Shown piece by piece: positions 1 through 64,000 of a stretch of 64,000 bases of DNA. This stretch comes from Psammoneis japonica. Its lineage: Eukaryota. The stretch covers positions 497,998 to 561,997 of the forward strand of contig QPGO01000015.1 in assembly GCA_008632985.1 (NCBI GenBank), written 5' to 3'. The notes under the pieces were generated by a model. The model was not told the DNA's origin. It worked only from the letters and a program-made list of their open reading frames with translations, and searched no databases. The translations under genes and the position numbers were made by a program. Positions within the stretch are counted from its first letter, which is position 1. Each line of letters begins with the position of its first letter.

Positions 1-443
1 CAATCGGGTAAGACACCCGTAATCTGACAATCGTCGCAGAATAGCTCCTTGAGCGAGTTGCTCAGTAGCGCCAATTCATCAGGAAGTGTCGTAAGGGGAT
101 TTCTTCCGATATTCAAGTCTCGCAAATCTGGACAACAGACGTTGCCATCGGATCCACCCAAAATGCCAATGCCTTTGAGAGAGCTGATCTGACAATCATA
201 CAGAGACAGACTCATCAAATTACGGAGTGAAGGTATGTTTTTCGGCTGGCACAGAATCGAAACACTGCCGCCGAATTCAGCCTTACGTCGCGACAGTCGC
301 AATTCCTTGAGCACTTCTCGGGTCTTTGGCCGTTTTGCCTCAGGAGGCTCGCCTTCGGTGTTCTCGACCGACGGAGGCTCTTGGACGACGGCTGCGTCGG
401 CTAAGATCCGAGGTACCTTTCTCAAATCTTTCTTGATAAACAT
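1..443 (-). CDS. Leucine-rich-repeat protein (N-terminal part, runs off window start)
   Basis: Manual minus-strand translation from ATG at 443 is open to base 1: MFIKKDLRKVPRIL...LRNLMSLSLYDCQISSL...LRDLNIGRNPLTTLPDELALLSNSLKELFCDDCQITGVLPD, with LxxLxLxxN/C repeats. Confidence 0.8.
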   Translation of the reverse strand, partial: MFIKKDLRKVPRILADAAVVQEPPSVENTEGEPPEAKRPKTREVLKELRLSRRKAEFGGSVSILCQPKNIPSLRNLMSLSLYDCQISSLKGIGILGGSDGNVCCPDLRDLNIGRNPLTTLPDELALLSNSLKELFCDDCQITGVLPD

Positions 444-868
444 GTCTACTAGCTAGTATCTATCGATCAACAGTCTTCAGGAAACACAAGTCACAGCGAA
501 ATCACCAAAAACTAATGACGGCGAGTGCATGACGAAAGACGAGAGACGACGGCTCTTCAAAAATGGCGCGAAAGCAAGGTGCGGTGAGGCGCGATCTGCG
601 CGCGACGTCTGGCCTGCTGTGCCTGCCACCGCGCACACAGACCACAGAAAAAAAGTCGGGAGTTGGGAGCCGTGTTGTTTGTCGGTGTTGTTGGTGGAGT
701 CGGCAAGAAGTTCTGTTCAGTAAAGGTGAAGCGACAGAGGGTTACATACATAACATTGTCAATTAGCTTGCCGCCCAGACTGCCAAGAGATTTTCTAAGA
801 ATCAAGTCCGCTTTTAAAAAGTGTATTGTGAAGATTGGTTGATCGTCAACACGAAGATCTAATTCAAA

Positions 869-2928
869 ATGGCGGAACAAGTCCAAGCCGTCCTGGACCA
901 AATGGTCGCTCCTCTGAAAGACCTGATGGATCGAGGAATTTTCTCAGACGACGAGATTCGAGCGATCGTGTCGAGACGCCGAGAGTCAGAATACCTTCTT
1001 CGGCGTCGAGTTGCGAGAAAGGCCGATTTCCTGCGTTACATCGAAGCAGAGATGTCGTTGGAAAAGCTTCGTGTCATTCGAACTCGTCAGGTCCTGGCGC
1101 GACAAGCCCGATCCGCCAAGCAGAGGAAAAACGATGAACAGCCAAAGGGGAAGAAAACCTATATTGGCGATAGTCATATTGTGGCTCATATTCATTTCCT
1201 GTTTACAAGAATGCTACGCAAGTTTCGGTCCGATGTTTCTCTTCATTTGCAGCACGCTGCGTTTGCAAAGGAAACAAAATCATTTACACGCCTTGGGAGA
1301 ATATACTCGGAAGCATTACAGGTGCATCCTCGCAACGTGGCGCTTTGGATTGAGGCAGCTTCGCTGGAATTCTTTGGTCATATCGACGAAAGGGACAACG
1401 TGTCGGCGGTGGCTCCGTTCAGAACGCTCGAGTTCTGTTGCAGCGGGCCTTGCGCGTCAATTCCTCGTCACAAGATTTGTGGCTTCAATATTTTGCGCTT
1501 GAATTACATCACCTTCAAAAGCTTAGAGGAAGACGAGAAATTCTTCAAATCGAAGGTGACGCTACAACCGCCGAAGAGGACAACAGGCATACTGAAGTTA
1601 ATGTGGACGACGACTCGCTCTTTACTCAAGCTACCATTGCGACGGTCGTGTTCAAGAACGCCATCAAAGCTATTCCCGATGATGTTACATTTCGACTCAA
1701 GTTCTTGGTCCTTTTGAAGCGATTTCCACAAACCGAAGCTGTTGAAACCGTCATTATGAACAGTATCAAGGAAGACTTTCATGACAAACCTGATGCGTGG
1801 ATCGCACGGGCAAATTTTGCTCTTGAACGGAAGAACGAAGGGACAAATGCCAGTGAAGCAGAAACGGACGGAGAGATGGTGGGATTCACGACAGGGTCTT
1901 CACTTTCAGAGATCAATACAGACGATGGTTTACCCCCAAGAAAAAGACAGAGAGCCAGTCAAGGTGTTATTGAGGATGACGTACTGATGGTCCTACAGGA
2001 GGCAACGGAGCAAATGCCTACAAACGAAATGTACCTGAAGGCCATACAGTTTGCCAGGTCCTACATTGAATATCTAGGTGAAGGGGAGGGTTACAGTGAT
2101 ACGGAAATAGAGGAAGCATCAAAATCGATGGCAGAAGTCAGGTCGTTTATCGATCAAGCGTTTGTCAAAGCTAGTGATCCTGACGCCGACTTGGTCTTGG
2201 AGCATGCGGACTATCTTGTAAGCAACGATCAGTTAGAGGATGCGTCAAGTGTCATGAACGAGTTTCTAGAGAATCCATCCGCTAGCCATGGTGCGAACGC
2301 ACTGGTGTGGGTTAACCTGGCTCGCTTGGTCGAACAGCTAGAAAGCCCTCGAGCTGCAGCACGCGTTCTTCGCAAGGCTGCATCGCGAATTCCAATTCGT
2401 GATGGACACCTCACGGTTACTCTGGAACTATTTTCAGTACTCTTGGAGAACGAGCCAGAAACAGATAATGCGCAAGAGAAGCTCCAAGCTGAGTTGCACG
2501 AGTTGTTTCAAAGACTGCTCTTGCTTTCACCGGGCGACGAGTACAGAGGGTCCCAAGAAAATTCTCTCATGCCCGAACGAACAGTAGCAGATATCTCGTT
2601 GGCATACCTTCATCACAGCCATGATAGCGGGGGACTGTCCATGGCAAGAAAAATTTATACGTCCCTATTTCAGTCAAGCTACTGCCAATCAATCTCGGGA
2701 AAGAGTCAACAAGAGGCGCATGTGATGGACGAACTCTTCAAGGAGTGTGTGAACCTTGAAAAGGCTACATCTAAAGGAACTGCAAAAGGCATAGTGCGAG
2801 CACAACAAAAGAAGCGACTCAGGTTTATTTACGAAGTTGCCATTTCTTTCTTCCAGGATGGGGAGCCGGCAACTGCCGATTTGTATCGGCAACGTCTCGA
2901 TGAAGATGTCAGATTTGCTTTCAACTAG
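869..2928 (+). CDS. UTP6: U3 snoRNA-associated protein 6 (HAT-repeat SSU processome subunit); 1-bp frameshift near 1403
   Basis: N-terminus MAEQVQAVLDQMVAPLKDLMDRGIFSDDEIRAIVSRRRESEY...DFLRYIEAEMSLE is typical of Utp6. The second frame continues GGGSVQNARVLLQRALRVNSSSQDLWLQYFALEL (HAT repeats). Confidence 0.88.
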
Positions 2929-3139
2929 CAATTGCTATGTATTGCGTACCTACTCTCGTCTGTGGTGGTTGGGACTTCGGGCCTAGTTTGCCGCAGCAAA
3001 TGCTCTGTTCATCGAATTCATCAAGACTCTAGAGCTGAAGCTCGCCTGGAAAACCCCCACAACAGATAGAGATGAATAGTCGTAGATCCTTTTAAGTTTG
3101 CATGAACACGTACTTGTCGAAATTGAGTTACCTTTTCGC

Positions 3140-5970
3140 TGACCAGCTTGGTCAGCAACCATGGACAGCTCATTTGAGCCATGCCATGTTGACTCCAGGA
3201 GACGGTGCATCCTCATGGTGGCTTGTTCAACAACACACATGTGTCGGGTGTGGCGAAGAGGGCAGGCACAAATGCCAGCCACACAAGAAACAACTGTGTC
3301 GGGCCAGGCACAGAGGGGGCAGTTGTGACAGCTGTTTGGTCAGGCATGTTGTTCATCAGGACACGTGACGGAGGCAGCTGTGGCAGCAAACTGTGCTGTG
3401 CATGGTCTTGTGAGTGTTGTCAGAGGAACCAAAAAAACTTGGGAGAGATGAAGGTGGCAGTCATGTGGCATTTGTTGATCACAACCCAACATGGCTGACT
3501 TCTGGTGCTGAGCTTCTGGATCCAAACCACTTTCAGAGCTGCTGCACAACTTAACCCCACCCTTCAGCTGGCCTTGGTGCGACTTCTCTCAATCAGAAAC
3601 AGCTTGCAATGGGGCAAAGAGCAGCCAACCACATCCAATGAAAGTTGAAAACAAAAGTTGCAGTTGTGGAACATCTCCAAGTGTCACAACTGTGAACCCA
3701 AACAACAGTCAGCGGATGTGGCCTGGCAGATGCTCACACTGTTTCCAGAATTTGCTTGCACATCCATGCAGCCACATGTGCGCACAGCTTCACCACTGTT
3801 TTTATCTTTCCTGCCACTTGGCATGGGCATGTTCAATCAGCGCCCAATGGAGTGGCAGCATCTCAGGAGTGGGAGCTCAAAGAGTGTGTCATAAAATGTG
3901 CATTGATGTGCCAAAGTGCCCCCAATTCTGCACAAGAGCAAAACTTGTCTTGCTTTGGTGCTGTGGGTGGAATGATCTGCTTTCATTGCTGAAGCAATGC
4001 TTTGCTGACATGCTTGTGACATCCCTTTCCACCTGTGCAGATGAAGCTCTCTGGGGAGTGGCATTTTGTGGTTTACTTGCACCTCACCTGTGTGTGTTTG
4101 CTCCCATTTTCTTGCTCTGCATTTCAACAGTCTCCACTTGACAAGATTTCTCCAGAGCTCTTGTGTGCTCCCATCAATGGCAACAAAGTGGGCTTGAACA
4201 CACAAGAGAAACAATCACTTGTCTGCAACTCAACGAACTTTCTCCAAACACATCACCAAGCCGGTCATTGCTTCCATTGATTTTTCCCATGATTCAAAGG
4301 CATCAGACTTGGGTTCCATGCTGTTGGATGCATTGCAGTCAATGCAAGTGACAAACAAACACTTCCCTCTCAGCATTTTTGTGTGTCCTTCAGATGATGC
4401 ATGGGTGCAACGTGCTTTGGCTTTGCCCTCACCCATGGAAAAAAGTGCTGTGATTGTGCCCCCTGAAACAATGCTGGGTCAAATCATGCATGACATCCTT
4501 GACAAGCACTCTGATCTGCCAAGGTTGGGCAATCAACCACCATGATGCAAGTCCTTTGCAAGGACATGGCAAGAGGCAGGCAGCCAACAATGCATTGTTG
4601 CACACCCTCGCAGCAGTTGCACATTGTCTCAAGAGACATTCTCTGGAGCAAAGAGCCATCTTGATGTGGTGACACCACCTGCAAAATGATGCTGGTGCAA
4701 GGCTTGAAGATTGCACAAGAAAATTCACAAATTGACCCAAAGATGCAGAGATTTGCTTTTTGCCAACAAAGGCACAGAGTGTGGCACAACAAACCAATTG
4801 TGTTTGGTTGGCTCACATCTGATTTTCAACTCTGTCTTGTTGGGCCAGGAGCTGCCTTGAAAAGCTGCTCTTGGCAGCTTTGAGTGCCCCATGAGATCCC
4901 CACATTGGCTTGCATCACTTGTGTGCATCTCCTGTCCCCTGCATTGTCTCTGTCAATGGCAGTCTGCAAACTTGGGCTGCTTTTCTCTCTGATCAAATAA
5001 TCTTTCAACAACAAAACCACCCCACTTGCACAGTGCTCATCTGGCAACAATGAACAGCAGAAGCTGAGTCCAGCAAATGACTTCTTTTCCCATTTCAACC
5101 CATGTTTTGGCATGCATTTTGCTGAGCTCCCAAAATTGTGCACCTGGTCTGCAACAAGCACTGGGCCATGTGACAAAATGTTGTCTTGGGTGTTGATGAA
5201 AAGGATTGCATGAGAAGTTTGGTTTGTCAAAGCCAGTGGTGTGCCAACCTTGTGCAGAAAAGCTTTTGTGAACACTTTGGGAAGCTGAGCTTGTCAAGAA
5301 CTCCTGCCTTTTCAAAGCAAACACCATGCAAAAGTTGCCATTGGGGAGAAGAAGAGAGAGAGAGATGTGGCACAAGCACAACTTGAAGCTGCTCCATGGG
5401 GCCTTGCCAATGCTGTGTTTGAAATTGTGGGTGGGGTGGGGGGGCACCTCATCTGCTGGGGGTGAAATTCACAACAAAAATGTCCACGTTAACACTTTGT
5501 CTCCAGTGCACAGAAACTTTGACTTGCAAGGACAGAAAGACCAAAAAAAGCTGCAAGCAGGTGTCATCTTTGGCAAAACAGCATCATGATTGCATGGATG
5601 TTGCACCACACTGCTTTCCAAACAGTGCAGTTTCTGACTCTTTTCTTCAGTGTGCTTTTGGAGCTTCTCTGCTTTCTTCTCTTTCAGCACTTCACATCAT
5701 TGTTCTTGAAGCCACTCTCAAGTCAGCTGACCTTCATTTTTTCATGATTTTTGCTTTGTGCTTGAGAACTTTGTTGGCACATTTCTCATCATTGACTTGT
5801 TCTTCTGTGGCACAATGAATGAGCCTCCTCTTTTGCATTGCCCAACATCTGAACACTGGCCCCATTTCCATCTGCTTGATGCTGCACATGCACTGCACTT
5901 GTTCAAAGGCTGATTTGGTCTTGAGAACAGAGTGGATCACTGGCACCAAAGGAACAGCAATTGCCAAATG
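3140..5970. mobile_element. Heavily decayed repeat/transposon remnant(s), family not assignable
   Basis: Near-complete loss of CpG and TpA, Cys/His-rich spurious ORFs, no recognisable domain. Confidence 0.5.
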
Positions 5971-6315
5971 TGTTGGAGCATCTAGATTGCAGCAATGCAG
6001 AGAACCGGATGTGTTAAAGAGAAGATGTTGAAGATCTGACATGGTGGATTTGGCGACTCTTTACATTCAGATTACATTGTCACCAATCTCACTCACCTTC
6101 CAGTTTGTCTCGCTCTTAAGAGTGAATCATCTGGGTTGCAAGAATTGCATTTTGGCATTGTCAAGTGCCTGTCATGTGGTGAGTTTGAAGTTTGCATGAA
6201 TTGACAACTTTCTTTGGGCAAGCCACAGCCACCAAAGCAGCCAGGGCACAAGTGTGATGAGTGGCACAGGAAGCTTTGCAGAGGGCTCCCTTTTGGTGAC
6301 ATTGACTTGCTGGTT
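5971..6315 (+). repeat. Putative 5' LTR of the copia (copy 1 of 3)
   Basis: About 350-bp module beginning TGTTGGAGCATC, homologous to 16035-16387 and 18411-~18700. It lies directly upstream of the gag remnant. The 3' end is approximate. Confidence 0.65.
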
Positions 6316-8384
6316 TGCAAAGAGTCACAAGCACTTTGTTCAGTGCTTGTCACAACTGACCTTCACGCAGTCATCTGACATTGAATCCCTGCACAACATG
6401 AGTGGCAGAGGATGAGAAAGCAGAGCAAGTGGTGGAGGCCAACAACACAACTGAGGCAGAGGTGACAGAGGTCACAAGTCTTCCAACAACAACAACAAGA
6501 CCAAACCAAAGAAAAGCTTTTGACCCGAGATGAAGTTTCATCCTTTGTCACTGAACAGCAATGCTTGCAATGCAACACATAAAGACATCAAATCAAAGGT
6601 CATCAGTTGCATTCAGAAAGAATGCAAACAAGGCACACATCCAGTGAGATCCTCGGAAGACATGAAGCACAAAGATTTCATTGCCAAGAAACCTGAATTG
6701 GGTGCACCCAAGTCAGAACTGCCAAAGACAGACTGCCACACTGAGATGGAAGCAAGACATCAAGACAAAAAAGAACTGGAACACAAGTGCAAGGCTGAGA
6801 TCCATGACTGCAAAAAAAAAAAGCTTGAAGAGAACAAGACCACTGCATGTGCTAAGATCCCAGATGACCACTGCACCAAGTCAATGAAGCAGAGAGTGCA
6901 GGGCAATCCCAGTTGCTCAAGTGCCAGAGATGATTGGACAGAGCTGCTCAAGCTGATGCAGTCCCTTGTGCTTGACTCAATGAGAGGTTGACACCCATTC
7001 CATGCACTTGCCAAGTCTTTGAAGCACATGTTGGAAGTGTGAAGCAACAAGAGAACAAATTGCTGAATGATTGCCTGTCAAGATTCAAGAATCAGCAAGA
7101 TGCTGCAAGCAACAGTTTGAGAAGAAAGATGCCAGCTGGGTTCATTGAGAACACCAAGGAGTGCAAAGATGGCAACTCAACAGCCCAGTCTGACCCAAAG
7201 GCAGCAGCACATGAGACATGGGCAACACATCTGTTCACAGAGAACAGCGACAATTGCTTCTGCCAGAGTTTGAAGAAGAGCTTCATGAGAGATTGCAGTC
7301 TGGGGAAGGACATGCACCCAAAGACCCTGGACAAGGCAATCAATGCACTGCCAAATCATCCAAATGACAACAATCCCAGCTGGAGACCAGTGCATGGCAT
7401 GCATCTGGCAAAGGTCAAGGTTGACCTGTCCCCCAATGCAGGAGTGGACACCTTGGACAAGCACCATGCCTGGATGGGGTGACATGAAGCTTGGATTGCA
7501 GAATGTGATCGTGAACATCCTGAGTCCGAAAGATGTGAAAGACCCAAATGAGTGCTGCATTGCTTGCAATGACCAAGTGGTGGACAAATTCTGGCTGCTG
7601 GATGAGAGGACTGGCAAGCAAGTCATGCGGTGTTCAAAGCAAATGACATTGGACTGCACACCTCTGCACTGAGCCAGTGGTTTTTTGACTGCATGAAAGA
7701 TCTCTAAGAAAGTGAGATGCATGTGTGCATGCTGTCAAAGAAGAAGACAAAGAAACAGACCAACAAGAAGCACAGGAGTGCATCTAGAATCACAGCTCCA
7801 ACAGCAGAACAGAACAACACAGGCTGCACCAAGAGAGAGGTGGCAAGTGCTGACTGGGCACTCAGACTGTGTCATGAGCCTGGAGCACCCAATGTGGCTG
7901 AGGGATTTCAAGCTGTTTTGTGATCCAACCAGGCGAAGAACTTGTCCATCACACCTGAAGATGTGAGCAGGATGGTGGCCATCTGGGGTCTGCCAACAGA
8001 TGCAATGAAAGGCAAGGCCAAGCATGCACGTCATTCCCATGAACAAAGTTGTGACATTGCAGCCATGCCACCTGAGATGTGTGTGATGCAGACAGAAGGT
8101 GCGATGCTCTTCATTGATGCCATGGAAGTGTGTGGTGTCAAGCTGCTGTGTGCAATGGACAAGACAATCAAGTGCCAATTGAGTGTGAGACTGAGGTCCA
8201 AGAAGAAACATGACAGTGTGTTTGAAGCACTGGACATGATCCTCTGACAGTGCAACATGGCCCTGATTGAGATTGACTTTGTTGAGTGTGATCCTGAGTT
8301 CAAGGAAATGCTGCTGGCAAAAGTTGCTGCTGGCATGAATCTGGAGCTGATTTCTATGAACACAAAAGACCATGTGCCCGAAGT

Positions 8385-9600
8385 TGAGCGGAGCATGCAG
8401 ACCATCAAAGAGCAAATGCAGGCCACTCCTGTGCACCATGTGCCACACAAGATGACAACCAAGTTGATGTGTGAGCATGCCATGATCAAGAGTGCTGCAT
8501 TTCAAACAAGTGCCCAGAAAAGCAAGGGATTTCTGACATTCACAGTCCGTGCACTGTTGTGCAATGAAGGAACCTCAAACACTTCCAGCTCAGGTTCAGG
8601 GAATTTGTTGTTTCTGACCCAACAAACACCATGGATGCACGTGGTGTTGACAGCATCATGTGCCTGTGACCGCATTTTGATCTGCCCAAGGTTGGACACT
8701 GCACAACGAAGCTGCACATGGGGAAGCTGTTGAACCCCTGCAAGTGTGCCTCCACACCCCTGACTGACATGCACACACAGGCAGTTTGAGAAGATTGCTG
8801 TCAAACAAGGCATCAAGGAATTTAAATTCATGGGTGAATGCAAAAAAATGATCTGCATGACACTGATTGGACTGCAGCAGTGGACAACAACAAAAGTGGC
8901 AAAAGCAATGGCAGGAAGGATGAATGCAAAGACAATCACAATGATGTCAACTGCATGACCAAGTCCAACAATGAAGACCATGTGCCAAAAGTTGAGTGGA
9001 GCATGCAGACCATCAAGGAGTGAACTCAAGCCACCACATGCCATGTGCCACACAAGTCAACACCCAAGTTGATGTGCAAGCAAGCCACAATCAACAACGC
9101 TGTCAGGTCAAATGTGCACCCACCAAAGGAAGGGATCTCCAACACTTGCAGTTCACACACTCTCATGCAATGAAGGAACATTAACTGTGACAAACACTGC
9201 TGGTTCTGGTTTGGGGAATTTGTGATTTCTCATGTTGAGAATGACCCAACAAATGCCATGGATGCACACGGCATTGACAGCATGCACCTGCAACCATGTT
9301 TTGACCTGCCCAAGGGTGGACACTGCACCATGAACCCACACACAGAGAAGCCATGAACTCCCACAAGTGCACCTTCAAACCCCTGACCAAAATGTTCATG
9401 CAGGCAGTCAAGAAGATGGCCATTGCACAAGGCAACAAGGAGTTCAAATTTGCAAGTGAACACAGAGATGATCTGCACCATGCTGATTGGACTGCAGAAG
9501 TGGACAACAACAAAAGCAACAGCAATGAAAGCAACAGTGAGGACAATTGCAAAAACAACCACAATGATGTTGACCACATGACCAAGTCTGACGATGAAGG
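8385..9600 (+). repeat. ~600-bp internal tandem duplication of the integrase C-terminal region
   Basis: aagaccatgtgcc..gttgag.ggagcatgcagaccatcaa occurs at 8386 and 8974. gattggactgcag.agtggacaacaacaaaag occurs at 8866 and 9485. Confidence 0.85.
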
Positions 9601-10404
9601 TTGCAAAGAAGATGAAGCAAACTCAGATGAGGAACACAAAGAAGCAAATGAGATTCCACACAATGGAAGATGATCCAGCCCTGATCAAAACAGCATGACA
9701 TCCAAGAAACAGAAGATGAAGACTGTGGAAGTGAAGAAAACAAAGATCATGAAGATCACAAGGAACACAATGAAGCCACAGAATCACAAGATGCTGACCA
9801 ACCCCAACAAAGACAACAGATGGGAAGAAGAAAGATTGGTGGAAGTGGCAAGTGGCATGCCTGGCAGAGCAATCAGGAGTGGTGCCAACTGTTCTGCATT
9901 CTTCAACATGAAATCAAGCAAACACATGGATGAGAAAGTTTGATTTGCAGAAGTGGCAGACACTGACAAAGTGAAACAAGAGCACAACACTCTTGAGCAC
10001 TGCCATCATTTAAGAACAAATGTGAGCCCCAATGCAGAGGATGACACAATGTGAAATGGAGACAGCAACAGTGCTTGCACACTTCATGTGTGAGATTGAT
10101 GACCAAATCTGAAGAGGAAAGGGTGTGTCTTTTGCCCAGCAATGTTTGTTGCACAAAGGCGCCTCAAAACATTTGGCCAGAGAGGACATGATGCATCAGA
10201 GAAAGAAATGAAACAACTGCATGATTGAGTGTGCTTTGCACCAGCATCAGTCAAGGATGCAACTCCAACTGAAAAAACCAATGCATCAACAGCAGCCTTG
10301 ACATTCCCAGCCAAGAAACATGATGGTCACATTAAAAGGTGAGTGATTTGCAGTGGGAAACCAACCTGAGAATGGCCAGACAAAGATGAGCCAGCCAGCC
10401 CAAC

Positions 10405-10680
10405 TGACAGAAATTGAAGGCAAATGGCAAGAATTCAAACAACAACTCCTCACTGCTGTCTAAATGGCAGATGAGTCTCTGCTCAGAGACCGTTGCAGGA
10501 GCCGAAAGACGTGCAAGTTGGTACAATCGGGCTACTGTTGTTGTTCTTGTGAGCCTTGTGGCTCGAAAGCAAACTACATTGTGCGCGAACGCGCGGAACT
10601 AAAGCACACAAAACTGTGCGCGGCAAACTAAACAGCGCGCAATGTTTCGCGCGCACCCAAATCCTGTTCAAATCCTGTCA
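10405..10680 (-). repeat. 3' LTR of the nested element
   Basis: 276 bp, 14 substitutions versus 13721-13996, no indels. Confidence 0.95.
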
Positions 10681-10746
10681 CTCCCCAGTTTGCTTGAGGA
10701 GTCACAGAAACAGATTCGACTTCGGATTGACCAAAGAACTTTGGAG

Positions 10747-12768
10747 TCAAAGCACCAAAACATGAGGAGACAAGAAAGGATCAAGATCCGAGAGCAACGT
10801 TGCATTCTCCAAGTGGGTCATCTTGAGATGAGCTGCATCTCCCCAATTGCAGATGCCGTTGTGCTTTTCAAAGCTCAAGGCACACTTGGGATCTTGTGGG
10901 ATTCCACATCCGCACTTGCAATGGAAGGAGCAAAGCTTGGTCTGGTTGACAATGTTGAACGGCGGGGCAACATTGCAGGCGGCATGGCGTTTGCATGACT
11001 CGGGGAACAGAGCAAGCATCAGTTCAAAGGCACAAGTGGTGGTCTTGTGTTCCACCAATCCGACTGCATCTCCTGAGAGACTGATCCAATTGGAGAAACG
11101 AGTCTCAAGGTGCAAGCCTTCGGGGATCGGATTGGAGCAAGACATCTTGTGGTGCAAGGCTGCAGATGTCTGATTGGGGCAACCAGTCCCGTGCTGCAAG
11201 ACTTCTGGGATCCAAAAGGACTTGCCAGTCTTGTGACACGAGTCTTCGGGGATCCAATCAGGAGGCCAAGTCTTGAGGTGCGAGACTTGGGGGATCCAAT
11301 CAGGAGGCCGAGTCTCGTGGTGCAAGACTTGAGGGATCCAATCCGGAGGCCGAGTCTTGAGGCATGAGACGTGGAGGATCCAATTGGGAGGCCCGGTCTC
11401 GAGGCACGAGACGTTTAGAGTCCAGTTGGGAGGCCTGGTCTCAAGGCACGAGACTTGGGGCCTGGTCTCGAGGTACGAGACTTGGAGCATCCAGTCAGGA
11501 GGCCTGGTCTCAAGGCATGAGACTTGAGGCATCCAATCAGGAGGCCTGGTCTCGAGGTACGAGACTTGGGGGATCCAACCAGGAGACCTGGTCTCGAGGT
11601 ACGACACTTGGGGCATCCAATCAGGAGGCCCAGTCTCGAGGTGCGAGACTTGAGGCATCCAATCAGGAGGCCTGGTCTCGAGGTACGAGACTTGAGGCAT
11701 CTAATCAGGAGGCCCAGTCTTGAGGTGCGAGACTTGAGGCATCCAATCAGGAGGCCTGGTCTCGAGGTGCGAGACTTGAGGCATCCAATCAGGAGGCCTG
11801 GTCTCGAGGTGCGAGACTTGAAGCATCCAATCAGGAGGCCTGGTCTCGAGGTGCGAGACTTGGAGCATCCAGTCAGGAGGCCTGGTCTCAAGACACGAGA
11901 CTTGAGGCATCCAATCAGGAGGCCCAGTCTCAAGGTGCGAGACTTGAGGCATCCAAAGACAACGAAGCTGCTTGGATGTCCTGAACTCCCCATCTGATGA
12001 ACCGGTTGAACTGTTGTGAACAGATTCAATGATGGGAAAAGGAGGCTCCCCATCAGGAGATGCGAGAAGCAAGTTGTCATCTCCATCACTTCCCAAACGA
12101 AGACTGTGAAGGGTGACAGCGGTCGACACATGGAGGTTGGCAGCACGTGGTTTGCGGGGTGCAAAGACTGCAGCTTTGGAAGCCATGGGTGGAGTGTCCC
12201 AACTGGTCTCGAAGTGCGGGCCTGTGCAAGGGCTGCAATCCTGCACTGGGCCGAGGTTGCTTGCAGGCGGGTTGGTCAAGACATGCGGGGCGCGACTGAC
12301 ACCACTTCTGGGGGACACCTGAGTGGTGGCACAGTGCAAGGCTGGTGTCAAAATGGCACTGGGTTCACCTGGTTTGGATGGCAAGGGACTCGGCACAGGT
12401 GCGGAGGGTGCTGCGCCAGTGGCTAGAGAGGTCAAGTAGTCCGGACCAAGGCGGCAGTTGCGAAATTCCTCGGGTGTGAGCAACCGGGGTTCATTGGTCA
12501 CATCATCACCGTTGCAAACTTTGACAAAGTAGAAGCTGATCAAAGCTGCTGGGAGGTTTCTGTGGGTCCGTGGCAAAGGCACTACATTGGCGCCGTCTCT
12601 GTAAGTGAGGGCGTCAATTTGGGTGGGTAAGAACATGAACAATTCCTCACACGATTCAATCCCGTTGATGGACAGGGCAGAACGAAGAGGGCTGTCATCT
12701 TCTTGATTGAGCACAGTGCCTAGAATGCATTTGAAGCTTTCGGTTTGTTGCTGTCGCGTGAGAACCAT
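10747..12768 (-). pseudogene. Copia gag-like ORF with a 14-aa tandem-repeat C-terminal region; one in-frame TAG at 11701-11703
   Basis: MVLTRQQQ...ILGTVLNQEDDSPLRSALSINGI...IDALTY...LTPEEFRN resembles diatom copia gag N-termini. ORFs 11701-12768 and 10747-11700 are in the same frame, split by TGG->TAG in one repeat unit. Confidence 0.7.
11090..11955 (-). repeat. 42-bp tandem array (PPDWMPQVS[Y/H/C]LETR), about 20 units, degenerating toward lower coordinates
   Basis: Plus-strand unit gagacttgaggcatccaatcaggaggcctggtctcgaggt(a/g)c. Confidence 0.95.
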
Positions 12769-13720
12769 GACGGAGGACGGTGCAGTAGAAACAAAAGACA
12801 GGAACCAATCTAGAGCGTGATCTTGACTCGGAGTTTTGACTTGGAACTTGGCTTGAAAAAGACTTGACTTGAGCTAGACTTGACTTGAAATCTTGGACTG
12901 TCTTAAAATCAGAAGTCGCCGGGCTGCACTATCCCGTTGGTTGTCAAGTGCTAAACTTCCTGTCCGGTCCGTAGAGTTGTGCCAGCACGTCCGAACCCGC
13001 AGCCAGCGGCACTTTGGGTTGCTTGCGAGCGGAGCAGCGGGTTGCAAACCCCTGCAGGCAAGCTGACCAGAGGTGGACAAGACCCCCGAACCGTTCTTGT
13101 TTTGTGTCGGTTGGATTTCCCGATTGGGCTGGCCAGTTGACGTAGGCGCCAGGCGCTGTGGACGAACGAACAAACGCGGGAAAACACCCTCGCCCCAACG
13201 TGGGCTGCAATCATGGCTGCTTGCTCTCACAGTCATCCTCGTGGACCTGGCAGAACTGCAGAGCACCAGCAGTCCGGGGTAGATCAGGTACAATGGACTC
13301 GGTGTGCTTGTAGAGTGGCAGCAAAACCGCGGTCCGAAGAGTGGGCACAAGTTCTTGGCCGTGAAGACATGTGTGTGCACATGTCTTCAGCGACGAAGAT
13401 CCTTGAACATGCAGGGTTCTTGACCGTTAACCGATGAATGGGTGCATCAAGGGATGAGGATCAAGGACAGACTTGGACATGACCGTTGATGCATGTCTTC
13501 AGCGATCCAAGGCAGCATGATCAATCCAGATGTCCAGCGGCAAGGAGACTTGACGGTGACGTTAAATTCCTGCCGATGCCTGGCATTGAACGCGCGCAGA
13601 CTTGCCGATGTATGTAGAACACACACGGAGGTCCACGCAGAATTGAAGCAGCGTCGTCGGTAAATCAACGACGACGATGGCGGTTGCTCAATGGGTTGAC
13701 AATGAGCAAGACTGTCAATC

Positions 13721-13996
13721 TGACAGAAACTGAAGGCAAATGGCAAGAATTCAAACAATGGCTCCTCACTGCTGTCTAAATGGCAGATGAGTCTCCGCTC
13801 AGAGACCGTTGCAGGAGCCGAAAGACGTGTAAGTCGGTATAATCGGGCTACTGTTATTATTCTTGTGAGCCTTGTGGCTCGAAAGCAAACTACATCGCGC
13901 GCGAACGCGCGGAACTAAAGCACACAAAACTGTGCGCGGTAAACTAAACAGCGCGCGATGTTTCGCGCGCACCCAAATCCTGTTCAAATCCTGTCA
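13721..13996 (-). repeat. 5' LTR of the nested element
   Basis: Direct repeat of 10405-10680, upstream of the gag-like ORF on the minus strand. Confidence 0.95.
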
Positions 13997-16034
13997 CCAA
14001 CAGCATCCTCAGAAGGAACATTTGTGATGGTGATTGCAGATGCTGCTGAAGAGCATGATGTCATGAGCACTGATGCACACCAAACACATTTGTGCAAACA
14101 ATGACACCAGAGCCTGACAAAGGCAAAGACCAAATTGTGATGAAAGTTGCAGGAGTGTTGGTTGACATGCTTGCGAGCATTGACCCCAACCCATGTGGAC
14201 CACATGTGGTCCTGGAAAAAGGCAAGAGAGTCCTTTCCATCCAAGTCATTGGAGCCACAATTGCAAAGACTTGGAGAAGACAAGGTTTGAGCTCAACCCA
14301 TGTGATCCATGCATTGCCAATCAAACAGTTGGTGGCAAGCAGCGCGCCATCCAACTCCATGTGGATGACCTCATGGCAAGCCTCAAGAGCCCAAAAGCAA
14401 ATGACAAGTTTTAAGCTGGTTGAACAAGGTGCATGGAAGCCATGGCAAAGTCATCTCTGTGCAAGAGAAGAGATGTGACTGTCACAGCATGACCCTGGAC
14501 TTCAGCCACAAGGGCAAGGGGGGGAGGCCAACATGACCAAAACTGTGCTGGCAAGATGATCCGTCAGTTTCCAGAAAAGATTGAGAATGCAGATGCTGCC
14601 ATGATGATGCCAGCAGGTGAGAATCCATTTGACGCCAGTGGTGCAAGCAGAGAAAGCACAGATGTTCCACACACAGGTGGCCAAGGGACTGTTTGCACCC
14701 AAGAGAGGTCATGTGGATGTGCACCCCCCGCTGTTGTGGCGCTGTGCACATGAGAGTCAGAGAACCTGTGAATGAAGATTGGGAAAAGTCAGTCCATTGT
14801 CTCAAGAGCATGAACCGGGCAAGAAACCAGCCACAATCTGCTGTGGCTGCAAATGAATGTTGACCATGTGCAGCAATGACTCGTGTGAGCTGTGCACATG
14901 TTGCAACATGATGACAAAGGCATGGCCACCAAACTGCTGGCTGGATTGCCAAGAGAGACTTGCAGGTCTAAGCAACACAAGAATGCAAGAGATGATGGGT
15001 GCAGATTGCATCAGAGCATTGGGAGAGTGCAAGAGGTGGGTTGAGAGCAACTGGAAGATGCTGGCTTTTGATCTGCACCTGCAACAAGACACTCTGGATT
15101 TGCGGGAGGTGTTGTTCACCACAAAAAAAAACAAAGACAGAAGACCCAGATCTTACACTGCCTTCCTGTTGGGGGAAGCCAGAGTTGTTGGGCCTGTGGC
15201 AGGGCCGGTGGCAGGGCCTGTGGCTGGGCAGATGCAAGTTGATGATGCAAGTGCATGAAGAAATGGTGGCACAATGGAGTTTTGAGACAGTGGAGCACAT
15301 GTCTGCTGCTGCACCTGTGTTCTCCATCTGTTGTGATTGAAGAATGACAAATGAGGAAATCAAGAGACAAGCCAATGAAGCTCCCCAGACCAAAGAATGT
15401 TGGTGGATTGTTGGAAGCTGAGCCTCAAGGCAAGGCAAAATGTGCTGCAATCAGCAGCAACCTGGCAATGAACAGTGCCTCAAGGACAGGTGCATCACCA
15501 GATCATTGAGCAATGAACTGCAATTGGCCATGAGCGTGAGCAACATTCAAGACCCAAGTGGAAAGTCAAATGTTTGCCTGCCCACATGTGGCATGGACAG
15601 GAATGGGGCACGCGGCACCCTCATGAAGTTCATCAAGTGCCCCAATCCTGATGTTGTCATGACTCATTGTGAGCTCATGAGGGACAACGATGGCATCATT
15701 TGTGATGTGAGAAAGTTGGCATCATTCTTCCACTGTGATTTTTGCAAGTGGTGCTGCAGAGAGATGGAGTTCTTTGACTTGACTCCCCCCAAAGCAACCA
15801 GCAACTGGGAAATGGAGGATCTGGCCAAGGAGTGGGACAGTGAATTTGAGAAAGAGAAACTCTGACATGGTCATGTGGAACATTTTGTGAAGCATGTTCA
15901 TGACATGACACACTCATTTGATGATGTGACCAGATGTTCTGACAATGGGCGGTGCGCCAGCTTTTGTGTTGCCCATTTGAGGGACAATTGTCAAGAGGTG
16001 GATCAGAAGAACATTGTTGAGAGCAGCAGGAGTG

Positions 16035-16387
16035 TGTTGAAGCATCTGGATCATGGGAACACAGGGAACACAGAGAACCCAGACATGTTAAAGAGAAGAT
16101 GTTGAAGATCCTGACATGGTGGATTTGACGAATCTTGCATTCGGAATGCATTGTCACCAATCTCACTCATTTTTCAGCTTGTCTTGCTCTTTGGAGTGAA
16201 TCGTCTGGTTTGCACAAATTACATTGTGGTGTCAGAAGGTGCCCATTTTGTGTTGCAAGTTTGAATTTCATCAAGAACTTCCAAGCAAACCACTGCTGCC
16301 AAAGCAGCCAGGGCAAGTGCAACAAGTGGCACAGGAAAGCCTTGCAGGATTCCCTTTTGGCAACATTGACTTGCTGCTGGTTCAACA
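16035..16387 (+). repeat. Copia LTR (copy 2), TGTTG...CAACA
   Basis: Preceded by AGCAGGAGTG (PPT-like 'RSVL' junction). Homologous to the 5971 and 18411 modules. The exact 3' end is uncertain. Confidence 0.7.
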
Positions 16388-18700
16388 TCAAGTGGATGGC
16401 ATGTGGGCATGCCAGAAGCTTGGCATCCAAAGCAGCACAGAAGCTGAACTTGTTGGAGTCAATGATGCCATGACTGTGATGCTGTGGACAAAGTTGTTCA
16501 TGGAGCACCAAGGGCATCCAGTTGACAAGAATGTCCCTGTGTCAGGACAAAAAGAGTGCCGTGCTGCCTGAAGCCAATGGGTGTAAGAGTGCCGGCAAGT
16601 GGTGGTCCAGAGCACTCAACATTTCAGCTTTTCTTTGTCACCAATCAGATCAAGAAGGGCAATCCAAGAGCCCAGTGCTGCACAGCTGTTGACATTCTTG
16701 GAGACTTCATGATGAAGCCTTTGCAGGGCAAGATTTTTGAAAGCTCAAACGAGCCATTGTGGGCTGTTAACTTCAAGCACAAGTGTTTCCTGTTCTTTGT
16801 GACATTGGACAAGAGTTCTGACGCATGTGGGTGAAAGATCCCTGCAACCCAGTGAGGGCACTGAACCAAGAAGTGGTTCAACCAGCCACAATCTGTGGCT
16901 GCACCAAATGAACATCAACCATGTGTGGTGACAACTCATGCGAACTCTGCATGCATTGTGACATGATGACAAAGGTGTGGCCAACAAGCTGTTGGCTGGA
17001 TTGTCAAGAGAGACTTGTGGGTCTGAGCAACCCAAAAACACAAGAGATGATGGATGAAGATCACAGCACAGAGCAATGGAAGTGTCGAAGAGGTGGAATG
17101 AGAGTGACCAGAAGAAGACACCAACTCTCAATCCACACCTCTCCACCACCACACCCTCTTTGCACCCAAGTTCAGATGGAGACAACCTGCCATCAGCATG
17201 GCCACCAACAAACATGGCCACTTCTGGATTTGATCCACCTGGAGGAGGGCACCTCTGAGCCAAGATGACCTGTTTTGGGCTTTTTCACTGTGACCAGTTT
17301 TTTTCACTTTCTCACTTTTTCTGGCTTTGTTGGAACAGGAACATTGATTGCTGTGACTGGACCACAGCCACTCCAGCTTGGGAAAGGCTTTGTTGGAAGT
17401 GGCGGCTTGCGAAGTGTGTGCTCGAATCCTTGATGTGCACCAGGTGCTGGACTTTGTTGAGAAAATGAAAACAGAAGATCCAAATGTGGTCACACCTTTC
17501 CATTGGGGGGAGCCTCAGTCATTGAGCCTGTGACATGGTCTGTGGCTGGGCAGATGCAAGTCATTGATGCAAGTGCATGAAGAAATGGCACAGCGGAGTT
17601 TTGAGAAGGTGGAGAGCACATGTCCACTGCTGCACCAATGTTCTCCATCCACAATGACTGGAGAAGTGCATGTGAAATTAAGAGACAAGCCAGCGAAGCC
17701 CCCAAAACCAAAGAACATTGGTGAATTGTTGGAAGCCAAGCCTCAAGGCAAGGCACAGTGTGCTGTCCTCTGCAGCAACCTGCTGGCAATGGAGAGCTCC
17801 TCAAGGACAGGTGCATTGCCTGTTGCAGCTGGCCCTGAGCAACAAGAGTGACATTCAAGACACACATGGAAAGTTGGGTGTTTGCCTGCCTGCACATGGC
17901 ATGGACAAGAAAGGTTCATGTGGTGCCCTCACAAAAAAGCTCATTGAGAGCCCTGATCCTGACATTGTCATCACTCATCATGGGCTCATGAGGGACAAGG
18001 ATGGCATCATTTGTGACACAAAGAAGTTGGCATCATTCTTCTACCATGAATGTTCACCTGCATGGAAATCACGTGAGTGGCACTGCAGAGAAATGGAGTT
18101 CTTTAATTTGACTCCTCTGAAGCAATCAATGGTTGGACAATGGATCTGGTCAAGGATCAGAACAGCGAAAACAAGAAAGAGCAACTCTGTTGTGATTGTG
18201 TGGAGTGTTTTGTAAAAAGTGTGTTTGTGACATGACACACTCATTTGATGACATGACCAGATGCTCTGATGATTGATGGTTCACCAGCTTTTGCATTGCC
18301 AGTTTGAAAGATGATTGTGAGGAGGCAACCAAGGGGATGTGTTGTTCCTCAAGACAGACCAGGAATGATCTTGTTGGAAGAACATGTCATTGTGAGCGGC
18401 AGCAGTGGTGTGTTGGAGCATCCAGATCATGGGAGCACAGAGAGCCCCAGACATGTTAAAGTCAAGATGTTGAAGATCCTGATGTGGCGGATTTGGCAAC
18501 TCTTCACACATTTGGATTTTATCATCGCCAATCTCACTCACCTTTCAGCTTGTCTCACTCTTTTCAGCAAATCATCTGGCTCACAAGAACTGCACTGTGC
18601 TGGTGTCACCAGGCACCTGGCCTGTTGTGACACAACTTTGAAGTTTGCATCAACAACTTCTGGGCAAACCACAGCCACCTGAGTGGCCAGAGCAAGTGTG
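16388..18700 (+). mobile_element. Second, 5'-truncated copy of the same copia: RNase H, 3' extra region and partial LTR (18411-~18700)
   Basis: QKLGIQSSTEAELVGVNDAMTVMLWTKLFMEHQG and DILGDFMMKPLQGKIF are copia RNase H motifs. 16879-18410 is homologous to 14825-16034. Confidence 0.8.
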
Positions 18701-19310
18701 GTGTCATCACCACAGAATGTTCTTGTGCTCCTGTTGTTCTTCTTCCAAAGAGCATGCTGCACTTGTTCTTGGGTTGACATCATTTTGATGAAACAAGCTC
18801 AAAAGTTGTTGTTGTTGTGCAGAATCTGGCACCACAGTGTTGTTTTGTGAGCCAGCATGTGGTGCAATGGCCTCTGGGGCTTGCCTTTCAAGCAGTTGTG
18901 TTTTCTTCTCTCATGAACAAGAAGGAACAAGCAAAAGCTCAAAGCCCATGACGGAATGTGTCGAGCACGTCTCCAACACTAACCCAGAAGTGGGCTGCCA
19001 AATTCATTGGCCTGGGAGTGCTTGACCTGAGTGTAATGTCGAGGGACGCTGCCAAAACAATTTTTTGCGTCGTGTCGTACGTACGGTAATGTCGTACCAT
19101 ACGTACCGGTACGTACGGCGTACGTCTGCCGCAAAACATCGTCTGTCCGACGCAACGGAAAAGATCGACGACCAGCACCGCCCGACCACCCGCCACACCG
19201 ACCACAGAACTGCCGTCGATCGACCACCATTTTCATTTTCCATTTTTGCAGTTCCAGGAAGACTTCGAATTCGTCAAAAGAGCAACAAAAGTACAAGTAA
19301 AAGCATCGCC

Positions 19311-21889
19311 ATGGGTCGGGGAGGAGGAGCTGTTGGAGGCATCGCAACAGGTGCAGGATCGAGAGTTGATGTGACGCTCAAGCTCCCGCAACTTCAGAAT
19401 TTCTGTAAACGGGATCCTAGGGGGTATCGCGAAGACTACGATGCGCAGATTCGTCGTTTGCGAGCAGAGTGCGACATTCTGGCGCTTTCTCCGTCGTCAG
19501 AACCCTCGCCATCTCTTGTAGAGCTCATTCAGTTTGCTGCTGCTGTGTCATCTTCGAGTTACAAGGGAGAAGAGGCGGATCGTATAGCTGACTTGCTGAT
19601 CGATTTGCTTCTTGGTTCAACCTCATCGTCAGCTGCGAAAGCTTCCTTAGCGACCAAAAGGGGACCAGTTCAAATGACCATGCCCTCTGCTGCTCTTCAA
19701 CTCCATCGTGATGTGCGTAAGGCCTGTGTGTCGGCCTTAATTTTGATGCGAAACAAAGGTGCAGTTCCACCTTTGAGGTTGTTGGAGCTCTTCTTCAGGA
19801 TCATGGCGGTGGTGCCTGACAAGGCTTTGCGAGAGTTACTGTACCGCCACATCGTCAATGATATCCGAAATATCAACAAAAAGGGCAAAAAGGACGAAAA
19901 AGTTAATCGCTCAATTCAATCCTTCTTGCATCGTGTTGTCTCCTCCCAGGACGACGTATCCGGTGGTGACGAGGAAAATGCTGCTGATGTGGCTGCCAAG
20001 AGAGCTACTGATATGGTCTGTGAATTGTATAGGAGGAATGTTTGGACCGATGAGCGCACCGTGGCTATTCTGGCGTCGGCGTGTGAAAATCGCAACACCA
20101 CCGTCATGTGTAGAGCGATTCGATTCTTTCTCAACATTGAAGAAAAAATGGCGGAAGATAAACAACGCGAGGAAGACGATGATTGGAACGGAGCTAATCA
20201 GATTGACTTCCATCAACATTCTAAAAAGACAAAGGTGGGTATTGCAGTCTGGAATGCATTGAGCGTTAACGTGTCCGTTGACTGTGCCCTCTTACTTATT
20301 ACGTTTTCGTTTCGAAGGCACACAGGCGACAGATAGAAAGGCAGGTCAAGAATAGAAAAAAGATGCAGCTGAAACGAGAACAGTTGGAAGCTGATAAAGT
20401 TGATAAAGGAGTTGAGGCATCCAAGAAGCTATACCCCGCCATTGAAATGCTTCGTGATCCTCAGGGACTTGCAGAAGCTATCTTTAAGAGGCTTCGATCC
20501 TCGGGTTCATACAAATATGAGGCCAAGCTACTAATGCTGAATTTCGTTACACGGCTGGTCGGCAATCACGAGCTCTTGTTACTCCCGCTCTATCCTTTTC
20601 TGCAGCGGTATATGGGTGGTCACCAGCGAGATGTCACAGCCGTCTTGGCTTACTGCGTTCAAGCCTGCCATGAGTATGTCCCACCGGATGAAATCTATGG
20701 TATTCTGAAAACGATTGCGCACAACTTTATCACCGAACGTTGCTCAGAGGAACAAATGGCCGTAGGTATCAATGCAGCGCGGGCGATTTGTGCTCGTGTT
20801 CCGTCTGTGTTGTCTCTAGAAGACAGCGAAGAAAGTACTGGTAGTACGGTGATGGACGTTGAGGCCTTTGCTCGAGATTTGGCTGCCTACTCCAAACACC
20901 GAGAAAGGTCGGTATCCATCGCTGGACGCGGATGGACGAACTTTATCAGGGAAGTGTATCCGACTCTATTACAAGGAAAAGATCGTGGTGCAACTGGATC
21001 GGCGCTTCATCGGGCAGGGGAGAAGCCTCTTCGGTATGGCGAACGAAAGGTTGCTGCTGGTGTAGCGGGTGCCGACTTGCTTGTGGAATATGAAGCGAAG
21101 AAGGCCAAGCACCGTCAAATGGAAAAAGATGGATTGCTGGATGACCAGATATCTTGTAGCGATGACGATAGTGATGGAATTCGTACAGAGAGAATGAACG
21201 GAGACAATAATTCTGGAGAGGAAGGTGAAAATTGGGTTGACGTCGACCAAGAAACGGATGGGGAAGATGACGTTGCCCCTCATCTTGTCTTGTTGGGTAG
21301 TGACGATGGAAAAGTTCGTGTATCCGACACTGATGGTAAAGGCAACAAAGAAGCAGAAACCCTGGATCTTTCAAAGCTGTCTGAAGACGAGAGAAGGAAA
21401 TTGCAACAAGATGTATCCTCAACTCGAGTATTCACAGTCTCCGACTTTGAGAAGATGAGGAAACTAGTGGAGCGGGAGGAAAGAATCAAAAAAGACCCTC
21501 GCGCAGCAGCTCGTCGGAAGCGAGCCATAGCTCAAGGGAAGGAATTTGACGAACTCAGCGACGAGGATAGCGAGTCTGATACTGATGACGAAGTTCACAT
21601 ATCTGGTGCTGTGAATCCCGCCGAAATCATGGCCGATGCCAAAAGGAAGCGAATGAGCAAGGCGGAGAAACTGGAGACAGTTATAGCAGGCCGCCAAAAG
21701 TTTGAACAGAAACACCGAGAGGGTGGGTCAACCAACGTGGAAAAGAAGCGTAGGAAGAATTTCAAAATGACTCAATTCAGCTACGCAGCGCGGCAGAAGA
21801 GGGGTGCGAAAGACTCTATGAAAGCGCTAAGGAAACGAAAGGCAGTTGGGAACAATCGTGATGCGAAGAAAAGGAGAAGGAAAGTGTAG
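19311..21889 (+). CDS. SDA1: Protein SDA1 (pre-60S biogenesis); intron 20235-20317
   Basis: LPQLQNFCKRDPRGYREDY, ELYRRNVWTDERTV, AHNFITERCSEEQMAVGINAARAICAR and GGSTNVEKKRRKNF motifs. The GT-AG intron joins the two ORFs in frame. Confidence 0.95.
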
Positions 21890-22990
21890 CCACGACATTA
21901 TGCTAGCGCCAAAGACCAACAACTGTGGTGCGGGCTCAGCGACTCACAAGCTCAACAGATGCTGTGATCAACAACGACAGGATGCTCCATCTCTTTAGAG
22001 GGATTCCTGATAACTTGAAGTTTAAAATGAGCATCAGTCATCATCAGGCTTCGTAATCGCTTTGATAGCCTCTCTGAGTGCTGTTTGTCTCTAGCTAGAG
22101 TCTACGGCGAAGACTTTGCTTGCAGCTTGACGACACTCCATTGGGACGTTAGCTTCTTCGGATACATACGAGTAATTTCTAGGTTGTGTTGTTGTTATGC
22201 TATGAACGGTCAACCACTCTATCCAATTGAGGATAATACACCTGTCCATTCTTCTGACAGACTCTGTCGAAACAAAGTGTTCTGGTAACACCTTATCCAA
22301 CAAGATACAAAAGCGAGATACGTGACGAAAATCTCATGTAGGCCACAATCCTTGCGTTTGACGTGACGATGGAGCGCGAGGACCGAGAACATGCTACGAC
22401 CGCCATCGTAGTCATTGACGTACGTACGGGATGAAAAACACGCCAATAAAGACTGCTACATTGTACTTTTACTATTTCTACTTCTATTGTAAAGGTTCAA
22501 AGCGTGTTTCAATAAAATTGAGACACAAATCGGTCGCGTAGGGTAATTTTGCCTCAAGAGCGCCATCAAAAGATGGCGCTCAAGCTTTTTCGTATCTTCA
22601 GAGTGAAATGTCACCCCAAAAAAAGAAAAAGGGGGGACGTAATACGGAGACAACAAGAAAACTTGCAAGTCAACCGCTTGCTAAGCCATTTCACTCCCTA
22701 CGAGTGAAGGCTTACCGTGTTACCGTGTCACCGGTACGGCGAAACCCCGATTCAGCGTTCCATCAACGGTATGATCTGCTCGGCGAGCTCTTGCTGCTTT
22801 GCAGACGAACACTTGCTGTCTCTTTCAACAGCCGTGGTCTTGACTGACCAAGTGAACGGGCAACTTCCTACGCTCAAAGGCACGAGAGTGACATGGACTC
22901 AAGGCCGGAGAGACGCATTCGATTTGCCCCGACCTCCGGACTTAACTGGCAACACCTATGCTACCATTTGTGACAACATGCCATCAAGCT

Positions 22991-23265
22991 AAATGAGTTG
23001 TGGAATGCCAAGCGAGAGCAAGGTCTCTATTATCCAGAGGAAGGGCGATCCATCCTTGGCGATTCCGGCATTCAGGCTTGGCAAACAACAAGCACATCGT
23101 GCGAGACGACGAGTCGAAAAAGAGAGACAACACACCATCAAGCAAAATGAGTTGTGGAATACCAAACAAGAGCGAGCTCTCAATCCAGAGGAAGGGCGAG
23201 CCATCCTCGGAGATTACGGCTTCCGGCTTGGCAAACAACAACACATCGTGCGAGACGACGAGTTG
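22991..23265. repeat. Two imperfect ~125-bp direct repeats
   Basis: aaatgagttgtggaat...atccagaggaagggcga...ggcttggcaaacaacaa.cacatcgtgcgagacgacgagt at about 22991-23116 and 23145-23265. Confidence 0.85.
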
Positions 23266-23954
23266 TGAGTTGTGATCGAAAATCGAGCGGTAGAGATTTT
23301 GTGTGTCGTGACCGTTGCAAAATTTCTCAATCACTATCACTTTTTGTGTACCTTAGTAGATTTAATACCACGTCGCAGTATGTAGAACGTTCGTTAGAAC
23401 TTGGTAGTTTCAAAATTATTACTAATTCCTACGTACGCTCTACGGTAGCCGTGCAAAACGCAAAAAGCAAGAAAGCACTCGCGCGATATTGCGCGCTGAA
23501 GATGGACTTCCCGCACCCGCTGATCTTTTTTCTTTTTTTTGCATAGGCCCTATTTTTTGAGATCATCTTGATGAATTGATGAATAATCATCGGTACTGTA
23601 TTCATTCAGTAGGGTGTCAAACCACAAACACCGGTTGATACTGTACATTGCGCAACGTTTGTTTGAAGATAGACCATTGCTATAGTCTGTCCTGGTCCTT
23701 TGTAGTGCATCTTATTTGATTTCTTTTCAGGAGCCATTTTTCTGGCCTCTGCGGCATCTTGGCGACCAGGGCCTGTTTCGTGGTCTGAAGCTACGTGAGA
23801 ATTGCTTCATTGTTCGCTGCCCTTCTCACCATTGACCCCATCAATGCTGGCCTTTGCTGTTGGAGCATATTCTTTTATAGGGTTGTTCAGGACGAGAAAT
23901 GCGCAACTGAGAAGCTTACGAACAGACAAACATCATCCCGGTTCAAGTGAAAAC

Positions 23955-24880
23955 ATGGCACTGGTGGATATCGTCACCGGGGCAAGCCAAGGAATTGGAA
24001 GCGCTGTTGCAGAATCGATAGCTTTTCAGCGAAGCTCTCAGCAACATATCAAAGCGGTGGCTACCCGTCTTACGCACTCGTTTTGGTGGGAAGGAACGAG
24101 GCCCGTGGGGCGGCTGTCGCGAAACGCATCCAAAAACTAGCGGGTGTTCCCGTCAAATTCGAATCCTGCGATGTCAGTGACTTTGGGGAAACCCTGGCGT
24201 TGGAGGAAAGAATATCAGATAATTTTGGTGATTTCAGAGTGGGTGTTCTTGTTAACGATGCTGCTGAATGCCCAAAGACACAACAATTTGTGCAGAGGAA
24301 ACGGCAGTCGTCGACAGAAAGTTCATGTTCTGTTGTGGACGCGGACAAGCAGTTTGCCACAAATGTCCTTGGCTACCACTTCATGATAAAAGTCTTCCAA
24401 GATCACTTTACATTGGATGGTTCGAAAACGCACGTGGTTAACATTGCCAGCAATTGGGCGGGAAGTCTCGATCTTAATGATCTACAGTTTACCCGCCGTC
24501 GATACGACAGCGACACAGCATACAGGCAGTCCAAGCAGTGCAACCGAATGCTCACGAAGGCATGGAGTAGAAGATTGCATGATAAAGCAGTGGTAAACAG
24601 CTGCCATCCCGGAGATCCTCGCACAACTTTATCGGTTTCTTTGGGTTACAACATGTGGAGCTCGCCTCCGTCGAGATCAATGATTGAGAATGAAACACCC
24701 ATACCTTTCTTGTGTGGGTTCGACTTGAACAAGATCAAAGATGCGTCTGACGCATACGAGATGACAACGGGTGGTTGGTTTGAGGGTCGCACCAGAGTTC
24801 CATCGCGCTGTCAGTTTGCTCGGTTGGAGACCGAGACGGAGCAGTTGTTTGAGATCTGTGAGAGCTACTGCCTCAATTAG
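23955..24880 (+). CDS. Short-chain dehydrogenase/reductase (retinol dehydrogenase-like); 1-bp frameshift near 24052
   Basis: IVTGASQGIG Rossmann motif, LVGRN, VLVNDAA, FATNVLGY, YRQSK catalytic YxxxK, NSCHPG. An alternative ATG lies at 23844. Confidence 0.85.
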
Positions 24881-24978
24881 ACCTTGTTCTTGTTATACTA
24901 TCTATTGTCTGCTTTGTTGTAAATCATCTACATGGATTCGCAATCCAACAGGCCTGATGAAGCAACAGCATCTAATCT

Positions 24979-26016
24979 CTACGACACAACGCAAAACCCC
25001 GACCCGCCGCGATCTCGACGTCTTCGTTCAACGCAAGAGTAGTGGGTAACATTCCATCTGCACTCGCAAACGTAGCACCATTCGAAACCACAAGGACACG
25101 TCATATGATTGCAGCCATCGACGCGACTTATACGAAGCGAGCACCCGGGACAAGTTTTGGTGTTTGCGATTTGTGCCACAAAAGCGTAGTCAGAATCTTT
25201 ACAATATCGCCCGTGAGATCGGCACGAAACCATGGCATGAGACCGTCGTTTCCTAGAGAAGGTGTGCCAGGGACGCGAACAGAGGCCACAAAAGACACAG
25301 TGACACTTGGCACAGACCATTCTTCTTCCATCTCGTTCATCGGCTCTTGTGGCATCAGGCACTACCTTCCAAGGATCTACGTACTCAGGAACAACCCAAA
25401 AAGGATTATCTACTTGTTCAGGAGCTGGAGCCTTGTACCAAAGCAGTGATCTTCTGTTTTCGTTGTCAATCTTTCTTTTTCGATCTCGCCTGTTTGCAAT
25501 CCAAGCATATCCGCAGTCGGGTGCCGGGCAACGCAAAATAACTTCAGATTCACCGTGCTGACCTCTCAAAGCCACTGCCATACACCATTGCTCATATCGA
25601 ATTAAGTCGTGGTGTTCAGCGCGAGTCTGAGTCCAGTATTCCCACCCAGCGTAGTATCGGGAAGTTCTTAGCGGATCTTGATGGCTGTACCACATGATGC
25701 ATTTGAGAAAGTTCAGCATGAAGCCACCGACTACTCGCCAAGTAATATTTGCATGTTGGCGTCTCAAACACAACCGAATATCAGCGTCACTTAGTTCTGC
25801 TCCGCAACCAAAAGGGCAGTTGAGAGTAGCTCTCCCGTCACCAGTTATTCCTTCCCCAAATACGGTTTGAATGTGCCGATACAGGCAGCCCTGACAAATG
25901 TAATTGCTGCAGCAACACATTACTACAGCTGTCGACGAATGAGTCGTCGGTGAAAAGTGCGTCAAGCTCTCTGCACATATGGGGCACTCCAGTGTCGCCG
26001 TACTTGCCGATGCCAT
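24979..26016 (-). CDS. RBR (RING-IBR-RING) E3 ubiquitin ligase
   Basis: CPIC...CQGC...CPFGC RING1, CPAPDC...CAKCHCVFCGLCSRPWH IBR, KTCPGC..ISRVDGCNHMTCPCGFEWCYVC RING2. Confidence 0.92.
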   Translation of the reverse strand: MASASTATLECPICAESLTHFSPTTHSSTAVVMCCCSNYICQGCLYRHIQTVFGEGITGDGRATLNCPFGCGAELSDADIRLCLRRQHANITWRVVGGFMLNFLKCIMWYSHQDPLRTSRYYAGWEYWTQTRAEHHDLIRYEQWCMAVALRGQHGESEVILRCPAPDCGYAWIANRRDRKRKIDNENRRSLLWYKAPAPEQVDNPFWVVPEYVDPWKVVPDATRADERDGRRMVCAKCHCVFCGLCSRPWHTFSRKRRSHAMVSCRSHGRYCKDSDYAFVAQIANTKTCPGCSLRISRVDGCNHMTCPCGFEWCYVCECRWNVTHYSCVERRRRDRGGSGFCVVS

Positions 26017-26342
26017 TGTTTCTTTCTTTTCGCTTTGTCGCAGGTCGCAGGCTTTCTCGTTCCTTCTGATGCGACGACTCTTCGATGAGATTTGAGATTG
26101 CTTCGTGCAAATTCGTGTCTCGAGTAGCAGGAGACAATCTAAAATCTGGGCTTCACCAGAACCCCTCTCGCACGCAGATTGCTATGTACTGTAATGCATG
26201 CTTCGAGTTATATTACGTAACGTCTGTCTGATCACGGCCTACCCGGCTCTTCTTTCCATCTCGGCGTGAAGCTCGACGACTCCCCAATCGTGCGCTCGAC
26301 GCTCGACTGTTTTCATTAGCACTCACATTGAGAGGAGGCACC

Positions 26343-26723
26343 ATGGTGTCTTCAGTTGCGGGTGCGCGGTTCAGTCGAGCTGTCCTTATGGTTCGGGGTT
26401 CCGAAGGTCTACAGAGGGCGGTTGAGTTCTATCACAAAGGCCTTGGATTGATGGTGGTACGTCATACGGACGAGTGGGCTGAACTCGCAGCAGCAAATAA
26501 TTTCTCGTTGAATGTGCAAGCTGTTCAAGGAGAAGCGCAGTTGAGTACAGGATACACCCCTCTGCTGTCATTTGATGTGGATGATCTGAATTCTGTGGTA
26601 GCCAACTGTGCTCACCTAGGTGCTCACCTCGATGGGCCAATACAGCATCCTGCACATGGAAAAGTGGCAGCGCTGCGAACTCCTGACGGGCACATGATTG
26701 GACTGTACGAGCCGAATGCATGA
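26343..26723 (+). CDS. Glyoxalase/bleomycin-resistance (VOC) family protein
   Basis: AVEFYHKGLGL, LSFDVDDL, HGKVAALRTPDGHMIGLYE. Confidence 0.88.
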   Translation: MVSSVAGARFSRAVLMVRGSEGLQRAVEFYHKGLGLMVVRHTDEWAELAAANNFSLNVQAVQGEAQLSTGYTPLLSFDVDDLNSVVANCAHLGAHLDGPIQHPAHGKVAALRTPDGHMIGLYEPNA

Positions 26724-27154
26724 TTGAACGAAGCACGGAGGGTTTGGATTGCGTGAAACGTAATATGCCTAGATGTGTTATATTGGGGAGCAATTCCGCA
26801 ATCTCGTCTTCCTGCCCATGTAGATGGCGTCGCTTCATCGGGGGCTCGAAAACAGTGAGGTTCATTGGTTCGTGAAGTTAGGCGGTTGCAGTTACGACCT
26901 GACTTGGATCCTTTCCATCTCTCTTTTTGGATCTCTCTGCAGTGTTCTGGTATCATAAACAATGGCACAGATTCTTCTATCGCAGCACCAGAGAGTAGAG
27001 AAGACACGAGTTTTAATGCCCCACTATTAAACTCACTCTACCAATCCAGTTTCTTTAGAACTAAATCTGAATCCGTCAGAAACGATGCCACTTACACCTA
27101 GGGGCACGTTCCAATATGCGTTGAGACCGCCAACAAAAGCCGTCTAGTCTACGT

Positions 27155-28540
27155 CTACTTGTATTCTTCTTGAATCAGTTTGGCAATTGTTTGGAGCTGG
27201 ATATTTGACGTCCCTTCGTAGATGCTTCCGACTTTGCAGTCACGGTAGAACTTCTCCGCAAGCAAGTCCTTTGTGAAACCAATTCCTCCAAGCCACTCAA
27301 TACTCTTGCTTGCCGCACGCTCTGCCACTTGACTGGCGTAGAGTTTGACCATGCTCGCTTCTTTTATGAAGGGCAACCCAGACTCCTTCATCCTACAAGC
27401 ATTGTACATCATTACCTCAGCGGCATGTATTTCTGTCGCAATCTGCGCATATTGGTGCTGCATTCCTTGAAAGTCACCAATGGCTGTACCAAACTGCTGC
27501 CGCTCATTCAAGTAGGGCATTACAACGTCAAAGCACCCCTTTGCGATTCCAACTTGCTGAGCTCCAATACCAATCCTCCCTTCGTTTAGAATGTTGATAC
27601 AGTATTTGTAACCCATACCCACCTCTCCCAACACGTCCGCCGCATCAACCTTTACGTCTTCGAACGTCACTGGACACGTGGAGGAGGCACGCAGACCCAA
27701 CTTGTTTTCAGGCTTTCCGACTGCAATGCCTTCTGATGTTGCGTCAACCATAAACGCAGTAATACCCTTGTATCCTTTAGTGGGATCGACATTGGCAAAA
27801 ACAAGAATACCCCAGCTTCTCTGGAGCTCGAGATCCAGAGCTTTGTTCCGTTAAGAGTATAGTATGACCCATCCGGTGACTTTGACGCGGTCATCTTCAT
27901 TGAAAACGCATCCGACCCTGATCCCGCTTCCGACAAACAGAATGATGAAACTGTATCTGTGGCCAAACGAGGAAGCCACCTCTGCTGGAGATCGTCAGAG
28001 CCCCAAAATCGGATTGCATTGATTGTCAATGTGTTGTGAATATCTACCAAGATTGACACTGACGGGTCGACACGAGACAATTCTTCCACAGCAAGACAGG
28101 CCGAAGTAAATGACATGGCGGAGCCTCCGAATTTCTCGGGAATTTCCTATCAAGATAAAAATTTAGAGAGAGGGTTGAGAAGTTCGTCTTGACAATATAA
28201 AGGAAGATTGGAAATTCAGAACGGACGAGACACTGAACACGAGCCTTACCATTCCCATCAACCCACAATCAAACAAACCTTGAAGGATATCTGGTCTGAG
28301 TTGGGCCTCGTTGTCCATATCTCGAACAACGGGCTTTAATTTTTCTTGTGCCCACTGTCTTATGGCGTCTCTTGTCATTTCCTCGTCTTCCGTAAAGGTT
28401 GTCACAGGGGCATGATGCAGCATGCCGTTGTCCGGATGCATTTCAGAAGACACAGAAGAAAGAGCTCGGAATGCATAGTTTTGGGCAAAAGTAACACTTG
28501 CTCTGTTCACTGAAGAGCTTCTCAAGGCAAGGCGAAGCAT
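27155..28540 (-). CDS. ACADSB: Short/branched-chain acyl-CoA dehydrogenase, mitochondrial; intron 28249-28147; 1-bp frameshift near 27802
   Basis: Mitochondrial presequence [73 protein letters not shown]. Confidence 0.9.
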
Positions 28541-28960
28541 GATACCTCTTCTAATGTCTATCTCAATGATGCAAACAACTCTCCAAGGAGGTTGAAATGA
28601 CAATGACAGCTTGACAGCAAAACGAAAAAAAGGAATTCTTGATGGAACAGCTGACATCGGGGAATTCGCAATCTACACGAATTCTACGTTTTTCCTGTAC
28701 TAAGCTTGGAGGGAGTTTAGTCCCGCAAACAATCATGTGGTCATGCTTCACGACTGCCTGCCCCGCGAAGAAAGCGCGCGTTTTGCCACGTCCGTCACGA
28801 GCACGACAGATGCAAGCGCGCGAAGCAAGCGAAGATCGAAGAGCAGAGGCGAGAGGCGAAGATGCCAAAAGCAACAGAGGAAACGACATTCATCACAGTT
28901 GAACAGCTTTCGTTACCACCCAGCGGCAGCATATCTCTATAAAGTAGTTGATTGATTACA

Positions 28961-31900
28961 ATGAGTGGCTTTCTCCCTGATTTGGCGAGCTGGGCTTTGG
29001 GCGGAGGAGCCGGAGAAGCGAACAATGACGAGGGTGGTGAGGGGCACGATTCGGCGCAACCTTCAGCCCCACCAGAACCCGCAATGACTGCTGATGAGAT
29101 GCGTGCTCGTCGATTGGCACGAATGACAGCGATGGCTAGTGCTCCACCGGTGGATGCTATGGACGTGGATACTCCGACTCAGGGAGACGCGATGGACGTT
29201 GAGAAACCTGCTGGTAGCGGAGATCAGGTTGAGAAGATGGATGTGGAGCCGACACCTGCTAAAGCGCCGCCGCCAGAGATTACAACCAAATCGGAATCAA
29301 CACCTGTAGACTCAGCGACTGTAGCGCTTCCTTCCAAGACTCCAGCTATGGTACCAAAGGAAGAAAAACAAAAGCGAAAACGCACCAAGGAACCTCCCTC
29401 GCCCGCTGATACAGCGAGGAAGCTTCAACGCAAGAAGGAGGCGCTTCTCAAAAAGATTCTCTCAATCACCTTGAAAGGCACGTCCACAGTTGCCGACTCG
29501 GGTTGTGTGGTGGTTGATATTGATGATACTACGATAAGTGTCCAGACAATTGCAGAAATTCTGGCCGCTCGTCTTTCACTTCCGGCGAATGCTCCGCAGA
29601 TGCAGTCGGTTCCCAACAAGGCCATTCTGCCTTATCTTGGCCAGAGCCACAAGCGCGCATCTGAAGAGCTCAAGCTCTCAAGACAGCAGCAAAAGGGATC
29701 GTCTGAGGAGCTCGAGAGTATTCTTCAGGAGATCCAGAAGCAGGTTGTAAGCTATGCCGCATCCTCTTTGATGGAACCGGATTTGTTTGAGCTCGCAAAG
29801 GACGGAAGCGCCCAGTTGGCAAAATTGTTGATCAACGGGTCCTCAGATCCGGTAGCGTCCATTACGTTTGGAGTTTCAGGACCGTCATCTTCCTTTTACT
29901 ATTGTCTCTGCGAAGAACTCATCTCGCAGGAGATGTCTGTATTCGAGTCGGTGATATCAGATACGGTTTCGAGTTTGACCAAATCTCTCTCCCAGTGCGA
30001 AACGGTTCTTGACGGAAGTGACGAGGGAGGTGGACTAGTTCTCGTTACGGCTCTCTCCGCCCTTTGCAGTCATAAAAAGGCAGCCATCTGTCTTACGAAG
30101 GTACCAACCTTCTTGCTACCCAAGCCAGGGACTGCGGAAGCTTCCGAACGCATTACGCCGCCACCACCCGTAATTCCACCTGGAGCATCTGCTCAGCAGC
30201 AGCGCTTTATGAGATTCATGCAAGTAATGCAAGGTGGTGGAGGCTACAACAAGCGATCGGGACCTGGGCTTGAGAAACACACTGTCCTTGGATTGGTTTT
30301 GAGATTGGGTTTGCCCAGGGATCACACTTCTGTCGCTGGGGCCTTTCAAAACATGACTACACGCTCTGCTGTCGACAGCACCACAAGCGGGATGAGGAGG
30401 CAGCTTCGTATTTATCAAGACGCGTGTAACGCGTTGATTCGATCGTTGATCACTGCTGGGGCGGAGCCACGGGGACAGGTAAGTGACACGTCAAAGAGGA
30501 GGTCAAGTTTTTCTCTAGCTCGATATGATCAGAACTCACTTTTTCTTTCACCTGCAGGTGATAAGGTGGATTATCGACGCTTTGCTTGTCAACGTTGGCG
30601 CGACGGCAATGCGTCCTGATTCAAACAAGGTCAGCAACCCGCAAACACTTCTGAATCTCTCCGTAGTCCTTCTCAAGCTATGTGAGCCCTTCCTATCCGA
30701 TGACAAGAAGATGCATCTGATTGATCCCGGTTTTGTATCATCTGAGGCTGACCATGGTGGTGTATACACCATGACCGGCGACGACGCCGTGACACGTCTA
30801 GGAGAGAACCCAACGCCATCCGGGTCGTACGACCCTAAGAATCGCTTCATTCCGCAGTGCTTCTTCTTTACTGCACGTGCCTTACATTTGGGAATCGTCC
30901 CAGGTTCTGCCTACCACACAAACCTGCTTCGACAGATTAGCCATACTCATTGGACCCTGCGACAGCGCAACGCTGATTTGACATCAGACCCGCAGTTCAA
31001 CCACTTGCTCACGGTTCAGCATGCGAATGAAGTTTCGCTATTGGCACCTGAGGCGTTGAGCGACTCACTCAGATTCTTCAATCTAAGTGCTGGTGTGTTG
31101 CTCCGAATGAATGATGACCAGTTGCCTCTTATGCCAGAACACTTTGTGGACGATATCTGCGATGTCATGGTGTTTGTGACTAGGATGTCACCCGATACAA
31201 TGCGACAACTGGACTTTGGTAACATCTTCAAGATGGTTGTCAAGTTGCTGTCCCCAAAATATGCACACGTGAGTTTCGCTCTCTCTTTTTGGCTTTGGCG
31301 TTAACCTTGTTTCTGTACTACTTTGACTTACATTTCTGCGTTCCTGTTCTATACAATCGCGTTTTGAAGGCTGTGCGAAACTACAACCTGAGGGCAAAGC
31401 TAGGTGATGTTTTGCACGACGTCTACCTGCCATCAGGCATCGATGACCGCAACTCCGTTCCCGATTCGGTGTCATGCGACCCCCTGGCAGGTGGTCAACC
31501 ATACCTCCTATCAGATACATCTGCGCAAGAGACTCTGGCTCCATCCCTACTCTTGCTCTACGGAGAGGTAGAACATACCGGTTACTACGAAAAGATGGGC
31601 CATAGGGCGAACATATCGGCGCTGCTAAAGTATCTATGGGAGAGCAAGGAGCATCGGCCCGCATTCCGGCGCATCACGCAGAATAAGGAAAGTTTCATCA
31701 AGTTTGCCAATGGTATCATGAACGAAACCAACAGCTTGATTGCCAGTGTCATGGAGAAACTCCCCGAGATTCGACAGGTTCAGGTGCAGATGGCGAATCC
31801 ACAGCAATGGGCAGCGATCCCAGAAGAGCAGAGGGAGACAATCACTAGTCGTCACGAGGATAACGAGCAAGAAGTCAAACGTGCGCTTCCTCTGTGCAAC

Positions 31901-32647
31901 AAGACGCTACAGATGCTTGGATTCCTCAACACCGACGAAGACATTCGAGACCTCTTTTTGTTACAGGAAATGTGTCCGCGTCTTGTAAATATGCTCCTGC
32001 ATGTGTTGACGAAACTGGTCGGATCCAAGGGTCTGGAACTGAAGGTATGTATGCTTTTTTGTAGTTTGATCAAATCGGCAAAATGCTCGAGTTGCATTTG
32101 ACTCAAGTTTAAATTATCTCGTATTTGTTCACAGGTTGATAACCCAGAAAGCTATAACTTCCGTCCAAAGGAGATGCTTCGCGACCTGTGTGCTATTTTT
32201 GCATCCTTCGCCTCCTCTCCTGAGTTCCAAGTCGAATGTGCAAAAAGTGGATACTACAACAGCGAACTCGTTACGAAGTCAGTAAGCACGTGCCGTCGGT
32301 TGAATCTACTGACGGGAGAGACGATGGAGCAGTTTGCGTCACTTCCTGGCTTGGTCGAGGAGGCTGCCAAGACGGTTGCAAGCGATGACGCATTGTTGCA
32401 CGATGCACCGGAGGAGTTTTTGGACCCACTAATGTTTACCTTTATGAAGGATCCCGTATTTCTACCCACAAGTGAAACTGTGATTGATCGCTCCACCATC
32501 ACGCAGCATTTACTCAACGACCCCCATGACCCTTTCAATCGGAAGGATTTGACGATTGATATGGTCGTGCCAGCTACCGAAATGAAAGAAAAAATGACGA
32601 AATGGCTTGAGGAGAAGCGCCAGAGTCGAGATAACGAAAGCGGATGA
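28961..32647 (+). CDS. UFD2: U-box E4 ubiquitin ligase UFD2/UBE4; introns 30479-30557, 31269-31369, 32045-32134
   Basis: Ufd2P core (CFFFTARALHLG, MPEHFVDDI, RNYNLRAKL, EVEHTG) and C-terminal U-box (PEEFLDPLMFTFMKDPVFLP...IDRSTITQHLLNDPHDPFNR). All three introns are GT-AG and keep the frame. Confidence 0.95.
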
Positions 32648-33158
32648 AGAAGTTTTGGCTCGAGGAGTACATTAGAGTGCAAGCTCGATGGTGGTGTCAT
32701 CTGGCAGAACGGATGATGATTCATTACATCGATTTGCGCGGGTGGATAGTAGTGTGACATGATTTGAAAGAGTGGTCCTTCTTGTGCGTTGTTGTGCCGT
32801 ATGCCAGTCTAGAACATAGGATACCCCCCCAACGGATTTATAGCGAGCCCACAGAAACCGGCGCAATGCGGGCTCTCGTCCATGTCATGCAGCGGTAGTT
32901 CATGACCCTACGCAACGAGATATACTAGAGATACACCACCTCTTGACTCGGTATCAATCTGACGAGTGCGCATCTTCCGAAACACAACACAGAGACAAAA
33001 TTCAAGAAGGAACACATGACACCGGCAAGAAACGATGTACGTCTCTGAGTGGCATGTGCAGTTCTGTTTGAATTTATTGTGAAGTGTATTAATAGGAAAC
33101 ACGGACGAATCAGACTTTCTCTATGGCGGTGTTTGCTTTTGGAAGGAACTCCGAGAAC

Positions 33159-33539
33159 CTACTGAGAAACCGGAACGTCACGATTGCGAAGCTGCATCAC
33201 GTCATCAGACGGATCCTCCTCTTTATCTTTCTCGGCCGAACCTTCCTTTTCTACTTCTTCCTTTTCGTCTTGATCCTCCTCTTTGGGAAGGTCAAAGTCA
33301 GGCTCCAATCCCTGAGACCTCTTGAGATGAACAGAGAAAAGCTCCTCACCGATGCTCCGGCTTCGCTTTCGCGGAACTTCGACTTCCAGGTCTCTATCGT
33401 CTTCGGACTCCTCATCGGATGACTCATTTTCGCCTTCAGCTTTCTTCCGATGTTGATTCCGTTGAAGGTGGACCAGATAGAGCTCTTCACCAATGGTTCG
33501 TTTGAGGGAGTTGGGACTTAGCGCTGATGTTTCTGTCAT
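33159..33539 (-). CDS. Small acidic protein of unknown function with a duplicated [T/S]IGEEL[Y/F]xVHLxR motif
   Basis: ATG-started 126-aa ORF with normal CpG/TpA content and protein-like composition. Confidence 0.7.
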   Translation of the reverse strand: MTETSALSPNSLKRTIGEELYLVHLQRNQHRKKAEGENESSDEESEDDRDLEVEVPRKRSRSIGEELFSVHLKRSQGLEPDFDLPKEEDQDEKEEVEKEGSAEKDKEEDPSDDVMQLRNRDVPVSQ

Positions 33540-33679
33540 GTTGGATGTTGCGAATGTTGGGATGAATGCAAGTGCGAAGAATCAAATTTGTGAAGAACAA
33601 GATTTTGGTAAAGATTTCATGCTCGTGGCTGGTTAACGACAAGCCCATAGCCCAATCTCTTTGTCTGACTTCGAGCCAA

Positions 33680-33805
33680 AGTAAGCTAAATGGTTAGTGT
33701 AAATCGTTAAGTGTCATTTCCACTTCGACACAAAGAAAGCTAAATGGTTAGTGTAAATCGTTAAGTGTCATTTCCACTTCCATACAAAGACAGCTAAATG
33801 CTTAA
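33680..33805. repeat. 54-bp tandem repeat, about 2.3 copies (also at +2617)
   Basis: agctaaatggttagtgtaaatcgttaagtgtcatttccacttc at 33684 and 33738, partial at 33792. Confidence 0.9.
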
Positions 33806-34249
33806 CGGTAGTGGTCAGATTTCAAAATCTGAGCAATACAGAAATGTCAATGATGAATAAGGATTTTAGATTGCTTCTGCCGTAAATATCATTACGCCAA
33901 TGCCACTAATGAATACACAAATGAATTTGTATTCCATCCTTTTCCTGAACTTTGATCTATCGGCATTTTCGATACGAGTGCTCGACGCGATGACAATGAG
34001 GCATGCTTGTATGTGTCATGGCCATAAGCTGTGAGGCGTACCGTCACATTTGGATTGAACTCGGGGATCTTGATGTCGAAAGTAGCCATTTGTTTGACAT
34101 TCGTGATTTTTCATCGCCCACAAACTGGGATTTCAACTGAGTCGAGTTGATGTTGGACGTGTTTCAAAGCACTGCGTTTGATGAAACAATTGAGGGCTCT
34201 GGAATTATGGCATTTTATGCCATGGAGACTTAAAACAGCAAATGGGTTG

Positions 34250-36200
34250 ACAATCAAGCAGTGATCGGGTTTGCCAACATTTCCAAAAATGTGACAACAA
34301 AAGTTGCATCACTCAACAACCAACAACATCTCAAGAGATGGAAACAAGAAAAGTGACTCCTCTTTGCACTTGAATTAAAAGAGACAACAATGCACAACAA
34401 ACATTTGAGAAGGACAAGAAGCTCTTGAATGCATGGAACCAGAAGAGAGTCAATGAATCGCTCTTGTTTTGAACCTCTTGACCTGTTCTGTCCATGATGG
34501 TGGTTGGCTGAAAGGTTGGTGGTGGTTTTTTTGTGTGACTTGCAGCTTGAGGCATGTTGATGCATGAACACATGGCCCATGTGTGGTGTCACCTTTGGAA
34601 AGTGCCACTTGTGGAGCTTGGGTGGACAACTCTCTGTGCTCAAGCTTTGTCCGCCAAATGCTCCATCAAAGTCCAGATGCTGCCACATCCCACCCGACCA
34701 TTGACACAAAACAGTTCTTGCAAAATGTTGTTGCCTGTTTCCCTCTTCCTCTGCAGAGCAGCCCTCTTGGTGACAGTGCTGCCCACATGCCAGAATGTGC
34801 TCAAGAATGCTTTCCATTTTGCCAGCAAAGATGCCCAACGCGGGCTGTGTGGGCTCGAATCTCTCTCAAGACAAGCTGACATTTGTGCCTGGCACTGGCA
34901 GCAATGCTCAGCCCTCCTTCCTGTTTGACTTCCCAGGAGTGTGCCCAGATCTCCTGCGTGCTGAGTGGCTCAACCACAAGAGTCGCTGTCTTTGTCAGTT
35001 TTGTCAGCAGGATGTGCCAAGGCTGCTCTGGCCATGTGTGTGCAAGGACAGCTGCGACAGCGCTTTCTGCTGTCAGCAAAGAGTGTGAGCTGGCTGGACT
35101 GCCCAACCCCACACTTCACAGCTCCTTGGCAGTCACTCCAAATCAAGTGCCAACTTGGGGTCAACCGCACCTGGCTGGCTGCAATGCAAAGACAGCTGTG
35201 GCAGCACTTTGTGACAACAAAGAGAGTGCGAGCTGGCTGGGCTCCCAACCCCACACTTCACAGCCCCTCAGCACTGGCTCCCAATCAAATGCCAACTTGG
35301 GGCCAATGGCTGTGAAGCCATCATTGCAAATCCCTGTGCCTGCCCCCTCACACAGCTTTGCACAGGGTCAACATGTGTGGCCTTTGCAAGATGGGCCCTG
35401 GCTGGCTGCTGGCTCTTCAGCCACACGGCTTGCACAACAAGCCACCACAACACAGAGCACTGTGGGGTGAGTGCAGCACAGCCCAAACAAGCACACCATG
35501 CTGAGATCACCCAGAGTTGGCTGCTGTCCTGGGGCTCCATTCAAAGCTGGGCTGGGCTGCTTGGCTCCTTGGTGTGCAGCACATGCTTGGCATCACATTC
35601 TTGTTGCCAAGCAGCCACATGGCATGTGCCCACCATTTGTGCCTGCAACAGCGACCCCAGCCACAAAGAAGCCAACAAAAAGTTGAACCTGGTTTTGTGG
35701 TTGAAGAGTGAAGAAACTGTGAGTGAAGTTTGGTTCAAGATTTGTTGGCAATGCCAAGTGCGCAACCAAAGAGAGGCGCCAAAAATGGCTGTTCTTGCTC
35801 ATTTCTCAAGAGGAGCTTGCGCTCATGATGCAGGGTCTGAAGCAAGCACCAGCCAAGACAACAGTTTTTTCTCTCTGCCCCACTTAAAACACAGCCTTTG
35901 AGTCAATGTGGTGCTCCTTCAACAACTCACGCACACTGGGAAGAGCAGCTGGAGCCAGGGCAGCTGGCCTGGCAGGGCTTGGCTGATGCCCAAGCTGGGC
36001 TGCTCAGCCTGGTGGCACACACTCAGTGCCACATTGTCACCCTCCTGCAACTGCAATGTGCCCCACTCTTTGCACCTGCAGCAACCACCCTGGATCAAAA
36101 GAAGCCAGTGCAACTCTGGCCATGGTTGCATGGTCAATTGTGTGTGTGTGTTCAACGGTTGATTCCCCTCTTTTTTTCTCTTTTCCTTTAACCGGCCACG
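34250..36200. mobile_element. Decayed CpG/TpA-depleted element of unknown family (second copy about 36870-38815)
   Basis: Same dinucleotide signature as the copia island, no recognisable domain. Confidence 0.55.
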
Positions 36201-39200
36201 AACATGAAAAAATTGCCGATTTTGGTAAAGATTTCATGCTCGTGGCTGGTTAACGACAAGCCCATAGCCCAATCTCTTTGTCTGACTTCGAGCCAAAGTA
36301 AGCTAAATGGTTAGTGTAAATCGTTAAGTGTCATTTCCACTTCGACACAAAGAAAGCTAAATGGTTAGTGTAAATCGTTAAGTGTCATTTCCACTTCCAT
36401 ACAAAGACAGCTAAATGCTTAACGGTAGTGGTCAGATTTCAAAATCTGAGCAATACAGAAATGTCAATGATGAATAAGGATTTTAGATTGCTTCTGCCGT
36501 AAATATCATTACGCCAATGCCACTAATGAATACACAAATGAATTTGTATTCCATCCTTTTCCTGAACTTTGATCTATCGGCATTTTCGATACGAGTGCTC
36601 GACGCGATGACAATGAGGCATGCTTGTATGTGTCATGGCCATAAGCTGTGAGGCGTACCGTCACATTTGGATTGAACTCGGGGATCTTGATGTCGAAAGT
36701 AGCCATTTGTTTGACATTCGTGATTTTTCATCGCCCACAAACTGGGATTTCAACTGAGTCGAGTTGATGTTGGACGTGTTTCAAAGCACTGCGTTTGATG
36801 AAACAATTGAGGGCTCTGGAATTATGGCATTTTATGCCATGGAGACTTAAAACAGCAAATGGGTTGACAATCAAGCAGTGATCGGGTTTGCCAACATTTC
36901 CAAAAATGTGACAACAAAAGTTGCATCACTCAACAACCAACAACATCTCAAGAGATGGAAACAAGAAAAGTGACTCCTCTTTGCACTTGAATTAAAAGAG
37001 ACAACAATGCACAACAAACATTTGAGAAGGACAAGAAGCTCTTGAATGCATGGAACCAGAAGAGAGTCAATGAATCGCTCTTGTTTTGAACCTCTTGACC
37101 TGTTCTGTCCATGATGGTGGTTGGCTGAAAGGTTGGTGGTGGTTTTTTTGTGTGACTTGCAGCTTGAGGCATGTTGATGCATGAACACATGGCCCATGTG
37201 TGGTGTCACCTTTGGAAAGTGCCACTTGTGGAGCTTGGGTGGACAACTCTCTGTGCTCAAGCTTTGTCCGCCAAATGCTCCATCAAAGTCCAGATGCTGC
37301 CACATCCCACCCGACCATTGACACAAAACAGTTCTTGCAAAATGTTGTTGCCTGTTTCCCTCTTCCTCTGCAGAGCAGCCCTCTTGGTGACAGTGCTGCC
37401 CACATGCCAGAATGTGCTCAAGAATGCTTTCCATTTTGCCAGCAAAGATGCCCAACGCGGGGCTGTGTGGGCTCGAATCTCTCTCAAGACAAGCTGACAT
37501 TTGTGCCTGGCACTGGCAGCAATGCTCAGCCCTCCTTCCTGTTTGACTTCCCAGGAGTGTGCCCAGATCTCCTGCGTGCTGAGTGGCTCAACCACAAGAG
37601 TCGCTGTCTTTGTCAGTTTTGTCAGCAGGATGTGCCAAGGCTGCTCTGGCCATGTGTGTGCAAGGACAGCTGCGACAGCGCTTTCTGCTGTCAGCAAAGA
37701 GTGTGAGCTGGCTGGACTGCCCAACCCCACACTTCACAGCTCCTTGGCAGTCACTCCAAATCAAGTGCCAACTTGGGGTCAACCGCACCTGGCTGGCTGC
37801 AATGCAAAGACAGCTGTGGCAGCACTTTGTGACAACAAAGAGAGTGCGAGCTGGCTGGGCTCCCAACCCCACACTTCACAGCCCCTCAGCACTGGCTCCC
37901 AATCAAATGCCAACTTGGGGCCAATGGCTGTGAAGCCATCATTGCAAATCCCTGTGCCTGCCCCCTCACACAGCTTTGCACAGGGTCAACATGTGTGGCC
38001 TTTGCAAGATGGGCCCTGGCTGGCTGCTGGCTCTTCAGCCACACGGCTTGCACAACAAGCCACCACAACACAGAGCACTGTGGGGTGAGTGCAGCACAGC
38101 CCAAACAAGCACACCATGCTGAGATCACCCAGAGTTGGCTGCTGTCCTGGGGCTCCATTCAAAGCTGGCTGGGCTGCTTGGCTCCTTGGTGTGCAGCACA
38201 TGCTTGGCATCACATTCTTGTTGCCAAGCAGCCACATGGCATGTGCCCACCATTTGTGCCTGCAACAGCGACCCCAGCCACAAAGAAGCCAACAAAAAGT
38301 TGAACCTGGTTTTGTGGTTGAAGAGTGAAGAAACTGTGAGTGAAGTTTGGTTCAAGATTTGTTGGCAATGCCAAGTGCGCAACCAAAGAGAGGCGCCAAA
38401 AATGGCTGTTCTTGCTCATTTCTCAAGAGGAGCTTGCGCTCATGATGCAGGGTCTGAAGCAAGCACCAGCCAAGACAACAGTTTTTTCTCTCTGCCCCAC
38501 TTAAAACACAGCCTTTGAGTCAATGTGGTGCTCCTTCAACAACTCACGCACACTGGGAAGAGCAGCTGGAGCCAGGGCAGCTGGCCTGGCAGGGCTTGGC
38601 TGATACCCAAGCTGGGCTGCTCAGCCTGGTGGCACACACTCAGTGCCACATTGTCACCCTCCTGCAACTGCAATGTGCCCCACTCTTTGCACCTGCAGCA
38701 ACCACCCTGGATCAAAAGAAGCCAGTGCAACTCTGGCCATGGTTGCATGGTCAATTGTGTGTGTGTGTTCAACGGTTGATTCCCCTCTTTTTTTCTCTTT
38801 TCCTTTAACCGGCCACGAACATGAAAAAATTGCCCAAGATTTGACACCGATGCGTGTCACATCACGCACGCGAAAAATAAAACAACGGCCGGCCATGCAT
38901 CGTGCGTTCCGCTCCGGTACCAAACTGTGTAACTTTCTACATACATAGATGAGTGCGGTGTTGTACACGACACAATTTATAATGTATACGAATATGAATA
39001 AAGTCATTAAAGAATACGATATGACGGCATCCAGCATGTTGATGAAGCTGTTGGTTCTGGGACATGGCAACAACGCAAGTGCAAGAAGCAAGACATCGTG
39101 TGTTGCCTCTATCCAGTAGAAGCTCGTGTGAGAATTGCAACGACACTCTGGAGTGTTATCTTATTCATCCTGAGGGTACTATTGTCTCTCTAGCCGCTGC

Positions 39201-39203
39201 ATC

Positions 39204-40564
39204 ATGAACGGTGGAGATCGCGGTCCGCCCGAGGATATTGAGAGAGCCGATCCTGGCATTGTGGGTCCCACTCAAGGGCATGCCCTGCGAGAGTACAACA
39301 ATTCTAGGTCTCCGTCTCCTCGTGGCCGTGGCTTTGGTGGGGGAGGGCGTTATGGAGGAGGCGGTGGTGGCGGGGGTCAGCGTCGTCGTGGAAGGCGCAG
39401 CAGAAGTCGCAGTCACTCCCGCTCTCCGCCCCGTGGCCGGTCCCGCAGCTATTCCCCAGACCGACGGGGCCGTGGCCGTGTAGGGCGATCGAGGTCTCCT
39501 CCTCGGCGCTCATACAGTCGCTCGAGATCCAGATCGCCACCCAGAGGAAGATCGCCGCCGAGAGTAAGTGGCACTAGTTATCGCATAAGTGACATATGCA
39601 CCAGACATAGCCTTATGAGCTTGCTTCGATTGATGTTCTGAAATTCTTTCAACAATACAGGGAGGAGGCGACCGCTATCGGGACTACCGAGATCGGGATC
39701 GCGACCGTGGACGGGATCGCTTTGGTCCTCCGCCTCGTCATGGAGGAGGATACGGACCTCCTTTTGGTGGTGACTACGGACGTGGAGGTTATGGAGGTAA
39801 GGTGGCTCAGTTTGCTTTTCATCAGAGCTGCACTTATTCAAGCACCACGTTTATGTTCACAAATTCCGACTCTTTGCATACAGACTATGGCGGGCCTCCT
39901 CCTCCTCGCCACAGAGACCCTTACTATGACGGATATGGCGGCCCTGGTCCCGGAGGTCCGCATGGAGGACCTTACGGAGGAGGTCCACCCCCTCGCAGGG
40001 ACCGCGGTGGTGGTAGAGGGCGCCGTGACGAAGGCCCTCCCGGTGTTTCTCTTTTGGTTCGAAACGTCTCCCCGGAAATCACTACGCAAGATTTGCAAAT
40101 GGCGTTTGGTCGTATCGGAGACGTCAGAGATGTCTACATTCCTCGTGACTTCCACTCCCAGCAACCAAAGGGATTCGCTTTTGTCGAGTACGCTACACCG
40201 GAAATGGCCAGAGAAGCGCGCGATGAAATGGATCGATTCGTAATTAAGGGTCGTGAGCTTGAGGTTGTGTTTGCTCAAGAACGCCGTAAGACTCCCAACG
40301 AAATGCGTGGGCGTGTGGTTGACGGTCGGAACGAGCCCGGTCGAGGTGACCGACGTGCCAGGTGAGTTCTCATGACGACCCTATTGTGACAGCTCCTGTT
40401 CTTTTCAGCTCATTATTGTTTCACATGTATCTTGATACCATAGGTCTTCTTCTTTTGAGAGGCACCAACGACACAAGCGAGAAAGCCAAATGGGCGGAGA
40501 TGACGTGAGGGACATTGAGGATCAGAGGGCAGAGAATGGCGTCCCGCAGGACAGGCCATCCTAA
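39204..40564 (+). CDS. SR-type splicing factor (RS-rich region plus SC35/SCL-like RRM); introns 39564-39660, 39797-39883, 40362-40443
   Basis: RS/RG low-complexity region and RRM SLLVRNV...FGRIGDVRDVYIPRDFHSQQPKGFAFVEY...VVFAQERRKTPNEMR. Confidence 0.9.
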
Positions 40565-41709
40565 ACACCCCACCTCTTAGGTTTGTATTTGGTTAAGGAG
40601 ACAGTCTATAAGACTTTCGTGCGAAGCGAGCTAGATCGTCTCTATGCTTTTTTTTACTGTGTGTATATGTTCGAGATGCCAACGACAAGCTATTCGAAGA
40701 GTTTTATTGGTGCTTGTGGCAACAAGACGATGGGTTGATTACGATTGACGCAATCGAGTGTACAGGGGGTGCGTTCAAGGAAGACAGAGCAATCGAAAAT
40801 TCAAGGAAGGCACTTTCTGCATATTGTAGATTGTAATAAGGTTATATGTCACTATTCTTTCTCCAAGATCAAGACCAAGCTTTCAAGGTGTACTACATCA
40901 AGACCAAGGCCAAGGCGGGCATTTCTATTTGCACATGTCGTACTTGTTTAGTTTTTTTGTGTGCTTGTTAGTGGCAATCTGTCATGTTTCTGCATGCAAG
41001 AAGAGCTACTTTGTCGAGCACAAGGCCTCAAGTAGTGGAGATAGGTTACGGTACTGCACCAAAGTTTGCTACAATGGTTCAGTTTCCCTCTATCCAAGTC
41101 CGAATCAATTGACGTTTGAGGTTGCGTCTTTCTGTCTTTGAGACAGCGGTCGTTTCAAATCTCTTTTCTTGTAATAGTGGGCTGATACTTGCAGCTTCCT
41201 GTCCCTTCAAGAGCACGCATTTCTTCTCGATTTCCTTCCGATTTCGAAGTTAGTTTCCTGATGCTTAATTCCAAGCGCTCTATGTTGCGAAGGTTCTGGT
41301 TATGTACCTCACTAGTAAGGGGCACTAAAACATTCGTCTGAGATAGATGATGGAAGATAAGAGCTGTCGCTTGGATTTGGAGCAATGTCAACAATCATCC
41401 TCCTAATCAGTCTCTACAGCTACCTGCGAAAAGCGTTAATAGCGGTTACTAGATTACCGACTGCGTGCTGTAAGTTCTACACAATTATGTTCGCGCCAGC
41501 CGAAGTATCATTTGTGACGTGCGCACACGACGTTTCGATCCAAAGGTTCAACAAAAGCGCTTGGCTGCCTCAGTGCCTTGCGACTTGCGACCGAGAGCCC
41601 AGAGCATGTGCCTATTATTTGTGTGCTTACTTTGCCTTGAACGGAGGATCGATTCGGGCTATCAACTCCAATCAACAAGAAACCCGACGAAGTGACAGAA
41701 AGAAGAAAG

Positions 41710-42620
41710 ATGACTCCATCTTTTAGGTGCTACTGTGCCGTGGGGTTCGCAGTATTCTGTTTTCAAGAAGCTGCAAGCTTTAGCATCCTGCGTCCATCGC
41801 GAATGATCCCATCGGCTGGTGGACAATTCATTCGAAATTCCCAAAGAATAGGCCCTCTCAGAAATGCAGGGAGTGGTGGTGATGATGGGAGAAATAACGA
41901 TCCTAATCCTCTGGGTATGAATGAATACGACGATTCTGGCGGTAACGAAAACAATCAAGAGGAGGAAGGGTTGCTTGATGGAATTGATAATTGGCTGCGA
42001 TCGGGAGAAGCAATGGAGGACTTCAAGACTTATACAGTTAGTCTCGTAGTAGCTCTGATGCTTCGATTCTTCATCATTGAACCGAGATACATTCCTAGTC
42101 TCTCAATGTATCCCACCTTCTACGTTGGCGATCAACTGGCAGTGGAAAAGGTGTCGAAGCGTCTCAATCCAATTGAAAGAAAGCAAGTGGTTGTTTTTAA
42201 CCCCCCTCAAAGTTTTCGGGATGTGGTGGACAAGAAGAAGGCAAAGGAAGCTCTGATAAAGAGAGTGGTTGCAGTGGAGGTACGTCGTTCTTTTTGTCCT
42301 GTGTCTTAGCATGTTCTGTTTCGACGATTCACAGCGTTTCGAATCTTTTCGGTGGTCGCCAGGGCGACACGGTACAGGTAAAAGGTGGCAAGCTTTATGT
42401 TAATGGCGCTAAGCAAGATGAACCCTACACAGCAGAGGATGCGCAGTATGAGTTTGGGCCTGTGAAGGTTCCGGAGGGCGAACTCCTTGTGCTGGGAGAC
42501 AACCGTAACCATAGTTTTGATGGTCACCTTTGGGGATTTCTGCCAAAAGAGAATGTTATCGGGCGTGCAGTCTTTGTGTACTGGCCGCCTGGACGAATGG
42601 GAAGCGCTGGAATGTATTAA
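41710..42620 (+). CDS. Plastid/thylakoid type I signal peptidase; intron 42280-42362
   Basis: EPRYIPSLSMYPT (catalytic Ser), LIKRVVA (Lys), LGDNRNHSFDGHLWGFLP. Signal peptide ends AASF (diatom ASAF-type motif). Confidence 0.92.
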
Positions 42621-42730
42621 ATTTTTAAAAGTCTAGAAACGAAGTCCCCTCGCTACCGCTACGGTACTTCTTGTGTCTTCTGCGCCTCTTGGTGGTGAAT
42701 TCAGTACAACTAACTTCTTCTCATTACTGT

Positions 42731-44668
42731 TTATCGTAAGTATTGTTGTTGATATGGCTGACCGAATGCATTTCCAGTAGGCGGCTGAACACCAGCTTGC
42801 ATCATTTGCGGGTGCGGTGGTGGAGGCGGATATTGAGCCACGAGCGGGAAGCCATTCGGCGGCGGCGGAAGTCCCTGACCGCCAGGTAGTGGCAGAGGGA
42901 ATTGAGCGGGCATGGCAGTGCCCATTACTGGAGGTGGAGGAGGTGGCAAATTTGTCGGAGGAGGCGGGGACAGCTTTGTTGTTCCCGCATTCTCCTTCTC
43001 TTTCGATAGACGTTCAGCTTGTGATTTCAACATTGTCAAGTGAGGCTTATCTCCAATGCGTGATCTGAGAAAGAAGGCTGACTGTAAAAACGAGCAGATG
43101 CGAGAGTGTAAGTCAAGCGCGGTAGAATCGACGGTTGGCCCCTCGAAACCGGGCACCTGAACACTAGTTAGTATCTGCTGTTGGACGCAAAGTAGCTAGA
43201 CAACATTTTGTGGAAACAGAAAAATAGCAATTAATTCAGAAACAAGTCACATAAAGAATAGGAAACGTATCACAGAATTTTCATACCTGACGAAAGTCCC
43301 AAGCAATCGAATTAAGGAGCTGCTGTCTCCGATGATTGCACGAAGCAATAAATGAGTTTCTTTCATTGCTATTCATTTGTTGCATGGTAGATAATGCTGC
43401 TCCAGCAACAGATATTCTCGCGTTGAGGTTTGAGTCTAGCGATTCCAATTCAGTCACCTGCATGAGAGAAAAACAGCGACAACAATGTCCTTAGCGTTTT
43501 CTCGCATCACCTTGTTGTGTCATACACCCTCTCGTATTTTTACCATTTGGTCGTCCAGTTTCTTCAGTGCTGCTGCAGCTTCCTTTTCTTTAAGCGCAGC
43601 GAGGGTCCAGCAACCTCTGCAGATTTCCAAGAGTATCGTCCCCGACTTGTCACCGTCCTCCTTTTTCAAGAGTCTCGTGATAAGCGCTAGTGCCAAGTCA
43701 ACGCCAAGAATTTCTTTGCCAGTGGGATCAGAGAGCTTTGGGGGTGAAGGAGAAAACAGCGGCGGGTCGGGAGCCGTGGGAGGTGAAACGCCGTCGCGTG
43801 CGAACCAAGCACCAGTAATCTCGGGGGGCATCGCCTGCGTAATGCTCAACAGATCTGTTTTCTGCGCTTCAACTGCCTCAGGTGTTACAACAAATGTTTT
43901 CAATTCCGTTGATGTGGCGTCATTTGGAGAAGAGTCGCTCCCAATTCGCTGTCGCTTCTCCGGACGTGTTTCATCATCGCCACCAACATCAAATACGGTT
44001 GAAGCTCCTAAAGCGCCAGCATTGGACACATCTTCTTTTCCCATGTGCTCTTGTTTTACTGCATCTTTCAGCTTGCTCAAAGTAAGCGACGGATTTGACT
44101 TTTTCATCATTTCGAGGAACTCTGTCCAAAGAAGATTCTGATCTTGCGGGTCTGACACTGCTGGTGTCGAATTCTGGTCGCCAACAAGGGCTCGCAAGTA
44201 TACGTTCTGTGCTGTTCTGAGCTTCCCCCGCTCTTCGGCAAACCGAGCGTAATCAAGCCACACCCTTCCCAAGGATCCAGCAATCGGATCAGCAACTGCC
44301 TGCTCGTAGGCTTCTGTAGCTGACTTGTACTAACAAAGCAAAAAATTGAGAACAATTTCAGTTAGCACATGATGAAAGAAGAAAGAAATATTCGATTCTG
44401 CTAGAGGGTAGAAAGATTTAGCTATTAAGTTGGTATTTACCATTTTGGCGCTTCGGTTTAGATCGGCATAAGCTAGCCACAGCGTCGCAATGGCCTCTCT
44501 CATTTGTTCCGCATCAAGCCCGATACCTTCGCGTGCATCATCAGCCCAGTCCAACAGAGCCGACTTGTACATCATTTGCGCACCATCCATATCATTCGTC
44601 GCAAGCTTGTCTTGAGCAGCCTTGATAATGATATTGGGATCGTAGGTGGAAGCGGCATGAGCAGACAT
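42731..44668 (-). CDS. HAT/TPR-repeat protein with Pro-rich C-terminus, about 4 exons
   Basis: LWLAYADL, VWLDYARFAEERG, LLWTEFLEM HAT-like motifs. Intron 44440-44330 keeps the frame. Further GT-AG introns lie near 43540-43461 and 43286-43157. Confidence 0.75.
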
Positions 44669-45135
44669 TGTTCAAGACGTGAAGCGAGCGAGGTGCGAGA
44701 ACACAGTTACTACTCTGGCGTGACCTTCTCTTTGGAGTCTCAGACCCTTCCGTTCCACGGTTCAGTGCCACTCGTTCTTGATGCTGTACAGAGAGTCTCG
44801 GAAGGAAGTCACAGTATTAGTTTGGTTGCTGTTAGCACAAGGTTAGTAGCAGACTCAAGACGAAGAACGAAGAGATACCGGTGCAGAATGATCCGCCGCC
44901 ATTGCGTTGATACCAAAGTCCGGGTTATATATACGTCACAAGCACGTCATGCTTTCGTCGATAGCTGATGTCTTGCTTGAGGCAGGGTTTCATAGACAGA
45001 CAAACGCACACAGACAAATCCCACTTGGCGGCATTTTTGTTTTGACAAGTCTTTCACGCACATCGCACATCACACATCGCACACTCTCGCTTCGTTTTCC
45101 GCGAGAGGCAAGCAATGACAGCACCGCGGACGATA

Positions 45136-46364
45136 ATGGAGGAGGCTGGTTTGAATACTCCGCCGTTTGCAACAACGGTTGTGCTGAGAGATCAAAATGA
45201 ACGACCGTCGGGTAAGAATAAATCGACGCGCACATGATTTTAAAATATTCGAACCTAAGGTTTATCTCTAACTTTCACTTATCACGGGATGTTCACGAAG
45301 AAATCGAGCTGCTGATGAACCAGAATAGTCGACACGTTCGAGTCAGCAAAAATCTACCAGGAAGGCCTCACTTGCTGCTGCCTGGGCCCGTTACTATCGG
45401 CGTTCGAATATATACCCACGAAGACATCAAGAAGCTCGAGAGACCCAAGACCAAGGAAAAGGCTGAAAGACAAATATTGGATTGGAATAAACCACCGGGC
45501 GAAGCTATCGACAAGAGCGACTTGGATGAGGTCGAAGCATTCCGTGACGCCTACAAATACCCAGTCATCTTCTTCATTTTGCCACTAGGCGAGCCTCAAC
45601 AAACTCAATTATCCAAATCGAATTCCTTTGTAAGCCGTGTTCAAATGGCAATGTTTCCTCCCAAAGAACACACTGGAGCACCTCGTGTGTTTGTGGTGCC
45701 TGATGCCACGGCAGTCGTCACGACGCTCATATCCGTAATGAGGAGTCTCGCTCCCCAGACTCGGGAAAACAAGAAGAAGTTTTTCGAAAGCAAGGCCTCC
45801 CAATTATTTCTTCCCGATCCAAGCACGGGGTCGATACAAGCTCCCAATGAAGCCGCCAACTTTGTCGGGGAAGCGATTCAAGGCTGGATCGATCGAATGG
45901 AGATACCATCGGGTGATGCCGTCGTGTTGACCAATGAGCTGGGTTCGCTAGAAGCAATCGCAAATGCAAGTGACGCGGCGTTGGCCAACCTTCCAATCAA
46001 CGACTACACTCGAGAACTATGCGGTAAGTTTTTCGCGAATCCACAGGCTCGATCGTTGACGAATACGGAAGGCCGTGTCGACGACGCCTGGGTTCATCAA
46101 CGGCATGAACCCGAGGATCAAATTGTCCCTTCTCCGCATCGGTTCCAGTCGCAACCCATGCATTACGCTTCCCAGGAAAACGGGTTGGTACCCAGGAACC
46201 CTTCGTCACGCAAATGCTTGAATCTCCCTCCTCAATCGAGCAGGAACGAGCGCTCGCCTCATTCTAGTACTACGAGTCGCAGCCTTCCAGTCATCTCTCC
46301 TCGCGGCCTAAACACAAACGGATACCATGACGTTAGAAGCATCAACGGATACCATGGACGTTAG
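45136..46364 (+). CDS. Uncharacterised protein with C-terminal helix-hairpin-helix-like motif; intron 45212-45300
   Basis: Long ORF. Upstream exon MEEAGLNTPP... splices in frame. ELGSLEAIANASDAALANLP resembles the (HhH)2 of XPF/ERCC1-family proteins. Confidence 0.65.
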
Positions 46365-46601
46365 AAGACGAAACTGATGGTGATACACACAACCATATCT
46401 ACCTACTCACTAGCCTCACTGCTACACTGAATGAAAAACTCACCAGTTTCAATTGTGTATTCAACGAAAAAGCGAATATTATATATATTAACGTGACTTC
46501 AAAACTACAGTAGTCGGGCCGTGAAACTTACTCTAGACACACGTGGTGTGTCTCGAACAAGTCAACCATTTCTCTAGCAATCTCGTCCTCCAAATCACAA
46601 G

Positions 46602-47707
46602 TTAGAACTCCCCCGTCCCAGCATCACTATCTGTCGACCCAACGTCGCCGTCCTCCAGTCCGTCCTCGGCCCCGGCTTCCTGCAGCATCTTCAAGATCTT
46701 TCTGACAATGTAGTAAATGCCGATAAAGTACATGCTATTAAATTGTTTGAATCAGGGCGGGGAAAAGGTTGGTGAGGAATGAAGTGATCAATCAGCTGGC
46801 ATGCCAAAGTACAGAATTCAAGCAAAGCAAGTCAATCACCCCTAAACTTACGGGTTCTTCAGAAGAAAAAAGACAATGGTACCAAACCAACCGCGCTTCT
46901 CGCCAGCTCCAAACTCGGCTTGGTCGAAAGGAACGGGTTCTGCTGCCTTCCAACTCGCAACTAACTCCATTCCTTTCACCTTGTCTCCGCTCACAGCCGA
47001 AACGGCGTTCCTGCCATTATCAGTGATGAAATGACCTGTTTTCTAAGGTACGGTTAAACATGCATTGTAAAACGCAAAAGAATACGTGAGTCCAAGACAG
47101 AAAAAGCACAATCAGAACTCGGCGATCGAATGTCAAAGTTTCCAACAAACTTACGACATCAAGAATGACGAGAGTTGGAACTCCCCTAATCTGCAAACTT
47201 TGTGCAAGATTTGTCTTGATGGCTGTCGCCTCCTTGTTTGCTGGAATAGCGAGCCAGGGCATCTTTCCGTAGTACTCATGGAATGAGGGGAGATCTCGAT
47301 CCGAACTCACATACACAATTTCTAAATTCCCTCCGGAAGCGCAAGTGTTGTAGAACTTCATAAGAGTGGGTGTGAATGCCTGTCACGTTGATAGACGCAG
47401 ACAGTTGGGCGTTAAGATGAGAGGGTGAAAGACTTAAAGTCAGAGAAGACAATTTCTTATCAAGTAATGGACATACCTGACATGGACTACACCTGTTCCG
47501 TACGAATCGATTCGTACAGTACAAGAAAAAAAGAGTGAGATCATTTCGGGAGCCTCTTCGTCAACGACACAGAGTGTTCAGAACCTACCATGATGCCGAA
47601 AAGTAGAGAGCCACGAGATCTTTACCTTTCAGCAGATTCTTTGTCGGCTTCTCTGAACCAACCTTGGTCAATAGCGTTGGCCCCATCAACTTCTCTAGTT
47701 CACTCAT
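46602..47707 (-). CDS. Nucleoredoxin/tryparedoxin-like thioredoxin with C-terminal hydrophobic segment, 5 exons
   Basis: Spliced: KGKDLVALYFSASW-CSPCQ-AFTPTL...LEIVYVSSDRDLPSFHEYYGKMPWLAIP...IRGVPTLVILD. Confidence 0.9.
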
Positions 47708-48296
47708 CGTTCTTGCTGTTACTGTAGTTGCTAGGCTTGTGTTTACTGTAACGTTTTGGATTTCTTTTTTCTCTTTTTTTGTGCCCGGTGCCCGCCGCGC
47801 GCTTCGCCTTTGTTTTCTGTGTAAGACTGGCTGACTGACGTACCTACGGCGGACAGGGAATGGAACAATTGCGTCGTTCTTAGGCGTTTGTACTGTACTT
47901 TCCTATCCTGATTTTTATTTTTTTAATCGAATCATCATTTCTACCGGTGGTAGTCCTACTGTAAGTGACAGTGGCGTGCTTCAGCCAGCCCTTCCGCACT
48001 CTCTCTCTACTAGAGATAGCTTTTACTACGTAGCTTTGGGCTTTCCTTCTTTACAGGGCTTCAAAACAGCTGAAAATCTACTCGTAAACACAATTCCGTG
48101 TGAATTGAGAATCCTATACAAACCTTTGGTTTCGTTCGGGTTCTTTTCAAGTAACATTTCATTGGCAATCAATTCAGCTCGTCTCTCCTTCAAGCTCTCT
48201 CAACCGGTAGTGTCCTCTACTCTTCTATGTAGAGCGAAAGGGCGTCCTCTCTCTAGGCCATGAGCCATGAGAAGGCCGCTGTCAGTCAGCCAAAGA

Positions 48297-51200
48297 TCAG
48301 AGAGGCTGTTCAGGAAGCGTCTCGACGAAATCCAACAACTCTGCTGCCCCCTCTACTTGCAAACTGGTGTCATGATGCTTGTGTCAACAGAACTTGTAGT
48401 TGATTGAGGATCGATAACTCTATCTGGCAACCCTCGACCGCTTACATTCAGGAGTGCTCTCAACAATGTACAAGAATCTACCTCTAGCATGCGCTTCAGA
48501 CACGTCAGGGCCACGGGTCTTATATCATCGTCATTTGAGAGTAGCGGAAGAATAATGGTACCGACCAACGGTATAAATTCAAACGCCCCCTTCCCGCAAT
48601 CGCTCTTGAACAATCTCGAAAGAAACTCAAGAGTATCAACGAGTAACGTCGTGGATTGGGATGGATGCCTTTCCTTTGATTGGCAATCACTTCCACCGTT
48701 CTTCACGAGCCCGCGAGTATCACACGACCCCATTACCGATTTCTCTGCGAGAAAGCCAGTAAGACGAATGACGTTAGGCCACACATCATCCTTCAACCGA
48801 CTTATCATGAAGTCGTCTGACTGTTCAAAAAGCACAGCTACGAGGTCCAACAGCCTTGAGAGCAATGTGAACTGCACGACGCCATCTTCACGTGCCGTTG
48901 AGGGTTCCGTCTGTATCGATCGAACAGAAATGGTGCGTGATCGCTCCGCCTGCAACACAGAGGATGCTGAGTCTTTGAGTCTTGAGCATATAGCAGGCCA
49001 GCACTCGTTGATCGCCCGGTAGACGGCCGTACCAATTCTGTTTTCTTCATTTGACTTAGGATACAAGGGGAAGAGAAGCATTTAAATGCAGTTGAGCACG
49101 TAAAATGAAATCTGCGTCTATCAGTGCAGCGTGGTGGCCCATAGGCCAGAATAAATGCAGCTCACCTCCGAAAGTCGCGAAAACGAGCCCAGCAACACAA
49201 AACCATGCCGCAAACAGTTACAACTTGCAACCTGCACCTTCAAGCTCCGAAATGAAAGCAAGAAACAACTGCGGGCCAAAAGTAGATTGATAAAGTCTAC
49301 CTCGTCCTCACTGAGAGAGACAACGGGCGGTAAACCCTCTTCAAGAGGCGTCCTGTTCTTAATTTCCCGGTAACTTGCGAATCCTTCTTCAGGCGTGAGC
49401 CCACTTTCATCGTATTCGTCTTCGGCTCTGCGGAATGGAGCCAAAACGGCCAACCAGGGTGGATCAGAGGTCCCTGTCGGAAAATTACCAGTAACGATCC
49501 CCGTCTCAGAAGCACCTGCATTTCCGATCTTGTAGCATCCACACAGAAAGAGCAATGCAGCATCGATCATCCGGGCAAGATCAACCAATACCAATGTTTC
49601 CTGCATGCTGTTCCGTGCCATACGCGGAGCCAGCTGATCGAACGAGCGAATCAATTCGCGGATCACGTCAATGACGTAGGAAATGTTGGTGCGATCACGA
49701 AGCGAAAGAGTTTCGGGCTTCAACAACGGTGTTTGGAGTCTCGAGTCAAGAGAAACAACCTCCGAGTGGGTGGAGAAGCGAAGGACAATCTCGACTACGC
49801 AGGGAATCGACGCCGGATAAATCTGCTGTTTCCCACCTATAGCGCGCATGTGGTTGGTCATAGCGCCGAACAGATAGTCAGAGTAGCTTCTTACCAAATC
49901 TGGAGTACCCGTTGTCTCGCAAACAGAAGCAATGCAATTCAGTGTTCGAACCGCAGCAAATTGCACCTGCGAGTGGTTTCGGGTACTGGCTCTTTCGAAC
50001 AGAGGGTAGAGAATCACCGGGAGAAAAGATTCAACCTCCCGCGACAACAGAATCACAAAGGTCTCCAATAATTGAATCAGGGAGCACACCATCAATGCGC
50101 AACCCCTAAGAACGCTCGCGGAAACACTATTGAGTGTCATCGACGGGTTGATAAAATGCCCTTGCATCTCAGTCAAATCAATTTTATCTCCTGAGTGTTC
50201 GATGGATTCAATTACAGTGGGCAGGTTCCAAAGTGGAGCATTGGCTATCACAGGAAGAACAGCTGAAGCAAGCGACTTGATCAAGCGGCGGCGCCGCCGG
50301 TCGCATCGAGCATCGGGATGCGGTCTGGAATACGCGCCCCTAAGTACCTGTTCCAGAAAACCGTCAGTTCAGATCATTGTCGAAAGACCGTTCCAGAGAA
50401 GCTACCGCACATTCTTGCGTACCTCAGTTGCCACAACTATGCATCCTACCCATTGATGGATCCAGCTTGCAAGTTGTGTTTGGGTCAGGCTTAACTTGGT
50501 GCGCGAATCCAAAAGGTCTGCTACGCAACCATCAATAAATGATGCCGCGTGCCTAAACCCCAATGCTCGACCAAGAGAATTCAACATGCGTTTCGCAGCG
50601 GAAGAAGTCTCATCAGAGAGGTATCGAAATCGAAAGTGGGCGGAGCCGGCGGGGGTAACTATGGAGGAAGCCTCGATCGCGGCAGCCGATGTGGTAGCCG
50701 AGGAGAACTGGAGAGATTCAAAATCCATGTCAAACAACTCTACAGAAGCAAAGGAGTCAATGAGAATATGAAGAAAGTAAAAAAAAAAGTCGACAACTAA
50801 AAAGGAGGGAGCAATTCTCACCGGATAGTATCTTTCGTAATAACGTTGACACGCCTTCAGAAGAAAGCGACGCCCCAATCACCCCATTAATCGAATAATT
50901 CAATCGTTGTGTCGAGTCCCCTAGTTCATCCAACGAAAGGTGTAAGTAGCCATGTATAAGCTGCAGTCGTAATCTAAGCTCGCCTTCCCGTCTGCTGCGT
51001 ATGACCGCGGGCACTTCTTCCAACAATTGAATTGTCCGCGGCACAACCTTAGACTTCAAGTGACTTTTCCAACGTGTCGAGCCCAAGAAACGTTGATAGT
51101 TCAATATCGCCCGACAAGAAGAAGATGAAACGCGCTCTGGTACAGGCAAAGTTTGTAAGATCGTACAGGATGGAGTACAAAGCAAAGACATCGAATTGCC

Positions 51201-52650
51201 TAGACAAAGGCAAATACTTACCATCCTTGTCTGTTGCGAGGACCAACAAACATTCCATGGCTTTCAACTCCAATGTTTTTGCATTTTCGCTAGTCCAATC
51301 GCCACCGACATCCGTCAGAATAGTTGCGCAGAAATCGGTAGAGGCAAGACGAACTGAATATGCCGGTGAAACCGGCAGAACATTCATGAGTACGACAAGA
51401 GGCGGGGGCAGTCTCGCATTTGCTTCATTTCTAAAAGACTCTTCGCTGTTTGAAGCATGCGGCAGCTGCGAAACGCCATCGCTCTGTTTCACTTCGTTTC
51501 CGTCCATTCCACGTGTCTTCTCCGATTCGCTGTCATCTCTTTGTGACCTGAACCCACGAATGTTGTCCATGATTTGCTTTAAGTCCGTCTCTTTGCTGTT
51601 GGTACTTGGTGGGGACAGACATAAACAGAGCAATCTCCTTAGTGCTTCAAGACCTTCAGCTGCACCTTTTGGTACACTCGGATACAGCCTCATTTGCGAA
51701 AGGGTGAACTGGCACAATCCCGCAAAGCAGCCAGGAAAAATCGCTCTCCATGTTTTCTCGTCGAGCACGTGTTTCATTAGTGATAATAGCGTTTCGAGCG
51801 TTTGCATACACAGAGTACTGTCTCCAGTACTGCCTGCTGTCTGGTTTTCATCCACAAAAGTTAAGGTCGAAATACATGTGTTGACTATCCGCGCCACGAG
51901 ATTGCCATAATATGCCCCTGCCAGCTCATGCGCAACGCTATTTCTGCTCCTGTCATTTGAAGACGGAGAGACCAACAATACGATACATTGCAATACGGAC
52001 ATCATGAACTCCTCTCCTTTATCGAGAGGGTCGGAGCCTGCTTCGTGTACCATTTCTGAATAGTCCAGCGGAAGTGCGGCAGAACAAGCTGCAAGACATC
52101 TCAGAAGGAGTTTTGACGGTAACTCAGTCCGACCATTTTTGTCACCAGAATCTTCTGCCTTGGGCGCTCGTTGGATGCAACTGATAAATGTAGAAAGCGT
52201 GTCCGCCGCTGCTTTTACACTCTCCCATTCTACACTCCTCCTAATGCGAAGCCTTCGCCGGACAACAGCCTCAGTGAACTGGCCCTCGCTGACTTCATCC
52301 CTCAACGTGTGCCCTCCTTCAAGAATCATTATGATTGGAATCAAAATGTACTCAGATATGAGCAAAAGGCCTTGAACGGTTTCCAATTCAATCTGGCCAT
52401 CTTGATTTTGAGAAAGGAAAAAGTCTTGAAGTGCACCGAGCAACTTGGTTTGTGCGCGTAATAGCCCAAGGATACGTTCTTCTTGCGAATTCTTCCCGTC
52501 GATCAATTCTTTATACTGTTCTATCGACGTCAAGAGCATCTGAAGCATGGGGTCAACCTTCACAAACAAATTTCTTGTAACACTGTCTAGATTGGCAATC
52601 GGGTGCCCCTCTCGCACTCCCTTTTCTGATGATAACATGATTGAAGACAT
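48297..52650 (-). CDS. TTI1: TELO2-interacting protein 1-like HEAT/ARM protein (TTT complex); several introns and apparent frameshifts
   Basis: Long helical ORFs with ISEYILIPI, IFPGCFAGL, SDYLFGAM, WPAICSRL, DDFMISRLKDDVWP, matching TTI1 landmarks. Family call is from motif recollection. Confidence 0.7.
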
Positions 52651-52944
52651 GAACGCAACCGTCACAAAGATGCCAGTCGTATATCTTTTTCAACATTGCT
52701 CTCAAATCTCAAACCGAATGCGACATCAACAGCGGCGGTCGTCGGCATTGATTATGATCTGTTGGATGCAATTTTGAAATTTCGAAAATGTAGCAAAATA
52801 CGCCAAAAACTTTAAAAAAAGCCAAAACAGCACACGAAACATCAAAAACGCCAAGACCGACGCATACCTACTAGAGTAGGGCCCTACTACCGTATTATCT
52901 CGACACCCCCAAACCCCAAAACACCCAGGTCGACACATCACACG

Positions 52945-53734
52945 ATGGTGTGGTTGCCGGCACGGGCGATTATTCTCTGTCTCGCTTGTTCTAGTTTGTC
53001 GAAAAGGGTGAAGTCATTCAGTGTTTTTAAAAGTCATTCCACTTCATTTTCCAGAATGGAGGAGTCGGTATTGAGGTCTGGCAGCAACAGCGACAAACCT
53101 CACATTTCAAATGTTCTATTCATTGAATGTGGTAAGATGAATGGATCCGATATCTGACGCTCCTCCTTGTAAATTGTTTTATTCGGTAGGCTCATACAGT
53201 ATGTCTTACAAATTGCTTGTTCTGGCTAAGGATTCGGAAATGACTCGCATGGTCAGTCTGCAACAGAAGCTGCAGGTGCGTACCTGTAGATTGAGCGCAT
53301 CGTCTCACCGTTTCGCAATCAATAGTGTGCTAGATGTCTAAATCTTTTCTCGAAATGTTTTAGTTCGAGCTTGTCGTAATTCCATTGAGTTCAATTCTAT
53401 TCCTTCGATCGCAAAACTTGTCCCAGGAGGATATGATGGCCTCAAGGTCTCGGCGCTCTTGGCAGTTCCTCCAAAGTACCAGTCGAATTTGGACTTGGAA
53501 CAGGTGCGTACCACGTATGTCGTCATCGAACAACTTGGCTGACTCTTCAACGATGAACCTCACAACCTATTGTTCCACTCAACGCAGGTAAAGGCTGTCT
53601 TTCCTTACGGCGACGTCAAATTTGAAATACAAGACGGCGGAATGGTTGCCCCTAGCGGAATCGCTATTGATTCCTTGGGTGATAAGAATGAGGACATGGT
53701 AGTTGTATGCGCGGCCGTAACTGTCGGATACTGA
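52945..53734 (+). CDS. Lin0512-family protein with N-terminal targeting peptide, 3 introns
   Basis: Spliced: LFIECG-FGNDSHGQSATEAA-VRACRNSIEFNSIP...VKAVFPYG...QDGGM...VVVCAAVTVGY*. Confidence 0.85.
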
Positions 53735-54159
53735 GACTTGTACACCAACTAGATAGCCTAGAATGGAAAGCTATAGAAGGCGGAGACCCTTCGGGAATTA
53801 TCGTTTGGTGCTGTTATTTCCTTTTTCGCAGAAATTGCTTCCTTCTGTTTTCAAAGCCCCATTGGTGTGGGGTTTCACTCTAGTAGCTTTTCGAGAAAGA
53901 CTCTACACAGAAACTGGTGCTACTAGCACTGCTGCACATAAACTGATAGACGTTCTGTCAGGCAACTAAATCTTTTCCAACTTGTGGCAATTCCTCACAC
54001 GAGAAGAAGAAGAATAGCTCCGAAACATATCTTTGAGTGTCCATCATTTTGTAGCGTTGCTATTCTTCACCCTCAACCCCACCCGGTAGGGTAAGAGTAA
54101 ATGAAGTACCGAAGGCAGCAACATTTTTCTCTACCTTACCTTGCCTTACCGGCATTTCC

Positions 54160-54650
54160 GTTCTGGATCAACAACATGCTGTGCATCGTCACATGAGGAG
54201 ATGCCACACTGTGTGGTGAGGCCATGGTGAAATCCTCAGAAAAGTGAGAATGACGATTGCCGGGTCCTCCTCATCAAGAGCACATTGGCAGAAGTGTTTG
54301 GCTTGGTTCTGCTGTGCAAAGATTTCCGCAGTTTCAAAAGCCGCAACAACGACTCGGCACAAAGTGATGCTCTTAAAAGCAACAGCCAAGATGGAGTCAC
54401 AAGTCAGCGAGTGCCCAAGCCATTTGGAGCTCAAAACATCCAAATTGCAACTCGCACTTCCATGTCCATGTCATGTGACTCACCACTTGTTCCAGGAATG
54501 ATTCCCCACTGGCATTGCCGGTCGCTCCGTCCAGCCCCCCCCTCACGAAAACAGCCCAGCTGCTGTGGTGCACAGAAGTTCGTTAGCCACAGCATGATGC
54601 CATCACAAAAAACATCCTCCTGTTCCTCTTGTTCCAATGATGTTGCTTGA
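54160..54650. mobile_element. Short partially CpG/TpA-depleted remnant
   Basis: Local loss of TA and reduced CG between two genes, adjacent to tandem repeats. Confidence 0.45.
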
Positions 54651-54688
54651 ATTATTGCCTGCGCCCCCCGCGCCGCTCCCGCCCGCTG

Positions 54689-54965
54689 CTCATTCTGCTC
54701 ATTCTGCTCATTCTGCTCATTCTGTCGGGTCTGTGCTGTGTTGGACCGTGCGTTGGACCTCGCGAAAAAAGCATTGGACCTCGCGAAAAAAGCGTTAGAC
54801 CTCGCAAAAATGCATTAGACCTCGCGGCTCGCTCGTGCCGTGAGTTGCGAGGTCTGGGGTTAAAAAAAAAGCGTTGGACCTCGCAAAAAAAACGTTGGAC
54901 CTCGCAAAAAAAAAAACGTTGGACCTCGGGAAAAAATCATTAGACCTCGCGAAAGCTGCCTCGCA
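54689..54965. repeat. 9-bp (ctcattctg x4) and ~21-bp (tt[g/a]gacctcgc+A-tract, about 8 units) tandem arrays
   Basis: Directly visible. The 21-bp units fall in two clusters, about 54753-54825 and 54872-54965. Confidence 0.9.
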
Positions 54966-55044
54966 AACTGAAAACTCCACACTCCACACTCCAAAACAGC
55001 AACCAAGAGCCAAGACGGAGGGATAGTACAGCATCTGTAGAGAA

Positions 55045-56257
55045 ATGAGCTCAGCGCAGTCAGATCAAGCGAGAAAGGGTTCGTCAAAGCCCAGCGGACA
55101 ACAGGGCATGTACAAACGCGCAATGATGCTTGGCACTATCGCAGTGCTCGCGACGTTGATGTGGCAGTATGTTGATGCCAACGCGACGCTGTGGACGTTT
55201 GACCTGCTGCTGTCTGTCACGACGACCACAAAGACGCGTTTTCGCAACTTTAGAGGAAAGACGATATGGGTGACTGGCGCATCTTCTGGAATTGGGGCTG
55301 AGCTTGTATGCTTGTTAACCGAGGCGGAAGCAGGACACAGTAAGTGAATTGCTGCAATGCATTCTTCTGCGCAGACCTCAGGCCATGCCGGACAATCAAC
55401 GCTGAACTACGAACAACTTACTGTTGAATGTGGGCCTCTCTCTAAAAAAAAAACTAGTCGTAGTGTCGTCAAGGCGTGAAGAGAAGCTCAACCAAGTTAT
55501 TACGTCATGTAAAGATCAAGCTTCCCGTGATGAAACAGGTGAAACACGGTTTTCCGTCGTACCCTTTGATGCATTCGCACCAAATATAGATGAAATCGTG
55601 AATCAAGCAGTGTCCTTAACCGGTGGTATTGATATACTTTTTTTGAATGCTGGAATTTATCAATTGGAACCAGCGCTTGAAACAGATATGGTAGCCGTAC
55701 AGCGCATCATGAAGGTCAACTTTGAAACGCCTGTTGCTTTGTCCACCGCACTGATCAAAGCCGACAAATGGAAAGAGCGAGGGCATGGGCATATAATGGT
55801 GGTTTCTTCGTTAATCGGACGCGGAGCTAATAGCTTGACAAGTGCGTACTCGGCATCTAAGCATGCATTGCGCGGATACTTCCACTCTCTTTCAACCGAA
55901 GAGCACTCTTGGTTGCGAGTCGACGTTGCAGCGCCTGGTGCGGTGGATACGGCATTATGGACAACCGGCTTTGACAAGACGGTCGACTGCAGTTCATCGA
56001 TCAAACTCGCTGCTGACAGATGTGCGTGGCTTATTCTAACCGGAATGGTTGGCCCAAATTGCCTTTTTTACGAGACGTGGATGTCGAAGCCACTTGGTCT
56101 TGTTTGGGTCTATCTTTCCCTGCTACCCAATGTGTTTCATTGGAGCGTACAACTATTAGGAACACTTCGCGTTGCTATCTATAGGGATGATGGATCTGAT
56201 GCTCTTGATCTTCCATCCCTGATCCGACAAATATTCAAGCTAGCTCGAGGGAGCTGA
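55045..56257 (+). CDS. Membrane-anchored SDR (DHRS7-like); intron 55340-55457
   Basis: GKTIWVTGASSGIG, IDILFLNAG, SAYSASKHALRGYFHSL, N-terminal TM segment. Confidence 0.9.
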
Positions 56258-56652
56258 CTCCATCGAACGGGGTCAGGTGGTTGTTCCGTGTAGTTTATAC
56301 TGTAGTACTGTAAGTGGGGCTAAAATGAGATCAGGTCTAGACGACTCTCGCTGCTCTACTGTGCTCCTCTAGCTAGAGGTTGCAGCGAGTTATGGTTGGT
56401 ACGACACCCAACGCAGCCAGCAGCCAGCTAAACGAAATAAACTGATTGGGCAGTTCGGTCTGCCTGCTTGCCGCGATCTGACTGCATCGGGCATCGCCGA
56501 TCTTTTTTACTGCATGGTGGTAGGTATCGGGCGAAGAAAAAAGGAAAAAAGCCTGCTCACACAGCTCACAGCATCGAATGCAACATCATCTCTCATCTCT
56601 TTTCAGAATTTCCTGAAGAACTCGAAGGCCCGTCAAACGCTGTCGAGGCATA

Positions 56653-59600
56653 ATGCAGGACACTGAGAATGAAATGCCGTCTTTGTATGATTTGAGCGAT
56701 GATACAATTCTGCACACACTCGCCTTCATCGGATCGGTTCAGTCGCTAGCAAGTTTTGCCTTTGTGTCGAAGCGAGCTTCGTCGTTGGTGTTTGACTCTC
56801 CCGTCTCAGATGAGTTATTTGAAATCATTTATAGGAAGTCATTTGGCTATAAAGGAACTTGTTTGAAAGGTGGAAAGGAACAATGGAAATCGCTCTGTCG
56901 TCTCAGGGAATGCCTCCAGTGTGCAACGCCGTTAAAACACCAAGAAGAAAGTAGTACACTCCATACTATTGGCATCGTGCCACCATCCGAGGAAGCTGAA
57001 GCTATCTTCTATGACAATCCCTCGTATGGAACTGAGTACGTGCTGATCACCGATATATACTGGTTAGCGATGCTTGATGGATGCTCAAAATCATCTTGTC
57101 TCACGTTCTGCTTCCTTCGAAAGTCAAGCTTATTTCACAGGATACTTTGGGTTGCAGGAGGTAGATGAGCGTGGAAATGTGCTAGTTTGGGGAGATTTCA
57201 ATGGGGTACGCATCGCGCCTTCTTTGGACACACTTCTGGCCTACACTAGCCGCGATAAAAAGGAGTCGCAGCAGAATCTTTTCGAAGCCGTCGATGGCGG
57301 TGGTTTTCAGGTGCTTTCCATAATCCGAGATGAAACATCTTTCTTTTTAGGTTGTGCATCTGGGATGACAGTTGCGGTGTCGATCGCGTTATTGGAAGCG
57401 GACAGCAATGCGTACAAGGTAACTTCGTCCGCGTCAGTCCACACAAGCGAAGTAACAGGTCTTGCCTTCACTTGTATCGGCGACGGCTGCCTCCTTAGTT
57501 GCAGCGTCGATGGAAAGGTTTTCATGTATCCGTTCTCAGCCGAGGGATCATTGGACGATGCGAAACTCGTATGCTCACCTGATAAAGCAATATTCAGCAT
57601 GAGCGCTGCCAGGTGGACTGATTCTGAAGTAATACTGTGCACAGGCGACGAAGACGGTGAGATTTCTCTTTGGCAAGCGCCAGTGACTTCGGGCGAGACA
57701 AGCTTGTTTTGTAGCTTCAATAGGTGTGATGGAAACTACTCCTCGACGACTTCGTCTGGGGAAAGTGTCCTCGTCTCCCAGCTTTCATTCCTTCATGACG
57801 ATTGCAACGTCCTGATTTCGGCATCAAACGCCGGTGAGCTTCGTTCATGGGATGTTACAAAAGAACAGAGAAACGTTGACTGGGGAGAATCTGACTTGGT
57901 ACCAAGGCTTAGGCTTCGACATGCAATGGCAGGTCACAGTGGTACCATTGAATCAATTAAAGCAGTTGGAAACGTGTTGCTCACCAGCGGGGGCGTCGAT
58001 GGACATATTAAGGGCTGGGACATCAAAAGCGGAGCCTTGCTAGGCTCCATTGCGATTCACCCTGGAAGGAATCTTCAGTCGGAGCTACGATCAAGCAGTT
58101 TGGTTTTGAACAGTGCAGTGGTTGACATCATCTCATGCTATCGCCGTGAGTCTATCGTTTGTCTCTGCAGGGATGGGGTAGTGCGCGAATGGTCATACCG
58201 CAGAGGTGAAGACTCGATAACAGCACAATCGCAAAAGAAACGGAACTCTGGAGTATCTGGGGATTCGGGTAATCGGAAACGTTCAAATGACACTCTGATG
58301 AACTCATCGGCTTTGATTGCAAGCCGAAAACGACATATGCTGGATTCCATCGGACAGATAATGAGCAGCTCGCAAGGAGACTATGACGGCTCGGGGGAGA
58401 TGTCCCTTGCTGCTCGAATGAGGAGAACATTAGTCTACGCCGCGTTTCGGTATTCTCTTGAATCTTCAACGAGAAGCCCATACATCCCTTGTCCGTTCAT
58501 TGGAGCCGACAATTCCATTTACAGTGACATTCAAGCCGCCTTCAATCAATTTGGTGGGATCCTTCCATGTCAGCAATGCCGTTCGGTTGGGCTAGAGGTG
58601 AGTTTTTTTCTTCCTTACTCCTATCCTGTTCTATGGATCACGCCTTTGACGTCTCATTGGAACTCAACACTACTTGTGCTCGTAGGCATATGCATGTCGT
58701 CTTCGTTTAAAGCATGATCACAATGACGAGGAGACTGTGGACAAAGAAAGCATGGCATCATTTTTGAGAGTGCTGCTACGTTCGAAAAAAGTAGCCTGCA
58801 GTTTGTCTCAAGAGCAAACATCTAAAGAGGGTCAATCAGCTGCTCCGACACAAAAGAAAGCATTTATTGGTTCTTCCAAGACTATCAAAGTCAGGCTTGT
58901 CTCAAATGTCGACACCTCGGCGAGATTGCCACTGCTCGCTACACTGCCTTCTCTTGATTGCGGTGATCTTGTCAGCCCGACTGCGATTGATTGTGAGGTG
59001 GAAAGAATTTGGGTATGCAAGAAGTGCTCGTACAAAAATCCGTACTTGAAATACAAGTGCATGGGGTGCGGTAAGCGGACTGGAGGACCAATTATGCTGG
59101 TCAACTCGTCAGAGGCAATAACCAGCATCACGGAGGAACGATTGTCGGGTGTAGAAGATACAAGATGTGGAGACTTGAATAGGTTTTCGCTATCTCCGCC
59201 GATGAAAGATATCGTTGCTCCACTTCCGACTGATGTCTTGTTTGGGAGAGCCAAGCACAACCATGAAGGAAACATAAGGTTTCGCGCTTTGGTGTCTCAC
59301 CAACAGAACTACTACCTCCGTGCGTCGAAGGAAGAAGGAATCGCTATAGCTAAAGGCATCGTCCTTGCAATTCGGTCACAAATTCCACCAGGAAGATTCC
59401 TGAAACAAAGCAAGCGCTCAGGGCTTTACCATGATGTTGGAATGGCTATGGCTGCAATGAAAACAACCAAGTGTCTTTGGGAAGTTCGACGGAAAGCGCC
59501 TAGAAACGAGAGTTGTAGGGGTGAGACTAGCGAGGCATTCCAGTCGACAGACTCGTTAACGGATACAGCCGCATGCAACAAGAGCGGTGATTGGGAGTGC

Positions 59601-59669
59601 CATCAATGCTCGATTCTAAACTGCGATGACACAGAATGCTTAGCTCGCAAAAGAAGCAAATTGAATTGA
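56653..59669 (+). CDS. F-box-like + WD40 + RanBP2-type zinc finger + DUF6824 multidomain protein; introns 57036-57123, 58598-58685
   Basis: LYDLSDDTILHTLAF (F-box-like), GHSGTIESI...DGHIKGWD (WD40), WVCKKCSYKN...KCMGC, DVLFGR...HEGNIRFR...PPGRFLK. Both introns join the ORFs in frame. Confidence 0.8.
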
Positions 59670-59899
59670 CTTGAAATGCGCATGTTTTTCTGTTTTATTA
59701 GACTTATCATAATGTAACAGCTTTACATTTTTATTCAAGAATAATCTGTCTGTCCACGTACAGTGCAAAAGAAGTAGCAGGGCCCTCTCTACTAGAGTGC
59801 AGACAGCTCTGGCTGAGGCGAGATCCAGAAAAGAAATACCAGGTAAGGCATGAGCGAGCGAGTAAATGGGTGCCACAGGCATGTTACGATGAGTCGTCG

Positions 59900-62800
59900 T
59901 CGCTGGTCGCTGAGCACTGTTGTCCAATTTTTTGATGCAGTGGCAACATCGCATTCTTGGGCATCTGTGACAACGGCGATGAGTTCATTGGTGTGAAGAA
60001 TTCACCAGCTGCTTTTGCAGTGAGCTGGTGATGATGGCATGCCTGCCACTTCATGAAATCTGCAAGCCAGCACCGCATGTGAGCAAATGCACCAAACTGT
60101 TGGCAATGTCTTGCACACTTTGCTCCATGTTCACCCTCTGCAGAATGTTGGATGATGCTCCAGCTGTGACAGTGCCATGTGTGCACTTTGTGTCATCCCC
60201 TGAACTCTCTCACAATTTCTCCACAAGCTGTGGTGCTCCATTGGGACTTTGTTTTGGATCTGCTGGTGATTGCATGTTTGGCATCTGCTCAAGAGCACTG
60301 TCAAGCCCTCATCAATGCCAACCTTCACAGAGCCAATGTGCTGAGAGATGGTGGTTGCTCAACTTCACAGCTGGTGTGGCCAAGCACTCATCAAGTCCAT
60401 TGACCCCAATGAGAGCTCAAGCTAAGAGCTCATGGTCCATGACCAGCAGTTTGAGCACGTGCCAGTGGTGCTGTGGCTTCTTGTCAACTGGCACTGTGCA
60501 CAGCCCTCAGCACACTGATGCTCAGGTGTGCAAGGAGATGGCTGGGTCTGAGGCTGAAGGTTCTCCCCAACATCTGGCCAGGCTGCCTTTTTCTCCTCAA
60601 ACTGCTTGGAGTTAAATTTGAAGTTGAAACCTTTGGTCTGACATGATTCTCAGATCTTTGAGTGATGCATGGGGGAAACAGCTCAGTGCAGTGCACCCAT
60701 TTTTTTCTGATGTGCCATGTTCAGGGGTGCATTGCTGGCCAGCAGAGAGTGGTGGCAAGGGACTTTGCTTGTTGCAACCTCATCATCACCTCAGTCTCTG
60801 CTTGCAACTTTGTTGCGTTTCTGGTCTTTGTGTCATTTGACCTTGCATTTGTTGTGGGCTTTGGCAGTCACAGTCAGCAAAAAAAGTCTGTTCCCTTGGC
60901 TGTGACTGCAACTTTCTGGGCACTGGCACACCTGATCTCATGGGCCATGCACTGGTGGGCAGGGCAAAGGTTTGAACACAATTCAGAGCCTGCATTGTGC
61001 ACCAGTCATTGCACTGTTTTTGCACTCACCATTGGTCATGAAGCATGCTGAGCACACTTTGACACACCAGTTGCATCTTTTGTGCAAACAATTTCCCACA
61101 CTCTGGTGGTGCACCCTGTGACAGTGTGTTCCAAAAAGAACAAAGAAAAACAATGGAGAGCAGCTTGAGTGAAAAACTGGAGCCCACAGCCAGCGATGCC
61201 AATGAAAAGCATGATGCTGAAGTCATTGTGTGTCAAGCAGTGTTTGTGCATTTTTGAAGCAACTGGAGCATCACAGCAAGAGGCATGAGGAGAAGAAAGC
61301 AGGCCATCACATTTGATCTCACAAGGGTTTTGGAAAACTCAATGGAGTGAAAAACTGCCCTGGGGAGATCTGTGGCAGGAGAAGCTTGGATCTTGTGACT
61401 GGCAGCAGCCATGAAACACCAGCTCAGTTCCATGACATTTTTTTGCTGTTGGCTCCTTGTCACTTGTTTCCTGGTGCCCTGCAGTCCAGTGAAAAATGTG
61501 TTGGCCTCACACCACCACAAGGGCTGCAGTTTCTGCTGAAGGCAATGGAAAAGCACAGCTGTGGCAATTGCAAAGTGCCCACAAAACAAGCACAAGAATC
61601 TGGTTTATCAACACAGCAGCAATTGGTGCTTCTTGTGGTGGTTGAATGTGCAAAACTCTGGGTGGTGGCAACAGCATTGCAACAAATCCTTTGATGGGTG
61701 GTCCTCTTTGTGTGCCGCTTCTTTTGCTCTCATCAGGAGCTTGACACTGAGACAGATGTGAGCACAAAGGCAGCACTCACACTCTCGTCACTCTTGTTGT
61801 TGCCAAAATGCAACAGTCAAGCCAGTGCTGAGTGATGAGATGGGCCACTGCTGCAACTCAGCATGGACAGCTGGCCAGAGCAGGAGTTTGTGAGAAACTG
61901 TCAGCTTGCTGCAACTCCATGTTCAGCGCATCATGTTTCCTTCTTTCAAATGAAGGGCCTCAAACAACTCCAAGACTCATTTGGAAATGACTTTTTGTGC
62001 TCCAAGTCTTTTTGTGCACTGGCCACATTGCAGCTCCATGCAAGATGCAACCTTGTGGAAGTCAGGCCAAACAGTCTTGTGCTGCAAGCTGCTTGCACTC
62101 AAATTGCATCAAAAGCGAGTGTGACAACAGTGTCTTGCCTTTCTTCTTGCAAAACCAATTCTTGCCCATCTCCCAATCTTGTCTTTTTTCAGCTTTTTGT
62201 GTGCCTTTGGTGCTCAATGACAAGCAAAAAAGAATGTCTTCTGCTGTGGAGTGGCTTGAACATGTTGTCGGTGGATTGCACTCCATTTCTTGGCAAGCTG
62301 CAGGGATTGAAGACACAACCTGCATGAGCATGCAGTGATTGCTTCATGGACCCAAACCTTCAGCAGCCACCTGTTGACGTTGAAAGTGGCTGCAGTGCTG
62401 GGGTGAAAGAAACAGGGAAACTCAAAGCCACTCCCCCCAAATGTTTTCAAGGAATGGCATTTGGTTGGGCCACAATTGTCAGAGAGAAATGAAAAAAATG
62501 TGATGGTCATGTGCCCATTGATTTCTGTCATGTTGTTGCAGCATGTGTGGGCACTGTGGACCTTCTTGCAGCAAGCAGCAGTCTGCTTGTGACACCGAGC
62601 CCCATGCCATGTGTAGAGTCTTGCTTTTGAGATGTGTGCTTTGTGTGCCAATGGCATTTGTCAGCTTCTGGTTGATTGCCAAGATGCACGCACTGCGCCA
62701 AAATCTGGGGTCAACACAGAAGAAGGAGAACACCCTGAAGAGAGGTTGAATTGGTGGGTCCATGTCTTCTTCACATTTTTGTGCTTGGCACAGCATGAGG

Positions 62801-64000
62801 AAAACTCTCACTTTTTACACTCTGTGCAGAATTGCAGGCAATGATTGACCCCTTTGCTTGTGACTTTTGTTCTGTTTTGTGGAAGTGCTCCTCCGCTGTC
62901 CATGCCAACAATGCAAGGCAGCAACTGGCTCTGAACTTGTTGCCAACATCTCAGATGCAAGGATTGTTGTGATGTGAAAACAGAGCTCTGACAGCAATGC
63001 GGCACACAGAGATCTCAGACATGACACTTGGACAGATTGCACAAACAGAAATGAGACATTTGAATTGCTCTGTGGTGGAGGAGAAATCCTTCAGAGGCTT
63101 GTTCTTTTCCTTTCTCATGGCAATGATGGCGATCAGCTCAAAAAATAAAGAAAAGCATTTGAGTGTGTGTCACAAAGTTTCAACATCAGGAATTTTGAAA
63201 ACAATGCTGTGGTTGCAGTGCTGACAAAAAGAAGCAAGTTCAGTCATTGAGGTGAGCATGTTGCTTGCCAACAATGGAGCTGTGGAGTGTTCCATGCAAG
63301 TGGATCCAGAGTGAGTTGCCTCTCTTCATGGAGGGTGAGTTGCAGTTTGACACAGTGAGAAAAGCTTGGCTGTCCAACAAAGAGAGCAGCACATCAGGTG
63401 TGCTGCAAGCATGCAACCTTCAGGACAACCTTTTCTGCTTGCCGGTCATGTCATTGAGTTGACAAAGCTGTGGTGGTTGCATTTTGATGCAGCTCATGCT
63501 CTGGGGAATGCAGAGCAACTTGAGTGAAAGGTGCTCAGCAGAGCTTTTCAAGTTGTCAAAGCTTCCAATGGAGGCCACAGGCATTGATTGAGCTTTGAGG
63601 AAGATTTGCTCATTCAACATCCCACGGAGACATGGGCAATCTGATGGGTTCTCCATGTGCCAACACTTTGCAAGCAAAAGATGTCGAAGCTTGGAATGCC
63701 ATCATCTTTGGTGTGGTGACAGACCAAGCAATGAATCCTTGAGAGTCACAAATTGCAACACTGTCCAAGCAGTGTGGGACTCAATGTGGCTGGAACTTGA
63801 AAACAGCCAGCTGTCACCACACCTGGAGTGGCACTGCAAAGGCAAGTCAGGTTCACCACAACAGCTTTCTCTTCTTTTTGGAGATGGTCAGCCTTGTCAG
63901 CTCTAAGTGCTGAGCATTGAGTGCACAGATGCCACTTTGGACCCTCAATGATCTCTTGGTGACTTGAATGTTAGAATGTTGGAGCACTCATTTGGCTCAA
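59900..64000. mobile_element. Heavily decayed CpG/TpA-depleted transposon/repeat island, runs off window end
   Basis: Same signature as the other islands. Family not assignable by eye. Confidence 0.6.

Follow-up and report, generated by a model that had tools for sequence, protein, structure and literature searches.

The window analysed here is a stretch of 64,000 bp from the diatom Psammoneis japonica, in which genes flank blocks of DNA nearly free of the dinucleotides TA and CG (Table 1). Fine mapping placed these blocks at 3151-10500, 13951-19000, 34151-36250, 36751-38850, 54151-54650 and 59901-64000, in agreement with the islands at 34.2-38.8, 54.2-54.65 and 59.9-64 kb marked in the initial annotation. 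The block edges are sharp: the leftmost lies between 3137 and 3203, the right edge of the 13998..19000 block (18980/19034) adjoins the SDA1 gene, and the last block begins near 59901. Using a profile of Copia polyproteins built from 45 full-length relatives, we obtained a colinear alignment of the main relic over profile positions 1-1174, 1153-1432 and 1509-1617, with the order gag-protease-integrase-RT-RNaseH and an RVT_2-type RT. The coding sequence at 6398..10405 is spread across three frames and broken by TGA stops, and the 3' part (13925-14739 and 16413-16744) lies in the right old block, which also contains diverged LTR-like internal copies (14825-16319 vs 16880-18698). The relic polyprotein has 473 relatives at E<=1e-3, among them P0145, which carries RVT_2, and PF07727 is present in relatives; a Pfam search of the relic itself gave no match. 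Judged by this alignment, the main relic of the 3.1-19 kb complex is a dead LTR retrotransposon of the Ty1/copia type, into which a younger, high-copy element has inserted. The summed word depth of the nested element is 6,000-125,000 vs ~63 for genes, and no Pfam family was found in its ORFs and no Rfam family in its sequence. As a whole it has observed/expected (o/e) ratios of 0.24 for TA and 0.70 for CG, with an erosion gradient from left to right (TA o/e 0.13 to 0.34, CG 0.57 to 0.82); the span 3140-18950 of the initial annotation is not uniform, this younger element (10386-13997) being only partly depleted. At 34-39 kb the erased block is part of a 2617-bp tandem duplication (33601-36217 and 36218-38834) whose copies are 99.885% identical and differ at three places only, two single-G indels and a TG/TA difference at 35988. 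Block 34151..36217 gave no match to the Copia profile and no Pfam family in its three ORFs, and block 59901..64000 gave no match to the Copia profile. Mobile-element identity is shown for the 3.1-19 kb complex only, and the blocks at 34-39, 54 and 60-64 kb are unclassified.

Table 1. Coordinates of the eroded blocks and of the elements recognised within them (positions in the window; o/e, observed/expected).
Feature	Position	Strand	Details
Old TA/CG-erased block, left part	3151..10385		TA 20 (o/e 0.04), CG 38 (0.10), 7235 bp
Dead Ty1/copia-type LTR retrotransposon polyprotein, 5' part	6398..10405	+	profile positions 1-1174, gag to RT
Tandem duplication inside the relic	8366..9599	+	8366-8976 vs 8974-9599, 75% identity
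Nested younger very high-copy element	10386..13997		insertion site in the RT region of the Copia relic
Left LTR-like repeat of nested element	10386..10681	+	93.2% identity to right repeat
42-nt tandem array inside nested element	11096..12040	+	16 units aligned in register
Right LTR-like repeat of nested element	13702..13997	+	5 TA and 5 CG retained where the left repeat has TG/CA
Old TA/CG-erased block, right part	13998..19000		TA 14 (o/e 0.04), CG 39 (0.14), 5003 bp
Erased block, unclassified sequence, first tandem copy	34151..36217		TA 6, CG 24, 2067 bp
Same erased block, second tandem copy	36768..38834		second copy spans 36218-38834
Small island, TpA lost, CpG partly	54151..54650		TA 2 (o/e 0.07), CG 15 (o/e 0.48)
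Erased block, unclassified, runs off window end	59901..64000		TA 8 (o/e 0.03), CG 24 (0.10), 4100 bp

The depletion of TA and CG in the repeat blocks is confirmed as real and extreme. In the non-redundant old blocks (18,405 bp) we counted 48 TA (o/e 0.04) and 125 CG (o/e 0.12; 0.10-0.18 across the blocks), while TG (2193, o/e 1.97) and CA (2125, o/e 1.81) were nearly doubled; the 37,753 bp of flanking genes used as background gave o/e ratios of 0.58 for TA, 0.99 for CG, 1.12 for TG and 1.13 for CA. The remaining 12 dinucleotides in the old blocks are close to background. The density of pyrimidine-purine (YpR) steps is 0.244 per bp in the blocks vs 0.236 in the background, and TA+CG, at 0.096 per bp in the background, is down to 0.009 in the blocks, where TG+CA is up to 0.235 from 0.140. 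The hand counts of the initial annotation were exact on recount: the 600 nt at 9361-9960 contain no TA and one CG (with 57 TG and 83 CA), and the 300 nt at 20401-20700 contain 17 TA and 14 CG. Background densities predict 23 TA and 34.5 CG per 600 nt, so that at these densities the probability of finding no TA in 9361-9960 is ~9e-11 and that of finding at most one CG ~4e-14. A depletion index, defined as (TA+CG)/(all YpR) in 300-bp windows, had a median of 0.037 and a maximum of 0.11 inside blocks (n=174 windows) and a median of 0.40 and a minimum of 0.25 outside them (n=374 windows), the two ranges having no overlap. Single-copy DNA is not equally depleted, as none of the 374 windows outside the blocks of the 64-kb window was depleted. 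Confinement to integrated foreign or mobile DNA is seen in edges of ~50 bp, in the normal composition of all outside windows and in the Copia-type identity of the main block.

We compared the erased sequence with contigs built from exact 31-mers of X1, a public run with a word depth of ~63 on single-copy genes and a library type not on record, which is probably the sample behind the window's assembly. Over 7083-8187, 14490-15436, 15410-16102 and 17039-17765 the contigs have no differing letter and no gap at 30-38x word depth, and the block sequence is present in the reads because these contigs match it exactly. A sequencing or assembly artefact, in which modified bases of repeats (5mC, modified T or A) were miscalled at random as TG or CA, is hardly credible in view of these four stretches, although random resolution on two strands could mimic discordance between TG and CA and the X1 contig covering 4696-5490 disagrees with the window at 14 letters, three TG<->CA doubles among the changes, and has 8 gaps against it. 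Furthermore, the 99.9% identical tandem copies are without TG/CA differences, protein-level damage recurs in public records of unrelated origin (Tyr <=0.6% in 5 of 150 relatives), and the eroded loci are spread over three metagenome assemblies.

The depletion was produced by mutation after the elements had inserted, independently in each copy, because copies differ by TG<->CA doubles, losses in the LTR-like pair are one-sided and conserved Tyr and Arg residues were lost in the relic. In five pairs of old paralogues (2501 aligned bp) we found 125 adjacent TG<->CA doubles (40, 14, 46, 12 and 13), with 40 in the tandem duplication 8366..9599 of the relic, and no other adjacent double occurred more than seven times; 2x125/2501 gives 0.100 per bp, which matches the 0.096 per bp of TA+CG in the background. 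Of the 590 differences in these pairs, 295 are YpR-class transitions, and the others are 141 transversions and 154 transitions outside that class. Dating of transposable elements by LTR divergence is badly biased in such genomes because half of the differences between old copies belong to the YpR class. Young copies are not already TA-free: TA persists in the nested element at o/e 0.13-0.34, and its LTR-like copies differ at five TA and five CG. These ten account for half of the 20 differences of the pair, three more being other transitions, and at all ten the left copy has the mutated state (TG/CA), having lost 5 of 11 TA and 5 of 22 CG. The location of all ten in the left copy and the gradient along the element are compatible with patchy action or with recombination with a younger copy. 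Within the 42-nt array the single TpA of the unit was lost in 13 of 16 units (8 to TG, 5 to CA) and its two CpGs in 7 and 3 of 16. As a side observation, the partly eroded young element and the single TG/TA substitution between the 99.9% identical copies may hint at a raised de novo mutation rate.

Polarisation of the relic against the Copia profile (836 conserved-column observations, some columns counted two to three times owing to the internal duplication) showed that none of 50 Tyr was kept (15 became Cys and 8 His), that 9 of 53 Arg were kept (12 Gln, 9 His and 6 stop, together 27 of 53) and that 10 of 52 Ile were kept, every other residue being kept at 28-64%. Single-step inferences gave 24 TA>TG (7 more ambiguous) and 21 TA>CA, so that 45 (+7 ambiguous) changes fall in TpA context vs 25 other A>G/T>C changes; for CpG they gave 34 CG>CA and 10 CG>TG (8 more ambiguous) vs 24 other G>A/C>T changes (3 more ambiguous). 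A>G/T>C change on TpA is thus visible in the mass balance, the LTR-like pair, the array and the polarised changes. Action on both strands is evident from the 125 discordant doubles and from the approximately equal TG/CA counts per block (826/893, 606/554, 242/230 and 519/448). The proposal of the initial annotation, a second TpA-specific A:T->G:C process acting on both strands of transposon DNA only, beside CpG decay, is supported by these data, and none of the three refuting conditions named there was borne out.

Two explanations without mutation in place were weighed against the same results. Hyper-editing of retrotransposon RNA or cDNA before integration (ADAR-like A->I at UA, APOBEC-like C->U) would suit a main relic that is a retrotransposon, and a 5' U is preferred by ADAR according to the discussion of a recent preprint (bioRxiv 10.64898/2026.01.13.699255). 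We nevertheless consider it very improbable: one-strand editing leaves TG without CA or the reverse, whereas each block has roughly as many TG as CA; the LTR-like copies were identical when the element integrated, yet they now show TA or CG vs TG/CA differences and TG<->CA doubles; and within a single tandem array TA, TG and CA occur at the same position of different units. The blocks show no strand asymmetry of the kind that such editing would have fixed at integration. We give almost no credence to the second explanation, an adaptive composition of active elements that avoid UpA and CpG in RNA, for which the precedent is joint CpG/UpA suppression with TpG/CpA excess in RNA viruses and cytoplasmic RNAs, as described in PMC3829696 in the part available to us. 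The changes are non-synonymous (no Tyr of 50 and 9 Arg of 53 kept, with six stops) and the frames are broken, TG/CA outcomes are independent between copies at a density equal to that of background TA+CG, an o/e of 0.04 is far beyond selective suppression, and TA and CG persist in the young family.

Mutation in place after insertion affected TpA and CpG in separable layers, with TpA loss ahead of CpG loss in the window. TA is depleted more than CG in all eight sub-regions; the share of background left is 11% for TA vs 48% for CG in the 54-kb island and 23% vs 58% in the young-left segment. Among the metagenome loci, L001-L003 have a TA o/e of 0.0-0.1 with CG kept at 0.7-0.9, and L004 has a CG o/e of 0.12 with a TA o/e of 0.75. 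The CpG layer consists of CpG->TpG/CpA change with an o/e far below 1 in the targets only, and it most likely reflects deamination of 5-methylcytosine, because diatoms methylate transposons at CG through DNMT5; it would then depend on methylation. In Phaeodactylum tricornutum, CG methylation of transposable elements is described as maintained by DNMT5a (PMC9998398, consulted in part). A single machine of dual specificity erasing both palindromic YpR steps, e.g. one DNA deaminase acting on TpA and CpG, would explain why TA and CG losses share blocks and sharp edges and why CG loss is nowhere in the window seen apart from TA loss; amphioxus ADAT2 reportedly edits both bases, A and C, in DNA (cited in bioRxiv 10.64898/2026.01.13.699255). 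It appears quite improbable, as the losses are uncoupled elsewhere (TA only in L001-L003, CG only in L004), TA loss always leads in the window, and the hypermutable regions of Bigelowiella natans are given in the same preprint as 230 of 231 A>G/T>C, essentially without C>T. A further argument against it is the requirement of the C layer for a 3' G. To our knowledge, such a requirement is a signature of 5mC decay and not of known deaminases.

Survival of TA depends on its flanks. On the assumption that the elements started with the di- and tetranucleotide composition of the flanking genes, which underlies both the survival and the product calculations, surviving TA relative to background density amounts to 1.1% in VTAB, 10.1% in TTAB/VTAA and 67% in TTAA. 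About 99% of TpA with neither a 5'-T nor a 3'-A flank is gone, and TTAA makes up 19 of the 48 surviving TA vs 4% expected (p 1e-14). These values fit independent hazards for each strand, the square root of 1.1% being 10.5% vs 10.1% observed. The product spectrum is fitted best by a 3'-neighbour rule (RMSE 0.89, r 0.63 vs 1.08 and 0.32 for a context-free model). Of 12 informative events, nine agree with this rule, among them all five in the LTR-like pair, and three are exceptions. The rule was no better than the context-free model in one of four blocks, and Tyr codons after T gave two Cys and two His, although the rule predicts only Cys. We tentatively propose that a TpA is spared where its 3' neighbour on the edited strand is A, with 5'-TAB-3' as the target; this would account for the survival of TTAA.

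Taken together, it is highly probable that dead mobile-element DNA was rewritten after insertion by two context-specific transition processes, both ending in TpG/CpA. The faster would be a TpA-specific A:T->G:C hypermutation, TpA->TpG on one strand being read as TpA->CpA on the other, which would act on both strands about equally, in patches and near to saturation, and end within ~50 bp of the element edge; the slower would be CpG->TpG/CpA decay. The sequence data show that the changes are specific and polarised, came after insertion, affect the two strands alike, are confined to the blocks and form two separable layers. The TpA layer is of the same kind as the process measured directly in mutation-accumulation lines of B. 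natans. Concerning the chemistry, the TpA layer may come from a deaminase that is recruited to foreign or silent DNA and converts adenine there to inosine (A->I), which is read as G, an idea that we hold at just short of an even chance and that was also proposed for B. natans (bioRxiv 10.64898/2026.01.13.699255, main text). No deaminase or methyltransferase gene was found within the 64-kb window. We regard as unlikely a base modification or repair pathway acting at TpA in heterochromatin, for example a modified A or T mispairing at replication or mismatch/patch repair biased to G:C. The sequence has no pointer to chemistry, TpA is palindromic like the sites of maintenance-type modification, and the sparing of TTAA could stem from site recognition by a modifying enzyme no less than by a deaminase; on the other hand, the flank survival of 1.1%, 10.1% and 67% is simpler with an enzyme reading single strands than with a reader of duplex sites. 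The pol-eta version named among the candidates in the initial annotation (error-prone repair, WA->WG) fails, AA and AG being unchanged (o/e 1.15 vs 1.14 and 1.06 vs 1.02, blocks vs background).

We thus report a newly found diatom case of TpA-targeted hypermutation, a kind of process described only recently, near to saturation and overlaid on CpG decay. In the literature we found no report of this hypermutation for any diatom, and the only account of it to date concerns a single rhizarian alga, in a 2026 preprint consulted in its main text. The disabling of invading DNA by TpA hypermutation may be wider than known, and a saturated footprint in a diatom and in environmental eukaryote contigs would mean a widespread eukaryotic genome defence. 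It is possible, if on balance somewhat doubtful, that diatoms, like the distant chlorarachniophyte, own a dedicated DNA-editing defence, ancient and SAR-wide or broader, which recognises mobile or viral DNA once integrated, edits adenine strand by strand at 5'-TAB-3' until nearly all accessible TpA has become TpG/CpA, is the main killer of transposons, upstream of and faster than CpG decay, and leaves tyrosine-free ghost frames. Such long open frames without tyrosine would arise because TpA editing cannot make a stop codon, and the tyrosine-free open frames that protein databases already contain are hypermutated relics, not proteins. The flank effect, with TTAA spared and products in keeping with the 3'-neighbour rule, offers a biochemical handle on the enzyme, which could be sought by knock-out in genetically tractable diatom species, and a natural TpA-specific DNA adenine editor would interest base-editing work.

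The belief of the initial annotation that nothing of this kind had been described is out of date, as the preprint of Mettrop et al. (bioRxiv 10.64898/2026.01.13.699255) showed by mutation accumulation that viral DNA integrated in B. natans is hypermutated from TpA to TpG/CpA; there, all of the A>G/T>C mutations in two viral regions (230 of 231 mutations) are on TpA. Both cases share TpA->TpG and TpA->CpA change on both strands, limited to foreign DNA that has integrated, while mutation is normal in the rest of the genome; action in patches or episodes, described there, may apply here too. The long-term footprint is also shared, namely clusters poor in TpA and rich in CpA+TpG, with an enrichment of DDE and reverse-transcriptase domains. 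The host there is a rhizarian (chlorarachniophyte) and here a stramenopile; the target there is a giant-virus/virophage insert and here an LTR retrotransposon relic with other repeats; and the NCLDV region there has a Rho of 0.45, whereas the TA o/e of 0.04 here is near saturation. A coincident layer of CpG loss is present here, whereas the B. natans spectrum has almost no C>T and the term CpG does not occur in the main text of the preprint, which likewise gives no context wider than TpA to set beside the sparing of TTAA. Finally, a raised rate of de novo mutation was measured there, while a footprint was read from sequence alone here. Methylation-driven CpG decay resembles our case in that CpG->TpG/CpA is found only in transposon DNA, with a CpG o/e of ~1 in neighbouring genes, but it covers one of the two layers and TpA removal is impossible by it. 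Fungal RIP, which changes C->T mainly at CpA, enriches TpA and requires duplicated sequence, is also a transition-only hypermutation at the DNA level that kills mobile elements for good and leaves a dinucleotide footprint; its direction is the opposite, as TpA is erased here (o/e 0.04) and CpA raised (1.81). The homology dependence implied by the terms repeat-targeted and RIP-like in the initial annotation is not shown by these data: ~550 bp of normal-composition DNA are untouched in the 99.9% identical 2.6-kb duplication, although this duplication may be too recent for erosion. The target in B. natans is single-copy, as given in the main text of the preprint (bioRxiv 10.64898/2026.01.13.699255). 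ADAR/APOBEC hyper-editing in animals shares with our case deaminase-type transitions, a nearest-neighbour preference and a direction against selfish nucleic acids; it acts on one strand of RNA or single-stranded cDNA before integration, whereas the changes described here were made on both strands and after integration.

Dinucleotide depletion was mapped across the window in 1-kb windows and at 200-bp resolution, which yielded the blocks listed in the table. A recount reproduced the hand counts of the initial annotation, with 0 TA and 1 CG in the 600 nt at 9361-9960, where TG and CA occur 57 and 83 times, and with 17 TA and 14 CG in 300 nt of the SDA1 exon (20401-20700). In the old blocks, 18,405 bp of non-redundant sequence contain 48 TA (observed/expected ratio, o/e, 0.04), 125 CG (0.12), 2193 TG (1.97) and 2125 CA (1.81), and the remaining 12 dinucleotides are close to background values in the pooled composition. 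The o/e values of the gene-rich flanking DNA (37,753 bp) were 0.58 for TA, 0.99 for CG, 1.12 for TG and 1.13 for CA, i.e. TpA is low and CpG near expectation in the genic background; the TpA process, acting at a low rate throughout the genome, might contribute to this deficit. A separation index, defined as the share of TA and CG among all YpR steps (TA, CG, TG and CA together), was computed in 300-bp windows; its median was 0.40 and its minimum 0.25 in 374 windows outside the blocks, its median 0.037 and its maximum 0.11 in 174 windows inside them, so that the two classes are wholly apart. The block edges are sharp: within roughly 50 bp the spacing of TA/CG widens from about 8 bp to about 50-100 bp. 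On its right side the main block directly borders the SDA1 gene.

Coordinates of the erased blocks and of the elements and repeats within them (window positions)
Feature	Position	Strand	Remark
Depleted block	3151-10500		200-bp map
Depleted block	13951-19000		200-bp map
Depleted block	34151-36250		200-bp map
Depleted block	36751-38850		200-bp map
Depleted island	54151-54650		200-bp map
Depleted block	59901-64000		200-bp map
Sharp edges	3137/3203, 18980/19034, ~34150, ~36200, ~38830, 59901
Copia profile positions 1-1174	6398-10405	+	colinear profile match
Copia profile positions 1153-1432	13925-14739	+	colinear profile match
Copia profile positions 1509-1617	16413-16744	+	colinear profile match
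Internal duplication of Copia relic	8366-8976 vs 8974-9599
Diverged LTR-like copies, main block	5969-6312, 16071-16376, 18409-18703
Diverged LTR-like copies, main block	14825-16319 vs 16880-18698
Younger element	10386-13997		nested in RT region of Copia relic
42-nt tandem array	11096-12040		inside nested element
2617-bp tandem duplication	33601-36217 vs 36218-38834

The public sequencing run X1, whose library type is not on record and which is probably derived from the same sample as the window, contains 84% of the words sampled from the window. Contigs assembled from X1 by exact 31-mers, which reach a word depth of about 63 in genes present once, equal the window with no other letters and no gaps at 7083-8187, 14490-15436, 15410-16102 and 17039-17765, and two further block stretches are covered with no other letters and one gap. 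Because exact 31-mer contigs at 30-38x are impossible from noisy, modification-sensitive calls, an assembly or base-calling artefact was rejected as the cause of the blocks on the evidence of X1, a run not independent of the assembly's sample. The TA/CG-erased blocks reported in the initial annotation were confirmed. Of two other public runs, X2 and X3, only small parts of the window are covered, the tiny X3 covering the nested element alone. Mismatches between X1 and the window are mainly transitions (A>G 34, C>T 39, G>A 33, T>C 36), with 2-9 transversions per type. Over the erased blocks (3000-19000) the exact X1 contigs have a depth of 30-38, about half the 63 of the neighbouring genes, and a contig over 4696-5490 (depth 46.7) departs from the window by 14 letters and 8 gaps, three TG<->CA doubles among them. 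This pattern of depth and mismatch may reflect heterozygosity of the erased blocks, independent mutation of the haplotypes or a paralogue.

Searches for Pfam families gave no match in 15 stop-to-stop ORFs of the blocks, in one 699-aa read-through or in 3 ORFs from the block at 34-36 kb, and Rfam gave none in the whole window. The translated read-through of 7501-8997 found 473 relatives, one of them with a Copia-type RT downstream. A Copia profile was built from 45 full-length relatives, and Nitzschia sp. is the named source of one relative in its clade; by its colinear match on one strand, the main block is a dead Ty1/copia-type retrotransposon. No match to the profile was obtained at 34-39, 54 or 60-64 kb; the blocks there show no similarity to one another, and their class is unassigned. 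The younger element nested in the relic is bracketed by direct repeats of 296 nt (93.2% identical), no Pfam family was found in its ORFs and its 42-nt array could encode a repeated peptide. Its summed word depth in X1 reaches 6,000-125,000 (genes about 63), which makes it a member of a very abundant family, and at three of the four listed sites where all aligned X1 contigs mismatch the window in this element, X1 has CG and the window TG/CA. The 500-bp island at 54 kb, with a TTI1-like gene on one side and an SDR gene on the other, has 2 TpA left and 15 CpG (about half); it may represent a small piece of mobile DNA that is younger or less methylated. Among the public protein relatives of the relic, P0145 is a 1460-aa Copia-type polyprotein with RVT_2 whose source is labelled as a Pseudomonadota metagenome-assembled genome; its contig is most likely eukaryotic and misbinned.

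Our analysis revealed that in the blocks TA and CG have been converted to TG/CA and all else is unmoved. These changes are mutational and postdate insertion, and the depletion was not an original property of the elements. YpR steps occur at 0.244 per bp in the blocks and 0.236 in the background, with TA+CG falling from 0.096 per bp in the background to 0.009 in the blocks and TG+CA rising from 0.140 to 0.235. Alignment of five pairs of old paralogues, 75-77% identical over 2501 bases in total, showed 125 adjacent TG<->CA doubles (40, 14, 46, 12 and 13) and at most 7 of any other adjacent double change. With independent and even resolution of TA/CG in each copy, half of the ancestral sites are expected to be discordant, and the resulting 2x125/2501 = 0.100 per bp is close to the background TA+CG density. 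Half of the 590 differences in these pairs (295) are transitions of the YpR class, and the rest divide into 154 transitions of other kinds and 141 transversions. At 10 of the 20 differences in the young LTR-like pair, one copy keeps TA or CG where its partner has TG/CA, the mutated state always (10/10) residing in the left copy, where 5 of 11 TA and 5 of 22 CG were lost; the others are one TG<->CA double, three other transitions and five transversions in the first 18 nt. Within the 42-nt array, the unit's sole TpA is gone in 13 of 16 units (8 TG, 5 CA, never both bases) and its two CpGs in 7 and 3 of the 16, with both products seen.

Polarity was determined at protein columns with at least 60% agreement among 45 intact relatives (836 observations, some columns entering two or three times through the internal duplication of the relic). 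Conserved Tyr was retained at 0 of 50 positions (15 Cys, 8 His), Arg at 9 of 53 (12 Gln, 9 His, 6 stops) and Ile at 10 of 52, and each remaining residue at 28-64%. The inferred single-step changes at TpA are TA>TG 24 (plus 7 ambiguous) and TA>CA 21, those at CpG are CG>CA 34 and CG>TG 10 (plus 8 ambiguous), and transitions outside these steps number 25 for A>G/T>C and 24 (plus 3 ambiguous) for G>A/C>T; 134 transversions and 203 multi-step changes were also scored. As TpA is a minor share of all A/T positions, the per-site excess at TpA is large, and a smaller earlier polarity test on proteins gave the same result. Since TG and CA are about equally frequent in each block (826/893, 606/554, 242/230 and 519/448), editing of a single RNA or cDNA strand before integration is excluded. 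Polarised and copy-by-copy evidence supports the proposal of the initial annotation that a second, TpA-specific A:T->G:C process, confined to mobile DNA, acts beside CpG decay.

Relative to background, TA depletion exceeds CG depletion in every sub-region: TA and CG stand at 5-9% and 10-18% in the old blocks, 7% and 23% at the left edge (3151-3600), 11% and 48% in the 54-kb island, 23% and 58% in the left half of the young element and 59% and 83% in its right half. Five of 150 representative relatives of the relic have at most 0.6% Tyr, with C, H or W at the Tyr columns of the family. The loci L001-L003, which represent the DNA of one Tyr-poor relative in three metagenome assemblies, have a coding-part o/e of 0.0-0.1 for TA and 0.7-0.9 for CG, and the 535-codon frame of this relative remains open, with 0 Tyr, 4 TA and 85 CG; a further metagenome locus, L004, is reversed (CG 0.12, TA 0.75). 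The TpA and CpG layers are uncoupled in these public relatives. A check of codon positions showed that TA->TG/CA never creates a stop codon and CG->TG does so only from CGA, therefore Tyr-free "ghost" frames stay open, the relic in the window is broken by TGA only, and gene callers predict Tyr-less relics as proteins. Long Tyr-less ORFs, hypermutated Copia relics, are present in public collections (P0151, P0141, P0202, P0155, P0250 and P0271). No hypermutated copies were found among the best 120 full-length Copia relatives listed (Tyr at least 2.9%), a ranking that favours intact proteins and is not informative on the frequency of the signature in named diatoms.

Survival and products of TpA were calculated assuming that the original tetranucleotide frequencies of the elements were those of genes. 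VTAB survives at 1.1% of background density (5 sites), TTAB/VTAA at 10.1% (24 sites) and TTAA at 67%. TTAA supplies 19 of the 48 surviving TpA, its share of TpA in the background being 4% (binomial p 1e-14), and its sparing is taken as established in this window. The survival of TTAB/VTAA is about the square root of the VTAB value (10.5%), a relation predicted by independent per-strand hazards with one flank shielding one strand. A -2 rule, under which 5'-TTA-3' is protected, did not agree with the product spectrum and was rejected (RMSE 1.50, r -0.27), and the mirror rule, with 5'-TAA-3' protected and 5'-TAB-3' as the target, fits the products best (RMSE 0.89, r 0.63; no-context model 1.08 and 0.32). 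This 3'-neighbour rule is the best model in three of the four blocks and agrees with 9 of the 12 events that were informative when copies were aligned (TTAB->TTGB 6 vs 2; VTAA->VCAA 3 vs 1), including 5/5 in the LTR pair. Tyr codons with a preceding T gave 2 Cys and 2 His, a result uninformative on the rule. The few surviving TpA of L001 share the flank bias, five of the six being preceded by T or followed by A. We tentatively propose this rule for the targeted strand. The pol-eta WA->WG signature, a candidate of the initial annotation, is not supported, since AA and AG frequencies are unchanged in the blocks.

The two copies of the 2617-bp tandem duplication are 99.885% identical, differing only by single-G indels at 34841 and 35549 and by G/A (TG vs TA) at 35988, and the duplication is either very recent or introduced in assembly. 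Erased DNA makes up 2.1 kb of it, next to about 550 bp whose composition is normal. This normal part remains untouched in this near-identical duplicate, which leaves the repeat-induced ("reverse-RIP") framing of the initial annotation unsupported; targeting of foreign or mobile DNA is the safer wording. The flanking housekeeping genes encode UTP6-like, SDA1, two SDRs, RBR ligase, acyl-CoA dehydrogenase, UFD2/U-box, RRM, signal peptidase, TTI1 and WD40 proteins, and neither a deaminase nor a DNA methyltransferase gene was found among the genes within the window. The nearest named relatives of the SDA1 exon are raphid pennate diatoms (Cylindrotheca 68-71%, Bacillariaceae sp. 70%, Seminavis 67%, Nitzschia 67%, Fistulifera 65%), and the top match of any source reaches 76%; these matches identify the host as a diatom rather than Bigelowiella.

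Fungal RIP, which changes C to T at CpA and enriches TpA, differs from the window blocks in chemistry and direction, and ADAR/APOBEC editing differs from them in substrate and strand pattern. The initial annotation knew of no prior description of such a process, a statement overtaken by Mettrop et al. (bioRxiv 10.64898/2026.01.13.699255, 2026-04-14), who studied mutation accumulation in 15 lines of Bigelowiella natans. There, 231 of 302 nuclear point mutations fell within two integrated viral regions, at about 6e-7 per site per generation and in only a subset of lines; 230 of the 231 were A>G or T>C, all of them on TpA according to the text, and the main hypermutation target was single-copy. 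The same preprint describes 124 clusters that are TpA-poor and rich in CpA and TpG, reports an over-representation of DDE and reverse-transcriptase domains among CDS depleted in TpA, and proposes an ADAT2-like DNA adenine deaminase. Its main text contains neither the term "CpG" nor a context beyond TpA, and its supplements may bear on both. In the diatom P. tricornutum, young TEs are methylated and repressed in a DNMT5a-dependent manner (Hoguin 2023, PMC9998398), a term search of that paper giving no hit for deamination. In a term search of another diatom paper, Maumus 2009, none of the topics dinucleotides, hypermutation, RIP and deamination came up. In the literature searched, with most subscription journals outside its scope, no description of TpA-type hypermutation in diatoms was found. 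For the TpA layer, the foremost candidate mechanism is adenine deamination on DNA. Relative to the literature searched, the new findings are that the TpA footprint is present in a diatom and in contigs of environmental eukaryotes, that TpA loss has gone nearly to saturation, that it coincides with CpG decay and yet is separable from it, and that TTAA is spared.

Follow-up and report, generated by a model that had tools for sequence, protein, structure and literature searches.

Nearly all TA steps of a dead Ty1/copia retrotransposon in a diatom-like nuclear genome are rewritten as TG or CA

Locus structure

The window, the whole stretch of 64 000 nucleotides that was analysed, carries at 6.6–16.8 kb a Ty1/copia-type retrotransposon that is dead; the nuclear genome around it is diatom-like (Table 1). 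Alignment to intact polyproteins shows the class, Ty1/copia-type with RVT_2-type relatives. By tblastn, residues 3–1173 of one intact polyprotein (P0212) align to 6611–10405 in frames 2, 1, 2, 1, 3, 3 and 2, and 74 intact proteins cover 6000–10500. The copy has changed frame at least nine times, contains a tandem duplication and has received both a nested element and an LTR-like insert; because it is dead and so heavily altered, a Pfam search of its read-through frames gave no match.

Table 1. Features of the copia element and TA-/CG-depleted blocks of the window
Feature	Positions	Strand	Remarks
TA-/CG-depleted block, left part	3300..10399		TA o/e 0.04, CG 0.08–0.10, TG 1.9–2.3, CA 1.7–1.9
Degenerate Ty1/copia polyprotein, 5′ part (gag, protease, integrase, RT start)	6611..10404	+	Several frame changes
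Peptide DCSLGKDMHPKT	7291..7326	+	Cys TGC at 7294, His CAC at 7315
Internal tandem duplication, integrase region (8366–8976 and 8974–9599)	8366..9599	+	72% identity
Target-site duplication CCAAC of nested element, left copy	10400..10404	+	Second CCAAC at 13997–14001
Nested, younger LTR element, splitting RT	10405..13996	+	RT alignment ends at 10405, restarts at 13994
RT continuation with NPCDPC (14295–14312) and CDCHSM (14474–14491)	13997..14750	+	Tyr to Cys at 14301 and 14480
TA-/CG-depleted block, right part	14002..18951		Ends ~75 bp before SDA1-like ORF at 19026
LTR-like insert, RT–RNase H region	14825..16376	+	Paralogue of 16880–18703
RNase H and polyprotein C-terminus with QCCT (16673–16684) and FMMKPLQG (16706–16729)	16383..16764	+	Tyr to Cys at 16676, Thr to Met at 16712
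LTR-like sequence 3′ of pol	16880..18703	+	Last ~300 bp also match 5966–6312 upstream of gag
Further depleted block	34100..36000		Repeated at ~36720–38600 by 99.9% tandem duplication
Further depleted block, reaching window end	60000..64000		TA o/e 0.03, CG o/e 0.08

Integrase duplication. Residues 745–893 of P0212 align twice, across the duplication. Its two copies settled their TA and CG sites independently of each other: 40 double differences of the TG/CA kind make up 80 of the 149 differing columns, and identity is 89.7% when transitions are ignored.

Nested element. Its 276-bp LTRs (10405–10680 and 13721–13996) have the ends TGACAG...CTGTCA. The element is only partly depleted, with TA o/e 0.24 and CG o/e 0.70.

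LTR-like sequences. Between 14750 and 16392 the window has 1642 nt where P0212 has 67 aa. The insert there matches the sequence 3′ of pol in three pieces (14825–15080 to 16880–17140, 15125–16014 to 17459–18340 and 16012–16324 to 18388–18703) at 70–76% DNA identity, or 88–93% with transitions ignored. The sequence 3′ of pol is probably the 3′ LTR of the copia element.

Depletion of TA and CG

In the window the loss of TpA and CpG is limited to transposon DNA. Transposon blocks have TA o/e of 0.03–0.04 and CG o/e of 0.08–0.19, against 0.56–0.59 and 0.97 in neighbouring genes, while TG and CA o/e both reach 1.7–2.3 and G+C stays at ~47–49%. Block edges are sharp, within about 100–400 bp; at the right edge there is no TA or CG from 18526 to 18952, and both are dense from 19034. 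The 2.6-kb tandem duplicate (99.9% identity) retains its TA-rich flanks, with 31 TA in 36000–36700, so duplication alone does not emerge as a trigger.

Conserved codons compared with intact relatives

Residue votes were taken from 74 intact copia polyproteins of at least 1400 aa (public data, of 120 listed), aligned to the window by tblastn. A codon was called conserved with at least 20 votes and at least 80% agreement, which gave 450 such codons across the element.

Tyrosine. All Tyr codons are TAY, so each Tyr was a target. None of 22 conserved Tyr is retained: 12 are now Cys (TGY), six His (CAY), two Phe, one Met and one Ser. Amino acids with codons that leave no room for TA or CG (F, W, C, H, Q, N, K, D, E, M, G) served as controls and are retained at 169 of 229 positions (Fisher p = 2.4e-12), and among replaced sites Cys or His was the outcome for 18/22 Tyr compared with 5/56 others (p = 8e-10). 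The identical pipeline applied to 80 metagenomic relatives found Tyr retained at 1339 of 1442 positions and control residues at 12846 of 13723.

A preliminary description, made from the window's letters and its open reading frames, had read DCSLGKDMHPKT, NPCDPC, CDCHSM, QCCT and FMMKPLQG as damaged diatom copia motifs; all five peptides are present where it placed them, and the four Tyr-bearing motifs that it proposed fall on true Tyr columns by the relatives' votes. Tyr is the residue in 73/73 relatives at 14301 (TGT), 50/54 at 14480 (TGT), 60/66 at 16676 (TGC) and 58/62 at 7315 (CAC). The exception lies in DCSLGKDMHPKT, where the second proposed site, 7294 (TGC, the 'DYSLG' position), is ambiguous, with Tyr in 34/61 and Phe in 26/61 relatives. 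The intact relatives do not carry Cys or His at such sites. The proposed direction, TAY to TGY or CAY, is thus borne out, and its polarity rests on intact relatives, independently of any LTR comparison.

Other codons and stops. Only nine of 31 conserved Arg are retained (seven AGA, two CGN); 13 have become CAN, five TGA, one TGG and three something else, so that 19/31 are now CAN or TGN. Relatives encode conserved Arg by CGN in 56% of cases (747/1326). The five TGA agree with the suggested CGA-to-TGA change. An ACG-to-ATG change in FMMKPLQG is also consistent with the votes for the ATG at 16712 (Thr 51/66, Ser 14/66). Conserved Ile became ATG five times and ACA twice, Leu became CCA twice and TCA once, and Val became GCA twice. 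On both strands of the block 3300–10385 TAA and TAG together number 32 against 391 TGA; the corresponding counts in genic DNA are 439 and 570. TAA and TAG are nearly gone, in line with the proposed deletion of these stops. As to inactivation, the TA/CG changes may have killed the copia copy or may have followed its death.

Strand, timing and flanking bases

Both DNA strands were acted on. Tyr and Arg sites together show 18 TG and 19 CA outcomes, in 23 runs where 19.5 are expected. Loss of TpA and CpG came after integration. In the nested element's LTR pair (10404–10682, 279 aligned bases) the two copies differ at 5 of 11 visible TA sites and at 5 of 22 CG sites; all differences are transitions, and identity is 100% in purine/pyrimidine code. 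Five pairs of paralogous segments in the window have 40, 46, 14, 12 and 13 TG/CA double changes, and their identity rises from 70–77% to 88–93% with transitions ignored.

Flanking bases were scored for the 51 TAs that survive in depleted blocks: 29 are YTAR, 15 YTAY, seven RTAR and none RTAY, against baselines of 16–17% YTAR and 29–33% RTAY (p = 4e-11). With survivors mostly YTAR and none RTAY, the preferred target is therefore 5′-TAY. TAY to TGY or RTA to RCA fits 5/5 TA changes in the LTR pair and, by our reading, 11/13 TA-type variants among genomic copies. Asking whether His follows a purine gave 5/6 for His and 7/12 for Cys, a weak test.

Relatives in other data sets

At least one Tyr-to-Cys/His change occurs in 16 of 143 matches among public proteins of other data sets. 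Partial conversion was found at four metagenome loci, where Tyr has become Cys or His at 10/15 (L064), 6/13 (L077), 6/20 (L024) and 4/10 (L039) sites. Such extreme TA depletion is uncommon for this family: in the best 80 metagenomic relatives, out of 216, TA o/e is never below 0.28. In the L077 lineage TA to TG/CA accounts for 16 of 98 lineage-specific changes, and 4 of 14 changes break the TAY rule. Two environmental relatives show loss of Tyr with ~500 aa still in one frame, which fits an early hit.

Interpretation

We put at roughly 0.8 the probability that the integrated element underwent transitions of TpA and CpG to TpG or CpA, the TpA process being a targeted enzymatic defence. Two dinucleotide-specific transition processes would then have acted on all transposon blocks in the window after integration. 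The first would turn TpA into TpG or CpA (A:T>G:C) on either strand, with a preference for 5′-TAY on the strand with the changed A; a sense-strand change at TAY would yield Cys (TGY) and an antisense-strand change His (CAY). The second, CpG to TpG or CpA, would be the expected decay of methylated CpG. Together they would convert Arg CGN to Gln, His, Trp or TGA stops and make TAA and TAG vanish. The data above show the direction, the action on both strands, the timing after integration, the restriction to transposon DNA and the flank preference. We infer that the TpA process is enzymatic and serves as a targeted defence of the genome, of the Bigelowiella natans kind, for which a DNA adenine deaminase would be the simplest agent. 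The relatives' codons reveal which way a targeted mutation process runs that has otherwise been reported, to date, from a single unrelated alga; our literature search found no report of such TpA hypermutation in diatoms.

Thymine chemistry is an unlikely origin. If a JBP/TET-type enzyme oxidised T at TpA, the product would be 5-hydroxymethyl- or 5-formyluracil, which mispairs with G (T>C), and 5mC at CpG would be modified alongside. 5-Formyluracil mispairs, and 5hmU is found at TpA in dinoflagellates. Both targets are self-complementary pyrimidine–purine steps ending as TG/CA, and the flank rule can just as well be read as 5′-RTA with T changed, A>G on one strand being T>C on the other and inseparable from it by sequence. 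However, TA and CG are lost at unequal speeds, as in the nested element, and relatives L021, L059, L057 and L079 have lost CG only.

More doubtful still is one dual-specificity deaminase (ADAT2-type) that takes A at TpA and C at CpG. TA and CG losses do share blocks and sharp edges, and ADAT2 enzymes editing A and C are cited in the available text of bioRxiv 10.64898/2026.01.13.699255. The losses are nevertheless separable, some relatives having CG o/e 0.12–0.26 with TA 0.58–0.76 and others TA 0.28–0.32 with CG 0.66, and differences between the nested LTRs are about twice as frequent at TA sites as at CG sites. TpA alone is affected in B. natans as described there, and transposon-restricted CpG methylation in diatoms, as given in the available part of PMC9998398, suffices for the CpG loss.

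It is very improbable that ADAR-like A-to-I editing altered the RNA before it was reverse-transcribed, so that the copy arrived mutated. The element is a retrotransposon, and ADAR-type enzymes favour a 5′ U (same preprint, text available), but the strands are equally affected, and depletion runs on for ~250 bp (18703 to 18951) past the point where repeat similarity can last be detected. Two LTRs that were identical when their element inserted now differ at TA sites, and the duplicate inside the element has 40 sites settled differently; these comparisons already contradict RNA editing.

Equally improbable is a sequencing or polishing artefact in which modified TA/CG bases in heterochromatin are miscalled as transitions. 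Some long-read base callers make systematic transition miscalls at methylated motifs, and the platforms of the window and of run X1 are unrecorded. Yet X1 contigs built from 31-letter words (word depth about 28–39) match 14490–16102 and 16484–18749 with no other letters, which needs accurate reads, although X1 may be the assembly's own sample and so not fully independent. Paralogues also carry unlike outcomes at homologous sites, Tyr-to-Cys/His changes recur in proteins and contigs of other public data sets, and the element has frame changes and non-transition differences as well.

Ordinary neutral decay or selection against TA can practically be dismissed: TA is mildly low everywhere (genes as above, relatives 0.28–0.83), but the 15- to 20-fold drop to 0.03–0.04 affects dead transposon DNA alone and stops at sharp edges, the young LTR pair differs at 5/11 TA sites against three other transitions and no transversion in the rest of its 279 aligned bases, and the control-residue counts (74% retained versus 0% of Tyr) already contradict it.

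Comparison with known systems

Repeat-induced point mutation (RIP) of ascomycete fungi turns CpA into TpA, raising TA and AT content. It resembles the process in the window in being DNA-level, transition-only and dinucleotide-specific, with transposons gaining missense and stop codons and adjacent genes spared. Its direction is opposite, since the window destroys TpA, and no duplication trigger emerges in the window, where the tandem duplicate retains TA-rich flanks.

Diatom transposons carry CG methylation (PMC9998398, available part). Methylated-CpG decay, like the window, changes CG to TG/CA in transposon DNA only and Arg CGN to CAN/TGN; it covers half of the signature and cannot remove TpA or alter Tyr codons. 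Diatom Ty1/copia elements (CoDi, PMC2806351, available text) share with the window the RVT_2-type class, the order protease, integrase, RT, RNase H, and a nested element with a 5-bp target duplication; a term search of that text found RIP, dinucleotide, hypermut-, deamination and TpA unmentioned.

The closest system, by our preferred reading, is B. natans. According to the available text of Mettrop et al. (bioRxiv 10.64898/2026.01.13.699255), de novo TpA-to-TpG/CpA mutations were measured in integrated NCLDV and virophage DNA, and the process leaves, over the long term, low TpA together with high CpA+TpG, TpA-poor genes being enriched in reverse-transcriptase and DDE domains. As in the window, TpA becomes TpG or CpA by strand, limited to foreign or mobile DNA. 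The B. natans host is a rhizarian alga and the window's a stramenopile; there viral DNA is modestly depleted (Rho TpA 0.45), here LTR retrotransposon blocks are near-saturated (0.03–0.04); and mutation rates were measured there, whereas the window is known from its sequence footprint. That text has no flank analysis to set beside the 3′-pyrimidine preference (TAY), and reports no CpG loss beside TpA loss. With CpG lost here and TpA alone in B. natans, these may be different systems, or the window may combine two overlapping processes.

The element and its surroundings

The window is 64 kb of eukaryotic DNA whose long open reading frames (ORFs) match SDA1, the Ufd2 core, TTI1, an IBR protein, a WD40 protein and DUF6824, the last of which we take to be a pointer to diatoms. 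For a sequencing run (X1), contigs assembled from 31-letter words with a depth of ~28-39 match positions 14490-16102 and 16484-18749 without any other letter; this run may be the source sample of the assembly. Within 14490-20500 these contigs have a word depth of ~28-39 in the transposon region, compared with ~51-63 in the SDA1-like gene; contig depth being a poor measure, the difference is only a hint that the insertion block might be on one haplotype.

Direct searches gave little. A Pfam scan of the three plus-strand read-through frames of 3001-19500, with stops written as X, found no transposon domain and returned one spurious repeat match in the nested element. A word-index protein search with the ORF at 14074-14478 found no match among longer proteins; an exhaustive search with the same ORF found 143 relatives. 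A second search, queried with an intact relative, listed 120 proteins, 119 of them with PF07727, and the 74 of at least 1400 aa form our intact set. By tblastn these 74 cover 6000-10500 and 13500-17000 on the plus strand, including an RVT_2-type reverse transcriptase. Because the direct Pfam scan was empty, that membership rests on the relatives.

One intact relative (P0212) runs colinear over residues 3-1625 with 6611-16764, leaving aside the nested element and the LTR-like insert; its alignment changes frame at least nine times and places integrase upstream of reverse transcriptase in the order PR-INT-RT-RH. Another (P0124) begins with a DSG motif, presumably protease-like, followed by integrase, then reverse transcriptase and RNase H. 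From the alignment of the relatives, the frame changes and three interruptions, 6.6-16.8 kb is a dead Ty1/copia-type element, possibly of the CoDi lineage named in the preliminary description. Its LTR-like paralogues lie at 5966-6312, 14825-16376 and 16880-18703; no full 5′ LTR was found, even in a purine/pyrimidine code, and no target duplication.

The nested element, which has no recognisable protein domain, contains a tandem array at ~11083-11956. The family to which its LTRs belong is hugely abundant in run X1, with a summed word depth of up to ~4e5 compared with ~60 for the neighbouring gene.

Features of the window discussed in the text
Feature	Position	Strand	Details
Depleted block	~3300-10399		
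Integrase-region tandem duplication interrupting the element	8366-8976 and 8974-9599	+	
Nested LTR element	10405-13996	+	276-bp LTRs; ends TGACAG...CTGTCA; target duplication CCAAC
Depleted block	14002-18951		
LTR-like insert	14825-16376	+	Related to 16880-18703
Depleted block	34100-36000		Repeated at ~36720-38600
Depleted block	60000-64000		

Depleted blocks

The four blocks have observed/expected ratios (o/e) of 0.03-0.04 for TA and 0.08-0.19 for CG, with TG and CA at 1.7-2.3; the genic DNA of the window has 0.56-0.59 for TA and 0.97 for CG. All four are sharp-edged, the depletion being confined to mobile DNA and sparing genes. At one edge there is not a single TA or CG in 18526-18952, and both are dense from 19034, at the start of the SDA1-like ORF. 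Blocks 3300-5966 and 60000-64000 gave no tblastn match to copia polyproteins.

The TA/CG-free DNA at 18703-18951 extends ~250 bp past the point where repeat similarity can last be detected and ends ~75 bp short of the SDA1-like ORF; this stretch is either transposon sequence that went unrecognised or the result of a short spread into the flank. The SDA1-like gene itself (19026-21889) consists of two overlapping ORFs in different frames, 19026-20336 and 20282-21889, which may reflect a short intron or a frameshift.

Coding read-out

The preliminary description had read the tyrosines of diatom copia motifs as Cys or His, changed in the direction TAY->TGY/CAY. We aligned the 74 intact proteins with the window, removed minus-strand HSPs and HSPs outside 6000-17000, and counted the aligned residues as votes for each codon; a codon was called conserved with at least 20 votes and at least 80% agreement. 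Among 450 conserved codons 287 are unchanged, yet none of the 22 conserved tyrosines is kept: 12 are Cys (TGT/TGC), six His (CAC/CAT), two Phe, one Met and one Ser. Residues whose codons cannot hold TA or CG were kept at 169 of 229 positions (P = 2.4e-12 versus Tyr), and Cys or His is the substitute at 18 of the 22 Tyr sites versus 5 of 56 other replaced sites (P = 8e-10). The replacement and its direction are thereby upheld. Four of the motif tyrosines stand individually, at 7315 (Tyr in 58/62 relatives), 14301 (73/73), 14480 (50/54) and 16676 (60/66); the fifth, at 7294, is mixed in relatives (Tyr 34/61, Phe 26/61). Site 16712 is Thr in 51 of 66 relatives.

Other codons agree, and the fates of Tyr, Arg, Leu, Ile and Val, tabulated against the intact polyproteins as had been proposed, fit loss of TA and CG. 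The 31 conserved Arg positions comprise seven AGA and two CGN that are kept, 13 CAN, five TGA, one TGG and three other codons, bearing out the earlier claim that Arg codons had become TGA; in the relatives CGN makes up 747 of 1326 conserved Arg codons (four partly mutated loci left out). Ile became ATG five times and ACA twice, Leu became CCA twice and TCA once, and Val became GCA twice. The suggested deletion of TAA and TAG stops was also correct: on both strands of 3300-10385 they total 32 versus 391 TGA, the genic figures being 439 versus 570. These coding changes are the read-out of a transposon-targeted TpA eraser.

Positions 14474-14476 read TGT (Cys), at a codon that is His (CAY) in 51 of 54 relatives. 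Two transitions are needed, which fits CAY->TAY->TGY, a new TA from C>T having then been erased.

Control and environmental relatives

The same pipeline was run on the best 80 of 216 metagenomic relatives, ranked by similarity to one query, after removal of minus-strand HSPs and those of at least 90% identity. In these 80, Tyr was kept at 1339 of 1442 positions with Cys or His at 40, and control residues at 12846 of 13723. Their TA o/e runs from 0.28 to 0.83, so that no relative among the best 80 is depleted below 0.28.

A few loci are partly altered, with Tyr lost at 10/15 sites in L064, 6/13 in L077, 6/20 in L024 and 4/10 in L039. The first two can still be aligned across ~500 aa without a change of frame, with three and zero stops respectively, and there TA loss came before general decay. 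Of the 98 private changes of the L077 lineage 16 are TA>TG/CA; among its three relatives the figures are 1/64, 4/64 and 3/38. Public proteins of other data sets show at least one Tyr->Cys/His change in 16 of 143 matches.

Strands and timing

Paralogous segments of the window differ chiefly by TG<->CA double changes, of which the integrase duplicate has 40 and four further pairs have 46, 14, 12 and 13. Such a double change implies an ancestral TA or CG, settled separately in each copy; with transitions ignored, identity rises from 70-77% to 88-93%. The LTRs of one element are identical at insertion. Over 279 aligned bases the nested pair differs at 5 of 11 visible TA sites and 5 of 22 CG sites, with three other transitions and no transversion, an indirect ratio of TpA change to background; all differences are transitions, and 12 of the 15 differing columns are at TA or CG sites.

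The outcomes at Tyr and Arg sites are balanced (TG 18, CA 19) and show no strand clustering (23 runs versus 19.5 expected), and TG and CA are both raised in the blocks. Split by residue, the counts (Tyr 12 TG, 6 CA; Arg 6 TG, 13 CA) could be read as a strand bias; we reject this because tblastn penalises stops, so that TGA is under-sampled. Since paralogues carry double changes, the LTR pair differs and TG and CA balance, the changes arose in the chromosome, after integration and on both strands. ADAR-type RNA hyperediting before integration, giving A>G on one strand fixed at integration, is excluded because both strands are changed and the differences post-date integration.

Target preference

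The 51 TAs surviving in depleted blocks comprise 29 YTAR (TTAA alone 21), 15 YTAY, seven RTAR and no RTAY; the baseline in window genes and in relatives is 16-17% YTAR and 29-33% RTAY (P = 4e-11 and 7e-10). TAY is present in both strands of an RTAY site but in neither strand of YTAR, and judging by these survivors the favoured site is 5′-TAY with A changed, or equally 5′-RTA with T changed.

This rule fits all five TA differences of the nested LTRs and 10 of 14 in the L077 lineage. In the nested element's LTR family there are 16 variant places, of which 12 are TA versus TG/CA and two more involve CG; among genomic copies, 11 of the 13 variants of TA type fit, by our own reading. Under the rule Cys should outnumber His at Tyr codons (observed 12:6). 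Weak agreement comes from the preceding base, a purine at 5 of 6 His sites versus 7 of 12 Cys sites, and from trinucleotide gains against relatives, which are not ancestral.

Loss of CpG

A second process is the simpler reading of the CG loss, because TA and CG losses are separable in relatives and unequal in the nested element. Four metagenome loci (L021, L059, L057, L079) have lost CG only (CG o/e 0.12-0.26, TA 0.58-0.76), L064 and L077 mainly TA, and the nested, younger element is less depleted, at 0.24 for TA and 0.70 for CG. CpG decay without the TA process occurs in other hosts. In the window CG>TG/CA is restricted to the depleted blocks, 19 of 31 Arg positions reading CAN or TGN, and we read this part as probable ordinary decay of methylated CpG.

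Comparison with known systems

Fungal RIP is similar as a defence and opposite in direction, being C>T at CpA with a rise in TpA; here TpA falls to 0.03-0.04 and CpA and TpG rise to 1.7-2.3, which rejects a RIP-type direction. The available part of a 2026 preprint (bioRxiv 10.64898/2026.01.13.699255) gives for integrated viral DNA of Bigelowiella natans a measured de novo rate of TpA->TpG/CpA change of ~6e-7 per site and generation, enrichment of reverse-transcriptase and DDE domains in TpA-poor genes, and a proposed ADAT2-type adenine deaminase. As far as that part goes, the two systems share A:T>G:C change at TpA giving TpG or CpA (here in Tyr codons, the LTR pair and paralogues), action on both strands, and a mobile or foreign target with host genes spared. 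They differ in that the host here is stramenopile-like, LTR retrotransposons are targeted, the process is nearly saturated, and CpG is lost (o/e 0.08-0.19) where B. natans loses TpA only.

This preprint, on an unrelated alga, is the sole precedent that we found. Our literature search found no report of a TpA-erasing mutator in diatoms, and a term search of the available text of the 2009 CoDi paper (PMC2806351) returned none of the relevant terms. The accessible part of another paper (PMC9998398) places the RID-related DNMT4 in many diatoms and states its function as unknown.

We tentatively propose, with a chance of about one in three, that diatoms have an enzyme, guided by chromatin or by repeats, for the deamination of adenine at 5′-TAY in double-stranded genomic DNA, that this is the same ancient defence as in Bigelowiella, present in the SAR common ancestor, and that it erases transposons shortly after insertion. 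In that case the enzyme would be a naturally occurring editor of DNA adenine with context specificity. The 5′-TAY preference narrows the search for it, and a natural DNA adenine deaminase would be of interest to base editing. Diatoms are ecologically dominant algae, and the present case, with outgroup and controls, is a targeted A:T>G:C mutator on the transposons of a diatom-like genome, opposite to RIP.

There are also consequences for annotation. Altered elements are invisible to domain searches, as with Pfam here. LTR divergence no longer measures insertion age, because most differing columns of the young LTR pair are at TA or CG, and the removal of TAA and TAG leaves long false ORFs for gene prediction.

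With regard to a trigger by sequence duplication, as in RIP, a 2617-bp tandem duplication at 33601-38834 (99.9% identity) holds a depleted block together with flanks of normal composition that are still TA-rich. Between its copies there are two 1-bp indels and a single substitution, TG (35988) versus TA (38605), and the duplicate may be very young.

What the first reader, a model, noticed from the sequence alone, without database searches (positions are those of the whole stretch)
10405..13996. LTR pair records the mutation spectrum: 14 of 14 differences are transitions, at CG, TA or inferred CCG/CGG sites
The two 276-bp LTRs were identical at insertion. They now differ at 14 sites with no transversions or indels. 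Five are TA (5' LTR) versus CA/TG (3' LTR): gtgta/gtgca, gtata/gtaca, gttattat/gttgttgt (two sites), cggta/cggca. Five are CG versus TG/CA. Four fit decay of ancestral CCG/CGG (aaactga/aaattga, aatggc/aacaac). The copy that lost CG is the same copy that lost TA, so the two processes are coupled. The CCG changes hint at non-CG or neighbouring-C methylation. LTR-divergence dating is unreliable here.
Basis: seen in the sequence. Interest (0 to 1): 0.85.

Follow-up and report, generated by a model that had tools for sequence, protein, structure and literature searches.

The report
LTR pair exposes CG-and-TA purge
The two end-repeats of a diatom jumping gene differ only by the kind of letter changes that have removed almost every CG and TA pair from older repeats nearby, which points to an undescribed TA-directed mutation process working beside ordinary methyl-CG decay.

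Summary
The 276-bp LTRs (10405-10680, 13721-13996) differ at 14 sites, all transitions, with no indels. Five are CG and five are TA in the right LTR, against TG/CA in the left.

The element is a real, non-autonomous LTR retrotransposon on the minus strand of a diatom genome. It has TG..CA ends and a 5-bp target duplication.

In 19.6 kb of repeat-derived domains in this window, only 46 TA and 128 CG remain beside 4595 CA+TG. Genes keep CG at expectation and GC content is unchanged.

Old paralogues inside the domains show a fivefold excess of CA-versus-TG doublets. Fitted decay rates are about 16x (CG) and 29x (TA) the background transition rate. These rates reproduce the LTR spectrum.

Contigs from public runs show the right LTR close to an abundant family variant.

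Unresolved: why one LTR took nearly all the hits, and what attacks TA. The CCG/non-CG methylation idea is unnecessary. My literature searches found no description of this CG-plus-TA purge.

The parts
10400..10404 (.). Left copy of the 5-bp target-site duplication (ccaac)
   Evidence: Read. The same five letters follow the right LTR at 13997-14001.
10405..10680 (-). Window-left LTR, the 3' LTR in the inferred minus orientation. This is the changed copy: TG/CA at all ten CG/TA sites. It has 17 CG (rho 1.03) and 6 TA (rho 0.34).
10681..10691 (-). Purine run next to the 3' LTR when read on the minus strand (..aaactggggag), a likely polypurine tract
   Evidence: Sequence. The role is inferred.
10681..13720 (-). 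3040-bp internal region without recognisable gag/pol. TA rho 0.18, CG rho 0.62.
   Evidence: 0 Pfam families for the two long internal frames; no homologue; composition.
11222..11962 (-). Array of 42-bp tandem units inside the internal frame. Its variable columns are the same YR steps (CG/TG/CA and TA/TG/CA).
   Evidence: TRF; 17 units listed.
11701..12768 (-). 355-aa open frame starting with ATG, an orphan
13721..13996 (-). Window-right LTR, the 5' LTR in the inferred orientation. This copy keeps 22 CG (rho 1.30) and 11 TA (rho 0.65) and is close to an abundant family variant.
   Evidence: tables 2 and 8.
13997..14001 (.). Right copy of the target-site duplication (ccaac)
   Evidence: A paralogous contig joins 10364 to 14000 without the element (table 5c).
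3300..10404 (.). CA/TG-only domain D1a, the older repeat DNA into which the element inserted: TA 20, CG 35, CA 873, TG 811
   Evidence: Flank depth shows it is multi-copy.
13997..18950 (.). CA/TG-only domain D1b, the continuation on the other side of the element: TA 13, CG 36, CA 549, TG 602. It contains old internal repeats.
34250..35950 (.). CA/TG-only domain D2, inside copy 1 of a 2.6-kb tandem duplication: TA 2, CG 19
36870..38700 (.). CA/TG-only domain D2b, the same stretch in copy 2 of the duplication: TA 3, CG 19
60000..64000 (.). CA/TG-only domain D3, which runs off the window: TA 8, CG 19, CA 439, TG 505

Best explanation
The locus is a genuine 3592-bp non-autonomous LTR retrotransposon on the minus strand of a diatom genome. 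It inserted into older repeat DNA. Its LTR differences are an early snapshot of a mutation regime acting on repeats in this genome, in which the two self-complementary pyrimidine-purine steps, CpG and TpA, are both converted by transitions into CpA/TpG. The end state is DNA in which about 96% of pyrimidine-purine steps are CA or TG while GC content stays the same. Five such domains lie in this window. SHOWN: the 14 transitions and their contexts; the near-absence of CG and TA in the domains with normal values in genes; the excess of CA-versus-TG doublets in old paralogues; the agreement between domain-derived rates and the LTR spectrum. INFERRED: (a) TA, not CA/TG, was the state of both LTRs at insertion. 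(b) The CpG arm is deamination of 5-methylcytosine on silenced repeats. (c) The TpA arm is a separate T-to-C / A-to-G process directed at TpA, about twice as fast per site as CpG decay. Its most likely cause is a second mutagenic base modification or deaminase activity on the same silenced chromatin. A precedent is thymine hydroxylation, which in dinoflagellates marks transposons and prefers TA. (d) The window-left (3' ) LTR took at least 11 of the hits and the right LTR at most 1 to 3. The reason is not known.
For:: 14 of 14 differences are transitions; 5 are CG and 5 are TA, all in the right LTR; 10 of 14 differences lie in the 66 of 276 positions that belong to a CG or TA (P = 2.3e-4), and all ten point the same way (P = 0.002); in 19.6 kb of domains, TA 46, CG 128, CA 2268, TG 2327. 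Per kb that is 0-6 TA against 50-74 expected and 1-12 CG against 52-76 expected. Gene tiles have TA rho 0.52-0.61 and CG rho 0.91-1.03. GC is 0.47-0.51 in both kinds of tile. Other dinucleotides in the old repeats stay at 0.90-1.12. A composition series runs right LTR (TA 0.65 / CG 1.30), left LTR (0.34 / 1.03), element interior (0.18 / 0.62), old repeats (0.05 / 0.13); among 557 aligned YR steps of five old paralogue pairs, 125 are CA-versus-TG doublets and 45 are single-step differences. In 547 control RY steps, 24 are double and 187 single; a Markov fit gives CG decay of about 16x and TA decay of about 29x the background transition rate. A model with ordinary TA stability is worse by a likelihood-ratio statistic of 553; those rates predict 6.4 CG, 5.6 TA and 1.8 background events for the LTR pair; observed are 5-6, 5-6 and 2; of 38 displayed variable places inside the element, this copy has CA/TG where other copies have TA at 25, and the reverse at 2. 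X2 and X3 contigs match the right LTR at 13783-13888 and 13783-13883 with 1 other letter each. At LTR position 237 the family carries G in 10012 of 10858 depth; the only substitution between the two 99.9%-identical 2.6-kb tandem copies is TG versus TA at 35988. (passages of PMC11572971): dinoflagellate 5hmU is enriched on transposons, and earlier work found preferential replacement of thymine in TA and TC.
Against: The family state was displayed for only 1 of the 14 LTR sites, because the table showed 40 of 198 rows. Polarity at the five TA sites therefore rests on indirect evidence. Short contigs map to whichever LTR they resemble, so the depth ratio is biased in an unknown way. The reverse changes do occur. 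At 13143 this copy has TA where all 19 other contigs have CA. At 12485 and 13591 this copy keeps CG where most others have TG. A uniform regime does not explain why the right LTR has at most 1-3 hits while the left LTR has at least 11 and the neighbouring 616 bp differs from an abundant variant at 48 places (X4 record 32). The rate fit assumes stationarity, equal background rates and correct alignment of about 70%-identical repeats. It predicts 18% doublets against 22% observed. The paralogues could be separate insertions of one family, in which case their differences arose partly while the family was active. Only one 64-kb window could be examined, since no genome is held and no other copy was found in any collection. 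LTRs of a family with thousands of copies can be mis-polished in an assembly. No enzyme, methylation or thymine modification could be examined.
Confidence: 0.6

Rival explanations
1. The spectrum is right but the place is wrong: gene conversion or polishing. The two LTRs do not record mutation in place. Either one LTR was overwritten by ectopic gene conversion from another of the thousands of family copies (a pristine donor for the right LTR, or a decayed donor for the left). Or the assembler or polisher pulled one LTR towards the family's abundant variant. The 14 differences would then be family-level variation, still produced by the same CG/TA decay at other loci.
For: All ten CG/TA sites point the same way (P = 0.002), which independent equal-rate decay of two LTRs does not predict. 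The right LTR is nearly identical to abundant contigs (1 other letter in 106 and in 101). The adjoining interior differs from an abundant variant at 48 places in 616 (X4 record 32). Summed LTR depth is 87000-347000 per bin, against about 800-1000 in the flanks and 36-70 per single contig, so donors and multi-mapping reads are plentiful.
Against: A contig of depth 37 covers 13971-14139, the end of the right LTR plus unique flank, with 0 other letters (record 7), so at least that junction is as assembled. No conversion tract edge can be seen, since the differences span positions 10-237. No data show a donor copy.
Confidence: 0.3
2. Opposite polarity at the TA sites (RIP-like, or deamination of non-CG-methylated cytosine). 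All 14 differences would be C-to-T / G-to-A. The left LTR lost CpG, and the right LTR suffered CpA-to-TpA changes as in fungal repeat-induced point mutation.
For: Any transition can be read as C-to-T, which gives a balanced 8:6 split of hits. CA-to-TA does occur in this copy at 13143. All five sites are CAA/TTG in the left LTR, while only 16 of 41 CA contexts are CAA.
Against: A CpA-to-TpA process would enrich TA in old repeats, but they hold 46 TA in 19.6 kb. TA-containing differences are 13 of 557 YR steps in old paralogues, although C-to-T-type changes are common at control RY steps. The right LTR, not the left, matches abundant family contigs. The balanced split is not a likelihood argument, because each specific assignment of hits is equally probable under symmetric decay.
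Confidence: 0.07
3. Composition rather than mutation. The CA/TG-only domains belong to repeat families that evolved, while active, under selection against CpG and UpA in their RNA (as in many RNA viruses), or under some DNA-level constraint. The LTR differences would be unrelated ordinary CpG decay plus chance.
For: CpG and UpA are jointly suppressed in many RNA viruses (abstracts listed). None of the 73 of 89 domain frames of at least 90 aa that were scanned hit Pfam, so the origin of the domains is unknown.
Against: The depletion is far deeper than in viruses (rho 0.03-0.07 in the 4001-12000 and 60001-64000 tiles) and is symmetric on both strands. The active LTR family in the same genome is CG-rich (rho 1.30) and only mildly TA-poor. 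The doublet excess shows continuing passage through CG/TA after the copies separated. The LTR spectrum matches the domain-derived rates.
Confidence: 0.08

Closest known systems
Decay of methylated CpG in silenced transposons (5-methylcytosine deamination), as in vertebrates, plants and methylated diatom repeats (recalled knowledge)
   Same: CG is replaced by TG/CA in repeats but not in genes, where CG rho is about 1.0. The decay is about 16x the background transition rate, the order of magnitude known for methyl-CpG (recalled).
   Different: This explains only half of the signal. It predicts no loss of TA and a fall in GC. Here TA goes faster than CG and GC does not change.
Repeat-induced point mutation (RIP) of fungi (recalled knowledge)
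   Same: Transition-only hypermutation is confined to repeated DNA, with sharp domain edges. It runs until the target dinucleotides are exhausted and makes LTR dating unreliable.
   Different: RIP turns CpA into TpA and makes AT-rich, TA-rich DNA. Here TA is destroyed, CA/TG is created and GC is unchanged. The organism is a diatom. Only one LTR of the pair is hit.
Very-short-patch repair bias in E. coli, which depletes CTAG and enriches CCAG/CTGG (recalled: Bhagwat and McClelland 1992; not read here)
   Same: It is the one known process that converts TA into CA/TG, by always resolving T:G mismatches to C:G in a set context.
   Different: It is bacterial, genome-wide and context-bound (CTWGG). 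It would protect CpG-like targets rather than lose them. Here the effect is confined to repeats, and CTAG is not special among the 46 surviving TA (2 CTAG).
5-hydroxymethyluracil on dinoflagellate transposons (PMC11572971; abstract and passages read)
   Same: A thymine modification made by a TET/JBP enzyme is enriched on repeats and silences them. Older work cited there found preferential replacement of T in TA and TC. This gives a route to a TpA-directed change limited to silenced DNA.
   Different: It is a different lineage. No mutational consequence is reported in the passages read. No modification or enzyme could be examined here. TC is at most mildly lowered in the domains (GA/TC rho 1.01 against 1.20 in genes).
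Non-autonomous LTR retrotransposons (LARD/TRIM type)
   Same: 276-bp direct LTRs with TG..CA ends, a 5-bp target duplication, a purine run at the 3' LTR, and no gag/pol.
   Different: No primer-binding site was recognised. The interior carries an orphan 355-aa frame and a 42-bp tandem array.

Membership tests
LTR retrotransposon | Two direct terminal repeats | tested here: met
   276 bp each, 262 of 276 identical, no gaps.
LTR retrotransposon | TG...CA termini | tested here: met
   Both LTRs start tgacag and end ctgtca.
LTR retrotransposon | Target-site duplication and an empty site | tested here: met
   ccaac at 10400-10404 and 13997-14001. A paralogous contig runs from 10364 to 14000 without the element (table 5c).
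LTR retrotransposon | Polypurine tract next to the 3' LTR | tested here: inconclusive
   The minus-strand reading gives aaactggggag next to the left LTR. It is short and was not compared across copies.
LTR retrotransposon | tRNA primer-binding site next to the 5' LTR | tested here: inconclusive
   No TGG-type site appears next to either LTR. The window has no tRNA gene to compare with.
LTR retrotransposon (autonomous) | gag, protease, RT, RNase H, integrase | tested here: not met
   0 Pfam families in the two long internal frames and no homologue of the 355-aa frame. The element is therefore non-autonomous.
Fungal RIP | CpA to TpA changes, with TA gain and GC loss in repeats | tested here: not met
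   The domains hold 46 TA against 4595 CA+TG. Domain tiles have GC 0.47-0.51 and gene tiles 0.47-0.50.
Fungal RIP | Both copies of a duplicated stretch are mutated | tested here: not met
   All ten CG/TA differences leave the right LTR intact.
Fungal RIP | RID-type cytosine methyltransferase homologue; premeiotic timing | not testable with these tools
   No genome is held.
Methyl-CpG decay | CG replaced by TG/CA in the affected DNA only | tested here: met
   CG rho is 0.07-0.13 in the old repeats and the 4001-8000 and 60001-64000 tiles, against 0.91-1.03 in gene tiles. CA/TG rho is 1.84-1.90.
Methyl-CpG decay | Cytosine methylation of these CpGs | not testable with these tools
   Sequence only.
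APOBEC- or ADAR-type editing of a retroelement copy | One kind of change on one strand, in runs | tested here: not met
   On one strand, 9 differences are C/T and 5 are G/A, in both directions. CA and TG are not clustered in runs in the domains (z between -1.97 and +0.84). Both LTRs of one insertion come from one cDNA (established knowledge).
TE-directed thymine hydroxylation (5hmU / base J type) | Modified T at TpA in repeats; TET/JBP dioxygenase gene | not testable with these tools
   No genome and no modification data. This is only a precedent in another lineage.

The most novel reading that the evidence does not exclude
This diatom has a repeat-directed mutator with two arms that erases both palindromic pyrimidine-purine steps. 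One arm is ordinary methyl-CpG decay. The other is a previously undescribed TpA-specific T-to-C / A-to-G process, about 29x the background rate and faster than CpG decay. It most likely comes from a second mutagenic base modification (oxidised thymine or modified/deaminated adenine at TpA) laid on silenced DNA. The result is a GC-neutral counterpart of RIP that turns dead transposons into CA/TG-only DNA.
Probability: 0.4. Interest if true: 0.9.

Novelty: new variant of a known kind. Interest (0 to 1): 0.75.

Why it matters
If the TA arm is a real mutational process, it is a second hypermutable dinucleotide besides methyl-CpG, confined to silenced repeats, and it implies an unknown DNA modification or deaminase in diatom heterochromatin.

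Practical consequences:
- LTR-divergence dating in this genome is badly biased. Here 12 of 14 differences are at hypermutable steps, and only 2 of about 210 ordinary sites differ.
- Decayed repeats keep normal GC content, so GC- or AT-based scans for RIP will miss them. They also yield long spurious open frames, because two of the three stop codons contain TA.
- The CA+TG share of pyrimidine-purine steps (about 0.6 in genes, above 0.94 in the domains) is a simple one-number detector of such DNA in other genomes.

Tried and rejected
**Searches that found nothing**
- The whole genome is not held.
- Other copies of the LTR in the window: none beyond the pair. An R/Y-coded exact-seed search on the same strand found no extra relationships.
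- A degenerate LTR-end pattern found 0 matches in viral contigs and 0 in metagenome contigs.
- The LTR's 62-aa frame found no homologue. The 355-aa internal frame found none at E <= 0.001.
- Fetching other diatom loci with the SDA1 protein: 115 pattern matches, none confirmed.
- Earlier findings of this scan held nothing on this genome or topic.

**Limits of the run data**
- Read laying displayed only 40 of 198 variable places, so 13 of the 14 LTR sites could not be read off.
- Runs X2-X4 have low shares and were used only as contigs that were actually laid.

**Literature**
- Searches returned nothing on joint CG and TA loss in diatom repeats. Only listings and abstracts were seen.
- The Atlas look-up gave no taxonomy.

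**Ideas considered and dropped**
- A balanced 8:6 split as an argument for the all-C-to-T polarity. It is not a valid likelihood argument.
- A special TAA context for the lost TA: 5 of 5 lost against 3 of 6 kept, not significant, and TTAA is the commonest survivor in the domains (19 of 46).
- Protection of CTA/TAG: 5 of 6 kept TA against 0 of 5 lost, but only 11 of 46 domain survivors carry it.
- Polymerase-eta-type WA mutagenesis: AA is not depleted (rho 1.11).
- A base-calling artefact at modified bases: contigs with k-mer depth 36-70 reproduce the flank exactly (record 7). The sequencing platform is not on record, so this is only an argument.
- The 42-bp array as a polarity test: unit duplication makes the counts non-independent.
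Full report
**1. The observation**

MAFFT alignment of 10405-10680 with 13721-13996 gives 276 columns, no gaps and 14 differing columns, all transitions. BLAST gives 94.9% identity.
- The window-right LTR has CG at LTR positions 76, 115, 176, 178 and 237.
- It has TA at positions 110, 120, 136, 139 and 220.
- The window-left LTR has TG or CA at all ten.
- The other four differences are position 10 (T/C) and positions 39-41 (CAA/TGG).

Ten of the 14 differences lie in the 66 of 276 positions that belong to a CG or TA (P = 2.3e-4). All ten point the same way (P = 0.002). 'All transitions' is weak evidence on its own: across copies of this family, 173 of 194 variable places are transitions.

**2. 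What the element is**

- Both LTRs begin tgacag and end ctgtca. The five letters ccaac flank the element on both sides.
- A contig in a public run joins 10364 to 14000 without the element, which is a paralogous empty site (table 5c).
- Read on the minus strand, a purine run (aaactggggag) abuts the left LTR. A 355-aa ATG frame (11701-12768) also lies on the minus strand.
- The interior (3040 bp) has no Pfam domain in its two long frames and no homologue. It holds a 42-bp tandem array.
- No primer-binding site was recognised, and the window has no tRNA gene.

It is a non-autonomous LTR retrotransposon.

The family is very abundant. Summed contig depth is 87000-347000 per bin over the LTRs, against roughly 800-1000 in the flanks and 36-70 for single contigs.

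The host is a diatom. The SDA1 gene in the window has its best named relatives in Skeletonema, Mediolabrus, Cyclotella, Epithemia, Amphora, Fistulifera, Nitzschia, Entomoneis and Thalassiosira, with top identity 70%.

**3. Direct evidence on polarity is thin**

No genome is held, and no other copy could be fetched. The only family data are Logan contigs of four coded runs laid on 10200-14200. The variant table showed 40 of 198 rows.
- Of the 14 LTR sites only position 237 was shown. The family has G in 10012 of 10858 depth, so the left LTR's A is derived (CpG to CpA).
- Contigs from the low-coverage runs X2 and X3, where only high-copy sequence assembles, match the right LTR over 13783-13888 and 13783-13883 with one other letter each. 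That span covers six of the differing sites.
- Depth in the central bin is 268146 on the right LTR against 87406 on the left.
- Inside the element, of the 38 displayed places this copy has CA/TG where other copies have TA at 25, and the reverse at 2. It has CA/TG against CG at 6, and the reverse at 2.

So CG and TA states travel together across the family as well.

**4. The window supplies the missing context**

Dinucleotide odds ratios split the window into two kinds of DNA.
- Gene tiles have TA rho 0.52-0.61, CG rho 0.91-1.03 and CA/TG rho 1.08-1.22.
- Five sharply bounded domains (3300-10404, 13997-18950, 34250-35950, 36870-38700, 60000-64000; 19.6 kb in all) hold 46 TA, 128 CG, 2268 CA and 2327 TG.
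- Per kb that is 0-6 TA where 50-74 are expected, and 1-12 CG where 52-76 are expected.
- All other dinucleotides in the old repeats stay at 0.90-1.12. GC is the same as in genes (0.47-0.51).
- The sequence is complex, not microsatellite-like.
- None of the 73 domain frames scanned, out of 89 of at least 90 aa, hits Pfam.
- The flanks of the element are multi-copy in the genome.

The element sits inside the largest domain and is intermediate in composition:

| Stretch | TA rho | CG rho |
|---|---|---|
| Right LTR | 0.65 | 1.30 |
| Left LTR | 0.34 | 1.03 |
| Element interior | 0.18 | 0.62 |
| Old repeats | 0.05 | 0.13 |

A process making TA from CA, like RIP, would give TA-rich relics, which is the opposite of what is seen.

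**5. TA is unstable in the domains, not merely absent**

Five old paralogue pairs inside the domains (about 70-76% identical) were aligned.
- Among 557 aligned YR steps, 125 are CA-versus-TG doublets and only 45 are single-step differences.
- Among 547 control RY steps, 24 are double and 187 single, which gives a per-site transition divergence of about 0.21.
- A doublet needs two transitions through CG or TA. Its fivefold excess means both intermediates are short-lived.
- If only CG were unstable, the common C-to-T-type changes would pile up as TA. TA appears in only 13 of the 557 differences.

A four-state Markov fit gives CG decay of about 16x and TA decay of about 29x the background transition rate. 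Fixing TA at background worsens the fit by a likelihood-ratio statistic of 553.

Applied to the LTR (about 22.5 CG, 11 TA and 209 other sites), these rates predict 6.4 CG, 5.6 TA and 1.8 background events. Observed are 5-6, 5-6 and 2. The LTR pair therefore looks like an early snapshot of the process that made the domains.

Positions 39/40 are a CA-versus-TG doublet, with one hit in each LTR. Positions 10 and 41 are the expected background. No CCG or non-CG methylation is needed.

The only substitution between the 99.9%-identical 2.6-kb tandem copies is also TG versus TA, at 35988.

**6. What is not explained**

Whatever the polarity, all ten sites point one way. With TA ancestral, the left LTR took at least 11 hits and the right at most 1-3. 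Yet the 616 bp next to the right LTR differ from an abundant variant at 48 places (X4 record 32).

Candidate explanations:
- ectopic gene conversion by one of the thousands of LTR copies;
- protection of the 5' (promoter) LTR;
- tract-wise episodes of mutation;
- polishing of a high-copy repeat towards the family's abundant variant.

One contig of depth 37 confirms the right LTR-flank junction exactly (record 7). I could not verify the interiors of the LTRs.

Reverse changes also exist: 13143 is TA here but CA in all 19 other contigs, and 12485 and 13591 keep CG here. They are compatible with background rates but should be kept in mind.

**7. Mechanism**

- Shown: the pattern and its rates.
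- Inferred for the CG arm: deamination of 5-methylcytosine on silenced repeats. Genes keep CG at expectation, as expected if only repeats are methylated.
- The TA arm needs T-to-C (equivalently A-to-G on the other strand) specifically at TpA, limited to repeats and symmetric on both strands. CA and TG are equally common and are not clustered in runs.

My preferred guess, at about 0.25-0.3, is a second mutagenic modification on the same chromatin.
- One option is oxidised thymine (5hmU/5fU type). In dinoflagellates 5hmU made by a TET/JBP enzyme marks and silences transposons, and older work found it preferentially in TA and TC (PMC11572971, abstract and passages). Thymine-oxidising TET2 mutants produce hmU and fU and raise mutation counts (PMC11804724, abstract and passages).
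- Other options are a deaminase acting on adenine at TpA, or a VSP-like repair bias that resolves T:G to C:G at TpA (recalled).
- Polymerase-eta-type WA mutagenesis is unlikely, because AA is not depleted.
- Retroelement RNA or cDNA editing cannot make two LTRs of one insertion differ, and it would be strand-biased.

**8. Comparison and novelty**

The CG arm is ordinary. The whole resembles RIP in being repeat-confined, transition-only and exhaustive. It fails RIP's defining features: the direction at CpA/TpA, the AT enrichment, and the mutation of both copies. It also occurs in a diatom.

Searches of the held literature found no description of joint CG and TA loss in diatom repeats (listings and abstracts only). 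Papers outside that library were not searched.

I file it as a new variant of repeat-associated hypermutation. The TpA arm may be new in kind.

**9. Verdict**

Coupled loss of CG and TA, with TA as the state being lost, is the best reading. The non-CG methylation hint is not needed. The warning about LTR dating stands.
- The main value of the finding is that it leads to the CA/TG-only domains.
- Everything rests on one 64-kb window and one truncated table of family variants. The genome-wide tests in the next-steps field are simple and decisive.

Noticed in passing
33601-36217 and 36218-38834: A 2618-bp tandem duplication, 99.9% identical: one substitution (G/A at 35988, TG versus TA) and two gap columns. 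Each copy is part normal DNA and part CA/TG-only domain, so the duplication is younger than the purge.
   Followed up: partly
3300-10404, 13997-18950, 34250-35950, 36870-38700, 60000-64000: Of the 46 TA that survive in the CA/TG-only domains, 19 are TTAA. The 128 surviving CG are most often GCGA, GCGC and GCGG. Because TAA and TAG are nearly gone, the domains carry many long spurious open frames (89 frames of at least 90 aa; none of the 73 scanned hits Pfam).
   Followed up: partly
11222-11962 (minus strand frame 10747-12768): A 42-bp tandem array of at least 17 units inside the element. It is translated in the open frames as a repeated ..ETRPPDWMPQVSHL.. peptide. Its variable columns are YR steps showing CG/TG/CA and TA/TG/CA alternatives.
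   Followed up: partly
10386-10404 versus 13702-13720: The 19 bp left of the left LTR resemble the 19 bp of interior left of the right LTR (13 of 19 identical, starting atgagc). BLAST therefore extends the LTR match to 296 bp. This may be chance, an insertion preference, or insertion into an old copy of the same family.
   Followed up: no
12880-13720: The part of the interior next to the right LTR has about ten times the contig depth of the rest of the interior (45000-111000 against 5000-20000 per bin). It is probably shared with a more abundant relative of this element.
   Followed up: no
13625-13690: An inverted repeat in the presumed leader (cgtcgtcg..cgacgacg, read), and GCGCGC-rich blocks in the second half of both LTRs. 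Their role is unknown.
   Followed up: no
863-2928, 19026-21889, 23951-24880, 24979-26181, 31223-32101, 49121-52689, 57068-59669: Ordinary eukaryotic genes with long exons: Utp6-like, SDA1 (split over two frames), a short-chain dehydrogenase, an IBR/RBR-type ligase, Ufd2 core, TTI1, a WD40 protein, and a DUF6824 plus RanBP zinc-finger protein. Their TA rho is 0.42-0.57 at all three codon junctions, and CG is at expectation.
   Followed up: partly
54001-55000: One tile has intermediate composition (TA 18, CG 50, CA+TG share 0.71) and short tandem repeats at 54750-54954.
   Followed up: no
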